Notes under the pieces: model-generated | Database searches by the model: none | What the model saw: the letters and a program-made list of their open reading frames with translations, nothing else | What the model was told of the DNA's origin: nothing | Assembly: GCF_001458695.1 (NCBI RefSeq) | Contig: NZ_LN885086.1 | Span: 480,001-512,000, forward strand | DNA length: 32,000 nt | DNA from: Candidatus Nitrospira inopinata | GTDB taxonomy: Bacteria > Nitrospirota > Nitrospiria > Nitrospirales > Nitrospiraceae | Reading direction: 5' to 3' | Part shown: positions 1 to 32,000 of the stretch, piece by piece | Position numbering within the stretch: position 1 is the first letter of the stretch | Layout: every line of letters starts with the position of its first letter | Made by a program: the position numbers and the translations under genes

Positions 1-125
1 ACGTTCGCACGATTCGGGCCCGCATGGCCGAGCTCGAACAGACGGCCAAGCCGCTGTCGGTCGCCCTGATGGACGATTCACTCAAACGAGGCTTGGAAGG
101 GAAGAGCCTGTCTGACCTGACGTGA
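1..125 (+). CDS. hscA: 3' end of Fe-S cluster chaperone HscA (partial, enters from left edge)
   Basis: Frame 3 reads ...RARMAELEQTAKPLSVALMDDSLKRGLEGKSLSDLT and stops at TGA 123-125. The tail resembles the E. coli HscA C-terminus (..RRMDQSVRRALKGHSVDEV) and lies directly upstream of iscX. Confidence 0.5.
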   Translation, partial: VRTIRARMAELEQTAKPLSVALMDDSLKRGLEGKSLSDLT

Positions 126-132
126 GGCACAG

Positions 133-345
133 ATGAACTTGAAATGGCAGGATGCCGAAGACATCGCGATTCGTTTGGCCGAAGAACATCCGGATACGGA
201 CCCCCTGACCGTTCGTTTTACCGATCTGCACGCCTGGGTCGTGGCCTTGCCGGAATTTACGGACGATCCCAAGAAATCCAACGAAAAGATTCTCGAAGCG
301 ATCCAAATGGCCTGGCACGAGGAGTATCAGGACTCGCGATCCTGA
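133..345 (+). CDS. iscX: Fe-S assembly protein IscX (YfhJ family)
   Basis: 70 aa. MNLKWQDAEDIAIRLAEEHPDTDPLTVRFTDLHAWV...DDPKKSNEKILEAIQMAW closely parallels the E. coli IscX pattern (LKW.D...I...L....PD.DP..VRFTD.H.W......F.DDP..SNEKILEAI...W). Confidence 0.85.
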   Translation: MNLKWQDAEDIAIRLAEEHPDTDPLTVRFTDLHAWVVALPEFTDDPKKSNEKILEAIQMAWHEEYQDSRS

Positions 346-348
346 CCG

Positions 349-2790
349 TCACAGGTCGTTTCCGTCGGTCGCCGACTGCCCTTCCGGAATCTGATCCAAC
401 TTGTAAAAATCCGTCGGATCGACGCGGCGGCGCGAAGCCTGCGTCGGCTCGCTGCCCTTGACAAAAAGCTCCACTGCTCCGCCGGAGTCCTCGCCGTCCT
501 GATCGTCCTCCAAGAAACCGGTCGATTCGTCGATTTTCACGAACGTGACGCCGTCGGGAATCTCAAAGGGCACGACGGGAAGCCGATTCAGGGCTTCTTT
601 CATGAAACCCGTCCAGATCGGCAGGGCCGCGCGGGCGCCGGTTTCGCCGCGGCCGAGCGAGCGGCGATCGTCAAACCCCACGTACACGCCGGCCACCAGG
701 TTGGGAGCGCCTCCGATGAACCAGGCGTTGATGTAGTCGTTCGTCGTCCCGGTCTTCCCCGCGATCGGACGATTCAAAACCCGCGCGGCCTGCCCCGTTC
801 CCTTTTGCACCACGTCTTCCATCATGTTGGTGATCAGGTAGGCCGTTTCCTTCGTCATGACCTCGCGCGGCGCCGGCTCGGCCGCTTCCAAGACCTGTCC
901 CGTATTATCGACCACCGATTTGATGGCGAACGGTTCCGCGCGAACGCCTTGGTTGAGAAAGACCCCGTACACCGCCGTCAGTTCCAACAGCCCGACGGAC
1001 GATGATCCCAGCCCCAAGGAAAGATCGGCCGGCAGCGAACTGGTCACTCCGACCGAGCGGGCGAAGTCGATGACGTTCTTGACACCCACCTTGTCGAGCA
1101 ACCGCACCGTCGCCAGATTGTGCGAGTGCGCCAAGGCGTCGCGCAACGTCACCAGACCGTGAAACTTCCGTTCATAGTTCTCGGGCTTCCAAATTTTGTC
1201 GTCTTCCATCTGTTCATAGACGACCGGGGCGTCGAGAATCCTGGTGCCCGGACTCAATCCTTGATTCATCGCGGTCGCGTAGATGAGCGGCTTGAACGCC
1301 GAACCCGGCTGCCGATGCGCCTGGACCGCCCGATTGTACTCGCTTCGCGAAAAATCGACGCCTCCGACCATGGCGCGAATCGCCCCGCTTCTCGGATCGA
1401 TCGCGATCAAGCCTCCTTCAACGAGCGGCACCTGTTCGAGCGTCAACTGAATCCCGTCCCTGCCGACCTTCTTGACCCCCACGTCGATGACGTCGCCGGG
1501 CTTTACAATCTGCCTGACATTGGAAACCATCACGAAATCAACCGCGGGGTCCGGTCCTTTCAGCACCCGCTTGGCCCACGCCATGTCGTCGAACGCCAAC
1601 CGTCCCGTCTCCGCTCCCACTTGGACCACGAAATGATCCTTCCCCGCTTTCACGACGATCCCTTCGACGATGTCGCCCGGACGAAGCGGCTTGTCGTAGG
1701 ACGCAAGCTGCGCGGGCTGGAGCGTGCCCAGATCCACGGTTCGCTTTGGACCTCGCCACCCCTGACGTTTGTCAAGCTCGCGAACCCCCGAGGCGAACGC
1801 CGCTTCCGCCGCCTTCTGCATGGCTACGTTCAACGTGGTGTGGACTTGCAGACCGCCCTTATACACCATGGTCTCCCCGTATTTCGCCATCAGTACTTGA
1901 CGGACGTATTCGACGAAATACGGAGCCAAATGCTCATTGCCCGGACGGTGAAAGATGAGGGTTTCGGCGGCGGCGGCTTCCCGCTCGGCCGCCGTGATGA
2001 ATCCGGCTTCCTGCATCCGGGCCAGCACGTGCTCTTGGCGTTTTTTCGCCCGTTCGTAGGCGGTGAAGGGGGAAAACCGACTGGGTGACTTGGGCAGCCC
2101 CGCCAAGAACGCCGCCTCCGCAAGCGTCAGTTTGGCGAGATCCTTTCCGAAGTACGACTGGGCCGCCGACGCCACGCCGTAAGCCCCTTGGCCGAAGTAA
2201 ATTTGATTCAGATAGGTTTCGAGAATCTGCTCTTTCCCCGTCACCGCCTCCATTTTATAGGCAAGAATCAATTCGCGGATCTTGCGTTCATACGAGCGCT
2301 CCGACGACAGAAACAACGACCGGGCCAACTGTTGCGTGATGGTGCTGGCCCCTTCGACCTTCCTCCCGCCGTGTCGGATATTCGTCCATGCCGCGCGCAA
2401 CATGCCGATGTAGTCCAACCCCGGATGGTCGAAAAACCGGGCGTCCTCCGTGGCGATCACGGCCTGGATCAGATGCGCGGGAATGCGGGTCAGCGGCGTC
2501 AAAATGCGGCGCTCGATGAAGAACTGGCCGATCGGTTGCCGATCGTCCGAATAGACGGTCGTCACCAGGCTGGGCTGATAGTTTTCGAGGAGATCAAGCG
2601 ACGGCAGGTCGCGGGAAAAGTACCAGATCACCCCTCCCACGGTCGTCGTTCCGGCGATCGCGCAGGCCAAGATCCCGATCAGCGCGAATTGCCACCAACG
2701 CGGGCCTCTCTTCGCCGAACCGGGCGGTCTCCCGCGCCGGCGCGAACCAGGCCGTTCTTGAATTTCTATGAATCGATCATCGCCTGGCAT
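349..2790 (-). CDS. mrcA: Penicillin-binding protein 1A (bifunctional glycosyltransferase/transpeptidase)
   Basis: 813 aa with an N-terminal membrane anchor. GT51 motifs are present (ATEDARFFDHPGLD, GASTITQQLAR, RKIRE). Transpeptidase motifs are present (SAFKP, KTGTTND). Confidence 0.9.
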   Translation of the reverse strand: MPGDDRFIEIQERPGSRRRGRPPGSAKRGPRWWQFALIGILACAIAGTTTVGGVIWYFSRDLPSLDLLENYQPSLVTTVYSDDRQPIGQFFIERRILTPLTRIPAHLIQAVIATEDARFFDHPGLDYIGMLRAAWTNIRHGGRKVEGASTITQQLARSLFLSSERSYERKIRELILAYKMEAVTGKEQILETYLNQIYFGQGAYGVASAAQSYFGKDLAKLTLAEAAFLAGLPKSPSRFSPFTAYERAKKRQEHVLARMQEAGFITAAEREAAAAETLIFHRPGNEHLAPYFVEYVRQVLMAKYGETMVYKGGLQVHTTLNVAMQKAAEAAFASGVRELDKRQGWRGPKRTVDLGTLQPAQLASYDKPLRPGDIVEGIVVKAGKDHFVVQVGAETGRLAFDDMAWAKRVLKGPDPAVDFVMVSNVRQIVKPGDVIDVGVKKVGRDGIQLTLEQVPLVEGGLIAIDPRSGAIRAMVGGVDFSRSEYNRAVQAHRQPGSAFKPLIYATAMNQGLSPGTRILDAPVVYEQMEDDKIWKPENYERKFHGLVTLRDALAHSHNLATVRLLDKVGVKNVIDFARSVGVTSSLPADLSLGLGSSSVGLLELTAVYGVFLNQGVRAEPFAIKSVVDNTGQVLEAAEPAPREVMTKETAYLITNMMEDVVQKGTGQAARVLNRPIAGKTGTTNDYINAWFIGGAPNLVAGVYVGFDDRRSLGRGETGARAALPIWTGFMKEALNRLPVVPFEIPDGVTFVKIDESTGFLEDDQDGEDSGGAVELFVKGSEPTQASRRRVDPTDFYKLDQIPEGQSATDGNDL

Positions 2791-2925
2791 GGAATCGCGA
2801 CTCCCGGAGGAACGGTGACGTCCGAAGGCGGCCTTCTCACCTTACAACGCACCCCTCCAAAACTCAAGTTCGCCTGATGAAGACGGCATCGAAGGATCCG
2901 CACGGTCCGCGACGGACGGAGCACC

Positions 2926-2954
2926 TTGTGCAGGGCCGGCCCATGCGGTATACT
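2926..2954 (+). promoter_or_regulatory. Sigma70-type promoter candidate (TTGTGC-17 nt-TATACT) in the divergent mrcA/typA intergenic region
   Basis: -35 TTGTGC at 2926-2931 and -10 TATACT at 2949-2954, with exactly 17 nt between them. It faces typA. Confidence 0.4.
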
Positions 2955-2960
2955 GGCTCC

Positions 2961-2990
2961 GACGCCCGATAAGCGGGGCGTCTTTTTTTT
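2961..2990 (+). terminator. Intrinsic-terminator-like hairpin plus T8 in the typA leader
   Basis: GACGCCC (2961-2967) pairs with GGGCGTC (2976-2982) around an 8-nt loop, followed by TTTTTTTT (2983-2990). There is no upstream + strand gene for it to terminate. Confidence 0.45.
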
Positions 2991-3009
2991 GCCCAAATTT
3001 TTGCCCAAA
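2986..3009 (+). repeat. Perfect tandem 12-mer TTTTTGCCCAAA x2
   Basis: 2986-2997 and 2998-3009 are identical. The repeat ends 5 nt before the first typA ATG and overlaps the T-tract of the hairpin. Confidence 0.8.
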
Positions 3010-3013
3010 CGGA

Positions 3014-4882
3014 ATGATGAACTCCATGTCGCAACCACTTGTTTCCCCCAACCACCGCCACGATATTCGGAACGTCGCCATTATCGCCCACGTCGATCAC
3101 GGCAAGACCACGCTCGTCGACGCCGTTCTTCGCCAAACCAGAGTCCACCGAAAAATCGACGAAATGGGCGAGCGGATCATGGACTCCATGGACCAAGAGC
3201 GCGAGCGCGGCATCACGATCCGGGCCAAGAACGCCAGCGTCCTGTACAACGGCGTCAAGATCAACATCGTCGACACGCCGGGCCACGCCGACTTCGGCGG
3301 CGAAGTCGAACGAACGCTTCGCATGGTGGACGGGGTCCTGCTCCTGATCGACGCCAAGGAAGGCCCCATGCCGCAGACCACCTTCGTGCTGCGCAAGGCC
3401 CTGGCGCTCGGGCACAAAGCCGTCGTCGTCATCAACAAGATCGACCGGCCTGACGCCATGATCGACGACGTCGTCAACCGGACGTTCGATCTCTTCGTGC
3501 ACTTGGGCGCCACAGACGAGCAACTCGACTTTCCGATCGTCTACACGTCCGCCCTCAAAGGAATCGCCACGCTCGACGTCAACAAGCCTGGCAATAACAT
3601 CGCGCCGCTGCTCGACACGGTGTTGGAACAGATTCCCGCCCCGACCGTCAACGCCGGATCGCCGCTCCAAATCCTGGTGCTGGCGCTCGCGCATGATCCG
3701 TACAAGGGCAAGCTCGGCATCGGCAAAATTCAATCGGGCTCGATCGCCCGACGCCAGAACGTGCTGGTCCTGGGAAAGGACGGATCAAAACTCCCCGGCA
3801 AGGTCTCCGACCTCGCGGTCTATTCGGGCCTCGATCGAGTGGACACGGAACGGGCCGAGGCGGGAGAGATCGTCGCCGTGGCGGGACTCGACGACGTCGG
3901 CATCGGCGACACCATCGCCGACGCCGAACAGCCGGTCGCCCTCCCCCGCGTCACGATCGACGAGCCGACCGTGCAAATGACCTTTTCCGTGAACAACAGC
4001 CCCTTCGCCGGGCGGGAAGGGAAGTTTCTCACGTCGCGCCACCTGCGGGAACGGCTCTTCAAGGAGCTGGAAACCAACGTCTCGCTGCGGGTCGGCGAGA
4101 CGGACAGCGCCGACCGCTTTCTCGTGGCCGGACGCGGCGAGCTGCACCTGGCCGTCTTGATCGAACAGATGCGGCGGGAAGGCTACGAGCTGCAAGTCTC
4201 CCAGCCGGAAGTCATTCTCCGTCGAGAGGGCGACCGGCTCATGGAGCCCTACGAAGAATTGACCGTCCAGGTGCCGGACATCTATCAAGGGGCCGTGATC
4301 GAAGAAATCGGCAAGCGGCGCGGCGCCATGCGGAACATGAAACTCATCCATTCCGACGTCGGAGCCGGCGAGCTTCACTTGGAATACGACATTCCCACAC
4401 GCGGCATCATGGGTTTGAAAAACGTCCTCATGGCCAAGACGCGGGGCACGGTCATTCTGCACCACGTGTTCACAGACTATAAGCCGGCGCAGGAACAGGA
4501 TCTGCTCATCGCCCCCCACGGATCCCTTTGCGCGTTCGAGGACGGCACCAGCACGGCCTATGCGCTGTTCATGGCGCAGGAACGGGGAGAGCTGTTCATC
4601 GGTCCGGGCGTCGAAGTCTACCGGGGGATGATCGTCGGCCAAAACAGCCGGGACGAGGACTTGGACGTCAACGTGTGCAAGGAGAAGCATCTGACGAACA
4701 TGCGGGCCTCCGGCTCCGACGAGGCGTTGATTCTTACCCCGCCTCGGGAGCTCACGCTGGAATTCGCGCTGGAATACATCGGGGCCGACGAACTCGTGGA
4801 GGTCACACCCAAGAGCCTGCGGCTTCGCAAGCGGCTTTTGAATCCCGAAGACCGGCGCAAAGCCAAAAAAGCGGGGAAATGA
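3014..4882 (+). CDS. typA: Translational GTPase TypA/BipA
   Basis: 622 aa. IRNVAIIAHVDHGKTTLVD (G1), DTPGHADFGGEVER (G3) and NKIDR (G4) are present, with an EF-G-like domain layout. The start is ambiguous among ATG 3014, 3017 and 3026. Confidence 0.92.
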   Translation: MMNSMSQPLVSPNHRHDIRNVAIIAHVDHGKTTLVDAVLRQTRVHRKIDEMGERIMDSMDQERERGITIRAKNASVLYNGVKINIVDTPGHADFGGEVERTLRMVDGVLLLIDAKEGPMPQTTFVLRKALALGHKAVVVINKIDRPDAMIDDVVNRTFDLFVHLGATDEQLDFPIVYTSALKGIATLDVNKPGNNIAPLLDTVLEQIPAPTVNAGSPLQILVLALAHDPYKGKLGIGKIQSGSIARRQNVLVLGKDGSKLPGKVSDLAVYSGLDRVDTERAEAGEIVAVAGLDDVGIGDTIADAEQPVALPRVTIDEPTVQMTFSVNNSPFAGREGKFLTSRHLRERLFKELETNVSLRVGETDSADRFLVAGRGELHLAVLIEQMRREGYELQVSQPEVILRREGDRLMEPYEELTVQVPDIYQGAVIEEIGKRRGAMRNMKLIHSDVGAGELHLEYDIPTRGIMGLKNVLMAKTRGTVILHHVFTDYKPAQEQDLLIAPHGSLCAFEDGTSTAYALFMAQERGELFIGPGVEVYRGMIVGQNSRDEDLDVNVCKEKHLTNMRASGSDEALILTPPRELTLEFALEYIGADELVEVTPKSLRLRKRLLNPEDRRKAKKAGK

Positions 4883-4949
4883 CGCCGTGCTCGCCACCCT
4901 GATCCGCAAAGACAACGTGACACAAGATAGATAAGCGAAGGCCCATACG

Positions 4950-5702
4950 ATGAGGATCCGCAAAAAAACGCCCAAACCCTCAGCCAAGCGTCCTCCCCTC
5001 TACTTCATTGGCTACCGCGGAACGGCTCCTTCCGCGGAAGAGATCAAAGTCTGGTACGAGCAAACATACGGTGGGCCGTTGGCGCTTCGCCACGAAGAGG
5101 GCGCGCCCGAATCCTGGCAGGCCACCCATGGCCCCTGGTCGGCCTACGTCGTCATGCCCCTGCCGGCCAGCCACGCGGACGAGCTTATGAAGCAATTGGC
5201 GTGGGAGCATGAGCTGATGGGCGCCGTGGCTCCTCCCGTTTCGACGCCGCGAGAGACGTCGGACACGGTGCTGTTCGCCACCCGCCTGGCGCGAGGGCTG
5301 ACCCTCCTCTCGCAGGGGACCGCCTATGACGTCACCACGCAAACCTACCGTAATCCCTCGGATTGGCAAGATCGGCCCCTCACCGAATTCGTTCTGGACG
5401 ATCATCTGACTCTGACGCATGACGACACATCGAGACCGGATCATGTGTGGTCCTATTCGCTGGGGCTGAGCAAATTCGGCTTGGATGAACTTGAAACCTG
5501 GCAGCACAAAGGGCTTCCCGAACAGACCGCCCGGGAACTCCTGACCGAATCGGCCCGCGAATTGCTCCGCCTGGGGCAATCGCCCAAAGTCGGGACGGAC
5601 CTCTTTCTCCCTCTGCTGGGCCGCGCCGTTCGAATCGTCAACTATCGCACGGCGGCCCCGGCGGGGCGCATGCTCGGCTTCCGAGAGCTGCGCGTCGGGT
5701 GA
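4950..5702 (+). CDS. Hypothetical protein (no family recognised)
   Basis: 250-aa ORF that fills the gap between typA and the peroxiredoxin on the same strand. No motif was recognised. The long ORF on the opposite strand looks like a GC artefact. Confidence 0.55.
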   Translation: MRIRKKTPKPSAKRPPLYFIGYRGTAPSAEEIKVWYEQTYGGPLALRHEEGAPESWQATHGPWSAYVVMPLPASHADELMKQLAWEHELMGAVAPPVSTPRETSDTVLFATRLARGLTLLSQGTAYDVTTQTYRNPSDWQDRPLTEFVLDDHLTLTHDDTSRPDHVWSYSLGLSKFGLDELETWQHKGLPEQTARELLTESARELLRLGQSPKVGTDLFLPLLGRAVRIVNYRTAAPAGRMLGFRELRVG

Positions 5703-5876
5703 CAACTCTGCTCGCACCATCGCCCCCTGTTTCATTTCACGCAGCTTGCCCCCACCTCTAGGCCTTCAGGCCCGTTGACAACCCTTGAAGACGCGGGGTA
5801 CAAGGTCTGTCCGGGGAGGGATCTCGGATTTCACACATCGTCAACATTCAGCGACGCTTACAAAGGAGGGCCGGAG

Positions 5877-6347
5877 ATGAGCGACGTAGCGCAGGAAATC
5901 AAGGTCGGCGACACCGCGCCGGATTTTACGTTAAAGGATCAAGATCAGAAGGACGTCAAACTCAGCGACTATCGCGGCAAGAAAAACGTGGTGCTGTGCT
6001 TCTATCCGCTGGACTGGAGCCCGGTCTGCCACGGGGAAAACAAATGTTTGTCGGACGATTTCCCCAAGTTTGAATCCGCCAATGCCGAGCTGTTCGGCGT
6101 CAGTTGCGACAGCTTCTTCTCACACAAGGCCTGGGCCGATTCTCTCGGACTTCGGCACCGGCTCCTTGCCGACATGCACCGGACGGTCTGCAAGTCCTAT
6201 GGACTGTACTTTGAGCCGCTGAACTGCTCCAAGCGCGCAACCGTGATCGTCGACAAGAACGGCAAGGTCGCCTACGTGAAGGTGCAGGAAATTAAAACGG
6301 CCCGGGAAGACAAGGAAATTCTCGACGCTCTCGCCAAGCTCAATTAG
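5877..6347 (+). CDS. Peroxiredoxin (AhpC/TSA family, AhpE/Bcp-like)
   Basis: [51 protein letters not shown]... is a typical Prx N-terminus with a peroxidatic Cys. ATG 5877 is preceded by AAAGGAGGG. The track ORF starts at TTG 5775, which is probably too far upstream. Confidence 0.85.
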
Positions 6348-6367
6348 TATCGTCGTGTTCCCGCTCG

Positions 6368-6396
6368 GGACGTACGGGGCGCGGCCCCGTGCGTCC
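6368..6396 (+). terminator. 13-bp stem-loop downstream of the peroxiredoxin gene
   Basis: GGACGTACGGGGC (6368-6380) pairs with GCCCCGTGCGTCC (6384-6396) with one G-U wobble and a 3-nt loop. Only TT follows, so it is a weak terminator or an RNA-stabilising hairpin. Confidence 0.35.
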
Positions 6397-6448
6397 TTGA
6401 GCCCGGGCAAACTCATGCGACCCAACGTCGCGCATCGCCGATCACGAT

Positions 6449-6778
6449 ATGAGCACCGTTCTTGACGTCAGCGACGAGAACTACAAGGAGTTTACCGACA
6501 GCTCCGGCGCCGTCGTGGCCTATGGTCTGGCCACCTGCGAGCCTTGCCAAGCCTATGATCCCATCTTGGAAGGCATCGCAGCCAAGTTTCCTTCCATCAA
6601 GGTCGGCAAGGCCAAGATGCACGTCCCGGGTCGTTGTCGCGAGATCAAGCGGACCCACTCGTTCGAGACCTACCCCACCACCCACTTTTTTGCCGGCGGG
6701 AAGCTGCTCCTGACCCGCGAAGGCATCGTCGAGCCGGCTGAATTGGCCGAACTTATTACGGCCCTCTTGTTAAAGTAA
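6449..6778 (+). CDS. Thioredoxin-like protein (CxxC = CEPC)
   Basis: 109 aa. The layout VVAYGLATCEPCQAYDPILEGIA...V....-...YPT..FF.GG is that of a thioredoxin fold. It lies downstream of the peroxiredoxin. Confidence 0.7.
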   Translation: MSTVLDVSDENYKEFTDSSGAVVAYGLATCEPCQAYDPILEGIAAKFPSIKVGKAKMHVPGRCREIKRTHSFETYPTTHFFAGGKLLLTREGIVEPAELAELITALLLK

Positions 6779-6802
6779 TTCCATAATTCTCTCACGAAGA
6801 CT

Positions 6803-6833
6803 TTGACAATTTGCCCACCATACCGGATAAGAT
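6803..6833 (+). promoter_or_regulatory. Possible sigma70 promoter upstream of the secreted-protein pair
   Basis: TTGACA at 6803-6808. Candidate -10 boxes are GATAAG (17-nt spacer) or TAAGAT (19-nt spacer). AGGAGG precedes ATG 6915. Confidence 0.3.
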
Positions 6834-6914
6834 GTTCTGACGAGAGGCGCCCCAGGCCGGAGAAATGCCTCGCGTCTTTGACTCATCGATGATCGGCGTG
6901 AAGGAGGCCCTTGC

Positions 6915-7403
6915 ATGAAAAGAACGATGACCGGCCTGGTCGCGGCGATGGCGCTGGCCGTAACGGTGCCGGGTTGGGCGCACACGGACGAATATTTTGA
7001 ATTTGTCGATGCTCCGCATGGCGGGCAGTTGCGCATGACGGGGCCGTTTCACCTGGAGCTGGTCGCCAAAGAAGGCAACCTCACCGTGTACGTCACGGAC
7101 CACGCCGACAACAGAATCAGCGTGGAAGGCGGCCTCGCCAAGGCGACCATTGAGACGGGAGGGACCAGAACGCAGGTGCACCTCCATCCCATCGGCAACA
7201 ACGTCCTCAAAGGGTCCGGATCATTCGTCCTCACGCCGGAGACGGTCGTCATCGTGTTCCTGAAATTGCCGAATCAAGACGGCTATGCCGCCCGTTTCAT
7301 GCCGTTGAAACCGAAGACCGCCTTCACCGGACAGCAACCCAAAGGGGGAGCTTCATCGTCGGACGAGGAGCATCACCACCATCATCATCCACCGAAACGC
7401 TGA
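6915..7403 (+). CDS. Secreted protein of unknown function with C-terminal His6 (paralogue 1)
   Basis: 162 aa with a signal peptide MKRTMTGLVAAMALAVTVPGWA. The core is HGGQ..GPFHLELVAKEGNLTVYVTDHADN and the tail is ...DEEHHHHHHPPKR. The RBS is GAAGGAGG. Confidence 0.7.
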   Translation: MKRTMTGLVAAMALAVTVPGWAHTDEYFEFVDAPHGGQLRMTGPFHLELVAKEGNLTVYVTDHADNRISVEGGLAKATIETGGTRTQVHLHPIGNNVLKGSGSFVLTPETVVIVFLKLPNQDGYAARFMPLKPKTAFTGQQPKGGASSSDEEHHHHHHPPKR

Positions 7404-7428
7404 CGGTCCCTGTGACGGAGCATCGACC

Positions 7429-7899
7429 ATGAAAAAACATTTGCCGGGACTTCTCGTCCTCCTTGCCGCGGCGGTATTCTCAACGCCGGCGGACGCGCAC
7501 AAGCAAGAGAAGAGAAAGCACGTCGAACCCGTGAAGGCCTATCACGGCGGGCAGGCGCAGGAAGCGGGGCCCTATCACCTGGAGCTGGTCGCCAAGGACG
7601 GAGAACTGACGCTGTACGTCGCGGACCATGATGACAAGGCCGTGTCCACGGCAGGCGGCAAGGCCAAGGCCACGATTCAGCGTGGATACGAGAAAACTTC
7701 GCGAGTCGAAGTGGATCTGCAACCGGCCGGAGACAACCTGTTAAAAGGAACGGGGACCTTTACGATCAATCACGATACCAAGATCATGATCTTCATCAAA
7801 CTGCCCGACCACGAAGCCCACGCCGCGTCGTTCGCCCCGTCCGGCGCCCAGGCTGGAGACATGCGTCCAAACAACGCGGCCTCCTCGCACAAACACTGA
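7429..7899 (+). CDS. Secreted protein of unknown function (paralogue 2 of 6915-7403)
   Basis: 156 aa with a signal peptide. It shares the blocks YHGGQ, GPYHLELVAKDGELTLYVADHDDK, GGKAKATI, GDNLLKGTGTF and IFIKLPD with the upstream gene. Confidence 0.7.
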   Translation: MKKHLPGLLVLLAAAVFSTPADAHKQEKRKHVEPVKAYHGGQAQEAGPYHLELVAKDGELTLYVADHDDKAVSTAGGKAKATIQRGYEKTSRVEVDLQPAGDNLLKGTGTFTINHDTKIMIFIKLPDHEAHAASFAPSGAQAGDMRPNNAASSHKH

Positions 7900-7901
7900 T
7901 C

Positions 7902-7925
7902 GGCAACCGGCGCCGCTCGGTTGCC
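7902..7925. terminator. Hairpin between convergent genes at the left edge of the island
   Basis: GGCAACCG (7902-7909) pairs with CGGTTGCC (7918-7925) around an 8-nt loop. It lies between the stop of 7429-7899 (+) and the stop of res (-). There is no clear U-tract on either strand. Confidence 0.3.
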
Positions 7926-7938
7926 AACCAGACATCTT

Positions 7939-10917
7939 TTACACCTCGTCAGCCGTCACGGCGACGGCAAGCGGTATGCCCAGTGCCGCAAAGTGTTTTT
8001 GGCCACAACGGACTTTGTCGGCTTCGATCGTGCGGAGCTTCAAGAAATCCCTCGTCCCTTTGGTTTCCTTGACCAGATAGACCGTTTCGTCCTCGCGTTT
8101 CACAATCGCCCAGTCCGGGTTGTACTCCCCCACCGGGGTGTCTACCTTGAACCAAGAGGGAAGCTTCACGAAGAGTTCGATATCCTCGCGCTGGTCGAGT
8201 TTCCGAGCAAACTCGCGCTCGACCTCCGAGTCGTACACCACATACTCATAAACGGATTTCTTCACCCGAAGAGCATTGAGGTAATTGACCAGTTCCTCGC
8301 TTTTGAAGAGTACCATCTCCCACTCGGCCTCCGGACCGGTGCCAGGCAGCCGTTCGTACTTGATGCCGTCCACAAGGAGTCGATGAAGTTCATGTTTGAG
8401 AATTCCAGCCACGGCGTCCATGAACCGCTGAGGATTGTTGAAGACCTCTCCAAGTCGGCCGGAGGCTTTGAGGATGCGGACGAGCGTGGAGCGGGTCAGC
8501 TCGGTCTCGTTCTGCAGGTAGGCGAGGATGTCTGGCAGCGCGCGCACGCCGTAGACAGGCTGCTCCTCGGCGACGCTCACGGCCGTCGTGATCACCCCGC
8601 CCTTTGCCACCTGGACTTGGCCTGCGGCGACGTGGATCTTCGGCGCTTCGATCTTCTCCATGCGCTTGATGGCCTCCACCGCGCGCCTTACCAGTTCATC
8701 CGTCTCGAATTCGACTCGATAGGTGGTCTTCGGCTTGATACGATTCCAGAGCGACTCAAATTCCTGGCTGAGTACGACCTCCTTCTTGAGCCGGTTCGGA
8801 CCGTCATCCCGCTCTCGGCGGATGTGCCGCTCGATCTGATACGCAGACAAGAGATCAATGACGGTCGGCGTCAGGTCACGGTGCGCCTCGGGCAAATCCA
8901 GCGTGAAGTCCTTCCGTTTGGGGTCAAATGCGGGCTGAATGCGACCGTCAGCATCGAGCATCTTCTGTTCGACCAACGCCGCGCGGACGGCCTCCGCCGC
9001 ATCCCGTCCGATCGGTCGCTCCACGCCGTCCACGACTCGAGTCAGCTTCACGAACGCCGTGAAGGGAACCTTGCCGAAGGTCACACCGCAGTCTTCCTCA
9101 TACTCGGTCTGCAGCGCGCGGGCGAAGTCCTCGTAGCTCTCGTTGGCCATCACGTAGAGCTTGTTGACCGACTCGTCGAAGACACGCCGACCGGTCTGAT
9201 CCACCGGCAGACGAAGACCGCGGCCGATCTCCTGACGCTTCTTCACCACACTCCGGGTCTCATTGAGCGTGCAGATTTGGAAGACGTTCGGGTTGTCCCA
9301 GCCCTCTCGCAGGGCGGAGTGGCTGAAGATGAACCGGAGCGGCTCGTCCAGTGAGAGCAACCGCTCCTTGTCCTTCATAATCAGGTTGTACACTTCGTCG
9401 TCGGCCTGGGTATCGCCTCGCGTATCCTTGAGCACTCCCTTTTTGTCCTGGGCAAAATAGCCGTTGTGCAGGCGGTCAACCGGTTCCTTCAGCCATTCCA
9501 ACTCTTGGTAGCGTTCATCCTTGGCGAACTCTGACAGCGCCGCCTCGAACGCCACGGCGAACTTGCCCTTCACCGGCTTGCCTTCTTCATCATAGTGACG
9601 GTAGTTGGCCACACGGTCGATGAAGAACAACGACAAGACCTTGAGACCGCGCCCACGCACCTGAAGTTCCTTCTCTAGATGCTTCTTGACCGTGTGTTTG
9701 ATTTGTGCCCGCCAGACATCCTCGCGCAGGCCGCCGATCTGCCCGCCAAGCCGCAGCGTGCGGCCGTTCGAGAAGCGCAGGTACTCGTTGCCCGATTCGG
9801 CGTTGATCTCGGTCACCTCAAAGCCGTCACGGTAGGTCGCACGCTCATTGGAGACCGTGAAGAGATCGGCCCCCTGCTTGACCGTGACGGCCTTCTCCTT
9901 TGGTCCTTCGGGTGTCTGGACGTGGATACGGAGCTTCGCCTTGATCCCCTTCTTATAGTCGATCTGTTCGACGCGCACGAAGGCGTCATTCGCCGCGCCC
10001 TCGACTGCCGCGCTTGCGACCACGATCTGCTTGACCAGCTTCAGCTCGAAGGCGCGAACCGGATCGAGGCGGTAGACGAGATTGTAGGGATTGCGGTGCG
10101 TGGCGGAATATCGCAAGGTGCAGAGCGGGTTGAGCGCCTTGATCGCCTCCTGCGCTTTGTCGGTCGAGTCCACGCTCTGCGGCTCGTCGATGATGACGAT
10201 GGGCCGCGCTGCCTGCACGAACTCGATCGGCTGGCGGCCGGAGAGCTTGTCGCTCTCCTTGTAGATGACGTTGCTCTTCTGCTCTTCTTCCGTGCCGGTG
10301 AAGTTCTTGCGGAAGGCGTCGATATTGATGACGAGAATCTGCAGGGTGTTGCTGGTCGCGAACTGACGCAGCCGGTTGACCTTCTTCGCGTCATAGACGA
10401 AGTGCTCAAAGGGCAGATGGTTGTAGAGCGCGCGGAAGTGCTCGGCGGTGATCTCGATGCTCTTGAGCACACCCTCGCGGATGGCCACGCTCGGCACCAC
10501 GATGATGAACTTCTGAAAACCGTAGCGCCGCGACAACTCGAAGATGGTACGCAGGTAGACATAGGTCTTCCCCGTGCCGGTCTCCATCTCGACCGAGAAG
10601 TGCGGGCAGCGTCGTGACTGGTTGGCCGGGCCGTCGAACAGCTCCCATGCCTCGGGCGCGGCGGCGGGATCGGCCACTTCGATGTCGTTGCGTGTCTGGA
10701 TGGCACGCAGGTTCCGGAGCAGCTTGTCCTCCGCTAGGAGCAGGCGATTGCCCGCGCCCAGCTCCGTGCGTTCTTGCCCGGCGAAGAGGCCACCCATCGC
10801 GCCAAGGTTGATGACGGCATATTCCGGCGCCCCCCGTGGTTGGCCGTCGAAGAGGTCGGTGACGGCCGCGACCGCGTCGAGTTGGAATGGCTGGTTCGCG
10901 TCGAATTGGAGTTTCAC
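7939..10917 (-). CDS. res: Type III restriction enzyme Res subunit (SF2 helicase plus C-terminal PD-(D/E)xK nuclease)
   Basis: The N-terminus V/MKLQFDANQPFQLDAVAAVTDLFDGQP is typical of Res. Walker A is EMETGTGKTYVY and motif II is VIIDEPQS. The C-terminal nuclease signature is EYNPDWAIV...VYLVKETKG. I place the start at GTG 10917, which overlaps the DUF2442 stop as GTGA. The 1080-aa track ORF extends too far upstream. Confidence 0.9.
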   Translation of the reverse strand: MKLQFDANQPFQLDAVAAVTDLFDGQPRGAPEYAVINLGAMGGLFAGQERTELGAGNRLLLAEDKLLRNLRAIQTRNDIEVADPAAAPEAWELFDGPANQSRRCPHFSVEMETGTGKTYVYLRTIFELSRRYGFQKFIIVVPSVAIREGVLKSIEITAEHFRALYNHLPFEHFVYDAKKVNRLRQFATSNTLQILVINIDAFRKNFTGTEEEQKSNVIYKESDKLSGRQPIEFVQAARPIVIIDEPQSVDSTDKAQEAIKALNPLCTLRYSATHRNPYNLVYRLDPVRAFELKLVKQIVVASAAVEGAANDAFVRVEQIDYKKGIKAKLRIHVQTPEGPKEKAVTVKQGADLFTVSNERATYRDGFEVTEINAESGNEYLRFSNGRTLRLGGQIGGLREDVWRAQIKHTVKKHLEKELQVRGRGLKVLSLFFIDRVANYRHYDEEGKPVKGKFAVAFEAALSEFAKDERYQELEWLKEPVDRLHNGYFAQDKKGVLKDTRGDTQADDEVYNLIMKDKERLLSLDEPLRFIFSHSALREGWDNPNVFQICTLNETRSVVKKRQEIGRGLRLPVDQTGRRVFDESVNKLYVMANESYEDFARALQTEYEEDCGVTFGKVPFTAFVKLTRVVDGVERPIGRDAAEAVRAALVEQKMLDADGRIQPAFDPKRKDFTLDLPEAHRDLTPTVIDLLSAYQIERHIRRERDDGPNRLKKEVVLSQEFESLWNRIKPKTTYRVEFETDELVRRAVEAIKRMEKIEAPKIHVAAGQVQVAKGGVITTAVSVAEEQPVYGVRALPDILAYLQNETELTRSTLVRILKASGRLGEVFNNPQRFMDAVAGILKHELHRLLVDGIKYERLPGTGPEAEWEMVLFKSEELVNYLNALRVKKSVYEYVVYDSEVEREFARKLDQREDIELFVKLPSWFKVDTPVGEYNPDWAIVKREDETVYLVKETKGTRDFLKLRTIEADKVRCGQKHFAALGIPLAVAVTADEV

Positions 10918-11252
10918 GGTTCGACCGTCCAGTGTCCCTGCATTCGAATGTTGTCGTACATCGCATCCGGCGCGAGGTCGGCGCCATTGGGCCAGGTGAC
11001 CGTCCCAAGCTCGATGCGGGCCTGCGCAAAGAAGGCCGGGTCCCGAAGCGCCTCGAAGACAGTCCCCGTGACACGCGACGCGCTCAGAAACGGTTCGAGT
11101 CGTACTTCGCCGGCAGTCCCGTCGGTAAACTCGACGTCCAACCGCATGCCTGGTTTGACCGTGACGCGCACAATGCGCCAAGGCGCTGCCGACCCCGGGG
11201 GTGGAACTACTCCAGAGGTGGAATCGGTTTTGGTGGGTTGAGTTGGCGACAT
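10914..11252 (-). CDS. DUF2442 family small protein
   Basis: ...RIVRVTVKPGMRLDVEFTDGTAGEVRLEPFL...GTVFEALRDPAFFAQARIELGTVTWPNGADLAPDAMY matches the DUF2442 pattern (F.DG....vdl....G.vFe.LrDp..F..v.....g.i.WPNGaD..Pd.LY). The start is uncertain (ATG 11252 or an internal GTG). The stop overlaps the res start. Confidence 0.8.
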   Translation of the reverse strand: MSPTQPTKTDSTSGVVPPPGSAAPWRIVRVTVKPGMRLDVEFTDGTAGEVRLEPFLSASRVTGTVFEALRDPAFFAQARIELGTVTWPNGADLAPDAMYDNIRMQGHWTVEP

Positions 11253-11466
11253 AGCTCCCAGTCCTCCATCAATGCTTCCCGGTGTTCAGCAGCCCATTCT
11301 AGCACCAGCGCGAGCGCCCGGCGGGGAAGCGCGCCTCGGGTCACCCGCAGCTCACGGATGTCAATAATCGCCTCGTGCTCCGCATAGACGGCGTGAAAGT
11401 GTGGCGGCCGTGCTCGGCTCAGAACATCTGGATCACAATCCCGAAAAACGTGCTGATCGTGGGCAT
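11207..11466 (-). pseudogene. DUF4160 family gene disrupted by an in-frame TGA and a 1-nt frameshift
   Basis: The minus strand reads ATG..MPTISTFFGIVIQMF-TGA-AEHGR, and in another frame (R)PPHFHAVYAEHEAIIDIRELRVTRGALPRRALALVLEWAAEHREALMEDWELCRQLNPPKPIPPLE-TAG. The span is 260 nt, not a multiple of 3. Adding one C in GGCCGCC would restore EHGPPHFHA, the family hallmark. Confidence 0.65.
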
Positions 11467-11470
11467 CAGG

Positions 11471-11520
11471 TCACACCGTCTTAAAACTCGTCACGCCTTT
11501 GGTTTTGAAGATCTGCACGG
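11471..11520. repeat. Direct repeat copy A (50 bp, identical to 13452-13501)
   Basis: TCACACCGTCTTAAAACTCGTCACGCCTTTGGTTTTGAAGATCTGCACGG occurs at both positions on the same strand. Confidence 0.95.
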
Positions 11521-11569
11521 TATTGGCTTGTGAATGGCCGATGAAACTCGGTCCGAGCCCCACGAGCGG
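11471..11569 (-). pseudogene. Relic 3' end of a second mod allele
   Basis: It reads ..TPPLVGLGPSFIGHSQANTVQIFKTKGVTSFKTV*, against the intact Mod tail ..RVVCLDAGFAGNDQLKANAVQIFKTKGVTSFKTV*. The last 50 nt are identical and the upstream part is diverged. There is no start codon or N-terminal body. Its stop lies 4 nt before the DUF4160 ATG. Confidence 0.7.
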
Positions 11570-11732
11570 AGGGGTTGTGAAAGATACCCCGCTGCTCAAA
11601 TTGCTCGTAGAGCGATGGATCATGACGAAACGCCAAGAAATCGAGATACTCCGACGCGACATCGAGCCCTCCCCCAAGCAAAGGGCCACTGGACGGCTGT
11701 TGTCATACAAGCTGGATAGCCCTCTGGCTTTC

Positions 11733-12476
11733 TCATGCGAGTACAGGCAGTGCTTTCCTTGTCGCAGACAGACGTGGCATCTCACTCCATACCTTATTTT
11801 CCAATAGCCGCCCCGCCCGTTTCTTGTTCGGGCCGCCCCATTGCTTGAAAAAGAACGGCACGTCGGCGCGACGACACTGGTCCCGGATGTCCAGGACCCA
11901 GGCCGGATCCATGGGCCGGGCATGAGGGCCGGACTCGCCTCCGACAATGACCCAGTCAATGCCGGTCAGATCGAGGTCTGTCAGGGGGCCGAGCAACGGC
12001 TCCAGCGAGAGAAATTTAATTGCCGCTCCGGTCCGCCTCAGATGCTCGATCCGGTATCGGTATTCATCGCTCTCGATACTGACGCCCATCCAGATATTGG
12101 GCGTCCATTCAAGCGAGGGACTCACTTCTCCAAGTCTCTCGGCGCGCTTGGTGAGCACCTGGAAGCGATGCCAGTGCGCGCGGCCCATCACGTCGAACAC
12201 GGTCTTGATGTATTCGAGTGGGACCTGTTCGTGGAAGAGATCACTCATGGAATTCACGAAGATCGTTTGCGGCTTTTTCCACTTCAGTGGAAGCTCAAGC
12301 ATGTGAGGCTGGAGCGTCAGTTGGAACCCATTCACATAATTTGGTTGCCCCATGGCCTGTAATCGCTCAGCCATCCGCTCGGCATAGCAGTGCTTGCATC
12401 CAGGACTGATCTTCGTGCACCCTGTGACTGGATTCCATGTGGACTCGGTCCATTCGATGCCAGATCCCTGTGCCAT
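11733..12476 (-). CDS. DUF5131 / phage Gp37-Gp68 family three-Cys-motif protein
   Basis: 247 aa. [33 protein letters not shown] carries a C-x6-C-x2-C motif. Family-typical blocks are [41 protein letters not shown] and FFFKQWGG. Its ATG overlaps the tcmP stop as TGATG. Confidence 0.9.
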
Positions 12477-13381
12477 CAGCGCACCTCCTTGAGTAAATGC
12501 TGTGCGATCTTCAAGGCTATCTTCTTCCCGGGTTCATTACCGACGGCAAAGCAAAGAAGGTAGAGCGGATTGTTTGCCGAGTTACGCAACACGCCCGGCT
12601 CTTCTGCAACACCGGCAAAGATCCCTTTGAGTCGGTTGTTGAAATAACGTCCTATGGTTTCCATTGTAGCCTTGACCACACGCTCATTGTCGTCCCCGAA
12701 AAGTGTTGGCATAGTCTCGACCCTATAGAAATCATCGTACCAATCTCTAGTGCCAAGAAGCAGATCGAGGCGGCGACGCCACGATTTTGGAATATCACCC
12801 GACTTGGTCAGCAGACGATTAACTCCGATCCCGAGCGGGAAGAGCAACCACAGATCGATAGCCTTCGTCTTGGCTATGGCTTCGATCATCCTCCACTCGA
12901 CCTGCATGCCATAGGGGTCAAGAAACAGCACTGCGCGTTTGAATCGCCAATCTGTTGCGCATAGTTCCTGGATCTTGGCGTTCGCATCTCCTTGGCGGAT
13001 GTCGATCTTGTCGGCAAGTCCTGGAAACTCAGCCTTCAGGCTTTCAAGATCGGCACAGCGTTCAGGACTACGTTCGATAAAAATGTATCGATCGAATTGC
13101 GGCTCAATCTTGAGTGCCAGACGAGCAGAGCCATCCAGAAACGACTGCGGTTCAGGCTCTGCCATGTCGGGGAAAAGGGTGTTCTGTGGCGAGTCCTCCT
13201 CTTCTTCACGCCGAGCCTCTCGGTAGCCTGTGCCGGCAAACGCATCGATGTACAGCTTCTGAAAAGACGTCTTCTTTAACGCGGTCGTGTAGCTCTTCAA
13301 GTACTTGGCCAGCACCTCCAGCTTTCGGGTGGTCCATTCCCCGCCAAACTGATGCTCCCTGTCTCTTCGATCATCAGGCAT
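12476..13381 (-). CDS. tcmP: Three-Cys-motif partner protein TcmP (Rossmann/SAM-methyltransferase-like motifs)
   Basis: 301 aa. The N-terminus is [24 protein letters not shown] and the protein lies next to a DUF5131 gene, which defines the TcmP family context. Motifs [10 protein letters not shown] (motif I-like) and VLFLDPYG (motif IV-like) are visible. Confidence 0.85.
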
Positions 13382-13420
13382 GGCCTAAGTCGGCCTCATT
13401 CAGAACACTGACCACTTCAA

Positions 13421-13441
13421 ACTGAAAACTGAATACTGAAA
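13421..13441. repeat. Tandem heptamer ACTGAAA / ACTGAAT / ACTGAAA in the AT-rich mod-tcmP junction
   Basis: Read directly at 13421-13427, 13428-13434 and 13435-13441, inside the 70-nt spacer between the mod stop (13452) and the tcmP ATG (13381). Confidence 0.8.
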
Positions 13442-13451
13442 ACCAAATCCT

Positions 13452-13501
13452 TCACACCGTCTTAAAACTCGTCACGCCTTTGGTTTTGAAGATCTGCACG
13501 G
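13452..13501. repeat. Direct repeat copy B (50 bp, identical to 11471-11520); this is the 3' end of intact mod
   Basis: Identical 50-mer. It encodes the last 16 codons plus the stop of Mod. Confidence 0.95.
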
Positions 13502-15353
13502 CGTTGGCCTTGAGCTGGTCGTTGCCGGCAAAGCCTGCGTCCAGGCACACGACCCGCTCCGGTTTCTTGTCGGCCATGGCCCGGATCAGGTCCAACGTCA
13601 GATCCCGTTCCAGGCAGATGAAGAGAGCTCCTCCCGCTACGCTGTACACGGTTTTCCCCCTCTCCTCCTGGGAGAGGGCCGTGGTGAGGGGAAGCGTCAG
13701 CTTCTGGACCGGCGTGGTGAGCGGGAAGCCGCTTTTGAGCAGGATTTCATAGAGAAGGTCCAGCTCGGCGCGGCCCTCGCGGATGTGGTCCACGTGGAGG
13801 TCGAGTTGCCGGGCCAGGGTCTCTGCATCTTTGGGCGCTTCGGCCTCCCAGGGAGTGAAGTTGGATTCGGCGAGCTTGAAGACTTTGAATCCACGGTCCT
13901 GCGGCTTGGCGCCTTCCAAATCGAGCTTTCCAGCATCTTCATCGTTGAGACTCTTGATGACGCGCCGCACGCGCTCCTTGCAGATGTCGGCGATGGTGGG
14001 GTAGTCCTGCCGCCCTGTAGGCTCTGGAAGCTGAACCAGAATGAACTTGCGATTGCCGCCGTCCTGTTTATTCAGATCGAGGACTGCGTGGGCGGTGGTG
14101 CCGGAGCCAGCCATATAGTCCAAGATGATATCCTCGGAATTCGACCCATCGTTAACTGAAATTGAAAGAAGAAACTGAATCAGTGCGGACGGCTTCGGAA
14201 AATCAAACACATCCTTTCCGAGAAGACCATCCACTTCTTTCGAGCCTTCCTGGTTATATGGGCCGATTAGTAGCGAAAGTGGCTTGGTTTTGCGCATCTG
14301 ACCACGTTCGTCTCGGAGATATTGCTTCACCCGGACGTTTAACTTGCCGTCGGTTTCATTCACGACGATCTCGTCGTTTGCCAGTGCTGCATCGACGCGT
14401 TCCTTTGACCATAACCACTGCTTGTCAGGCCATATCTCTTGCCCTTTCCAAGTGATTGGGAATCGGAGATTTGGTCTCGGATCCTTGCTCCCGGTAGCCA
14501 AGGGTTGTGTGACATAGCCCCCTCGAACCGGGAACTTCACATCTTTGCCCTTGTACTCAGCAATTGCTTCCTCAGAAAGAGGCGCGAGAATATTTTCGAC
14601 AGGCATTTTCGAGTAACAGACAATGTACTCATGAACATTCGAGAATCCCTTGGTAAGGGCTCCCGAGTTGTACTTGTTCTTCCAGACAAGTTGCTCAACA
14701 AAATTCTCCTCGCCAAATATCTCATTTGCCAACTTCTTGAGATTATCGACCTCCGTGTCATCAATGCTGATAAAAACCAATCCGTCCTCCCGCAACAGAT
14801 TCCTCGCCAGATACAGCCGTGGGTACATCATGTTGAGCCATTTTGAGTGAAAGCGGCCGTCCGTCTCGGTATTGGTGGAAAACTTCTTGCCTTGCGCATC
14901 CACCTGCCCGGTGTATTCCAGATAGGTCTGCAAACTTTCGGTGTAGTTGTCGGGATAGATGAAGTCGTTGCCGGTGTTGTAGGGCGGGTCAATGTAAATC
15001 ATCTTGACCTTGCCCAGGTAGGACTTCTGCAACAGCTTCAGCACCTCCAGATTGTCGCCCTCGATGATGAGGTTCTCGGTCGTGTCGAAGTTCACGCTCT
15101 CTTCCAGACAGGGCCGTAGGGTGCCAAGGCTCGGCATCTGGATGGTTTTGAAACACTCGGCCTTCCCCGGCCAGGTCATGCCGTAGCGTTCCTTGCCGAC
15201 ATCCACGGATTCGCCCAGCGCGAGCTTCAACCTGTCGAAATCAATCTTCCCGCCTTCCGTGCGGATTTCCGGAAACAGGCGCAGCAATTCTTGTCGCTTG
15301 TCCTCGGCAATGTCGTGGGAGCGTAAATCGAGCTTGTCGGGCTGGTCGGTCAT
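13452..15353 (-). CDS. mod: Type III-like Mod DNA methyltransferase (beta-class N6/N4 amino-MTase)
   Basis: Motif IV is IYIDPPYNTGNDF near the N-terminus and motif I is LDYMAGSGTTAHAV near the C-terminus, with a long variable region between them. This is the Mod/beta-class order. The start is taken at ATG 15353 (MTDQPDKLDL), preceded by AAGGAAG. The track ORF begins 17 codons earlier. Confidence 0.9.
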   Translation of the reverse strand: MTDQPDKLDLRSHDIAEDKRQELLRLFPEIRTEGGKIDFDRLKLALGESVDVGKERYGMTWPGKAECFKTIQMPSLGTLRPCLEESVNFDTTENLIIEGDNLEVLKLLQKSYLGKVKMIYIDPPYNTGNDFIYPDNYTESLQTYLEYTGQVDAQGKKFSTNTETDGRFHSKWLNMMYPRLYLARNLLREDGLVFISIDDTEVDNLKKLANEIFGEENFVEQLVWKNKYNSGALTKGFSNVHEYIVCYSKMPVENILAPLSEEAIAEYKGKDVKFPVRGGYVTQPLATGSKDPRPNLRFPITWKGQEIWPDKQWLWSKERVDAALANDEIVVNETDGKLNVRVKQYLRDERGQMRKTKPLSLLIGPYNQEGSKEVDGLLGKDVFDFPKPSALIQFLLSISVNDGSNSEDIILDYMAGSGTTAHAVLDLNKQDGGNRKFILVQLPEPTGRQDYPTIADICKERVRRVIKSLNDEDAGKLDLEGAKPQDRGFKVFKLAESNFTPWEAEAPKDAETLARQLDLHVDHIREGRAELDLLYEILLKSGFPLTTPVQKLTLPLTTALSQEERGKTVYSVAGGALFICLERDLTLDLIRAMADKKPERVVCLDAGFAGNDQLKANAVQIFKTKGVTSFKTV

Positions 15354-15555
15354 GGTCTTCTTCCTTCGAGTGTTCCATTCATCATGGCCAGGGGCCAACG
15401 TCATCCAACGGGATCGTCAGGCTACAGTGTCATAACTGCATGGTCGGCCGATTGCAAGGTGAGGGGGCAGCCAATTGAAACCCAGGAGGCCGGCCCATCG
15501 ACCTCGATGAAGGGAGGAGCGAAACGCCGGATGTATCCGTTCAGAAATCGACTCG

Positions 15556-15592
15556 GGAGCGCTCGGATGGCTCCGGCTTCCGAGTGCGCTCC
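15556..15592 (-). terminator. Imperfect hairpin immediately after the SNF2 stop
   Basis: GGAGCGCTCGG (15556-15566) pairs with CCGAGTGCGCTCC (15580-15592) with a 1-nt bulge and a 13-nt loop. On the minus strand it is followed by ..GATTTCTGA, a weak U-tract. Confidence 0.3.
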
Positions 15593-15594
15593 AT

Positions 15595-18474
15595 TCACCC
15601 CAGCGTCCATCGCAACGTAAAGAGCGGCTCTTGTTCCAGCTTCTGCTCCAGCCGCCGGCTGATCTCATCCAGCAAGGCATCTTTTTGCCGGTTGATCTCA
15701 CGCGACGCTTCATCAAAGACTTTCCAGGCCTCGATCCGCTTGGATTCCAATTGGCGCAAGGCTCTCTGCCGTTCCAGCTTCTCCGGAAGGTTCGGCGCGA
15801 GACGGGCAGCCTTTTTCGTCTCCTTAATCGTTTCATCAAGCTCATCGAGTTCCGCCTTGAGAGATATCCGCCGATCCTCGGCCCAGCGATCGAGCTTGTC
15901 CATTTCCAGATCGAACCAGCGGCCGTTGCGGGTGGTGAAGTCCTCGAGGAGCTGACGCTCGCGGGATGCGTGGGCCTCGGCCAGCGTTGCGGCGACGGCC
16001 TCGGGTATGACGCATGACCGCTCCACCGTGGCCGGCAGGTCGAACAGGCGGCGGCACTGAACGTCGTCCAGCGGCTCACCGGCGTCGGTTGCGCCTGCAA
16101 AGAAGAGATGGTCCTCGGTCTCCATCGCGCTCACCGTGAGCCTCACGCAGGCAAGCCAGCCGCTGGTGCCGACGAGGGACTCAAGGATCGCGATCTTCTT
16201 GCCACTGTCGCGGTAGTGAAAGGTGACCTCCGCCGGTGGCGTCTCCAGGCCACGGCCGAGGGCGAGCACACGCTGCGCCAGTGGGTGCCCCACGCGATAG
16301 GTATTGGCATCCTCGGTGCGCCTGCCCATGCGGTACGGGCCGGGGTGAATGGCTTCGCCGGCGAAGGGATTGCTGTGGAGCATGAAACTGAAGTCCGAGT
16401 CCTCGAAGCGCGCGTGGTCGCGCAGCAGGTAGCGGGTGAGTCGCCAGAGGCGCTCGTTGAAGCGGTCGAGCACATCCTGGCTTTGGATACGGACCTTCTC
16501 GACCACTTCCTGATCGAAGTTGTCGAGGAGCTTCTCGCGCGCGTCGCGCTGACCTTCTGCAATCTGTGACTCCAGCTCGCGCTGGAGCCGGTCGAACTCG
16601 AACTGGATCTGCTCCGGCGTGCGGCACTTGTGATAGATCCCTGCGATGCGCTTCTCGAAATCGACGCCCGACTCGATCGCGCCGAGCACCTCGTCGCTGG
16701 CACCGAAGACTCCGTTGAACAGGCGGAACTTCTGGTCCAGCAGCTCGTAGACGCGCTGGTCGGCGGCGTTGGTCTTGTTGAGGAAGTTCACCACCACGAC
16801 GTCGAACTTCTGGCCGTAGCGGTGGCAGCGGCCGATCCGCTGCTCGATGCGCTGGGGGTTCCAGGGCAAGTCATAATTCACCACCAAGTTGCAGAACTGG
16901 AGGTTGATGCCCTCGGCGGCGGCTTCGGTGGCGATCAAAATGGCTGCCTCATCGCGGAAGTGCTCGACGAGGGCCGCGCGCATGTCCGCGCTCGGTGACC
17001 CGCTGACCCGGTCCGTTCCCGCGTGCTTCGCCAACCAGCGCTGGTAGATGGCCTTGGAGGTCTGATCGTTGTTCGTGCCGTTGAAGAGCATGACGCGGCC
17101 GCGAAACTCAGTTTGCTCCAGGAGCCGGAAGAGATATTCCTGCGTGCGGCGCGACTCGGTGAAGACCACGGCCTTCTGCTGGAGCGCTGGGCTGCCCTGC
17201 GCGGCCTGGGCTTCGGCGGCGGCGGCAAAGCCACGTCGCAGGGCCGTCAGCAACACCTCGCCCTTCGAGTTCTTGATGATGGACTTGGCAAGGTCGTGAA
17301 ACTCGCGCAGCTCGGCCAGCTCGCGCTTGAGGTCGGCGAGCTGGTCCGGCGTGAGACGTGCCTTTTCGGTGGTCGTTGCACCGTCCTCCTCCCACTCGTC
17401 AATCAGTTCGTCGAGCTGTTCCCAGTCCTCCGGCAGATTCTCAGGTGGGGCTTCCACGGCTTCGGCGCCCGCCGCGGCGGCCTGGAGCCGCTGCACCATG
17501 CCGTCGAGGGTGCCGGAGATGGCGTAGGTCGAGGAGGCGAGGAGCTTCCGCAGGATCAGCGTGATAAGCTGCCGCTGGCTCACCGGCAGGGCGTAGAGGG
17601 TCTCCCGCTGAAGGTAGTTGGAGACAAGATCGTACAGCCGCTGCTCATCCGGAGTGGGCACGAATTCCTGCACGAGCGCGTGGCGGTTCGTGTACTTGAC
17701 GTACTCGAGCGCCTGCCGACGGAGCGTGCGCTTGCAGAGAGGCGCAAGACGTTCCTTGAGTTCAGCGAAATCGGTGTCGTCGCCGAGACGCGAGAAGCGG
17801 CTGCGGTAACTCTGGAGGTCGCCGAAGGCGAAGTCGTCGATGATGCTGACGAGACCGTAGAGCTCGAGGAGGGAATTCTGGAGGGGCGTGGCGGTAAGCA
17901 GCACTTTCGGGAAGGGTGCAACCGCTTGTTTGATCGCCAGCGCGATCTTGCTCGAGCCCTTATAGACATTGCGCAGGCGATGAGCCTCGTCGATGACCAC
18001 GAGATCCCAGGCGGTTTGGCGAAGGTATGGTTCTTTGGAGCGCGCAAACTGGTAGGAACAGAGGACGACGGCATCCTGTTGGAACGGGTTCAGGTGACCG
18101 GCGCGAATGGCTTCGTTGAAACTGCGGGTCTCGAGGATCACCGAGGGGAGATAAAACTTGTCCTCAAGCTCCTGGCTCCACTGCTTGCGCAGGTTGGCGG
18201 GAAGGATGACCAGGAGGCGCCGCTTCCGCTCGGCCCACTTCTGGGCAATCAGTAATCCGGCCTCAATCGTTTTACCGAGGCCCACTTCGTCGGCAAGGAT
18301 GGCCCCCTTCGAGAAGGGACTGCGGAAGGCGAACAGTGCCGCCTCGACCTGGTGAGGATTGAGGTCAACCTGCGCATCGGCGAGCACGGAGGCAAACTTC
18401 TCCATACTATCGGAGGCGCAACGCCTGGTCAGTTCGTGAGCCAGGTATTTCGCGTGGTAGGGGGTCAGGCTCAT
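15595..18474 (-). CDS. SNF2-family helicase/translocase with a long C-terminal extension
   Basis: 959 aa. Motif I is LADEVGLGKT, motif II is VVIDEAHRLRN, motif III is LTATPLQNS and motif VI is QRIGRCHRYGQ. About 360 C-terminal residues have no recognisable motif and end in a charged, heptad-like segment. Confidence 0.9.
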   Translation of the reverse strand: MSLTPYHAKYLAHELTRRCASDSMEKFASVLADAQVDLNPHQVEAALFAFRSPFSKGAILADEVGLGKTIEAGLLIAQKWAERKRRLLVILPANLRKQWSQELEDKFYLPSVILETRSFNEAIRAGHLNPFQQDAVVLCSYQFARSKEPYLRQTAWDLVVIDEAHRLRNVYKGSSKIALAIKQAVAPFPKVLLTATPLQNSLLELYGLVSIIDDFAFGDLQSYRSRFSRLGDDTDFAELKERLAPLCKRTLRRQALEYVKYTNRHALVQEFVPTPDEQRLYDLVSNYLQRETLYALPVSQRQLITLILRKLLASSTYAISGTLDGMVQRLQAAAAGAEAVEAPPENLPEDWEQLDELIDEWEEDGATTTEKARLTPDQLADLKRELAELREFHDLAKSIIKNSKGEVLLTALRRGFAAAAEAQAAQGSPALQQKAVVFTESRRTQEYLFRLLEQTEFRGRVMLFNGTNNDQTSKAIYQRWLAKHAGTDRVSGSPSADMRAALVEHFRDEAAILIATEAAAEGINLQFCNLVVNYDLPWNPQRIEQRIGRCHRYGQKFDVVVVNFLNKTNAADQRVYELLDQKFRLFNGVFGASDEVLGAIESGVDFEKRIAGIYHKCRTPEQIQFEFDRLQRELESQIAEGQRDAREKLLDNFDQEVVEKVRIQSQDVLDRFNERLWRLTRYLLRDHARFEDSDFSFMLHSNPFAGEAIHPGPYRMGRRTEDANTYRVGHPLAQRVLALGRGLETPPAEVTFHYRDSGKKIAILESLVGTSGWLACVRLTVSAMETEDHLFFAGATDAGEPLDDVQCRRLFDLPATVERSCVIPEAVAATLAEAHASRERQLLEDFTTRNGRWFDLEMDKLDRWAEDRRISLKAELDELDETIKETKKAARLAPNLPEKLERQRALRQLESKRIEAWKVFDEASREINRQKDALLDEISRRLEQKLEQEPLFTLRWTLG

Positions 18475-18632
18475 CCACTCGGTGTCAGGTCACAGAGCGC
18501 AATCGTTGCCGACGAAGAATACCTCTTTCCCGGACGGAAATCATGTCGTCGCGGAGATGCGACCTTTCTGCTCACGGGTGTTCCATGAACTGGGTAGAGC
18601 ATGCGAGACAGGCGGGCGATGCCGATCGCGCG

Positions 18633-19385
18633 TCACCCGGCGTATTCGAAGGAAAGGTCGCGGGTTTGGTCAAGACGGATAGCGGCCAGAGTTCCACTCG
18701 TAAGACGGCCGGCCAGCCGGTCCCACATCGTTTTGACCAAGGTCGAGCCGCTGACCGAGGACACCCCCAAGACCTGTCGGAGATCCCGCTTCTCGAACGG
18801 CTGCACGATCTGCTCGCGCACGAGTCGATCCAGGTCGCTGATATTGGTGACCATGCCGGTGACCGGATCGATCGGCCCGTGCACGGTCACGTGCAGATCC
18901 CAGGCGTAGCCCTCGCCGTTCTCCCTGAGGGCCGTGAAGGTGTAGCGCCTGGTGACCCACGCCCGATCAAGCCCGCCCGCCGCCGTGACATCGGCAGAGA
19001 GGTCTTCGTCTTCGTAGAGACGGACGGCATGAAGGGTCCCGATGTCCGGTTGGGGCGCCAGTTTCGTCCAGAGCAATCGGGCGAAGTTTTCCGAGGTGGG
19101 AATCCGATCCTTGAAATAGGGCATGTCCAGGTTGAGATTCTTGTGGTCGAATTCTTCCAGCACATCGAGGAGCACACGCTTCAAGTCGAACAGATTGACG
19201 ACCATGCCGGTGACCGGATCGATCTCGCCCCGCACCGTCACTTCGAGCAGATAGTTGTGTCCATGAGCTGGCGGGTTGTAGCAGGCCCCGAACACGGCCC
19301 GGTTCGTGGCCTCGTCCCACTCCGGTTTGACATAGCGGTGCGAGGCGGCGAACTCAATGCGTTTGGTGAGGAGAACGGATGACAT
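18633..19385 (-). CDS. Fused tandem 6-pyruvoyl-tetrahydropterin synthase / QueD-like protein
   Basis: 250 aa. The first half carries the PTPS/QueD signature (FAASHRY...GACYNPPAHGHNYLLEVTVRGEIDPVTGMVVNL.DLK). The second half repeats the fold (WDLHVTVHGPIDPVTGMVTNISDLD) but lacks the Cys/HGH residues. Confidence 0.75.
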   Translation of the reverse strand: MSSVLLTKRIEFAASHRYVKPEWDEATNRAVFGACYNPPAHGHNYLLEVTVRGEIDPVTGMVVNLFDLKRVLLDVLEEFDHKNLNLDMPYFKDRIPTSENFARLLWTKLAPQPDIGTLHAVRLYEDEDLSADVTAAGGLDRAWVTRRYTFTALRENGEGYAWDLHVTVHGPIDPVTGMVTNISDLDRLVREQIVQPFEKRDLRQVLGVSSVSGSTLVKTMWDRLAGRLTSGTLAAIRLDQTRDLSFEYAG

Positions 19386-19417
19386 GGGAAGAGATTGTCA
19401 GTTCTCAGTTACCGGCC

Positions 19418-20011
19418 CTATGAGGATCCGTCGTTCAAGTCGGCCAGCCATTCCTCTCTCATGCTGCCGGGAACCTGTGCTTCCTCCCGATAGCCGCTGT
19501 GATCGACCAGCAACGACACGGGTTGCCGCAGATCCGCAAACGTATCTTTCATGGAGGCGGTGGGGCGAAACCGGACGAAATGGACCGCGCTGATTTTGGT
19601 CTCTTGACTGCGTCCCCCCTCGAAATCTCCATAGACCCGTTCGCCGCCCGCGACAATCGCCACCTTTTCCCCGTGATCGAGCCCCATGAACCGATCAAGC
19701 CACATTTTCATCTCGGCCTGCTCGGTAATCTCGATCAACAACGTGGCGCTCAACTCGCCGGGAGCCGGCAGGAGCGCGTTGTACACGTCCAACTCTTCCT
19801 GCACCTTGTCCGGATCGGTAATCCGCTCGACGCGGAGCATCTCCTGAATCTGAAAGTGCAGGGTCTCCCGATTTTCAAAAATCAAGGTGACCAACGGACC
19901 CACGGAAATCCGCCGACGGCGTTTCAGCTCGATGATCCTGGCCCGAAAGGCGTCCCGCCGCCGTTCGTAGTCCTCAATCGACAGGATATCGCTTGGCGCC
20001 AGCGCCTTCAT
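19418..20011 (-). CDS. DUF3501 family protein
   Basis: MKALAPSDILSIEDYERRRDAFRARIIELKRRRRISVGPLVTLIFENRETLHFQIQEMLRVERI... fits the family, and it follows a CCG-domain Fe-S protein and rubrerythrin, which is the usual context. The start is ATG 20011, 8 nt after the upstream stop. The track ORF is 43 codons longer. Confidence 0.7.
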   Translation of the reverse strand: MKALAPSDILSIEDYERRRDAFRARIIELKRRRRISVGPLVTLIFENRETLHFQIQEMLRVERITDPDKVQEELDVYNALLPAPGELSATLLIEITEQAEMKMWLDRFMGLDHGEKVAIVAGGERVYGDFEGGRSQETKISAVHFVRFRPTASMKDTFADLRQPVSLLVDHSGYREEAQVPGSMREEWLADLNDGSS

Positions 20012-20019
20012 AGATCGCC

Positions 20020-21300
20020 CTATTGATCGGATGAAAGCCCGTAGGCGTCGCGAACGATCTGGATGGGGTGTCGGGTCGCCTTGCCCCCCACGTGCGCGGA
20101 CGCTCCGGCTTGGTCCAATTGTAATCCGGCCAGGGGACAATCGGAAGCGATCAGATCGGCCGGCGCCTGCTCGATCGCGCGGACGGCTTTCGTCGCGATC
20201 TTCATCGAAAGGGGGAAAAACTCTTGCTTCGCCGACCAGAACCCGTCATGGCCGGAACACTGTTCGACGAGCTCGACCCGCGCGCCGGCCGTTTCCAGCA
20301 ATTCTTTCGACTTGAAGCCGATGTTTTGATCTCTCAAATGGCAGGGCATCTGGTATGCGATGCGGCCTGGGTTCGTCACGAAATCCGTCGCCAACTGCCC
20401 CGTTTTTTTCATCATCATCAGATACTCGCACACGTCGAACGTTCGCTCGGCGACCCGCTTGGTCCGCTCATCGGGGCTGAGCTCCGGATACTCGCGCTTG
20501 AGCATCAAACTACAACTCGCCGTCGGCACCACGACGTCGTATCCCTCGGCAATCCAAGGATGCAGCCACGCGACGTTGGCGCGGGCGGCTTCTTGAATCG
20601 CTTCCATGTCTCCGTTTTCGAAATTCGGCATCCCGCAACAACGTTGTTCCGGCACCACGACGTGGACGCCGTTCTTCTCCAGCACCTGCACTGTCGCCTT
20701 GCCGATATCGGTGGCCTGATAATTGACGAGACAGGACGAGAACAGCGCGACTTTGCGAACCGGCGCGCCGGTCGCTTGAGGCCGCGCGCGGCGCTGAAAC
20801 CAGCGGGGGAACGTCTCGCCGGCGAAATGGAGCACCTGCCGATCACGATGGACTCCCGCCACCGCTTCAATGACCTTCCGGACCGGTCGACTCTGCAACA
20901 AGCCGTTGGTCACCGTGGCGGCGAGCCCGCCCAATTTCCCGAGCAGGTCCGTCTTGGCCAGCAGCCGATCCCGCCATCGGACGCCGCGCTGCGCCGCCAG
21001 ATGCTTTTTCCAGAGGACCATCAGATGCGGGAAGTCAATTTCGTAGTGATGGGGCGGCGTATAGGGGCAATGGTTGAAACAGAGTTTGCAATAATAGCAC
21101 TCGTCCACGACCCGCCGATGGTCGGCGTCCGTCAACTTGGCCACGTCTCCCTCATAGTCATCGATCCGACCGAGCAACGTATTGAACGAGGGGCAAAGAT
21201 TAAAACACCGGCGGCAGCCGTCGCAGACTTCATAGATCCGCAGCGTTTCTTTGAGGAGTCGTGACGAATCGACGGGATTGATAAGGCTGAGGCCCTTCAT
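20020..21300 (-). CDS. (Fe-S)-binding oxidoreductase, HdrD/GlpC-like with CCG domains
   Basis: 426 aa with two ferredoxin-type clusters (CDGCRRCFNLCP and CYYCKLCFNHCP). C-terminal Cys-rich CCG-type repeats are present (..CCGMP.., ..QCSGHDG..). Confidence 0.85.
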   Translation of the reverse strand: MKGLSLINPVDSSRLLKETLRIYEVCDGCRRCFNLCPSFNTLLGRIDDYEGDVAKLTDADHRRVVDECYYCKLCFNHCPYTPPHHYEIDFPHLMVLWKKHLAAQRGVRWRDRLLAKTDLLGKLGGLAATVTNGLLQSRPVRKVIEAVAGVHRDRQVLHFAGETFPRWFQRRARPQATGAPVRKVALFSSCLVNYQATDIGKATVQVLEKNGVHVVVPEQRCCGMPNFENGDMEAIQEAARANVAWLHPWIAEGYDVVVPTASCSLMLKREYPELSPDERTKRVAERTFDVCEYLMMMKKTGQLATDFVTNPGRIAYQMPCHLRDQNIGFKSKELLETAGARVELVEQCSGHDGFWSAKQEFFPLSMKIATKAVRAIEQAPADLIASDCPLAGLQLDQAGASAHVGGKATRHPIQIVRDAYGLSSDQ

Positions 21301-21382
21301 GGGGGGAGGTACGGCACGGGCATTGTGCCGTCGGCTTGAGCCTCGTAAGCGGCCGCGCCGACGGCTGACTCAACGCCCGGCT

Positions 21383-21805
21383 CTATTTCAGATTGTCCAG
21401 GCCCTTCTGAAACCGATTGGCGTGCGAACGCTCGGCCTTCGCCAGCGTCTCAAACCACTCGGCCAACTCGGGGAACCCTTCATCGCGCGCCGTCTTGGCC
21501 ATTCCCGGATACATTTGGGTGTACTCATAGGTTTCGCCTTCGATCGCGCACTTGAGATTGGCCTCGGTATTGCCCATCGGACTGCCGGTCGCCGGATCTC
21601 CCACTTCCTTCAAAAAGTCCAGATGGCCGAAGGCATGGCCGGTTTCCGCCTCCGAGGTGTCGCGAAAGAGCCCGCCGACGTCCGGATACCCTTCGATGTC
21701 GGCGCGGCGCGCAAAATAGAGATACCGCCGGTTGGCCTGTGACTCGCCGGCAAAGGCATGTTTGAGATTCTCGTAACTTTTTGTTCCTTTTAGGCTCTTG
21801 CTCAT
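21383..21805 (-). CDS. Rubrerythrin-family diiron protein (no rubredoxin domain)
   Basis: 140 aa. [23 protein letters not shown], the ExxH pair ([17 protein letters not shown]..) and [10 protein letters not shown] make up the typical four-helix diiron ligand pattern. Confidence 0.9.
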
Positions 21806-22012
21806 ATCCTCCTCCTCTCGGCTTGAATGTCGTCAAGCTTCACCGCTGACCCCTTTTCCGTTCGTTCTGAAGAACCGACTTCCGATGGGCGGTAGGTAAG
21901 ATAGCTCAGCGATCGCGATCGGTTCAAGGGCTTTTCTTACGCACGTATGATAGACTCCGCCGTCGTTGGGTCAACCGCGACTCTCAGCGGCCCTTGCCGA
22001 ACCGCACACGGA

Positions 22013-22636
22013 ATGACGAAAGAACGCCTTATCCCCCCACGGACAAACCGCGCCACCAGCGAGTTCCCTCGTCATACTCTTTGGACCCGATCCCTGCTTC
22101 TTTGGCTCGTCGTTTTATGCCCGCTCCTTTTCGGAGGCTGCGTCCACCGCATCCACGTCAATCCGGTCCCCACCGCCCCGGCGGCGGCTTCAATCCCAAA
22201 GTCCTTGCACGTCACCGTCCGTTCTTTGGTCCTTGAAGGCGCGGACCATCGACCGGGCATCACGTTGCTCGAATGGTCGCGCGATGATTTGCATCGGGCG
22301 ATCGTGCGCTACGCGGAACAACGGAAGACCTTCGCCGCGATCGTGAATGACCGGCCCGACCTCGCGTTGCAGGTGAGGACCAAGCTAACCCTGACCTCCC
22401 GGCAGGGACGTTATCACTATCACGTCCGCGCGCAAGCGGAGATGAGCGAGACCGACCGACCGATTAAAACCTACATCGCCGAAGGCTCCGCGCCCGGCTC
22501 GATCGCTCGATGGATCACCGCGTCGGACCGCGACCCCATCGAATCGGCGCTCAAGCTGGCCTTGGACGATTTGTTCTCCCAGATCGAAGCGGACCGATCG
22601 GTCTACACGGGCGAGGCGAAAACACCGGTCCCTTAG
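22013..22636 (+). CDS. Putative lipoprotein, unknown function
   Basis: From ATG 22013: MTKERLI...LLLWLVVLCPLLFGGCVH, a hydrophobic segment plus the lipobox L-F-G-G-C. The start choice is uncertain (the track ORF starts at 21947). Confidence 0.5.
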   Translation: MTKERLIPPRTNRATSEFPRHTLWTRSLLLWLVVLCPLLFGGCVHRIHVNPVPTAPAAASIPKSLHVTVRSLVLEGADHRPGITLLEWSRDDLHRAIVRYAEQRKTFAAIVNDRPDLALQVRTKLTLTSRQGRYHYHVRAQAEMSETDRPIKTYIAEGSAPGSIARWITASDRDPIESALKLALDDLFSQIEADRSVYTGEAKTPVP

Positions 22637-22694
22637 CCGGTCCGGCGAAGCATCTCACGTGATTGGAGATTCAGTCCGTCAGAGACCGTAAACT

Positions 22695-23327
22695 TCAGGC
22701 TCCCTTTGCGCGGATGGCTTGCAGGGGGATGTATTCGGGGCAATCGAGACGGAGGGCTTGATCGCCGAACGGCGCATCAAAAAAGCGGCAGTGGTGCGGC
22801 TGATCGGCTCCCTCGTGCTCGTTGGGCCGGAAGTGGGCGCACGAGACGCACATGCGGACGACGGGGATTTCCCCTCGTTGTTGAAGCACCTGAATGAGCT
22901 TCACCAACGCCGTCAACAGGCCGACCTGCTCCTGGGGAGAAAGTTGTTCGGTCGCCGCCGCCAGAACTTCCGGCCACGCGCTCTCCGTCTTTCCCGCCTT
23001 CGCTCCCTTGGCGGTCAGATGAACCTTGACGATGCGCTGATCGGCCTCGTCCTGGCGACGACGCACCAGTCCCTTTTCGGCAAGCGTTCTGATGACCTCG
23101 GAAGCGGTCGGGAGCTTCACCGCCAATTCCCGCGCGATCGTCGAGACCGTCGCCGCCCGGCCTTGACAGGACCGCAGATACGTCAGCACTTGCATTTGCA
23201 AGGGACCGACCCCTTTTCGCCCCTGCCGCCTCCACGTTCGGCTCTTCATCGCCAACCCGATTTTCGACAATCCCGTCACCAACCGATCCGGAAGAGGGTC
23301 TTGATTCATCTTCGCCGACAGGGCCAT
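22695..23327 (-). CDS. MarR-family transcriptional regulator with C-terminal Cys/His-rich extension
   Basis: The winged-HTH core is LQMQVLTYL....ATVSTIARELAVKLPTASEVIRTLAEKGLVRRRQDEADQRIVKVHLTAKG. The extra tail is MCVSCAHFRPNEHEGADQPHHCRFFDAPFGDQALRLDCPEY. Confidence 0.75.
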   Translation of the reverse strand: MALSAKMNQDPLPDRLVTGLSKIGLAMKSRTWRRQGRKGVGPLQMQVLTYLRSCQGRAATVSTIARELAVKLPTASEVIRTLAEKGLVRRRQDEADQRIVKVHLTAKGAKAGKTESAWPEVLAAATEQLSPQEQVGLLTALVKLIQVLQQRGEIPVVRMCVSCAHFRPNEHEGADQPHHCRFFDAPFGDQALRLDCPEYIPLQAIRAKGA

Positions 23328-23372
23328 ACACCGCCTCTCGAATATGGATATGAATCGTTGTGTTGATCTCGT

Positions 23373-23382
23373 TTGACGTCAA
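23373..23382. promoter_or_regulatory. 10-bp perfect palindrome TTGACGTCAA upstream of the MarR gene
   Basis: It lies 46-55 nt upstream of ATG 23327 and contains a -35-like TTGACG on the minus strand. It may be an operator or promoter element. Confidence 0.25.
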
Positions 23383-23587
23383 GCGGGCAGTTTATGGCGT
23401 GCGGTTCGAACCCGTCAAGCCTTGATGCGATTCGCGTCTCGGCGGCAGATGCGGAGGGAGGGAGCGGAAGTACCTCACGAGCATCCCACGATGAAGGGGG
23501 CTCCCGTCACGACCGGAGACTTGCCGACGTTCACTTGGTCACATCTCGCCGATCGGGCGCGCCGCGTGTTCTTCCCGGCCCGGCCGA

Positions 23588-24445
23588 TCATCGGACGACG
23601 AGGACCGAACACGAGGCATGTTGCACGACCCGAGTCGAAACGCTTCCGAGCAACGCACGGCCGATCGCGCCGAGCCCCTTGGCGCCGGTCACGATCAAAT
23701 CGGCCTTCGAGCGTTTCGCCTGCGTGAGAATCTCGCTGGCCGGCTTCCCCAATCGCATCGCTTCCTCCACTTGAAACCCGGCCTTCGCCACCTTCTCCTC
23801 GTACCGTTGCGCCAACAACGTCCCGGCCTGGCGCAGCTCCGGATACTTGAGAAACGGCATCACGTGGGTGACGGTCACCGACACCGGCTCCTGCTCGGGA
23901 CCGTCGGGCGTGGGGTTGAAGTGTCGAAGCAGAAACTTCACCGCCTTTTCCGACGCCGACGATCCGTCAACGGCCAGCAGAATCCGCCGCACGGGGCGGG
24001 GCGCTTCCTTCACGACCAAGACGGAACAGGGCGCGTGATGAATCGCGTGATTCGACACGCTGCCGAGCATGAAGCGATCCAGCGCGTCGAGTCCCCGCGA
24101 GCCGATGGACAGCAACTGAACGCCGCGTTTGGCCTGTTTCATGATCGTCTCCGCCACGGCGCCGCGATCCACGATCACGGTTCCTTTGAGCCCCGACTCC
24201 TTAAGCCAGGTCTCCGCCTCCTGCTTCGTGCCCCGGGCATGCTCCTCCAGCCGTTTCACTTCGGCCTGAATGTATCGCTCCGTTCCCACAATGACGGGCT
24301 GCACCATGAAGGGCGCGCGCAACCCCGCGACGTCGACGACGTGCAGCACTCGAATCGTCGGCTTGACGGCAAACGGAATCTGCGCCGACCACTCGACCGC
24401 CCATCGACCGAACTTTGACCCATCCGTCGCCGCCAAAATTTTCAT
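23588..24445 (-). CDS. Universal stress protein, tandem USP domains
   Basis: MKILAATDGS... and ...LLAVDGSSASEKAV begin two USP repeats, each ending with G.RG......LGSVS..V..H..C.VLVV. The start is ATG 24445, preceded by AAGGA. Confidence 0.85.
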   Translation of the reverse strand: MKILAATDGSKFGRWAVEWSAQIPFAVKPTIRVLHVVDVAGLRAPFMVQPVIVGTERYIQAEVKRLEEHARGTKQEAETWLKESGLKGTVIVDRGAVAETIMKQAKRGVQLLSIGSRGLDALDRFMLGSVSNHAIHHAPCSVLVVKEAPRPVRRILLAVDGSSASEKAVKFLLRHFNPTPDGPEQEPVSVTVTHVMPFLKYPELRQAGTLLAQRYEEKVAKAGFQVEEAMRLGKPASEILTQAKRSKADLIVTGAKGLGAIGRALLGSVSTRVVQHASCSVLVVR

Positions 24446-24474
24446 GCCTATATCCTTTCTGCATCCCCTGTCGT

Positions 24475-25725
24475 TCAAACCGTCCAGGCGAACCGGTCCT
24501 TGAACGTATCGGCGGACAGACCGGTCATGGCCGCATAGCGGCCCAGCGTCTGCGGATTATCCAGGTCTTCCGCCTTCAGTCGAATCATATATTGCCGGGC
24601 GATCCGATACGACGGCGAGTCGGTATCCACCATTCGGACCTTGGTTCGCCCCGTGGCGGCATCGACCATGTCCTTGAACGGAATCGGCACGAACCGGCCG
24701 TTTTGAATTGATACCATCGCCGACGTGCCACCGTCGAGCAGATATTGCGCCGCGCAATAGCCGAGGTCGCGCGTGTATTCGATGTCATAGGGGATTGGAT
24801 CGGCGCATCGAAGCTCGTAGCCCACGTTCTTCGCCACGAGCGTCAGAGACAGTCCCATCGCCTTGAGCTGCTTCGTCAGTTCCCGCCGCAACACGTCCCC
24901 GATGTCCACCTCGCTCAACCGCAGATGGCCGTGTTCATCGCGCGCGACATAGTCCAGCCCTCCGAGATCGCGGGGGTCGAGGATCTCGATCACCCCCTCG
25001 GCCACCACGGCGACGCCGTCTGCCCGCCCCTGTTCCATTCGCTTCACCATGGCCCCCAGCAGAACGTCGACGACTTTCCGCAAGCGAACCGGCCGCTCCC
25101 GAAACTCCTCCGGAATAATCGTCACCGTGGCCCCGGCCGCCTTCCCGATCCCCAAGGCCAAATGGCCCGCCTTGCGCCCCATCGTGACCACCAGGTACCA
25201 GCGCGCGGTGGTGCGGGCGTCGACCATGAGGTTTTTGACGATTTCGACCCCGACGTGACGGGCCGTCTGAAACCCGAAGGTGGGAATACCGTAGGGGAGA
25301 TCCAAATCATTGTCGATGGTCTTCGGCACGTGAACGACCTGAAGACGGTCGCCCGCCCGCTCCTCCACCTTCATGGCCGAATACGCCGTATCATCGCCTC
25401 CGATCGTCACCAGTCGCCTGACACCCAGTCCCGACAACGCGAACAGAACGTTGTCCAAGTGCTCCGATGATTTCGTCGGATTCGCCCGGGACGTCCCCAG
25501 ATAAGATCCTCCTTGAAAATGAATCCGACTGACTTCCTCGATCGAGAGAGGCCTCACCTGACCGGTGCTTCCCTCCATCAGCCATTTAAACCCGTCCAGG
25601 ATGCCGATCACATCGTCTCCGCCCAGAATGCCGCGGATCGTCGCGGCGCTGATGACGCTGTTGATCCCGGGCGCCGGCCCCCCTCCGACCAGAATCCCCA
25701 TCACGGTCCGCTCTGAAGCCATCAT
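24475..25725 (-). CDS. pfk: 6-phosphofructokinase (PfkA family; ATP- or PPi-dependent type not resolved)
   Basis: GILVGGGPAPGINSVI, VTIGGDDTAYSA, VHVPKTIDNDL and TMGRKAGHLAL are present. The start is ATG 25725 (MMASERTV), preceded by GGAAGGAGGGGGG. Confidence 0.9.
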   Translation of the reverse strand: MMASERTVMGILVGGGPAPGINSVISAATIRGILGGDDVIGILDGFKWLMEGSTGQVRPLSIEEVSRIHFQGGSYLGTSRANPTKSSEHLDNVLFALSGLGVRRLVTIGGDDTAYSAMKVEERAGDRLQVVHVPKTIDNDLDLPYGIPTFGFQTARHVGVEIVKNLMVDARTTARWYLVVTMGRKAGHLALGIGKAAGATVTIIPEEFRERPVRLRKVVDVLLGAMVKRMEQGRADGVAVVAEGVIEILDPRDLGGLDYVARDEHGHLRLSEVDIGDVLRRELTKQLKAMGLSLTLVAKNVGYELRCADPIPYDIEYTRDLGYCAAQYLLDGGTSAMVSIQNGRFVPIPFKDMVDAATGRTKVRMVDTDSPSYRIARQYMIRLKAEDLDNPQTLGRYAAMTGLSADTFKDRFAWTV

Positions 25726-25833
25726 CCCCCCTCCTTCCATCCCGCGTCCGCCCGACCCTCTTGTGGGGATCTGCGACACGATGGCATCTTTCAATGCAAG
25801 ACTTTCAACATCGGCCCCGATCAATCGACCCGG

Positions 25834-27222
25834 CTACTCGGCAGGCACCTCATCTAAACCGACGTGGGCCCGAAGACGATTGTACTCGAACGCGGGCAGG
25901 CCCGTTCGCCGACGGCCCGGATCATGCGCGGCCATTTCATCGATCAGGGCGCCGACCGTTTTGCGCGTCGACGGACTCTCGGCGGCGTGGCGAGGCGTTT
26001 GGCCGCCAAGCGCAACGTGCGGCTGGTCCGCCCACTCCAGGTAAGCCTTTTCCAAAAACCGAGCCAGCAGGGCGCGGTCTTCTTCCGGCGTCACGACCAC
26101 CGCCGGCGGATCACCGGCCGTCAGGTCGGCCACCGACAGTTTTCGTGCCGGTGGTTCAACCGTCTCGCCGCGAAAGTGCAGGGAAAAGCCCAAGGCGGCC
26201 GCCAGTTCATGTTTGATCCGATCAAGTCGCTCAGGGCCGTCGCATTCCACGATCAACTGGCTGGACGTCAACGTGAGCCTCGCCACGGTTTCCATTCCGG
26301 CTCCGCTCTCGATGCGCTGAACCCACACGGAGGCCGGCGGGAGGCCGGAATCGGTCGTCGCGCCCGCGGATCGAAGGGTGGATGATTGTTCGGGCTCCAA
26401 CTCTTGCATGGCCGACAACCGGTCGGCAAACATACGAGGCTCATGATGATCGTAGAGAGCCACGGCATAGAGATACGGCCGACCGTCCGAGCCACGATAG
26501 CGGATGTGAACGACGGCGTCCACCAGTGCGTCAAGGCGCAACTGCGCGAACGCCCAGAGCAGCATATAGCCGTATCGTTTGGTGAATTCCTTCCATTCTC
26601 CAAGCGTAAAGGATCCGGTCTCGATCTCCAGCTCGCGGCGCCATTCGGCGACCGTCTCGATCAACACCGCGGCATCCTCCGGAGAGAGAAGCAACCCGCA
26701 TCCGCCCCATACGGCGTCGGACGATCCCTCGCCCGGCCGGCCGATGACGCGAGTGAGCATTCCGGACCCGGGCGGCGCATCCTTGATGAAATCCCCGCCG
26801 GGCAGATGCACCGTCGCTCCATCGCCGAGAGACCGCGCCGTCACCCGCGCCGGGTCCGACGAGACCAGCTCGAACACATCCATACGGGAATGTTTTAAGG
26901 GGTCGAGCCACGCCCGTTCCTCGTCGGGAACATGTTCGGTGACGACGTCTCGCAACTGTTCAATGAGGCTCAATTGCCCGTCTTCGGGGTAAAAATCGCA
27001 GATCACGAACAGACCGGCCAACTCGATCTCCTGCGCCAGGGGCATGACGACGCCCCCCAAGCCTTCTCCGATGTACGGCTTGAGCGCCCGCGCCAACGCC
27101 AGTTCACGTTGAAGGGAAAAGCCCGGCTTGAGCGACAGCGAGTCAAGCCGCGCGAGTACCGAGGCCAGGGACGGAGGAAGCGGAGCAAAGAACCCCGCAG
27201 CCTGCTCACTCCCGAGCTTCAT
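25834..27222 (-). CDS. Hypothetical protein (462 aa)
   Basis: A long ORF embedded co-directionally in the USP operon. Its start overlaps the DUF2934 gene by 17 nt. The C-terminal W.DQP..ALGGQTPR.A....R..V..LI.EM segment resembles helical modules seen in other proteins, but no family was assigned. Confidence 0.6.
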   Translation of the reverse strand: MKLGSEQAAGFFAPLPPSLASVLARLDSLSLKPGFSLQRELALARALKPYIGEGLGGVVMPLAQEIELAGLFVICDFYPEDGQLSLIEQLRDVVTEHVPDEERAWLDPLKHSRMDVFELVSSDPARVTARSLGDGATVHLPGGDFIKDAPPGSGMLTRVIGRPGEGSSDAVWGGCGLLLSPEDAAVLIETVAEWRRELEIETGSFTLGEWKEFTKRYGYMLLWAFAQLRLDALVDAVVHIRYRGSDGRPYLYAVALYDHHEPRMFADRLSAMQELEPEQSSTLRSAGATTDSGLPPASVWVQRIESGAGMETVARLTLTSSQLIVECDGPERLDRIKHELAAALGFSLHFRGETVEPPARKLSVADLTAGDPPAVVVTPEEDRALLARFLEKAYLEWADQPHVALGGQTPRHAAESPSTRKTVGALIDEMAAHDPGRRRTGLPAFEYNRLRAHVGLDEVPAE

Positions 27223-27442
27223 GGATTTCTTCCATCACGATGGCTTCCGCCTCGAACCAGTCCCGGAGATCGTCGCCGTCCGGGCGTCCCCGCTGCTCCC
27301 ATAGTTCGTAAGCTTTTTTCGCGATTCGCTCCCACATCCCGTCCGGCAATTCAATCGGTTTGCTCGAAACGGCGGCGGCAACGGCGGTCGACGACCGCCC
27401 TTTCGAAGAACCGGTTTTCTTCGTCGTCTTCTTCTCGCGCAT
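27206..27442 (-). CDS. DUF2934 family protein
   Basis: 78 aa. IAKKAYELWEQRGRPDGDDLRDWFEAE matches the DUF2934 hallmark (A.ElW...G.p.G.d..dW..AE). Confidence 0.75.
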   Translation of the reverse strand: MREKKTTKKTGSSKGRSSTAVAAAVSSKPIELPDGMWERIAKKAYELWEQRGRPDGDDLRDWFEAEAIVMEEIHEARE

Positions 27443-27469
27443 AACACACTCCTGGGTTTCGGTTGACGG

Positions 27470-28417
27470 TCACTGATCGGCAGGCAAGGCTGACAGCGCA
27501 CGACGTTGGCTCGGTCGAAATTTGGGGCTGCGCACCATCAGAACGGGGCGGAGGGACTTCCGCAGCACGGATTCGGCCACGCTGCCGTACAAGACGTGCG
27601 ACAGGCCCCGCCGACCGTGTGTGCCCATGACGATCATGTCGATCGGCAGGGTCCGCGCCGCTTCAAGAATCGAATCATTGGGAAGCCCTCCCCGTATCAG
27701 GCATTCACAAGGCACCCCCGCGGCGTTCGCCGCACCGGCGATCTCGGCGAGTCGTTTCTCGACCGCCTCCCGTCGTCGTCTCGCGTCCGAGTGGACGAGC
27801 GTAAAGTCCAGTCCGTACGAAACCGGTTCCAAAACATGAAGCAACGTGACGGACGCGCGCGCCCGCCGGGCCGCCTCAATCCCATATTCCAGCGCGTCAA
27901 GCGAGCAATCGGAAAAATCCACCGGAATCAGCAATTTCTTGAGCACAGGTCGAGCTTGCCGCTCACCGGCCCCTTCGGTTTCCGACCGCTCGGCCCGAAC
28001 GGCCAAAACCGGGCAAGGCGACGTTCGAATGACACGCTCGGCCGTGCTGCCCAGCAAGACGTGTTCAAGCCCGCTCTTTCCCGCCGTGCCGACCACGATC
28101 AGATCCGCCTTCTCCTCCTCAGCCGCGGCCACGATTTCCTTGCTGGGGATGCCTCTGGCAAGACGCGGCCGAACGACGATTCCCCGCTCCCCGACGCGCT
28201 CCTTGGCGGCGTCCAAATCTTGTGTAGCCTGTTTCATCAACTCGTTCAAGTACAATTGGGTCACGGGGTAGTCCGGGTTCAACCCCGGATCGAATTCCAA
28301 TACGGTCATGATCGTCAGTTCGGCTCCCCACGTTTCGGCCAGCGAACAGGCATACGCCTCCGCTCGCTCCGCATGAGCCGAAAAGTCCGTCGCCAGAAGA
28401 ATGTGTTCGACGTTCAT
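27470..28417 (-). CDS. Universal stress protein, tandem USP domains
   Basis: 315 aa. It carries the repeats ILLATDFS...VVGTAGKSGLEHVLLGSTAERVIRTSPCPVLAV and LLIPVDFS...VMGTHGRRGLSHVLYGSVAESVLRKSLRPVLMV. Confidence 0.85.
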   Translation of the reverse strand: MNVEHILLATDFSAHAERAEAYACSLAETWGAELTIMTVLEFDPGLNPDYPVTQLYLNELMKQATQDLDAAKERVGERGIVVRPRLARGIPSKEIVAAAEEEKADLIVVGTAGKSGLEHVLLGSTAERVIRTSPCPVLAVRAERSETEGAGERQARPVLKKLLIPVDFSDCSLDALEYGIEAARRARASVTLLHVLEPVSYGLDFTLVHSDARRRREAVEKRLAEIAGAANAAGVPCECLIRGGLPNDSILEAARTLPIDMIVMGTHGRRGLSHVLYGSVAESVLRKSLRPVLMVRSPKFRPSQRRALSALPADQ

Positions 28418-28478
28418 GGCCTGACTCTGTACCGGAACGATCGGAGGGGCCGCCTTTCGCCCATGTCCCCCTCCCCGT

Positions 28479-28934
28479 TTAGACGGCTTCCGTGCTCAAG
28501 ATCAACAATTCTCCGGTCATGGTCGGGTGAAGCGAGCAGCGGAACTCGTGTTTCCCCGGACGGGACAGATCAAACCGCACGATCGCGCCGCGATGTGGAT
28601 CAAGGAAGACCCCGCCCAACCCTCGTCCGTACACGATCACCCCGTTCTGTTCGATCTGCGCGGAAAGCCCCTCGAACATCGTCGAGCCGAAATCGTGCCG
28701 TTCCGCGTCCTCGTTCCGCACCTTGATCACCGTCGGAAGCCCCAGGCGCAACGCTCCCTGCTTGGTCCTGAACTTGTAATCCTTGATGGTCACTTCCACC
28801 ACCTGTTCCGGCTCGGACTGCGCCAGCCTTTGCGATCCCGTCGTGCTCGCTAACGGACCGGGCGACCAGACCATCAGGCCGGCCAGACCGGCGATCACGC
28901 CCCCCGTCCACCAGCGAGCCCATTGCTTGATCAT
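28479..28934 (-). CDS. Secreted cupredoxin-like protein (putative type-1 copper site)
   Basis: It has a signal or anchor segment. The beta-rich body includes ..NEDAERHDF.. and ..GKHEFRCSLHPTMTGELLI. The H...C-x2-H-x2-M spacing matches amicyanin-type ligands. Confidence 0.7.
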   Translation of the reverse strand: MIKQWARWWTGGVIAGLAGLMVWSPGPLASTTGSQRLAQSEPEQVVEVTIKDYKFRTKQGALRLGLPTVIKVRNEDAERHDFGSTMFEGLSAQIEQNGVIVYGRGLGGVFLDPHRGAIVRFDLSRPGKHEFRCSLHPTMTGELLILSTEAV

Positions 28935-28948
28935 GACCTCTCCCTTCG

Positions 28949-29449
28949 TTAAGTGGAAACCGGCTGACCGCCGGTGGCCGGCAGAGGAACGGTCAATACG
29001 GGACAGCCGGCGGTGCGGACGACCTTTTCCGCCGTGCTGCCGAAAAAGATCTTATCCACGCTGCCCGCTCGCCCGCCGTAACTGCCCATCACGATCAGAT
29101 CCACGCGCCCCGCACGAGCAGCCTTGGCGATCTCGACGAACGGGGAGCCCTCGACGATGGTACGGGCGAGCGCCACGCCCTTGGCCTCTTTCGATTCCAG
29201 CAACCGGCGCGCCTTCAGACGGGCATGGTGACGCAGACGCCGTCGTTGAGCCGCCACATCAGACGGGACGGCCACCAGCCCCAGTCGGTTGAACGCCGCC
29301 AAGGTTCCCGTATCGATGACGTGCAAGACCGTCAGCTCGGCTCCACATACACGCGCCATCTCGCAGGCGACTCGAAAGGCCTCATCCGAACAGGGCGAGA
29401 AATCGACCGGCACGAGAATCTTTTTGAAGAGACCGGCTTGTTGAACCAT
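28949..29449 (-). CDS. Universal stress protein, single USP domain
   Basis: 166 aa. KKILVPVDFSPCSDEA...IVMGSYGGRAGSVDKIFFGSTAEKVVRTAGCPVLTV fits the USP fold. GAGGAGA precedes ATG 29449. Confidence 0.85.
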   Translation of the reverse strand: MVQQAGLFKKILVPVDFSPCSDEAFRVACEMARVCGAELTVLHVIDTGTLAAFNRLGLVAVPSDVAAQRRRLRHHARLKARRLLESKEAKGVALARTIVEGSPFVEIAKAARAGRVDLIVMGSYGGRAGSVDKIFFGSTAEKVVRTAGCPVLTVPLPATGGQPVST

Positions 29450-29477
29450 GGGTTCTCCTCTTTTTTGCCGGAAACCA

Positions 29478-29492
29478 GCAAGGGCGGTGCCA
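29478..29492 (-). promoter_or_regulatory. Sigma54 (-24/-12) promoter, TGGCAC-N5-TTGC
   Basis: The minus strand reads TGGCACCGCCCTTGCTGGTTTCCGGCAAAAAAGAGGAGAACCCATG. This is an exact TGGCAC-5 nt-TTGC, with the GC of the -12 box 29 nt upstream of the USP start codon. Confidence 0.55.
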
Positions 29493-29633
29493 CTTGAAGA
29501 ACCTGAGTCGTATGGGCGATAGTGGCTGCACGATTCTGGGAAATTTCAGCCGGAACACCGTCTTCTTTCCCTTGAGCGAGGGTGACGAGGGTGAATGGAT
29601 CGCCGCCCTCGATCTTCACGAAAAGGGGCTCCT

Positions 29634-29663
29634 TGCTACAGATGCAATCTTATCGATGTAGCA
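29634..29663. promoter_or_regulatory. Inverted repeat TGCTACA-N16-TGTAGCA, candidate enhancer-binding-protein site
   Basis: The 7-bp perfect arms lie at 29634-29640 and 29657-29663, about 150 nt upstream of the sigma54 promoter. That is the usual distance for an upstream activating sequence. Confidence 0.3.
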
Positions 29664-29804
29664 GAAGGCCCCACTGATGAAACAACTTTTACGGTGACGA
29701 AGGGCCCACGGTGTGGAAATGCAGAAGCGACAAGGTGAAACTTCCCTTGCCTCTCCATCTTTTCTTTGCTTTTCGCCACTGACGCCGGACACGGCCGCGT
29801 GGAA

Positions 29805-29819
29805 CGGCATCGGATTTGC
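29805..29819 (+). promoter_or_regulatory. Weaker sigma54-like element CGGCAT-N5-TTGC facing the + strand USP gene
   Basis: The GG and TTGC(T) positions and the spacing are correct, with two mismatches in the -24 box. It lies about 110 nt upstream of ATG 29928. Confidence 0.25.
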
Positions 29820-29927
29820 TGAGGCGTGTTACGGATGGGAGCACGCCGCCGTTGCGGATGTCGGTTCAACCGATGAGGCAAATGAAACCCATCATTTCGG
29901 TGCTTCTGCGCAAGGAAGGTGACCTCC

Positions 29928-30791
29928 ATGAAACTTTTGCTCGCAGTCGACGGCTCCGATCACTCGTATGAAGCGGTGCGCGCGCTGAAATATTTGAGCC
30001 GCGCGGAAGCGCTGCATATCGTGCACGTCTTGGACGTCCCGACGCCGGCCTATCCCTCCATGATCCCCGAAGTAACGCGGGAATTCTATGAGACGACCGA
30101 GCGCACCATGCGGGAAGAGGGCACGAGACTGCTGGAGCGGATCGTGTCCCTGCTTCCGATGGAGGTCGGGCCAGTGACCAAGCATCTCGTCGTCGGATCG
30201 CCGGCGGATCAAATCATCGCACTGGCCGAGCAGTACAAGGTGGATCTCGTGTTGCTTGGGACGCGAGGCTTCGGGCCGATCAAAGAACGACTGTTGGGCA
30301 GCGTGGCCCATCGCGTGCTGACGTTCGCTCCGAGCGCCAAGCTGATTCTTCGCAGTCCGCTGAAAGCCTTGGACAAGGTACTGCTTCCCCTCCAAGGTCA
30401 GCCCGACGCGGAACATGCGCTCCGATTTCTCCAACAACGGCCGTTCCGAAATCCGCCCATGCTCACTCTCTTCACCGTCTTACCCCATACCAAGCCGCCA
30501 TGGCCGGTCAATGACACCGCCGCCGAACAGATGGAAGCCCAGGCGCTCCGCGAGGCCGAGGCCTTCCTCAATGATACGGCGGCTAAATTGCCGGCTCTCG
30601 GCCATGAGACCCGGGTCGTCGCCTCGTTGGGCACTCCGGTCGAAGGGATTCTGAAAGAAGCCGGGGCCTGGCAGCCCGACCTCATCCTCATGGGATCCCG
30701 CGGGCGCAAAGGCGTCTCGCGGCTCGTGCTGGGCAGTGTCTCTCACGCCCTCCTGCACCAAGGCACATACCCCTTGATGGTGTTCAACTGA
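29928..30791 (+). CDS. Universal stress protein, tandem USP domains
   Basis: MKLLLAVDGSDHS...LLGTRGFGPIKERLLGSVAHRVL and a second repeat ...LMGSRGRKGVSRLVLGSVSHALLHQGTYPLMV are present. ATG 29928 is preceded by AAGGAAGG. The track ORF starts at GTG 29919. Confidence 0.85.
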   Translation: MKLLLAVDGSDHSYEAVRALKYLSRAEALHIVHVLDVPTPAYPSMIPEVTREFYETTERTMREEGTRLLERIVSLLPMEVGPVTKHLVVGSPADQIIALAEQYKVDLVLLGTRGFGPIKERLLGSVAHRVLTFAPSAKLILRSPLKALDKVLLPLQGQPDAEHALRFLQQRPFRNPPMLTLFTVLPHTKPPWPVNDTAAEQMEAQALREAEAFLNDTAAKLPALGHETRVVASLGTPVEGILKEAGAWQPDLILMGSRGRKGVSRLVLGSVSHALLHQGTYPLMVFN

Positions 30792-30803
30792 GGAGGAAAA
30801 GCC

Positions 30804-30968
30804 ATGCCCATGTATGAGTACAAGTGTCTCGACTGTGGAAAGGAATCGGTGCTGGTCGTGACGCTCAAGGCGCATGAACAGGGAGACGTGGCCTGCCCGG
30901 CCTGTGGGAGCAAAAGGCTTGAACAACGCTTCAGTCCGTTCATTGCGCACACGAGCAAGAAAAGTTAG
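30804..30968 (+). CDS. FmdB-family zinc-ribbon protein (54 aa, below the ORF-track cutoff)
   Basis: MPMYEYKCLDCGKESVLVVTLKAHEQGDVACPACGSKRLEQRFSPFIAHTSKKS* has the hallmark YEY.C..CG.......-...CP.CGS. AGGAGG at 30791-30796 precedes the ATG. Confidence 0.75.
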   Translation: MPMYEYKCLDCGKESVLVVTLKAHEQGDVACPACGSKRLEQRFSPFIAHTSKKS

Positions 30969-30976
30969 GTGGCTTC

Positions 30977-31357
30977 GTGCGCAGGAACAGAGAGGTCGCC
31001 GCGCTCATCGGTCTTGTGTCGCTCTTGATTCTGATCGACGCGGCGATACCGGCTGGTCTTTCCGCGCAGGAGTATCCTTCCGATTCGGAACGAGGGAGAG
31101 CGATTTATGCGCGTCACTGTCGCTCTTGCCACGGAGACAAGGGCGAGGGGAACGGGCCGTCGGCGGAGACCCTGCCCCTTCCGCCCGCCAATTTTCGTCG
31201 TCTTCGGTCGATCCTCAAGTCGGATGAGGATCTGTTGCGGGTGATCGAGCATGGCATCGTCTTCAGTCCGATGCACGCCTGGCGAGGGCGGCTGGCCGAT
31301 GGAGAAATGCAGGATGTTTTGGCTTACATTCGCCTGCTCTCACAATCCAGCCCGTGA
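30977..31357 (+). CDS. Class I c-type cytochrome, secreted
   Basis: 126 aa with a signal-like N-terminus and the haem motif CRSCHGDKGEG. A distal Met candidate lies in FSPMHAW. The start is GTG 30977. Confidence 0.8.
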   Translation: MRRNREVAALIGLVSLLILIDAAIPAGLSAQEYPSDSERGRAIYARHCRSCHGDKGEGNGPSAETLPLPPANFRRLRSILKSDEDLLRVIEHGIVFSPMHAWRGRLADGEMQDVLAYIRLLSQSSP

Positions 31358-31986
31358 CATCCGGTTCGGCCTCGATGGCGACACCGCCGACTATGGAACC
31401 CCTGGTTGAAACACTGGACTCCCACGACGCGCTGATCCTGGTTGACGTCCAGAACGATTTCCTCCCCGGCGGTCCGCTCGGCGTCGCCGACAGTGGCGCA
31501 ATCGTCCCGATACTATCGGAGTACGTTCGCCGATTTCACGAAAGAGGGCTCCCGATTTTCCTCACGAGGGATTGGCACCCTCGGAACCATTGCTCGTTCC
31601 AACAGCAAGGAGGACCCTGGCCGCTTCACTGTCTGGCCGGCTCGCAGGGCGCATTGCCGCCCGATCAATTTCCGGTTCCAGCGCCAGCCGTAATCATTTA
31701 CAAAGGCATCGATCCGGACCAGGACGCCTACTCCGGCTTTCAAGGAACGGCCCTCCACCGCCACCTCCAAGCCCTTGATGTCCGACGGCTCTTCATCGGC
31801 GGATTGGCGACCGACTATTGCGTACTGAACACCGTCAAGGATGCCCTCTCCCTCGGCTATGCCGTCCGTTTGCTGACGGACGCGATCAAGGCGGTCGACG
31901 TCCGGCCCGATGACGGCGAACGGGCCGAGCAAGAGATGATTCGCCTGGGCGCCGTCCCCATCCGATTGGAGGATTTGACCCGATGA
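31354..31986 (+). CDS. pncA: Nicotinamidase/pyrazinamidase (isochorismatase-like hydrolase)
   Basis: ALILVDVQNDFLPGG carries the catalytic Asp and DWHPRNHCSF the metal ligands. IYKG carries the Lys and GLATDYCV the nucleophilic Cys. The start is either GTG 31354, overlapping the cytochrome stop as GTGA, or ATG 31375. Confidence 0.85.
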   Translation: MTSGSASMATPPTMEPLVETLDSHDALILVDVQNDFLPGGPLGVADSGAIVPILSEYVRRFHERGLPIFLTRDWHPRNHCSFQQQGGPWPLHCLAGSQGALPPDQFPVPAPAVIIYKGIDPDQDAYSGFQGTALHRHLQALDVRRLFIGGLATDYCVLNTVKDALSLGYAVRLLTDAIKAVDVRPDDGERAEQEMIRLGAVPIRLEDLTR

Positions 31987-32000
31987 ACCCTTCCCGAAGC

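What the first reader, a model, noticed from the sequence alone, without database searches (positions are those of the whole stretch)
7939..18474. Expanded type III-like restriction-modification island: SNF2 helicase + Mod + TcmP/DUF5131 pair + DUF4160/DUF2442 + Res
Seen: seven co-directional minus-strand genes with very tight junctions. The tcmP stop and DUF5131 start overlap as TGATG. The relic mod stop lies 4 nt before the DUF4160 ATG. The DUF2442 stop and res start overlap as GTGA. Mod (DPPY...FxGxG) and Res (Walker A, DEPQ, C-terminal PD..ExK) both look intact. Housekeeping genes flank both sides, and there is no integrase, tRNA or IS. Established: canonical type III systems are just mod-res. 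SNF2 translocases recur in defence systems. DUF5131 (phage Gp37/Gp68) and TcmP are an obligate gene pair with no assigned function. Inference: mod and res are separated by a second putative nucleic-acid-modifying pair and preceded by an SNF2 motor. The locus may therefore be a composite system, for example two self-marking activities feeding one nuclease, or SNF2-assisted target search. As far as I know this combination is not a named defence system, but I cannot search to confirm that.
Basis: partly seen in the sequence, partly recalled or inferred. Interest (0 to 1): 0.85.

Follow-up and report, generated by a model that had tools for sequence, protein, structure and literature searches.

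The report
Helicase-extended restriction system carrying guest genes
This is a type III restriction-modification system with a conserved extra SNF2 helicase, and the genes wedged between its methylase and nuclease are interchangeable guest cassettes rather than parts of one seven-gene machine.

Summary
DUF4160 is a pseudogene. The "relic" is a 57-nt copy of the mod 3' end preceded by a DUF2442 tail fragment. Two junctions are not tight (190 and 70 nt).

Comparison with about 200 related loci splits the island into two layers.

1. A conserved core, SNF2-Mod-Res. A DrmD-like SNF2 helicase lies directly upstream of this Mod/Res clade in many phyla, and SNF2 and Res identities to the window proteins rise and fall together (r = 0.94, 50 loci). 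A 2024 preprint has already named this architecture "SMRD".

2. Exchangeable cargo in two slots, SNF2>Mod and Mod>Res. In 46 scorable loci the Mod>Res slot is empty in 21. It holds TcmP/DUF5131 in 7, a Schlafen-like ATPase in 8, RhuM in 4 and other genes in 6.

TcmP/DUF5131 is PADLOC candidate PDC-M41. Cassettes at least 70% identical also occur alone, next to DISARM genes, and beside other type III systems. In a syntenic Nitrospira genome the cassette is intact although SNF2 and Mod are deleted.

DUF4160/DUF2442 is a decayed DhiTA toxin-antitoxin pair.

The combination does recur (more than 10 loci). A preferential link to type III systems (6 of 11 unbiased contexts) remains unexplained.

The parts
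15595..18474 (-). SNF2-family (DrmD-like) helicase, 959 aa. Conserved first gene of the SNF2-Mod-Res core. C-terminal 360 aa are a coiled coil plus a beta domain of unknown fold.
   Evidence: PF00176 and PF00271. PADLOC DrmD PDLC02619 at 1.7e-204, covering model positions 24-647 of 872. NCBIfam DISARM_DrmD_b scores 686 bits, below the 950 cut-off. Motifs I, II, III and VI are intact. Full-length homologues lie upstream of Mod-Res in many loci. C-terminal domain model has pLDDT 85 and no PDB match.
13452..15404 (-). Type III Mod, an N6/N4 DNA methyltransferase of 650 aa. G+C is lower (0.544) than the core genes.
   Evidence: PF01555. PADLOC MTase_III PDLC03634 at 3.8e-193 over the full length. 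DPPY at aa 139. The C-terminal 20 aa are near-invariant across loci although the body is 55-65% identical. G+C.
12476..13381 (-). TcmP, 301 aa. Predicted class I SAM-dependent methyltransferase-like protein. First gene of the PDC-M41 cargo cassette.
   Evidence: TIGR04474 at 2.2e-62. PADLOC PDC-M41A at 1.9e-133. AF2 model pLDDT 76, pTM 0.78; Foldseek top hits are Trm1, RlmJ/DUF519 and COMT. Motifs DAFAGTG (aa 46-52) and DPYG (aa 155-158).
11733..12476 (-). DUF5131 (phage Gp37/Gp68 family), 247 aa. Radical-SAM-superfamily protein with the Cys motif C20-x6-C27-x2-C30. Second gene of the cassette; its start overlaps the tcmP stop by 1 nt.
   Evidence: PF07505 at 1.1e-102. PADLOC PDC-M41B at 6.2e-124 and PDC-M30B. 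Cys motif. Listed as radical SAM Megacluster-5-2 in PMC9477430.
11528..11681 (-). Scar: the C-terminal fragment of a DUF2442 (antitoxin-type) gene left by an earlier cargo layer.
   Evidence: tblastn gives 43% identity to the C-terminus of the intact DUF2442 gene of L020. No family hit on its own.
11471..11527 (-). Scar: a 57-nt copy of the mod 3' end including its stop codon. It is a direct repeat of 13452-13508 and together they bracket the TcmP-DUF5131 cassette.
   Evidence: the repeat finder family D1, 96% identity, spacing 1981. The last 15 codons are identical. The same kind of relic lies between stacked cargos in L020 and L208.
11207..11466 (-). DUF4160 (DhiT-type toxin) pseudogene, with an in-frame TGA after codon 15 and a frameshift.
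   Evidence: Sequence and three-frame translation compared with the intact L020 gene. The C-terminal part hits PF13711 at 3e-07 and NCBIfam toxin_DhiT.
10914..11252 (-). DUF2442 (DhiA-type antitoxin) gene, intact. The true start may be an internal GTG near 11173. Its stop overlaps the res GTG as GTGA.
   Evidence: PF10387 at 3.8e-13, residues 27-102. Sequence.
7939..10917 (-). Type III Res, 992 aa: an SF2 ATPase with a C-terminal PD-(D/E)xK endonuclease.
   Evidence: PADLOC REase_III PDLC03647, 1013 bits over the full length. PF04851 and PF19778. NCBIfam PRK15483 at 2.2e-107. Motifs.
7896..7931 (-). Terminator-like hairpin with a 14-bp stem, just after the res stop. It is the only strong terminator-like site in or next to the island.
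   Evidence: The total number of sites in the region is no more than chance, and none of comparable strength lies between the island genes.

Best explanation
The locus is a three-gene, helicase-extended type III restriction-modification system (SNF2-Mod-Res) that carries guest cassettes inside its operon.

Core, inferred from family knowledge: Mod methylates an asymmetric site on host DNA. Mod-Res complexes use the Res SF2 ATPase to communicate along DNA and cut DNA whose sites are unmethylated. The DrmD-like SNF2 protein is an accessory double-strand DNA translocase. Its exact role is unknown. By analogy with DrmD, BrxH and RapA it may clear or remodel protein-DNA complexes, or help Mod/Res reach their sites.

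Cargo, shown by comparison: the gap between mod and res is a slot into which unrelated, self-contained defence-type modules are exchanged. Here it holds two layers.
- The newer layer is TcmP-DUF5131 (PADLOC candidate PDC-M41), a predicted SAM-methyltransferase-like protein plus a radical-SAM-like protein. It probably modifies nucleic acid and acts on its own.
- The older layer is a DhiT/DhiA (DUF4160/DUF2442) toxin-antitoxin pair whose toxin gene is dead.

History, inferred: a lower-G+C block (mod + tcmP + DUF5131, 11471-15404) replaced the resident mod by recombination. It left 57 nt of the old mod tail and a DUF2442 fragment as scars. The near-invariant mod tail and the conserved res 5' end are the likely homology arms for cassette exchange. 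With no comparable terminator-like hairpin found inside the island, the guests may be co-transcribed with the restriction genes; transcription was not tested.
For: Family assignments.

Core triad:
- Full-length SNF2 homologues (52-77% identity) lie directly upstream of Mod-Res in about 20 genome loci from many phyla.
- In SNF2-anchored metagenome loci with enough downstream DNA, almost all have Mod and then Res.
- Some junctions overlap, for example in L013, L036 and L053.
- SNF2 and Res identities to the window correlate at r = 0.94 over 50 loci.
- The same architecture occurs on a Rhizobium plasmid.

Slot behaviour:
- The Mod>Res gap ranges from 0 to 5 kb. It holds PDC-S05/RhuM, a Schlafen-AlbA_2 ATPase, HEC-01B, PDC-S02/DUF1016, TIR plus a GmrSD-like gene, PDC-M68B or a PLD gene.
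- The SNF2>Mod gap holds OLD/AriA, HNH, SoFic, ApeA-HEPN, AbiEii or an M78 peptidase.
- Census of 46 loci: 21 empty, 7 TcmP/DUF5131-type, 8 Schlafen, 4 RhuM, 6 other.

Cassette autonomy:
- Cassettes 70-76% identical occur alone (L166, L172, L174, L175) or upstream of DrmABC (L173).
- More distant pairs lie in other defence islands on plasmids and in viral contigs.
- In the syntenic Nitrospira locus L001, SNF2 aa 186-959 and Mod aa 1 to about 470 are lost, but TcmP (99%) and DUF5131 (95%) are intact.

Scars and import:
- The 57-nt repeat.
- A mod-tail relic between stacked cargos in L020 and L208.
- A Res N-terminal remnant carried with the cassette in L163.
- G+C of 0.53-0.57 for mod-tcmP-DUF5131 against 0.60-0.63 for SNF2, res and the flanks.

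Operon end: the only strong terminator-like hairpin follows res.

TcmP fold.

Precedent for embedding: Payne et al., bioRxiv 10.1101/2024.01.29.577857.
Against: - TcmP/DUF5131-type pairs fill this slot repeatedly: at least 10 loci, in two SNF2 clades, and with a divergent TcmP paralogue in L081.
- Of 11 contexts sampled without reference to restriction genes, 6 lie next to a type III system. These involve three different Res families and three relative positions. That is more than generic defence-island clustering would obviously give, so some functional synergy is not excluded.
- No activity of any of these proteins has been measured.
- The role of SNF2 rests on analogy only. Its C-terminal domain has no recognisable fold.
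- The cassette-exchange route is inferred from scars, not observed.
- The ORF calls in related loci are crude: longest ORF, greedy selection.
Confidence: 0.7

Rival explanations
1. Integrated composite system. TcmP-DUF5131 works together with the type III machinery. It might write a second self-mark that Res or SNF2 reads, or modify DNA or RNA so as to back up Mod.
For: The same gene order recurs in at least 10 loci with tight junctions of about 18 and 50 nt. Six of 11 unbiased TcmP contexts are beside a type III system. TcmP has a methyltransferase fold with amino-methyltransferase-like motifs. In viral contigs TcmP often lies near an N6/N4 methylase gene.
Against: Twenty-one of 46 sister loci have an empty slot and 18 carry unrelated cargo. 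Near-identical cassettes stand alone or beside DISARM. The cassette's position relative to Mod and Res varies: between them, upstream or downstream. L001 keeps the cassette after losing SNF2 and Mod. The pair is also embedded in BREX, DISARM or type I loci according to the origin of the PADLOC PDC models.
Confidence: 0.17
2. Chance pile-up. All modules, SNF2 included, are independent neighbours in a defence island with no functional unit larger than mod-res.
For: Defence genes cluster in general. SNF2 is absent from about a third of Res relatives that have ample upstream DNA, for example L006, L010, L012, L018 and L021. L171 has Mod-TcmP-DUF5131-Res without SNF2.
Against: SNF2 identity tracks Res identity (r = 0.94). 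Adjacency, shared strand and often overlapping stop/start codons are kept across many phyla and on plasmids. A more distant Res clade has its own upstream SNF2-type helicase (HKD-SNF2 plus DUF4391), which suggests a recurrent need for such a partner.
Confidence: 0.06
3. Decaying, non-functional island. The pseudogene and scars show that the locus is eroding and no longer restricts.
For: The DUF4160 pseudogene and two relics. Sister loci L001 and L206 are clearly degraded.
Against: SNF2, Mod, TcmP, DUF5131, DUF2442 and Res are all full length, cover their profiles end to end and keep their catalytic motifs.
Confidence: 0.07

Closest known systems
Canonical type III restriction-modification (EcoP15I/EcoP1I type, mod-res)
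   Same: Mod is a PF01555 N6/N4 methylase with DPPY. Res has SF2 ATPase motifs and a C-terminal PD-(D/E)xK nuclease. Both match PADLOC type III models over their full length, and the order is mod before res on one strand.
   Different: A conserved SNF2 helicase gene precedes mod. Here mod and res are separated by 2.5 kb of guest genes.
'SMRD' defensive gene cluster (SNF2-related protein, DNA methyltransferase, RhuM, DEAD helicase, plus an embedded known system), bioRxiv 10.1101/2024.12.27.630466
   Same: The same gene order and the same generic product names as the core found here. Relatives L003, L006, L024, L031, L036, L070 and L121 carry RhuM in the Mod>Res slot. The preprint also notes other defence systems inside the cluster.
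   Different: The window has no RhuM; TcmP-DUF5131 and DhiTA remnants sit in that place. My census shows RhuM is one of several alternative occupants, not a fixed member. The passages I retrieved from the preprint report CRISPR-linked promoter regulation; I saw no mechanism or type III assignment there, and I did not read the whole paper. Sequence identity between the Neisseria clusters and this family was not checked.
Class 1 DISARM (DrmD-DrmMI-DrmA-DrmB-DrmC)
   Same: An SNF2 helicase whose best match is DrmD, placed immediately upstream of an adenine methylase that marks self DNA.
   Different: No DrmA, DrmB or DrmC. The methylase is PF01555 type III Mod, not PF13659. The SNF2 protein scores below the NCBIfam DrmD cut-off and lacks the DrmD C-terminal region. 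The effector is a type III Res.
Defence systems embedded in other defence systems ('guilt by embedding', Payne et al., bioRxiv 10.1101/2024.01.29.577857) and PADLOC candidate PDC-M41
   Same: Co-directional guest genes nested inside a multi-gene restriction-type system. TcmP and DUF5131 match PDC-M41A and PDC-M41B at 1e-133 and 1e-124.
   Different: That study used Hma, BREX, DISARM and type I systems as hosts, not type III. Here the host is a type III/SNF2 system with two defined slots and visible recombination scars.
DhiTA type II toxin-antitoxin (DUF4160/DUF2442), Dickeya dadantii 3937 (PMC8198452)
   Same: The same domain pair in the same order, toxin then antitoxin.
   Different: The toxin gene is inactivated here. 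The antitoxin gene survives and overlaps the res start.

Membership tests
Type III restriction-modification | Mod: beta-class N6/N4 DNA methyltransferase with a DPPY catalytic motif and a SAM-binding motif I | tested here: met
   PF01555 at 1.5e-32. PADLOC MTase_III over the full length at 3.8e-193. DPPY at aa 139, YMAGSGTT near aa 428.
Type III restriction-modification | Res: SF2 ATPase motifs plus a C-terminal PD-(D/E)xK endonuclease | tested here: met
   PF04851 and PF19778. PADLOC REase_III, 1013 bits. TGTGKT, DEPQ, SAT and PD..ETK present.
Type III restriction-modification | ATP-dependent cleavage that needs two inversely oriented unmethylated sites, and hemi-methylation by Mod | not testable with these tools
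SMRD cluster (preprint 10.1101/2024.12.27.630466) | SNF2-related protein, DNA methyltransferase and DEAD helicase in one co-directional cluster | tested here: met
   Relatives.
SMRD cluster (preprint 10.1101/2024.12.27.630466) | RhuM-family gene between the methyltransferase and the helicase | tested here: not met
   No RhuM in the window. It is present in L003, L006, L024, L031, L036, L070, L121, L128, L130 and L150.
SMRD cluster (preprint 10.1101/2024.12.27.630466) | Promoter repression by a CRISPR-RNA-like RNA of a type I-C system | not tested
   No CRISPR array or cas genes were looked for beyond the ORF and Rfam scans. Rfam gave no hit in the window.
Class 1 DISARM | DrmD at or above the curated family score | tested here: not met
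   NF038318 scores 686 bits against a cut-off of 950, and only model positions 21-639 of 868 align.
Class 1 DISARM | Core DrmA (helicase), DrmB (DUF1998/MZB) and DrmC (PLD) | tested here: not met
   None among the island genes or the flanking ORFs scanned with Pfam and PADLOC.
PADLOC candidate PDC-M41 (TcmP + DUF5131) | Adjacent genes matching the PDC-M41A and PDC-M41B profiles | tested here: met
   1.9e-133 and 6.2e-124, with a 1-nt overlap.
PADLOC candidate PDC-M41 (TcmP + DUF5131) | Anti-phage activity | not testable with these tools
   The system is only a candidate in the source. I found no experimental report.
Radical SAM superfamily (for DUF5131) | Canonical CxxxCxxC cluster-binding motif | tested here: not met
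   The motif is C20-x6-C27-x2-C30. The family is nevertheless listed as a radical SAM subgroup in PMC9477430. No structure was predicted.
DhiTA toxin-antitoxin | Intact DUF4160 toxin gene followed by a DUF2442 antitoxin gene | tested here: not met
   The toxin gene has a premature TGA and a frameshift. The antitoxin gene is intact.

The most novel reading that the evidence does not exclude
The TcmP-DUF5131 pair (methyltransferase-like plus radical-SAM-like) is a dedicated partner of type III restriction systems. It might write a second, chemically different nucleic-acid mark, or sense or repair DNA in a way that complements hemi-methylating Mod. The SNF2-Mod-Res locus would then be a platform that couples such modules to one nuclease. 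This would explain why 6 of 11 unbiased contexts of this cassette clade lie beside three different type III families.
Probability: 0.15. Interest if true: 0.8.

Novelty: new member of a known kind. Interest (0 to 1): 0.45.

Why it matters
- It extends 'defence systems nested in defence systems' to type III restriction-modification. There are two defined slots and visible recombination scars, which offers a simple way to mine new defence genes: read what sits between SNF2, mod and res.
- It shows that the SNF2-Mod-Res triad, noted only in passing as SMRD, occurs across many phyla and on a Rhizobium plasmid, with a more distant SNF2-methylase-helicase relative on Klebsiella plasmids. Its RhuM gene is optional cargo.
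- It gives the uncharacterised PDC-M41 pair a concrete prediction: a Trm1/RlmJ-like SAM methyltransferase fold plus a radical-SAM-like partner.
- It provides cultured or plasmid-borne relatives for experiments.
- It does not reveal a new kind of system.

Tried and rejected
- HMMER against PDB sequences found nothing for TcmP or DUF5131.
- Foldseek of the SNF2 C-terminal domain model (pLDDT 85) gave no match better than E = 0.067, so the domain remains unassigned.
- I first treated ORF 11481-11681 as the 'relic mod'. blastp against Mod found nothing. The mod-like signal is in another frame and is solid only for the last 57 nt. The ORF itself is a DUF2442 tail.
- I tested whether a mod-tail relic is a general signature of cargo insertion. 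It is not. It was found in only 1 of 55 loci with an occupied slot in the first screen, and later in L208, always between two stacked cargos.
- The promoter and terminator scan found no more sites than shuffled sequence gives. Only the hairpin after res stands out. Rfam and tRNA scans were empty.
- Literature searches for DUF5131, TcmP, DUF4391, COG numbers and protein accessions gave no functional study of the pair or of the triad. The exception is the SMRD mention.
- DISARM membership was considered and rejected.
- The flanking ORFs 6915-7403 and 7429-7899 have no defence-related hits.


Full report
**1. What is in the sequence**

Between 7939 and 18474 the minus strand carries these ORFs:
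- a 959-aa ORF, 15595-18474
- a 650-aa ORF, 13452-15404
- a 301-aa ORF, 12476-13381
- a 247-aa ORF, 11733-12476
- small ORFs between 10914 and 11733
- a long ORF ending at 7939, whose real start is the GTG at 10917 (992 aa)

Profile searches identify them as follows.

| Gene | Assignment |
|---|---|
| 959 aa | SNF2-family helicase. Best PADLOC hit DrmD at 1.7e-204. NCBIfam DISARM_DrmD_b scores 686 bits, below its 950 cut-off, and only the N-terminal two thirds of the model align. |
| 650 aa | Type III Mod (PF01555; PADLOC MTase_III over the full length) |
| 301 aa | TcmP (TIGR04474; PADLOC PDC-M41A at 1.9e-133) |
| 247 aa | DUF5131 (PF07505; PDC-M41B at 6.2e-124) |
| small ORF | DUF4160 fragment |
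| small ORF | DUF2442 |
| 992 aa | Type III Res (PADLOC REase_III, 1013 bits; PF04851 + PF19778) |

Catalytic motifs of SNF2, Mod and Res are intact.

The flanks are housekeeping genes. There is no tRNA and no Rfam hit, and no integrase or IS among the flanking ORFs scanned.

**2. Corrections to the observation**

- DUF4160 is a pseudogene. It reads MPTISTFFGIVIQMF, then TGA, then continues in another frame. The intact L020 homologue reads MPEICRFLGIVIFMHFRDHNPPHFH....
- The solid part of the 'relic mod' is a 57-nt direct repeat of the mod 3' end: 11471-11527 versus 13452-13508, 96% identical, spacing 1981 nt, last 15 codons identical.
- The 150 nt before it (ORF 11481-11681) is the tail of a DUF2442 gene.
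- The SNF2>Mod gap is 190 nt and the Mod>TcmP gap is 70 nt, so not all junctions are tight.
- G+C is 0.53-0.57 for mod, tcmP, DUF5131 and the relics. It is 0.60-0.63 for SNF2, res, the DUF4160/DUF2442 remnant and the flanks.

**3. The conserved core is SNF2-Mod-Res**

A scan of one genome per species with Res returned 80 loci. A full-length SNF2 homologue (52-77% identity) lies directly upstream of Mod-Res in about 20 of them. These come from Nitrospirota, Planctomycetota, Acidobacteriota, Bacteroidota, Verrucomicrobiota, Spirochaetota, and alpha-, beta- and deltaproteobacterial lineages. The compact forms have intergenic distances of -27 to +50 nt.

The reverse scan, anchored on SNF2 in metagenomes (80 loci, 73-84% identity), finds Mod and then Res downstream in almost every contig that is long enough.

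Across 50 loci with both proteins complete, SNF2 and Res identities to the window proteins correlate at r = 0.94. They are inherited together.

About a third of Res relatives with ample upstream DNA lack SNF2, so it is a frequent but not universal partner.

A more distant Res clade (42-47% identity) has a different upstream motor: an HKD-SNF2 protein of about 1075 aa followed by DUF4391.

On plasmids:
- Rhizobium sp. NLR16a p7 has HTH-SNF2-Mod-DUF262-Res.
- Klebsiella IncF-type plasmids (one inspected, L209) have a more distant HTH-SNF2-methylase-helicase set; Salmonella plasmids also carry SNF2 homologues.

PGAP names these proteins only 'SNF2-related protein', 'DNA methyltransferase' and 'DEAD/DEAH box helicase'.

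A preprint (10.1101/2024.12.27.630466) describes an 'SMRD' cluster with exactly these names plus RhuM and an embedded known defence system. The passages I retrieved report only its regulation by a CRISPR-RNA-like RNA.

**4. Two cargo slots**

In relatives the Mod>Res distance ranges from 0 to 5 kb and the SNF2>Mod distance from 0 to 3.9 kb. Almost all inserted ORFs are co-directional, and they are very diverse.

Mod>Res occupants:
- RhuM (PDC-S05)
- Schlafen/AlbA_2 + HATPase_c_4 proteins
- an ABC ATPase (HEC-01B)
- DUF1016/YhcG (PDC-S02)
- TIR plus a GmrSD-like gene (HEC-05)
- an ABC-3C component (PDC-M68B)
- a PLD protein

SNF2>Mod occupants:
- OLD/AriA-like ATPase-TOPRIM
- HNH
- SoFic
- ApeA-HEPN (PDC-S58)
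- AbiEii
- an M78 peptidase
- a methyltransferase

In 46 SNF2-anchored loci where the Mod>Res slot can be scored:

| Slot content | Loci |
|---|---|
| Empty | 21 |
| TcmP/DUF5131-type pair | 7 |
| Schlafen-like ATPase | 8 |
| RhuM | 4 |
| DUF1016 | 1 |
| Other | 5 |

This is the 'embedding' pattern that Payne et al. described for Hma, BREX, DISARM and type I systems. The PADLOC PDC models, including PDC-M41, came from that work.

**5. The TcmP-DUF5131 cassette**

The order SNF2-Mod-TcmP-DUF5131-Res recurs in L088, L093, L099, L112, L115, L122, L131, L133, L161 and L208. TcmP is 73-88% identical there, while Mod is only 55-65% identical.

L081 has a divergent TcmP paralogue with DUF5131 in the same slot.

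In an SNF2 tree these loci fall in at least two groups, interleaved with loci carrying other cargo or none. Identities are also incongruent. L161 is closer to the window in SNF2 (83%) but farther in TcmP (73%) than L122 (77% and 86%).

I sampled 11 contexts of close TcmP homologues (70-85% identity), chosen only for contig length:
- 6 are beside a type III system. In 4 the cassette lies between Mod and Res, in one of these decayed. In 1 it is upstream of a different Mod-Schlafen-Res. In 1 it is downstream of a third type of Mod-Res that also has DUF4160-DUF2442 upstream.
- 1 is directly upstream of DrmA-DrmB-DrmC.
- 4 have no restriction system nearby.

More distant pairs lie next to BREX, Abi genes or a Hachiman-like pair on plasmids, in either gene order. 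They also occur in 30 viral contigs.

The syntenic Nitrospira locus L001 has flanks 83-88% identical at the nucleotide level. It has lost SNF2 aa 186-959 and Mod aa 1 to about 470, yet keeps TcmP (99%), DUF5131 (95%) and Res (96%).

Together these results show a self-contained, mobile two-gene module. The high share next to type III systems is still notable and unexplained.

**6. What the cassette may do**

TcmP has no Pfam or PDB sequence match. An AlphaFold model (pLDDT 76, pTM 0.78) has a class I SAM-methyltransferase fold. Its top solved matches are Trm1, the RlmJ/DUF519 family and COMT-type enzymes, with probability 1.0 but modest TM-scores of 0.44-0.46. Viral matches are also methyltransferases.

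Two motifs are invariant among 40 homologues: DAFAGTG and LDPYG. From my own knowledge they resemble motif I and the DP(F/Y)G / (D/N)PP(Y/F) motif IV of enzymes that methylate exocyclic amino groups of nucleic acids.

DUF5131 carries C-x6-C-x2-C. It is filed in the radical SAM superfamily beside spore photoproduct lyase-type clusters.

The inference, which is not shown, is a nucleic-acid modifying pair.

**7. History of this locus**

L020 (Nitrospirales) has Mod-DUF4160-DUF2442-[mod tail relic]-Res. L208, the closest intact relative (SNF2 91%, Res 90%), has Mod-TcmP-DUF5131-[mod tail relic]-Schlafen-Res.

A relic therefore marks the boundary between stacked cargo layers. It is absent where there is a single layer.

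The last 20 residues of Mod are nearly invariant across loci. The cassette in L163 carries a 38-aa Res N-terminal remnant into a foreign context.

The likely sequence of events is this. A lower-G+C donor block (mod + tcmP + DUF5131) recombined into a resident SNF2-Mod-[DhiTA]-Res locus. It replaced the resident mod except for its last 57 nt. The DhiT toxin gene then decayed.

**8. Mechanism, with status**

- Shown by homology: an intact type III Mod and Res, and an intact SNF2 ATPase.
- From established knowledge of type III enzymes: Mod hemi-methylates an asymmetric site. Mod-Res complexes, triggered by ATP, move along DNA and cleave between inversely oriented unmethylated sites.
- Inferred: SNF2 is an accessory translocase of the system, as DrmD is placed next to DrmMI in class 1 DISARM. 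The nearest solved relative is RapA. Its C-terminal coiled-coil and beta domain has no known fold.
- Inferred: the guests may ride on the operon's transcription. No comparable terminator-like hairpin lies inside the island and the only strong one follows res; transcription was not tested.

**9. Verdict**

The island is not a novel seven-part machine. It is a helicase-extended type III system (SMRD-like) hosting a known candidate module (PDC-M41) and a dead toxin-antitoxin pair.

What is new is modest:
- type III systems as embedding hosts, with two defined slots
- evidence that RhuM in 'SMRD' is optional cargo
- a fold-level prediction for TcmP
- an unexplained preference of this cassette clade for type III neighbourhoods

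Noticed in passing
L045, L046, L048, L050, L059, L064, L074, L076 (about 4000-10000 in each locus): A more distant Res clade (42-47% identity) has a four-gene architecture: an HKD/PLD-SNF2 helicase of about 1075 aa (PADLOC C3a139), DUF4391 (about 250 aa), Mod and Res. I found no description of it in the searchable literature.
   Followed up: partly
L001 5900-10000 (Nitrospira sp. MAG JANDJC010000009), syntenic with window 7939-18474: The sister genome has the same island at the same chromosomal site, but with SNF2 aa 186-959 and Mod aa 1 to about 470 deleted. The mod 3' end, tcmP, DUF5131 and the relic are 96% identical at the nucleotide level, although the flanks are only 83-88% identical. 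This suggests recent exchange of that block.
   Followed up: partly
L209 (Klebsiella pneumoniae plasmid NZ_CP023488, 8769-18521) and L210 (Rhizobium sp. NLR16a p7, 8808-18136): Conjugative plasmids carry HTH-SNF2-methylase-helicase sets. In Klebsiella the set lies in the leading region near ssb, psiB and parB. In total 50 plasmids, including 15 from Salmonella and 11 from Klebsiella, encode SNF2 homologues of 44-55% identity.
   Followed up: partly
L027, L032, L090, L141, L156, L157, L160, L210, just upstream of SNF2: A small Xis/MerR-like helix-turn-helix gene, often overlapping the SNF2 start, accompanies the triad in some loci. It may be a controller protein. It is absent from the window.
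   Followed up: no
L182-L193 and L205 (viral contigs), about 8000-11300: Phage-borne TcmP homologues (about 39% identity) are followed about 1.1 kb downstream by an N6/N4 DNA methylase-like gene. The gene in between was not identified.
   Followed up: no
L207 2230-10316: DUF4160-DUF2442-Mod(829 aa)-Res(824 aa, YagJ domain)-TcmP-DUF5131-Macro domain protein. The same three module types as in the window are arranged differently around an unrelated type III-like pair. Seen on 7 contigs.
   Followed up: no
L163 10710-10823: A 38-aa remnant of the Res N-terminus (73% identity) follows the TcmP-DUF5131 cassette in a locus whose own Res belongs to a different family. This is evidence that the cassette moved together with flanking res sequence.
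   Followed up: partly
window 18633-19385 (-): A two-domain PTPS/QueD-like gene lies immediately upstream of SNF2 on the same strand. It is syntenic in L001, so it is probably housekeeping. No link to 7-deazaguanine DNA modification was examined.
   Followed up: no
window 6915-7403 (+) and 7429-7899 (+): Two ORFs convergent on the res terminator have no hit in Pfam, PADLOC or NCBIfam.
   Followed up: partly
Mod C-terminus, window 13452-13511 and all related loci: The last 20 residues of Mod (LKANAVQIFKTKGVTSFKTV) are almost invariant, even where the rest of Mod is 55-65% identical. This could be a Res-contact element, a recombination anchor, or both.
   Followed up: partly

Follow-up and report, generated by a model that had tools for sequence, protein, structure and literature searches.

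The perfect 50-bp direct repeat at positions 11471-11520 and 13452-13501 of the window (the whole 32,000-nucleotide stretch of Candidatus Nitrospira inopinata analysed here) is probably a duplicated 3′ end of the gene mod, left as a recombination scar in a SNF2-Mod-Res operon that has a cargo slot between mod and res. Self-comparison of the window confirmed that the two copies match at 50/50 positions, as a sequence-only reading of this DNA had claimed, that a longer alignment of 57 nt agrees at 55/57, and that the copies are spaced 1981 nt apart. Three pairs of places in the window have 20-mers in common, and this repeat is the only such pair inside the operon; about 1e-21 chance 50-mer matches are expected per 32 kb (~5e8 pairs x 4^-50). 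We confirmed that the repeat is real and present in independent Candidatus Nitrospira inopinata assemblies. A contig of GCA_001458755.1 (NCBI) spans both copies at 100% identity over 10800-15500, as does each of three JGI metagenome contigs, and a chimeric or collapsed join at the 50-mer is therefore scarcely credible, even though short-read de Bruijn contigs (Logan, k=31) end at the repeat. One such Logan contig, L011, runs through copy A with its native flanks, and sequences homologous to each of the two junction contexts occur in other organisms. The features of the locus are collected in Table 1.

Table 1. Coordinates of the operon, of the two repeat copies and of the pieces lying between them (positions of the window).
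Feature	Position	Strand	Remarks
SNF2-family helicase gene (DrmD-like), first gene of the operon	15595..18474	-	Pfam SNF2-rel_dom, Helicase_C
mod, Type III-like (N6/N4 DNA methyltransferase), intact	13452..15404	-	PF01555, PADLOC MTase_III
Repeat copy B, mod 3′ end	13452..13508	-	50 nt perfect, 57 nt at 55/57
TTCAGT-rich spacer, 52 nt, mod stop to TcmP leader	13400..13451	-	without counterpart in compact Mod-TcmP operons
TcmP-DUF5131 block	11729..13399	-	18-nt leader, 4-nt trailer; 1.67 kb
TcmP	13381-12476	-	TIGR04474, PADLOC PDC-M41A
DUF5131	12476-11733	-	PF07505, PADLOC PDC-M41B
Junction filler, 29 nt	11700..11728	-	no match in any fetched locus
DUF2442b′, 3′ third of a further, distinct DUF2442 gene, 5′-truncated	11573..11699	-	
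43-nt piece	11530..11572	-	by position, the res start in related scars
Repeat copy A, orphan mod 3′ end (relic)	11471..11529	-	mod-tail profile, 55/57 to copy B
DUF4160a pseudogene	11207..11466	-	ATG at 11466, CCTG after relic stop
DUF2442a	10914..11252	-	PF10387 49.9 bits; overlaps res start
res, Type III-like (helicase + endonuclease)	7939..10917	-	992 aa from GTG at 10917

The operon resembles a Type III restriction-modification (R-M) system with an additional first gene. Mod matches PF01555 (113.8 bits) and PADLOC MTase_III (E 3.8e-193, residues 23-649 of 650), with NCBI placing its start at 15353 (633 aa); the 50 nt of copy B comprise its last 16 codons and stop, and the 57 nt its last 18 codons and stop. 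Res, encoded downstream of mod, matches Pfam ResIII, DEAD and RE_endonuc and PADLOC REase_III (1013 bits), and its score of 358 bits against NF012027, below the cutoff of 564, places it in a distant subfamily. Both Type III subunits are thus present in the expected order, but the operon departs from the two-gene Type III architecture: ahead of mod stands a conserved gene for a SNF2/DrmD-like helicase, as it does in most related loci. Among the 135 related SNF2-Mod-Res loci that we surveyed from the matches listed, out of roughly 1100 matching stretches, the SNF2 gene lies upstream of mod in 88/135 (65/88 with enough upstream DNA). The locus does not qualify as class 1 DISARM: the SNF2 product scores 686 bits against NCBIfam DISARM_DrmD_b, below the cutoff of 950, and no DrmA, DrmB (DUF1998) or DrmC (PLD) was found in the window.

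Several observations support copy A as a relic of a mod 3′ end, of about 57 nt only. A search with a profile of 66 mod tails picks out 11529-11472 (E 1.8e-15; envelope to 11547), copy A is 96.6% identical to the mod tail of the related locus L015, and in loci L093 and L109 the position homologous to copy A is the end of a real Mod. The stop codon of copy A (11473-11471) is separated by CCTG from the ATG of DUF4160a, which bears out the 4-nt spacing described earlier. Upstream of copy A no Mod similarity was detectable with the 66-tail profile, by ungapped comparison or by gapped alignment. In the next two 57-nt bins, 42 and 46 of 57 positions mismatch Mod when compared without gaps, and the alignment with a two-codon (6-nt) gap, from which a diverged Mod tail had been taken to reach about 11570 (a relic of ~100 nt), contains 26/60 matches (P=0.13 against shuffles), so that the relic has to be shortened accordingly. 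The stretch up to about 11690, which had been offered as a possible older Mod relic, is instead assigned to the C-terminal part (a 3′ fragment) of a DUF2442 gene. Downstream of copy A, DUF4160a is itself decayed: once repaired it matches PF13711 with 72 bits, and relative to the intact genes of L093/L109 it has TGG>TGA at 11421-11419 and has lost 1 nt between 11408 and 11407.

The 1981-bp unit is not one cassette: at least four pieces make it up, and their nearest relatives differ. Its largest piece, the TcmP-DUF5131 block, is collinear with locus L111 (86.1% over 1673 nt) with homology limits at 13399 and 11729, the same limits that are set by the compact SNF2-Mod-TcmP-DUF5131-Res operons of L111, L115/116 and L198. 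These limits sit 52 nt and ~200 nt from the two repeat copies, outside the repeats, which does not agree with the proposal that the repeat brackets a TcmP/DUF5131 cassette as one unit. The block has a GC content of 51-55%, against 60-65% in SNF2 and Res. TcmP (TIGR04474, 211 bits vs a cutoff of 53; PDC-M41A, E 1.9e-133, full length) and DUF5131 (PF07505, 343 bits; PDC-M41B, E 6.2e-124, full length) are adjacent, as specified for the PADLOC candidate system PDC-M41, and their genes overlap by 1 nt. A role of this candidate pair in phage defence is suggested by context: elsewhere it is found on plasmids beside BREX and Abi genes, and in or beside SNF2-Mod-Res operons. PDB sequence searches with TcmP and DUF5131 gave no matches, and a narrow literature search on DUF5131, TcmP and PDC-M41 returned nothing relevant.

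On either side of this block the unit contains shorter pieces. The 52-nt spacer is a repeat remnant: in L019 the mod-res slot contains a 23S_rRNA_IVP gene between repeats, and the left one of these has 83% identity to the spacer over 41 nt; the gap between mod and TcmP in the compact operons L198, L111 and L115 is 14 nt only. Beyond the junction filler, DUF2442b′ matches the 3′ end of an intact 101-aa DUF2442b of L093 (84% nt over 102 nt, E 1.6e-25; 88% over 86 nt), with 22/29 residues identical at the protein level (E 1e-13); the intact L093 protein matches PF10387, and DUF2442b′ also matches the DUF2442 C-terminus of L024. The 43-nt piece (11572-11530) that separates DUF2442b′ from copy A gave no blastn match among the fetched loci and no match to a res-head profile, and its best match to the res of the window is 22/46. 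Because this piece matches no res head, the homology of the scar with those of L024 and L093 is argued from its position and from the DUF2442 fragment beside it.

We examined the mod gene itself and found it to be a mosaic, as is the rest of the locus, each segment of which has a different nearest relative. For the N-terminal part of mod the nearest relative is L015 (85% identity), for the recognition domain (14753-14154) it is L198 (92-98% nt), and the C-terminal part is at most 77% identical to any fetched sequence. The last 57 nt of mod differ from those of L015 at 0/57 positions, compared with 21/114 in the preceding 114 nt, a pattern that would mark an end point of sequence exchange. Nucleotide conservation in general was rejected as a sufficient cause of this identity: third codon positions are free to vary across 69 mod tails (1.0-1.9 bits), and the last 50 nt are identical in 1/2346 mod-tail pairs. 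It is likewise most improbable that the 50-mer owes its identity not to recent recombination but to a nucleic-acid element that is under selection for some function of the mod 3′ end (RNA structure, coupling signal or protein binding site). The protein sequence of the Mod tail is conserved across phyla and the relic retains its stop and the 4-nt spacing before DUF4160a, as such an element might require, but DUF4160a, which follows the relic, is a pseudogene. Moreover, RNA structure was rejected on the basis of folding (MFE -16.6 kcal/mol vs a shuffle mean of -18.05, z = +0.52), an Rfam scan of 10500-14000 at E<=1 returned a chance miRNA match only, and a promoter/terminator scan of 10800-15700 found no more signals than in shuffled sequence, and none in the spacer or the relic.

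Comparison with related loci revealed the state without the insert. In L093/L094 and L109/L110 a real Mod (internally deleted in L109/L110) runs into the same CCTG-ATG junction, followed by an intact DUF4160a and by DUF2442a, with 88-91% nt identity to window 11527-10807 (11527-10871 for the gene pair); for the DUF4160a-DUF2442a block the values are 91% to L093/L094 and 90% to L109/L110. Upstream of the junction these contigs match mod of the window at 13594-13452 (85%), and not the sequence from 11530 onward. The predicted empty site, Mod-CCTG-DUF4160a-DUF2442a, was thus found, in operons of other organisms (88-91% nt), so that the comparison formally fits an insertion here as well as a deletion there. 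The orthologous site lies between the PTPS gene and the AhpC/thioredoxin genes. Two further Nitrospira (L015/L019) have orthologous loci that are 86-89% identical at the nucleotide level in SNF2, Res and flanking genes (87% for the SNF2 gene in L019/L015; 87.5% for res in L015), and their DUF4160-DUF2442 pair is only 52%/38% identical in amino acids to the pair of the window. Relative to these loci the interval from ~15634 to 10917 is replaced. Of the suggestion that the operon was ancestrally mod-DUF4160-DUF2442-res, the arrangement therefore stands, as it exists in L093/L094 and L109/L110, but the pair now adjacent to the relic is not the ancestral pair of this lineage.

The provenance of mod and of its neighbours can be followed in the same way. 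L198 carries the closest Mod found among the matches listed and has TcmP directly after its mod, so the present mod and TcmP-DUF5131 plausibly had a common source in one compact Mod-TcmP-DUF5131 operon. An unrelated origin of mod and TcmP-DUF5131, considered in view of the dissimilar mod tail of L111, is weakened by this collinearity. The earlier proposal that mod and tcmP/DUF5131 arrived together by a crossover in the 50 bp is consistent with L198 as far as the joint origin is concerned, but the ends of the block fall outside the repeat and the unit is composite.

The slot between mod and res is variable across the family, which supports the earlier idea of cassette exchange within an R-M operon: such exchange does take place, and widely. 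The gap between mod and res is shorter than 150 nt in 69/135 of the loci among the matches listed, and cargo of 0.15-3.7 kb occupies it in the other 66/135. RhuM (21), TcmP/DUF5131 (11) and AlbA_2 (7) were found as cargo among the 135 loci listed, along with Fic, AAA_21/DUF4276, GmrSD, PDDEXK and DUF4160/DUF2442. Several slots carry scars comparable to that of the window, each with its own breakpoints. In L093/94 a 61-nt res head is fused to a 79-nt mod tail with the overlap TTGCCGG, L024 has a ~40-nt res head fused to a 67-nt mod tail at CAACTC, and in L095 the two fused stretches measure 18 nt and 12 nt; L112-114 retain a 27-31-nt res-head relic after DUF5131, and L134 has two whole mods in tandem. 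Tandem DUF4160-DUF2442 arrays are present in L093-L095, and the DUF2442 fragment of the window is 84-88% identical at the nucleotide level to the second module of L093. Scars occur in only ~5 locus families vs ~66 cargo-bearing loci. A mod-tail-like match in L042 (30 nt, 83%, profile E 0.02) was weak and was not counted as a scar. To a narrow search, neither the slot nor its res-head::mod-tail scars have been described in publications on the SNF2-Mod-Res family.

Taken together, these results suggest that cargo (TcmP-DUF5131, DUF4160-DUF2442, RhuM, AlbA_2 proteins and others) moves between homologous operons by recombination whose anchors would be two conserved gene ends, the final ~60-200 nt of mod and the initial ~60 nt of res. 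An incoming segment may be added beside the old cargo instead of replacing it, leaving a duplicated end of the flanking gene as a scar; the mod end would thus be duplicated because cargo exchange and stacking are anchored in it. For the window we infer three steps. A Nitrospira-lineage operon would have held two DUF4160-DUF2442 modules with a scar ending in a mod tail between them. A compact Mod-TcmP-DUF5131 segment like that of L198/L111 may then have taken the place of the old mod, of the first DUF4160 and of all but the 3′ third of the first DUF2442. Homology in SNF2/mod would have anchored this segment on the left, and on the right it would have been joined illegitimately just past DUF5131. 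Finally, homologous exchange (crossover or gene conversion) within the 50-57 nt common to the relic and mod would have made the copies identical. The same structure would also be given by a single homologous crossover between a donor that already had DUF5131-DUF2442 fragment-mod tail and a recipient Mod-DUF4160a operon; no donor with the exact right-hand debris of the unit was found among the fetched loci.

The single event envisaged by the sequence-only reading, in which a resident mod-DUF4160-DUF2442-res operon received mod (or its 3′ part) and TcmP/DUF5131 with the right-hand crossover in the 50 bp, so that the relic is what is left of the resident mod, is unlikely. It draws on the existence of the empty arrangement with the same CCTG junction, on the collinearity of the closest Mod (L198) with TcmP and on the sharp end of identity at the relic edge. 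A decaying resident mod, however, predicts Mod sequence upstream of 11530, where none is detectable. Furthermore, the homology of TcmP-DUF5131 stops at 13399 and 11729, outside the repeats, and the unit holds a truncated second DUF2442, 43+29 nt without matches and a foreign 52-nt spacer. The single event would require a donor that already carried this debris and a mod tail, and so it becomes a version of our preferred explanation, the exchange and stacking of cargo at the mod end.

A Campbell-type integration, by contrast, would produce the direct repeats in one step, and we regard it as possible, if doubtful. Here a 1981-bp circle (mod tail-spacer-TcmP-DUF5131-DUF2442 fragment-43 nt) would enter a Mod-DUF4160a-DUF2442a-Res operon by one RecA crossover in the 57-nt mod tail, and the res-head::mod-tail scars elsewhere would be circle-closure junctions. 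This accounts for the scars of L024, L093 and L095, including the microhomology at the fused junctions, it requires the near-perfect identity that we observed, and it predicts a unit length equal to repeat plus insert. Linear DNA with one-sided homology and illegitimate end joining, however, yields the same products. Three contigs (L005/L006/L010) look circular because of a 30-nt terminal overlap, but at k=31 their k-mers all occur in the chromosomal arrangement, so that a circle junction is unreadable there and they are not diagnostic of a circle or a deletion. A site-specific or transpositional element with a target-site duplication can be given almost no weight. The inserted segment is flanked by direct repeats, as such an element would be, yet 50-57 bp far exceeds transposon target duplications, the unit ends carry no inverted repeats and the unit is composite debris. 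Pfam and NCBIfam searches of the unit and neighbouring genes detected no integrase, transposase or recombinase, and neither the remainder of the window nor the +-10 kb around the unit contains one.

It has been previously reported that R-M systems can insert with long target duplications (Nobusato et al. 2000; Furuta, Abe & Kobayashi 2010, PMC2853133), with published repeats of, for example, 44/46 and 47/47 bp, some of them over gene 3′ ends (PMC2853133). On our reading, the N. inopinata locus is a variant of this type of insertion. It has a few-kb insert, direct repeats longer than 30 bp, a single-copy target in relatives that lack the insert, and no mobility genes. By the criteria of Furuta 2010, the repeats exceed 30 bp (50/50, 55/57, spacing 1981 nt), the target is single-copy in L093/L094 and L109/L110 (operons of other organisms at 88-91% nt, not conspecific), and the insert of 1.93 kb lies below 20 kb and contains no mobile-element genes. 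The criterion of R and M homologues within the insert separates the two, as TcmP, DUF5131 and a DUF2442 fragment lie inside and R and M flank them. Published cases concern whole R-M systems entering a genome, whereas here accessory cargo would have entered an R-M operon and the duplicated target is the mod 3′ end itself.

Other known systems resemble the locus in part. Mod is conserved in its N- and C-terminal parts, with its centre replaced; in Nitrospira orthologues SNF2 and Res are kept at 86-87% nt with mod swapped, and the recognition domain is 92-98% in common with an otherwise more distant contig (L198). This is the pattern of Type III mod allelic mosaicism, which arises by recombination in conserved regions flanking the variable recognition domain, and domain movement in R-M genes has likewise been described; unlike in those cases, whole accessory genes would travel here too, and duplicated gene ends remain. 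Accessory genes within R-M operons are exemplified by prrC in the EcoprrI hsd locus and by rlo genes in Campylobacter Type I loci, which similarly place defence or toxin-like genes between restriction subunit genes, although in Type I loci. The tandem, promoterless small modules of L093-L095 and the window, which all point the same way behind a fixed gene and have short repeats between them, recall integron arrays, but the repeats are pieces of flanking mod/res and there is no integrase, attI or attC; neither an intI tyrosine recombinase with attI/attC nor any other recombinase was detected in the window or within +-10 kb. Recombination in the slot is presumably host homologous or illegitimate. 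Homology-facilitated illegitimate recombination, with a homologous anchor on one side and a microhomology join on the other, has been described in naturally transformable bacteria. The 6-7-nt microhomology junctions in L093 (TTGCCGG) and L024 (CAACTC) and the replacement or duplication beside a homologous anchor are similar to its products; we know of no demonstration of this process in Nitrospira.

If our reading is true, SNF2-Mod-Res is a widespread three-gene restriction system with a defined internal slot for accessory defence or toxin-like genes; it was found in Nitrospirota, Planctomycetota, Acidobacteriota, Chloroflexota, Bacteroidota, Proteobacteria and archaeal bins. Ordinary recombination would swap the genes of the slot, giving defence genes a route to hitch-hike in R-M operons without mobile-element machinery, and scars would make the history of exchange readable. 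The uncharacterised TcmP-DUF5131 pair would then be linked functionally or evolutionarily to SNF2-Mod-Res. In N. inopinata itself the finding amounts to local mosaicism and two remnants of pseudogenes, with no evident physiological consequence. We tentatively raise a broader idea, to which we give a minor chance of being correct: the mod 3′ end and the res 5′ end may serve as portable homology arms that make the mod-res junction an integron-like platform free of integrase. Units of mod tail-cargo-res head, possibly circles closed at microhomologies, would be stacked and swapped by host recombination, with the N. inopinata 50-bp repeat still active for loss or gain of PDC-M41.

Excision of the 1981-bp unit by the repeat could occur and is mechanistically possible with Mod left unchanged. 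Contigs with exact Mod, DUF5131 or DUF2442a proteins have the same arrangement only, or are broken at the repeat, and neither a deletion allele nor a circle turned up among them. An exact scan for the 50-mer in a metagenome contig collection without N. inopinata gave 0 matches, which is uninformative on deletion alleles. On the minus strand, the deletion junction would be expected to read ...GACCAGCTCAAGGCCAACG + CCGTGCAGATCTTCAAAACCAAAGGCGTGACGAGTTTTAAGACGGTGTGA + CCTGATGCCCACGATCAGC, and the circle junction ...CATCGGCCATTCACAAGCCAATA + the same 50-mer (CCGTGCAGATCTTCAAAACCAAAGGCGTGACGAGTTTTAAGACGGTGTGA) + AGGATTTGGTTTTCAGTATTC.

The last 50 nt of the working mod (13452-13501, copy B) recur without a mismatch at 11471-11520 (copy A, adjoining the DUF4160 gene DUF4160a), far beyond chance, and the match can be lengthened to 57 nt if two neighbouring mismatches on its inner edge are allowed. 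The copies are spaced 1981 nt apart and form the sole repeat of at least 20 nt in this part of the window. We found 10800-15500 to be 100% identical in a 1.3-Mb NCBI contig (GCA_001458755.1) and in three JGI metagenome contigs, each spanning both copies. Logan contigs (k=31) end inside the repeat, as a 50-nt repeat requires, and one of them, L011, runs through copy A with native flanks. Because independent contigs span both copies and L011 crosses copy A, an assembly artefact is unlikely. The repeat described in an earlier sequence-only reading of this DNA is thus real, and it is a recombination scar.

Genes and debris of the SNF2-Mod-Res operon, in window coordinates
Feature	Position	Strand	Basis
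SNF2/DrmD-like helicase	18474-15595	-	family profile assignment
Type III-like Mod	15404-13452	-	family profile and PADLOC assignment
TcmP	13381-12476	-	family profile and PADLOC assignment
DUF5131	12476-11733	-	family profile and PADLOC assignment
Debris, about 260 nt, copy A at its end	between DUF5131 and DUF4160	-	sequence comparison
DUF4160a pseudogene	11207-11466 (start 11466)	-	family profile and intact relatives
DUF2442 (DUF2442a)	11252-10914	-	family profile assignment
Type III-like Res	10917-7939	-	family profile and PADLOC assignment

TcmP and DUF5131, which PADLOC lists as both components of the candidate defence system PDC-M41, lie with the debris in the 1981-bp unit bracketed by the repeat. 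No integrase or transposase was found in the unit, within ±10 kb, or elsewhere in the window. The pseudogene state of DUF4160a, missed by the sequence-only reading, results from two lesions relative to intact copies in the related loci L093 and L109: the TGG at 11421-11419 has become TGA, and one nucleotide is missing between 11408 and 11407, five codons past the nonsense codon. Both lesions are common to all N. inopinata assemblies. Two Logan contigs (L104, L105) start at 11422, adjoining the nonsense codon, which might reflect a polymorphism. Immediately beyond the 3' end of res, where conservation with the Nitrospira loci L015 and L019 reaches its edge, two adjacent paralogous small proteins are encoded on the forward strand (6915-7403 and 7429-7899); they share 20-mers and have signal-peptide-like starts, His-rich ends and no Pfam match.

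The predicted empty site, mod-DUF4160-DUF2442 without the cassette, was found in other organisms. In the Logan contigs L093/L094, a complete Mod runs, across its stop and a CCTG-ATG junction, into an intact DUF4160-DUF2442 pair, with 89.7% nucleotide identity to window 11527-10871 over the whole of this stretch. The same CCTG-ATG junction occurs in L109/L110, preceded by an internally deleted Mod (88.4% to window 11520-10807; mod tail 85% to window 13594-13452). Homology of these four contigs to the copy-A side begins exactly at the relic edge, and upstream of the junction they resemble the window mod, not the window from 11530 onward; relative to them, the window is longer by 1981 bases and has its mod end in two copies. 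L093 and L109 carry a real Mod end at this position, and the claim that a mod relic adjoins DUF4160 is supported. L109 1-860 (also L110) is itself a decayed operon, with an SNF2 5' remnant, a mod whose N-terminal piece runs straight into its final 143 nt, an intact DUF4160a, then DUF2442a and a res that may be frameshifted (68-aa and 178-aa calls).

A nucleotide profile from 66 mod 3' ends aligned to 11529-11472 only (E 1.8e-15; envelope to 11547). An ungapped comparison with the real mod shows 2 mismatches over the final 57 nt, against 42 and 46 in the two adjoining 57-nt bins upstream, the random level. The two-codon-gap alignment offered for a longer relic is the best shift, yet it yields 26/60 matches (P=0.13). 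Given these results, the relic is essentially co-extensive with the repeat, and the longer Mod relic proposed upstream of copy A was not supported. The “differently framed” stretch LDVASEYLDFLAFRHDPSLYEQFEQRG, which had been suspected to be an older Mod relic, is not Mod but encodes a DUF2442 C-terminus: 22 of 29 residues are identical to the intact 101-aa DUF2442 of L093 (E 1e-13). This fragment is 84-88% identical at the nucleotide level to the 3' end of the L093 gene, and also matches the DUF2442 C-terminus of L024. Neither the 43 nt between the fragment and copy A nor the 29 nt between DUF5131 and the fragment matched anything in the fetched loci. Wherever it is intact, the gene for the 101-aa DUF2442 overlaps the start of res; because the 43 unmatched nt and then the mod tail take this position in the window, the debris looks like a decayed res-head::mod-tail scar, a fusion of gene-end leftovers. 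A profile search gave no statistical support for the 43-nt piece as a res head.

The unit between the repeats is composite. L111, L115/L116 (Nitrospira sp. ST-bin4) and L198 have a compact operon layout, SNF2-Mod-(14 nt)-TcmP-DUF5131-(47 nt)-Res, and L112-L114 have the same TcmP-DUF5131 operon but with a 210-nt gap ahead of res. The window and L111 align collinearly over 13399-11729 (86%), so that the TcmP-DUF5131 block, which starts 52 nt past the mod stop and ends 4 nt past the DUF5131 stop, has its ends outside the repeats; the homology stops short of them, contrary to the suggestion of a crossover at the cassette boundary. Of the 52 nt of TTCAGT-rich spacer (13400-13451), 41 nt align at 83% identity with the left repeat flanking the 23S_rRNA_IVP gene of L019, and the spacer looks like a solo remnant of a 23S_rRNA_IVP-type mini-cassette. 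In L019 this four-helix-bundle gene lies between mod and res and is flanked by two inverted repeats (12058-12093, 12454-12501).

The closest Mod among the fetched loci is that of L198 (87% amino acid identity), whose recognition-domain part is 92-98% identical in nucleotides to window 14753-14154 and whose mod is directly followed by TcmP (85-92% to the window). As this closest Mod is collinear with TcmP, the present mod and the TcmP-DUF5131 pair probably came from one compact operon, in line with the joint origin proposed earlier. The mod parts flanking the recognition domain (14154-14753) are 76-90% identical to L198, and a C-terminal patch (13953-13654) only 50-65%; these differences from the recognition domain indicate fine-scale mosaicism within mod. 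Ancestry is mosaic across the operon as well, and GC content fits such an origin, at 51-55% for the TcmP block and 48% for the centre of mod, versus 60-65% for SNF2 and Res.

Nearest relative of each segment among the fetched loci (nucleotide identity)
Segment	Nearest relative	Identity
SNF2	L019/L015	87%
Mod C-terminal part	any locus	at most 77% by segment; 77-79% in the L015/L019 comparison
Last 57 nt of mod (copy B)	L015	100%
mod-TcmP spacer	L019	83%
TcmP-DUF5131	L111	86%
DUF2442 fragment	L093	88%
Copy A	L015	96.6%
DUF4160a-DUF2442a	L093	91%
Res	L015	87.5%

Third codon positions vary among 69 mod tails (1.0-1.9 bits), and only 1 of 2346 pairs, the window mod and L015, is identical over the last 50 nt. 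These two differ at 0 of the last 57 nt and at 21 of the preceding 114; the calculated chance of 0/57 at the upstream mismatch rate of 18% is about 1e-5. Nothing points to selection on the DNA: there was no RNA structure in the mod 3' end, and no Rfam family match and no promoter or terminator signal at the locus. From this contrast and the lack of selection signals, the identical patch most plausibly marks where a homologous exchange (crossover or gene-conversion tract) ended. The proposed exchange would be limited to the sole sequence common to relic and mod.

Scans with Mod covered at least 80 loci from genomes of many phyla and at least 80 from metagenomes. Among the matches listed, 135 loci have both a mod end and a res start, with SNF2 ahead of mod in most; the mod-res distance is below 150 nt in 69/135, and 66/135 carry cargo of 0.15-3.7 kb. 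In these listed loci the cargo is RhuM in 21, TcmP/DUF5131 in 11 (6 of them fetched via TcmP itself), AlbA_2/HATPase proteins in 7 and DUF4160-DUF2442 in 5; other cargo includes the 23S_rRNA_IVP protein, PDDEXK_3, AAA_21+DUF4276, GmrSD, YhcG and Fic. The orthologous locus is present in two other Nitrospira bins (L015, L019), at 87-89% nucleotide identity through flanking genes plus SNF2 or Res (86-87% for SNF2 and Res alone). Relative to both, everything between about 15634, at the 3' end of SNF2, and 10917, at the start codon of res, has been replaced: mod is 84-85% identical in its N-terminal part and unalignable in its recognition domain, the L015 DUF4160/DUF2442 pair is only 52%/38% identical in amino acids, and L019 has the 23S_rRNA_IVP gene in place of the pair. 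This replacement and the cargo counts bear out the proposal of exchange inside an R-M operon. The finding matters chiefly because it brings to light a cargo slot shared across the family, with scars that can be read, and not for anything unusual in N. inopinata itself. A second variable slot lies between SNF2 and mod, measuring 190 nt in the window (15405-15594) and 1.3-1.45 kb in the orthologous loci (L015 8728-10000; L019 8547-10000); in L096 (6039-9723) it holds HSP70-like and UvrD-like genes.

Res-head::mod-tail scars recur in this family. Two tandem DUF4160-DUF2442 modules in L093/L094 are parted by the first 61 nt of a res gene joined to the last 79 nt of a mod gene, whose profile matches overlap at TTGCCGG; in L095, where these modules recur, the fusion is shorter, with 18 nt from the res head and 12 nt from the mod tail. 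In L024, Mod-DUF4160-DUF2442 is followed by about 40 nt of res head, which meets 67 nt of mod tail at CAACTC ahead of the real Res, and L112-L114 keep a 27-31-nt res-head relic past DUF5131. Since breakpoints differ between loci, these scars are independent events. L134 (691-4444) is a whole-mod version of the duplicated-tail architecture, with two complete tandem mods before res (61% and 59% amino acid identity to the window Mod; tails 86% identical over 401 nt). L124 (5734-6184), with only the first 96 TcmP codons between mod and res and no DUF5131, is a decayed TcmP-DUF5131 cassette. In L112 (9677-9886; also L113, L114) the res relic precedes ~150 nt with three ~14-nt GACTCCTCTCATTT-like repeats and the real res. 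A 99-nt perfect repeat of mod -167 to -69 at the very end of contig L092 (8716-8814) could reflect a further duplication or the assembly ending there.

We propose that cargo modules would be exchanged among homologous operons through recombination that uses the conserved mod 3' and res 5' ends as anchors, and that a flanking gene end would be duplicated when a segment is added instead of swapped. This could proceed from a linear fragment, with a homology anchor on one side and a microhomology join on the other, or from a circle that closes at a res-head::mod-tail microhomology and enters the operon through one crossover. A single crossover with a donor already carrying the debris might also have produced the window arrangement; we favour a staged history, in which the operon would have held a two-module DUF4160-DUF2442 array with a scar, a compact Mod-TcmP-DUF5131 segment would then have replaced the left part of this array, truncating the first DUF2442, and the 50-57-nt patch would have been homogenised afterwards. 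The repeat could still delete the unit and leave Mod unchanged, because the final 16 codons and the stop of mod lie within these 50 nt; no deleted allele appeared among the contigs searched, which could not have shown one.

Among described phenomena, insertion with long target duplication comes closest; it is characterized by no mobility genes, direct repeats >30 bp and a single-copy target in the insert-less genome, with published repeats of 46-47 bp that sometimes overlap a gene's 3' end (PMC2853133). Three of its four features are seen in the window; the fourth differs, since the published insert is the R-M system itself, whereas here cargo enters an R-M operon. Mod and Res are Type III-like, but unlike in Type III R-M there is a third conserved gene, the SNF2 helicase. 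The system lacks DISARM core genes and, unlike an integron, the locus has no integrase and no attC. TcmP homologues also occur on conjugative plasmids, beside BREX with a separate radical SAM gene in L199 (Nostoc plasmid pC052_C) and adjoining Abi genes in L200 (a Leisingera plasmid), and these neighbours fit a candidate defence-island module. The gene order in L200, DUF5131 then TcmP, is the reverse of that in the window.

Follow-up and report, generated by a model that had tools for sequence, protein, structure and literature searches.

A TcmP–DUF5131 gene pair between type III mod and res in Candidatus Nitrospira inopinata is one of several alternative cargo cassettes rather than part of the restriction system

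The closest described counterpart of the gene pair considered here is PDC-M41, a PADLOC phage-defence candidate that has the status of a prediction only and that was defined by embedding inside other defence systems (Payne, Hughes, Fineran, Jackson; bioRxiv 10.1101/2024.01.29.577857). The two proteins belong to the families TIGR04474 (TcmP) and PF07505 (DUF5131, the Gp37/Gp68 family), and DUF5131 is curated as a radical-SAM subgroup, Megacluster-5-2 of RadicalSAM.org, with CX6CX2C as a variant cluster motif; spore photoproduct lyase forms Megacluster-5-3 of the same radical-SAM megacluster (PMC9477430). The features of the pair described below are already catalogued, as a radical-SAM subgroup, as TIGR04474 and as the PDC-M41 candidate, and a literature search on DUF5131, TcmP, PF07505, Gp37/Gp68, PDC-M41 and CX6CX2C returned catalogue-level mentions only and no functional study.

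The window analysed here is a stretch of 32,000 nucleotides (positions 480,001 to 512,000 of contig NZ_LN885086.1), in which ORF and profile analysis places the pair between an intact type III mod gene and an intact res gene, all features named below lying on the minus strand; the first-pass annotation, made from the letters alone, had already proposed this position, and both neighbours proved to be full length. TcmP (301 aa; 12476–13381) scores 211.4 bits against TIGR04474, above the curated cut-off of 53, and the PF07505 partner by whose presence that family is recognized in context adjoins it. DUF5131 (247 aa; 11733–12476) matches PF07505 over positions 2–243 of 243 (E = 1e-102; 343 bits, cut-off 28.9). 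Both component HMMs of PDC-M41 are matched end to end by these adjacent genes (PDC-M41A by TcmP, E = 1.9e-133; PDC-M41B by DUF5131, E = 6.2e-124), which is how PADLOC recognizes the candidate. The translational coupling noticed at first reading was confirmed as a 1-nt overlap within TGATG, one base being common to both ORFs, and the same overlap is kept in Nitrospira, Myxococcales, Binatia and other contigs. With both family cut-offs exceeded, adjacent genes and a conserved overlap, the pair is an ordinary member of the TIGR04474 and PF07505 pair families. It resembles PDC-M41 also in being embedded and differs from it in the host operon, here a type III-like SNF2-Mod-Res system.

The operon begins with a DrmD-like SNF2-family helicase (15595–18474; Pfam SNF2-rel_dom and Helicase_C), which scores 686 bits against NCBIfam DISARM_DrmD_b, below the cut-off of 950, and which is context rather than a member of the pair. 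It is followed by the full-length type III Mod DNA methyltransferase (13452–15404; PF01555, with DPPY and AGSG motifs), which matches PADLOC MTase_III over residues 23–649 (E = 4e-193), and by a 70-nt leader with TTTCAGT-like heptamer repeats (13382–13451) that runs from the mod stop to the ATG of TcmP. Beyond DUF5131 lie a 205-nt trailer (11528–11732), common by blastn only to two other loci (L001 and L002), and a 57-nt direct repeat of the mod 3' end (11471–11527). Two further genes, absent from the first-pass annotation, stand between the pair and res: a DUF4160 pseudogene (11253–11466), with which an older DUF4160/DUF2442 cassette begins, and an intact DUF2442 gene (10914–11252; PF10387, E = 4e-13), whose stop overlaps the res start codon. 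In a tblastn comparison with its orthologue in L006 the pseudogene splits over two frames; its codon 16 is an in-frame TGA, and a −1 frameshift lies close to codon 20. Res itself (helicase plus endonuclease; 7939–10917) is intact and matches PADLOC REase_III over residues 90–1067 of the long ORF (E = 3e-304); alignment with all family members places its true start at the GTG at 10917 (VKLQFD...) and not at the upstream TTG of the mechanically called ORF.

The mod–res spacer of this type III-like family is a cargo hot spot. Among 77 loci of the same SNF2-Mod-Res family in which the end of mod and the start of res are both present, the two genes are separated by nothing more than 4–74 nt in 21 and by cargo in 56, the cargo being unrelated to the pair in 46; because loci were counted as contigs and include near-duplicates, these frequencies are approximate. 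The pair itself occupies the spacer in 9 of the 77, in one case with a divergent TcmP variant. Other occupants include Schlafen/AlbA_2 proteins (30), the DUF1016/YhcG nuclease (5), an ATPase (4) and GmrSD (2), as well as Fic, HEPN, DUF559, DUF2283 and DUF4160/DUF2442 genes. At least ten alternative cassettes, the pair among them, occur as cargo in the approximately 10-nt mod–res spacer of the SNF2-Mod-Res family, an instance of defence-gene 'embedding'. The natural series of empty, single and stacked sites provides a set for studying cargo exchange.

These data bear on the earlier suggestion that the pair cooperates with Mod or substitutes for it. Were it a functional accessory of the type III system, its modification would act with that of Mod, or in place of it, to protect host DNA from Res. 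The pair does share the orientation of mod and res and is closely packed with them in one operon; its capture at the mod–res junction is seen in at least five different architectures and extends to a second phylum (L136, Binatia, where the stop of the pair overlaps the res start); and Mod and the pair were apparently imported as one block. Against this stand the 21 empty loci and the 46 with other cargo, which leave most of the family without the pair, and the state of Mod, which is full length with its catalytic motifs, as is Res in length. Furthermore, the pair has stayed whole where SNF2, Mod or Res has been lost, as in L001 and L002, where SNF2 and Mod are truncated and the restriction-modification (RM) system is degraded; it stands at the end of a different RM system in L008; and it occurs without any RM system in L004, L133, L137 and phages. 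We consider an accessory role improbable, and the proposed link to Mod was not upheld. An integral subunit of SNF2-Mod-Res was rejected on the same two grounds, namely presence in only 9 of the 77 loci and persistence outside, or beside decayed, RM systems. The pair does not belong to the restriction system that surrounds it, and the practical message for this locus is to treat it as an independent module. No conserved third gene with a Pfam assignment was found beside the stand-alone pairs, and for two divergent TcmP representatives the available contigs were too short to show the gene context. The repeated capture at the mod–res junction could nevertheless stem from a functional synergy between the pair and this RM family, and not from a hot spot that is neutral.

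The 57-nt repeat that follows the pair has the last 57 nt of mod, stop codon included, as its template, and with the mod end it brackets the pair as direct repeats that are 55/57 identical and 1981 nt apart. Similar brackets occur in L001, L002, L005, L006 and L088, each copy resembling the mod of its own locus, and in L004, which has no RM system, a mod-like remnant of about 18 nt lies upstream of TcmP. Such an arrangement might be taken for attachment sites of a site-specific mobile cassette aimed at the mod 3' end. The extent of the repeat, however, is not fixed (57, 63, 76, at least 84, 92 and 99 nt by locus); it is missing from single-cassette loci with the same pair (L007, L043, L112 and L118) and brackets unrelated cargo too (L071, L081 and L099), always between two cassettes; and no recombinase was found in or beside the cassette. 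On the variable extents, the repeat-free single-cassette loci and the missing recombinase, the site-specific element was rejected, and we regard attachment sites as highly improbable. The mod 3' copy is seen only between stacked cassettes, and judged from these sequence comparisons it is a recombination scar at the boundary of two of them: a recombination event would have spared the final 57 nt of the mod that stood there before. Between the window locus and L001, identity is 96% over the stretch from mid-mod to the scar end and 95% in res, but their DUF4160/DUF2442 alleles differ. The pair and the present mod allele, which have a dip in GC in common, probably came in as one, on the upstream side of the older DUF4160/DUF2442 cassette.

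Structure prediction, which the first-pass annotation had called for, assigns TcmP a class-I SAM-methyltransferase fold, Rossmann-like and seven-stranded (AlphaFold2 model, pLDDT 90.4). A Foldseek search of the PDB gave 160 matches at E ≤ 1e-3, and the best 50 of these 160 are almost all SAM-dependent methyl- or aminopropyl-transferases, the exceptions being two plant GRAS-protein complexes; the structural neighbours include RlmJ, Trm1 and a DUF519 protein. Matches in BFVD at the same threshold are mostly methyltransferases, the viral ones mainly RNA methyltransferases. We therefore predict with high confidence that TcmP is a class-I SAM-dependent methyltransferase-fold protein, while noting that TM-scores to the nearest solved neighbours, which are RNA and not DNA methyltransferases, reach only 0.33–0.45.

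The motifs agree with this fold. The first-pass annotation had reported a SAM-methyltransferase motif I followed about 110 residues later by VLFLDPYG, and the two were located at residues 44–53 (a stretch that includes DAFAGTG) and 151–158, a separation of 107 residues. In full, motif I comprises D46-A-F-A-G50-T-G52, motif II E103, motif III D132/N134 and motif IV D155-P-Y-G158. Across 130 diverse homologues with 41–54% identity, D46 and G50 are conserved in all 130 and G52 in 128, an acidic residue (E/D) at position 103 in 129, D155 in 130, P156 in 129 and Y/F157 in 124; a second proline is absent from motif IV. The amino-methyltransferases RsmD, Trm1 and RlmJ share with TcmP the fold, the motif order I-II-III-IV and D-P-[Y/F]-G at the motif IV position. 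They differ in lacking the disordered insertion of about 30 residues that directly follows motif I in TcmP and its additional C-terminal alpha/beta subdomain (residues ~200–300). Sequence similarity to them is not significant (best E = 0.15); a weak profile match aligns LDPYG of TcmP to DPPY of RsmD-type methylases, with the second proline missing. No domain fusion tying TcmP to a substrate or to DUF5131 was found among longer homologues.

DUF5131 carries near its N-terminus the cysteine motif C20-x6-C27-x2-C30, a putative [4Fe-4S] site, which the first-pass annotation had rightly set apart from C-x3-C-x2-C and which corresponds to the catalogued CX6CX2C variant. The three cysteines are invariant in both a shallow and a deep alignment (A2 and A3) and in phage homologues of 38–57% identity, with the spacing ranging from x4 to x8 in distant phage members; C201 is likewise invariant. 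Judged by such conservation, the motifs of both TcmP and DUF5131 are family-defining and not chance resemblances. The AlphaFold2 model of DUF5131 is mediocre (pLDDT 70.9), with the cluster loop below 50 and the N-terminus unresolved, and has a well-predicted beta/alpha core at residues 80–210. Foldseek relates it weakly (E about 0.01–0.03) to TIM barrels and to spore photoproduct lyase, the latter being the best natural match (E about 0.01). The two share a megacluster, and the partial TIM barrel of the lyase, with its cluster loop at the N-terminus, may have a counterpart in DUF5131. DUF5131 falls about 100 residues short of the lyase in length, and CX6CX2C takes the place of CX3CX2C. Significant homology (E = 2e-25) links DUF5131 also to NCBIfam TIGR04471, 'radical SAM mobile pair protein A', which is likewise described as one half of a mobile two-gene pair; because its 89.6 bits fall far under the family cut-off of 355, DUF5131 is not a member. 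Sequence searches of PDB chains with TcmP, DUF5131 and their profiles gave nothing significant and brought to light no solved structure for either family.

Taken together, the pair most likely works autonomously as a SAM-dependent module for the modification of nucleic acid, with DNA the probable substrate. We assign a probability of roughly 0.6 to this reading in its full form, in which two translationally coupled enzymes constitute an autonomous cargo module that acts jointly on nucleic acid, with DNA favoured, and is no RM component. A joint role of this kind is plausible because the fold and motifs I–IV of TcmP are conserved and DUF5131 is a curated radical-SAM family. With D-P-[Y/F]-G, TcmP has the type of motif IV by which amino-methyltransferases such as RsmD, Trm1 and RlmJ grip a flipped-out base, and TcmP may recognize or methylate a target base. 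DUF5131 would be a small radical-SAM enzyme, with a [4Fe-4S] cluster expected at CX6CX2C and with the DNA-repair enzyme spore photoproduct lyase as its closest characterized relative, and it could carry out 5'-deoxyadenosyl-radical chemistry on the base targeted by TcmP. The outcome might be a non-canonical modification or a lesion, serving defence or counter-defence. The earlier proposal that the pair installs a non-canonical DNA or RNA modification thus retains its enzymology, a methyltransferase fold and a radical-SAM subgroup, and loses its connection to Mod and Res. Joint action of a methyltransferase-fold protein and a spore photoproduct lyase-like radical-SAM enzyme could reveal a new nucleic-acid modification or defence mechanism, and the families are very widespread, with 3420 TcmP cluster representatives matching at E ≤ 1e-3 and 180 phage records encoding DUF5131.

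The substrate could instead be RNA, the pair acting on tRNA or rRNA and possibly modifying or repairing some part of the translation machinery that is attacked when phages infect. Amino-methyltransferases of rRNA and tRNA (RlmJ, Trm1 and RsmD-type) are the best structural neighbours of TcmP, its viral Foldseek matches point the same way, and RNA-directed systems such as PrrC are embedded in RM operons (bioRxiv 10.1101/2024.01.29.577857). The indications from DUF5131 run counter to this: its subgroup clusters with a DNA-repair enzyme, its contexts are DNA-centred (RM systems and, in phages, DNA methyltransferases and integrases), and a DNA-damage-induced cluster contains a mycobacterial homologue that a GenBank note names. 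The divergent TcmP variant, moreover, has a weak wHTH match. We therefore think RNA an unlikely target and favour DNA as the substrate of the module.

The phage occurrences bear on whether the two proteins depend on each other. Most of the 180 phage DUF5131 records have no TcmP neighbour, and neither do the family founders gp37 and gp68; the two proteins therefore need not always act together. This weighs on the idea of an RM-like selfish module, in which TcmP would methylate and so protect self nucleic acid while DUF5131 damaged unmodified DNA by radical chemistry, and which would explain mobility and persistence. The gene order is suggestive, since the methyltransferase comes first and is translationally coupled in bacteria and the genes are convergent in phages, both layouts being common in RM systems. 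Both ORFs stay intact in decayed surroundings, DUF5131 is 76–80% identical across phyla, which suggests horizontal spread, and the related TIGR04471 family bears the NCBIfam label 'mobile pair'. DUF5131 nevertheless occurs alone in many phages (Che9c gp68, phiE125 gp37 and RcapNL among them) and so is not obviously toxic without TcmP, and no nuclease-like domain was found in the pair; a selfish module seems to us doubtful. In the temperate Gordonia phage Fairfaxidum the pair lies in the lysogeny module beside the immunity repressor, a placement that is compatible with prophage-encoded defence no less than with the phage anti-restriction suggested at first reading. More speculatively, TcmP and DUF5131 might perform a previously undescribed radical-SAM-dependent DNA chemistry, with either a targeted lesion or an epigenetic mark of a new type as its product, and so represent a new mechanistic class of defence or counter-defence, self-contained and mobile by horizontal transfer; we hold this to be possible, though less probable than the broader reading of a joint nucleic-acid-modifying module. 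If it were true, the repeated capture beside type III Mod genes would reflect synergy with restriction.

RNA elements and regulatory signals were sought around the pair. The leader and trailer gave a chance-level match only against Rfam, the 205-nt trailer showed no unusual folding (z = −1.07), and counts of internal promoters and terminators around the pair did not exceed shuffled expectation. The leader is also present in L001 and L002, and similar repeats flank a different small ORF after mod in L038. The base composition of the pair had been described as clearly AT-richer than that of SNF2 and res, at about 45% against about 70% GC; the direction is correct and the size was overstated, whole-gene GC being 52.6% in TcmP and 57.1% in DUF5131 against 62.8% in SNF2 and 60.3% in Res, with GC3 of 60–68% in the pair and 80–82% in SNF2 and Res. 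Sampled values of 45 and 70% can arise because single 60-nt windows span 42–73% in the pair and 42–80% in SNF2 and Res. Mod shows the same dip (54.4%), which is therefore not specific to the pair.

The TcmP and DUF5131 genes lie in a single minus-strand operon (18474 to 7939) with the order SNF2-Mod-TcmP-DUF5131-trailer-mod copy-DUF4160-DUF2442-Res. An SNF2/DrmD-like helicase gene (18474..15595) and a full-length type III mod (15404..13452) precede TcmP (13381..12476) and DUF5131 (12476..11733), which are followed directly by a 205-nt trailer (11528-11732), a second copy of the final 57 nt of mod (11527..11471), DUF4160 (about 11466..11253), DUF2442 (11252..10914), which is intact and overlaps the res start with its stop, and a full-length type III res ending at 7939. 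With TTG 11181 as its start, the mechanically called Res ORF (7939-11181) overlaps DUF2442; by homology with every family member the real start is GTG 10917 (VKLQFD...). DUF4160 is a pseudogene, disrupted by TGG to TGA at codon 16 and by a -1 frameshift near codon 20 (11253-11466, minus strand). Housekeeping genes (PBP1A, TypA/BipA, AhpC and a CCG/Fe-S protein) flank the operon, and neither an integrase nor a tRNA was found in these flanks.

To survey the mod-res spacer, metagenomes were scanned for the conserved 3' end of mod by means of a degenerate pattern, yielding 120 SNF2-Mod-Res loci that belong to this family, and a TcmP scan added eight Nitrospira genome loci. Occupancy was counted on the 77 loci in which the mod stop and the res start are both present, the figures referring to contigs, some near-duplicate, rather than lineages. 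At 21 of the 77 the gap is 4-74 nt, usually 10-13 nt; at the other 56 it is filled with tightly packed cargo: a Schlafen/AlbA_2 + HATPase_c_4 protein (30 loci), TcmP + DUF5131 (nine, one with a divergent TcmP variant), a DUF1016/YhcG PDDEXK nuclease (five), DUF4160/DUF2442 alone (four), an ATPase_2/AAA_14 protein (four), GmrSD (two), Fic (two), HEPN, DUF559 and DUF2283 (one each), and a TcmP remnant only (one). The divergent variant (368 aa, locus L126, gap 3792 nt) is paired with DUF5131, has a weak GMT-like wHTH match at its C-terminus and probably corresponds to PADLOC PDC-M30; locus L020 may hold the same variant.

The pair also persists where the restriction-modification (RM) system has decayed or is missing. 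At loci L001 (8389-9927) and L002 (9227-9927), SNF2 residues ~1-185/201 are fused to a C-terminal Mod fragment, implying that a large internal part of the RM system was deleted, and the pair is intact directly downstream; L002 lacks Res as well. In L008 and L003 the pair ends a different Mod-Res system, in L004 it sits amid unrelated genes, and it occurs without RM genes in one Myxococcales genome and one other long contig; a Binatia genome holds it once more between mod and res. In L008 (4230-12316, another Nitrospira), DUF4160/DUF2442, an 829-aa Mod-like methylase and an 824-aa Res-like helicase precede TcmP and DUF5131, and a Macro-domain protein follows. The first-pass annotation had proposed a modification that cooperates with or replaces that of Mod. 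The pair has been captured at this same junction more than once, which speaks for such an accessory of Mod/Res and leaves room for some synergy, but with empty spacers, different cargo at most other loci and intact pairs without RM genes we consider that role improbable. The pair is instead exchangeable hot-spot cargo, independent of the surrounding RM system, in the same pattern as the described 'embedding' of defence genes (Payne et al., bioRxiv 10.1101/2024.01.29.577857).

Traces of cassette turnover are visible at the junction. The 57 nt at the very end of mod (13452-13508), with the stop codon, recur as a direct repeat 1981 nt downstream at 11471-11527 (55/57 identical), so that two copies bracket the pair, the second just after it. 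Across the loci this second copy was found only where two cassettes are stacked, and always between them: it comes after the pair in the window, L001, L002, L006 and L088, with a DUF4160 gene or fragment next at the first four, where the downstream part was examined, and it separates unrelated cargo in L071, L081 and L099. Its extent varies by locus (57, 63, 76, 76, at least 84, 92, 99 and 99 nt), no second copy was found at loci with the pair alone (L007, L043, L112, L118), and no recombinase is present. These features argue against the repeat as an attachment site, and that the pair is a site-specific mobile cassette is very unlikely. The simplest reading of the comparative anatomy is replacement: incoming DNA carrying a mod allele plus the pair would have displaced the resident mod except for its final 57 nt, and the conserved ends of mod (3') and res (5') would act as homology arms for later swaps. 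Between the window and L001, identity is 96% over a stretch that begins in mid-mod, includes the pair and ends exactly with the downstream copy, and 95% in res, whereas the DUF4160 and DUF2442 genes between them are different alleles (53% and 37% amino-acid identity). In L016 and L126, a Schlafen/AlbA_2 cassette that was replaced has left its 3' tail (...RPDQAYT...) behind the pair, in the ~50 nt adjoining res, and upstream of TcmP in L004 some 18 nt of a mod-like end are retained. Whole mod alleles can be stacked like cargo, since L028 (4113-7866) and L069 (2747-6500) each carry a tandem of two complete type III mod genes ahead of res, with 58.8% and 61.2% identity to the window Mod.

Base composition fits such co-import. 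The pair was correctly described as AT-richer than SNF2 and Res, but the size of the difference had been overstated: GC (GC3) is 52.6% (60%) in TcmP and 57.1% (68%) in DUF5131, against 62.8% (82%) in SNF2 and 60.3% (80%) in Res. The dip is not specific to the pair because Mod shares it (54.4%, 70%), as expected if mod and pair arrived together.

Both proteins match end to end PDC-M41, a PADLOC candidate from the screen of Payne et al. (bioRxiv 10.1101/2024.01.29.577857), and the locus is an ordinary member of the known gene-pair family TIGR04474/PF07505, the enzymology of which is already implicit in existing catalogues. The initial guess of methyltransferase-like and radical-SAM-like enzymes was sound, and the enzymology is plausible. 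TcmP scored 211 bits against TIGR04474 (cut-off 53) and matched no Pfam family; structure prediction, which had been proposed as a check, gave a confident AlphaFold model (pLDDT 90.4, pTM 0.89, 130-sequence alignment), whose best Foldseek matches in PDB and a viral library are almost exclusively SAM-dependent transferases, the amino-methyltransferases RlmJ and Trm1 among them. The reported motifs were located in TcmP at residues 44-53 (ten residues) and 151-158 (VLFLDPYG), FLDPYG aligning with DPPY of RsmD-type methylases in a sub-threshold profile match. Among 130 homologues at 41-54% identity, conservation covers motif I (D46 130/130, G50 130/130, G52 128/130), motif II (E/D103 129/130), motif III (D/E132 123/130, N134 123/130) and motif IV (D155 130/130, P156 129/130, Y/F157 124/130, G158 114/130). 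DUF5131, which has 100% identity to a protein of Candidatus Nitrospira inopinata, matches PF07505 (E = 1e-102) and is homologous to the NCBIfam 'radical SAM mobile pair protein A', far under that family's cut-off. Its C20-x6-C27-x2-C30 motif is present as described, and all three Cys are conserved without exception in phage homologues, at identities as low as 38%; a CX6CX2C variant is listed explicitly for the DUF5131 subgroup, which forms Megacluster-5-2 of the radical-SAM superfamily in SFLD/RadicalSAM.org, beside spore photoproduct lyase (5-3) (PMC9477430). Judged by alignment, the motifs of both proteins are family-defining and chance matches are excluded. TcmP is a predicted methyltransferase-fold protein whose SAM and base-pocket motifs are intact, and DUF5131 is a protein of radical-SAM type; their translational coupling through a TGATG overlap, as first noted, spans phyla. 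No solved structure was detectable by sequence search for either family, and one TcmP homologue is already called 'methyltransferase' in phage annotation.

We infer that the two proteins act jointly on nucleic acid, DNA being the more likely substrate because DUF5131 is related to spore photoproduct lyase and occurs in DNA-centred contexts. An action on RNA would agree with the closest solved neighbours of TcmP, which are RNA methyltransferases, but these same DNA links make it unlikely. A further counterpoint to joint action on DNA is the weak AlphaFold model of DUF5131 (pLDDT 70.9), in which the beta/alpha core is good, the cluster loop is not resolved, and the best natural structural match, spore photoproduct lyase, reaches only E about 0.01. 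What retains interest is the chemistry of a radical-SAM/methyltransferase-like pair with so wide a distribution, along with the mod-res junction as a cargo hot spot.

DUF5131 was found in 180 phage records, mainly from phages of Mycobacterium, Gordonia and Burkholderia. The proteins that gave the family its name, phiE125 gp37 and Che9c gp68, and the RcapNL homologue are longer proteins with insertions, encoded near DNA methyltransferases or integrases, and none has a TcmP-like neighbour. The partnership is therefore not universal, and these solo genes leave a self-contained, RM-like selfish module with a low probability. True phage pairs show convergent gene order; that of Gordonia phage Fairfaxidum (gp42/gp43, gp43 scoring 109 bits against TIGR04474) sits among HTH regulators, an integrase and an immunity repressor, and Synechococcus phage Ssp-JY39 also carries the pair. 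Location in a lysogeny module is no less compatible with prophage-encoded defence than with the anti-restriction role first suggested, and embedding together with prophage location points to a defence-related function of the pair.

Several smaller observations concern the surrounding sequence. The 70-nt mod-TcmP leader (13382-13451) consists of TTTCAGT-like heptamer repeats, and similar repeats in both orientations surround a small ORF directly after mod in L038 (1222-1340 and 1680-1707), which by eye resembles a four-helix-bundle/IVS protein; the repeats may be a trace left by a further small element. The 205-nt trailer is common only to the window, L001 and L002, and showed neither an Rfam match nor unusual folding; a 66-aa ORF in its region (11681..11481), which includes the stretch 'EYLDFLAF', is possibly what remains of a gene. 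The GenBank record of phiE125 (L139) notes similarity of gp37 to M. tuberculosis Rv2734, which is reported to belong, together with Rv2735c, recX and recA, to a cluster induced by mitomycin C (PMC5057432), a weak lead towards DNA.
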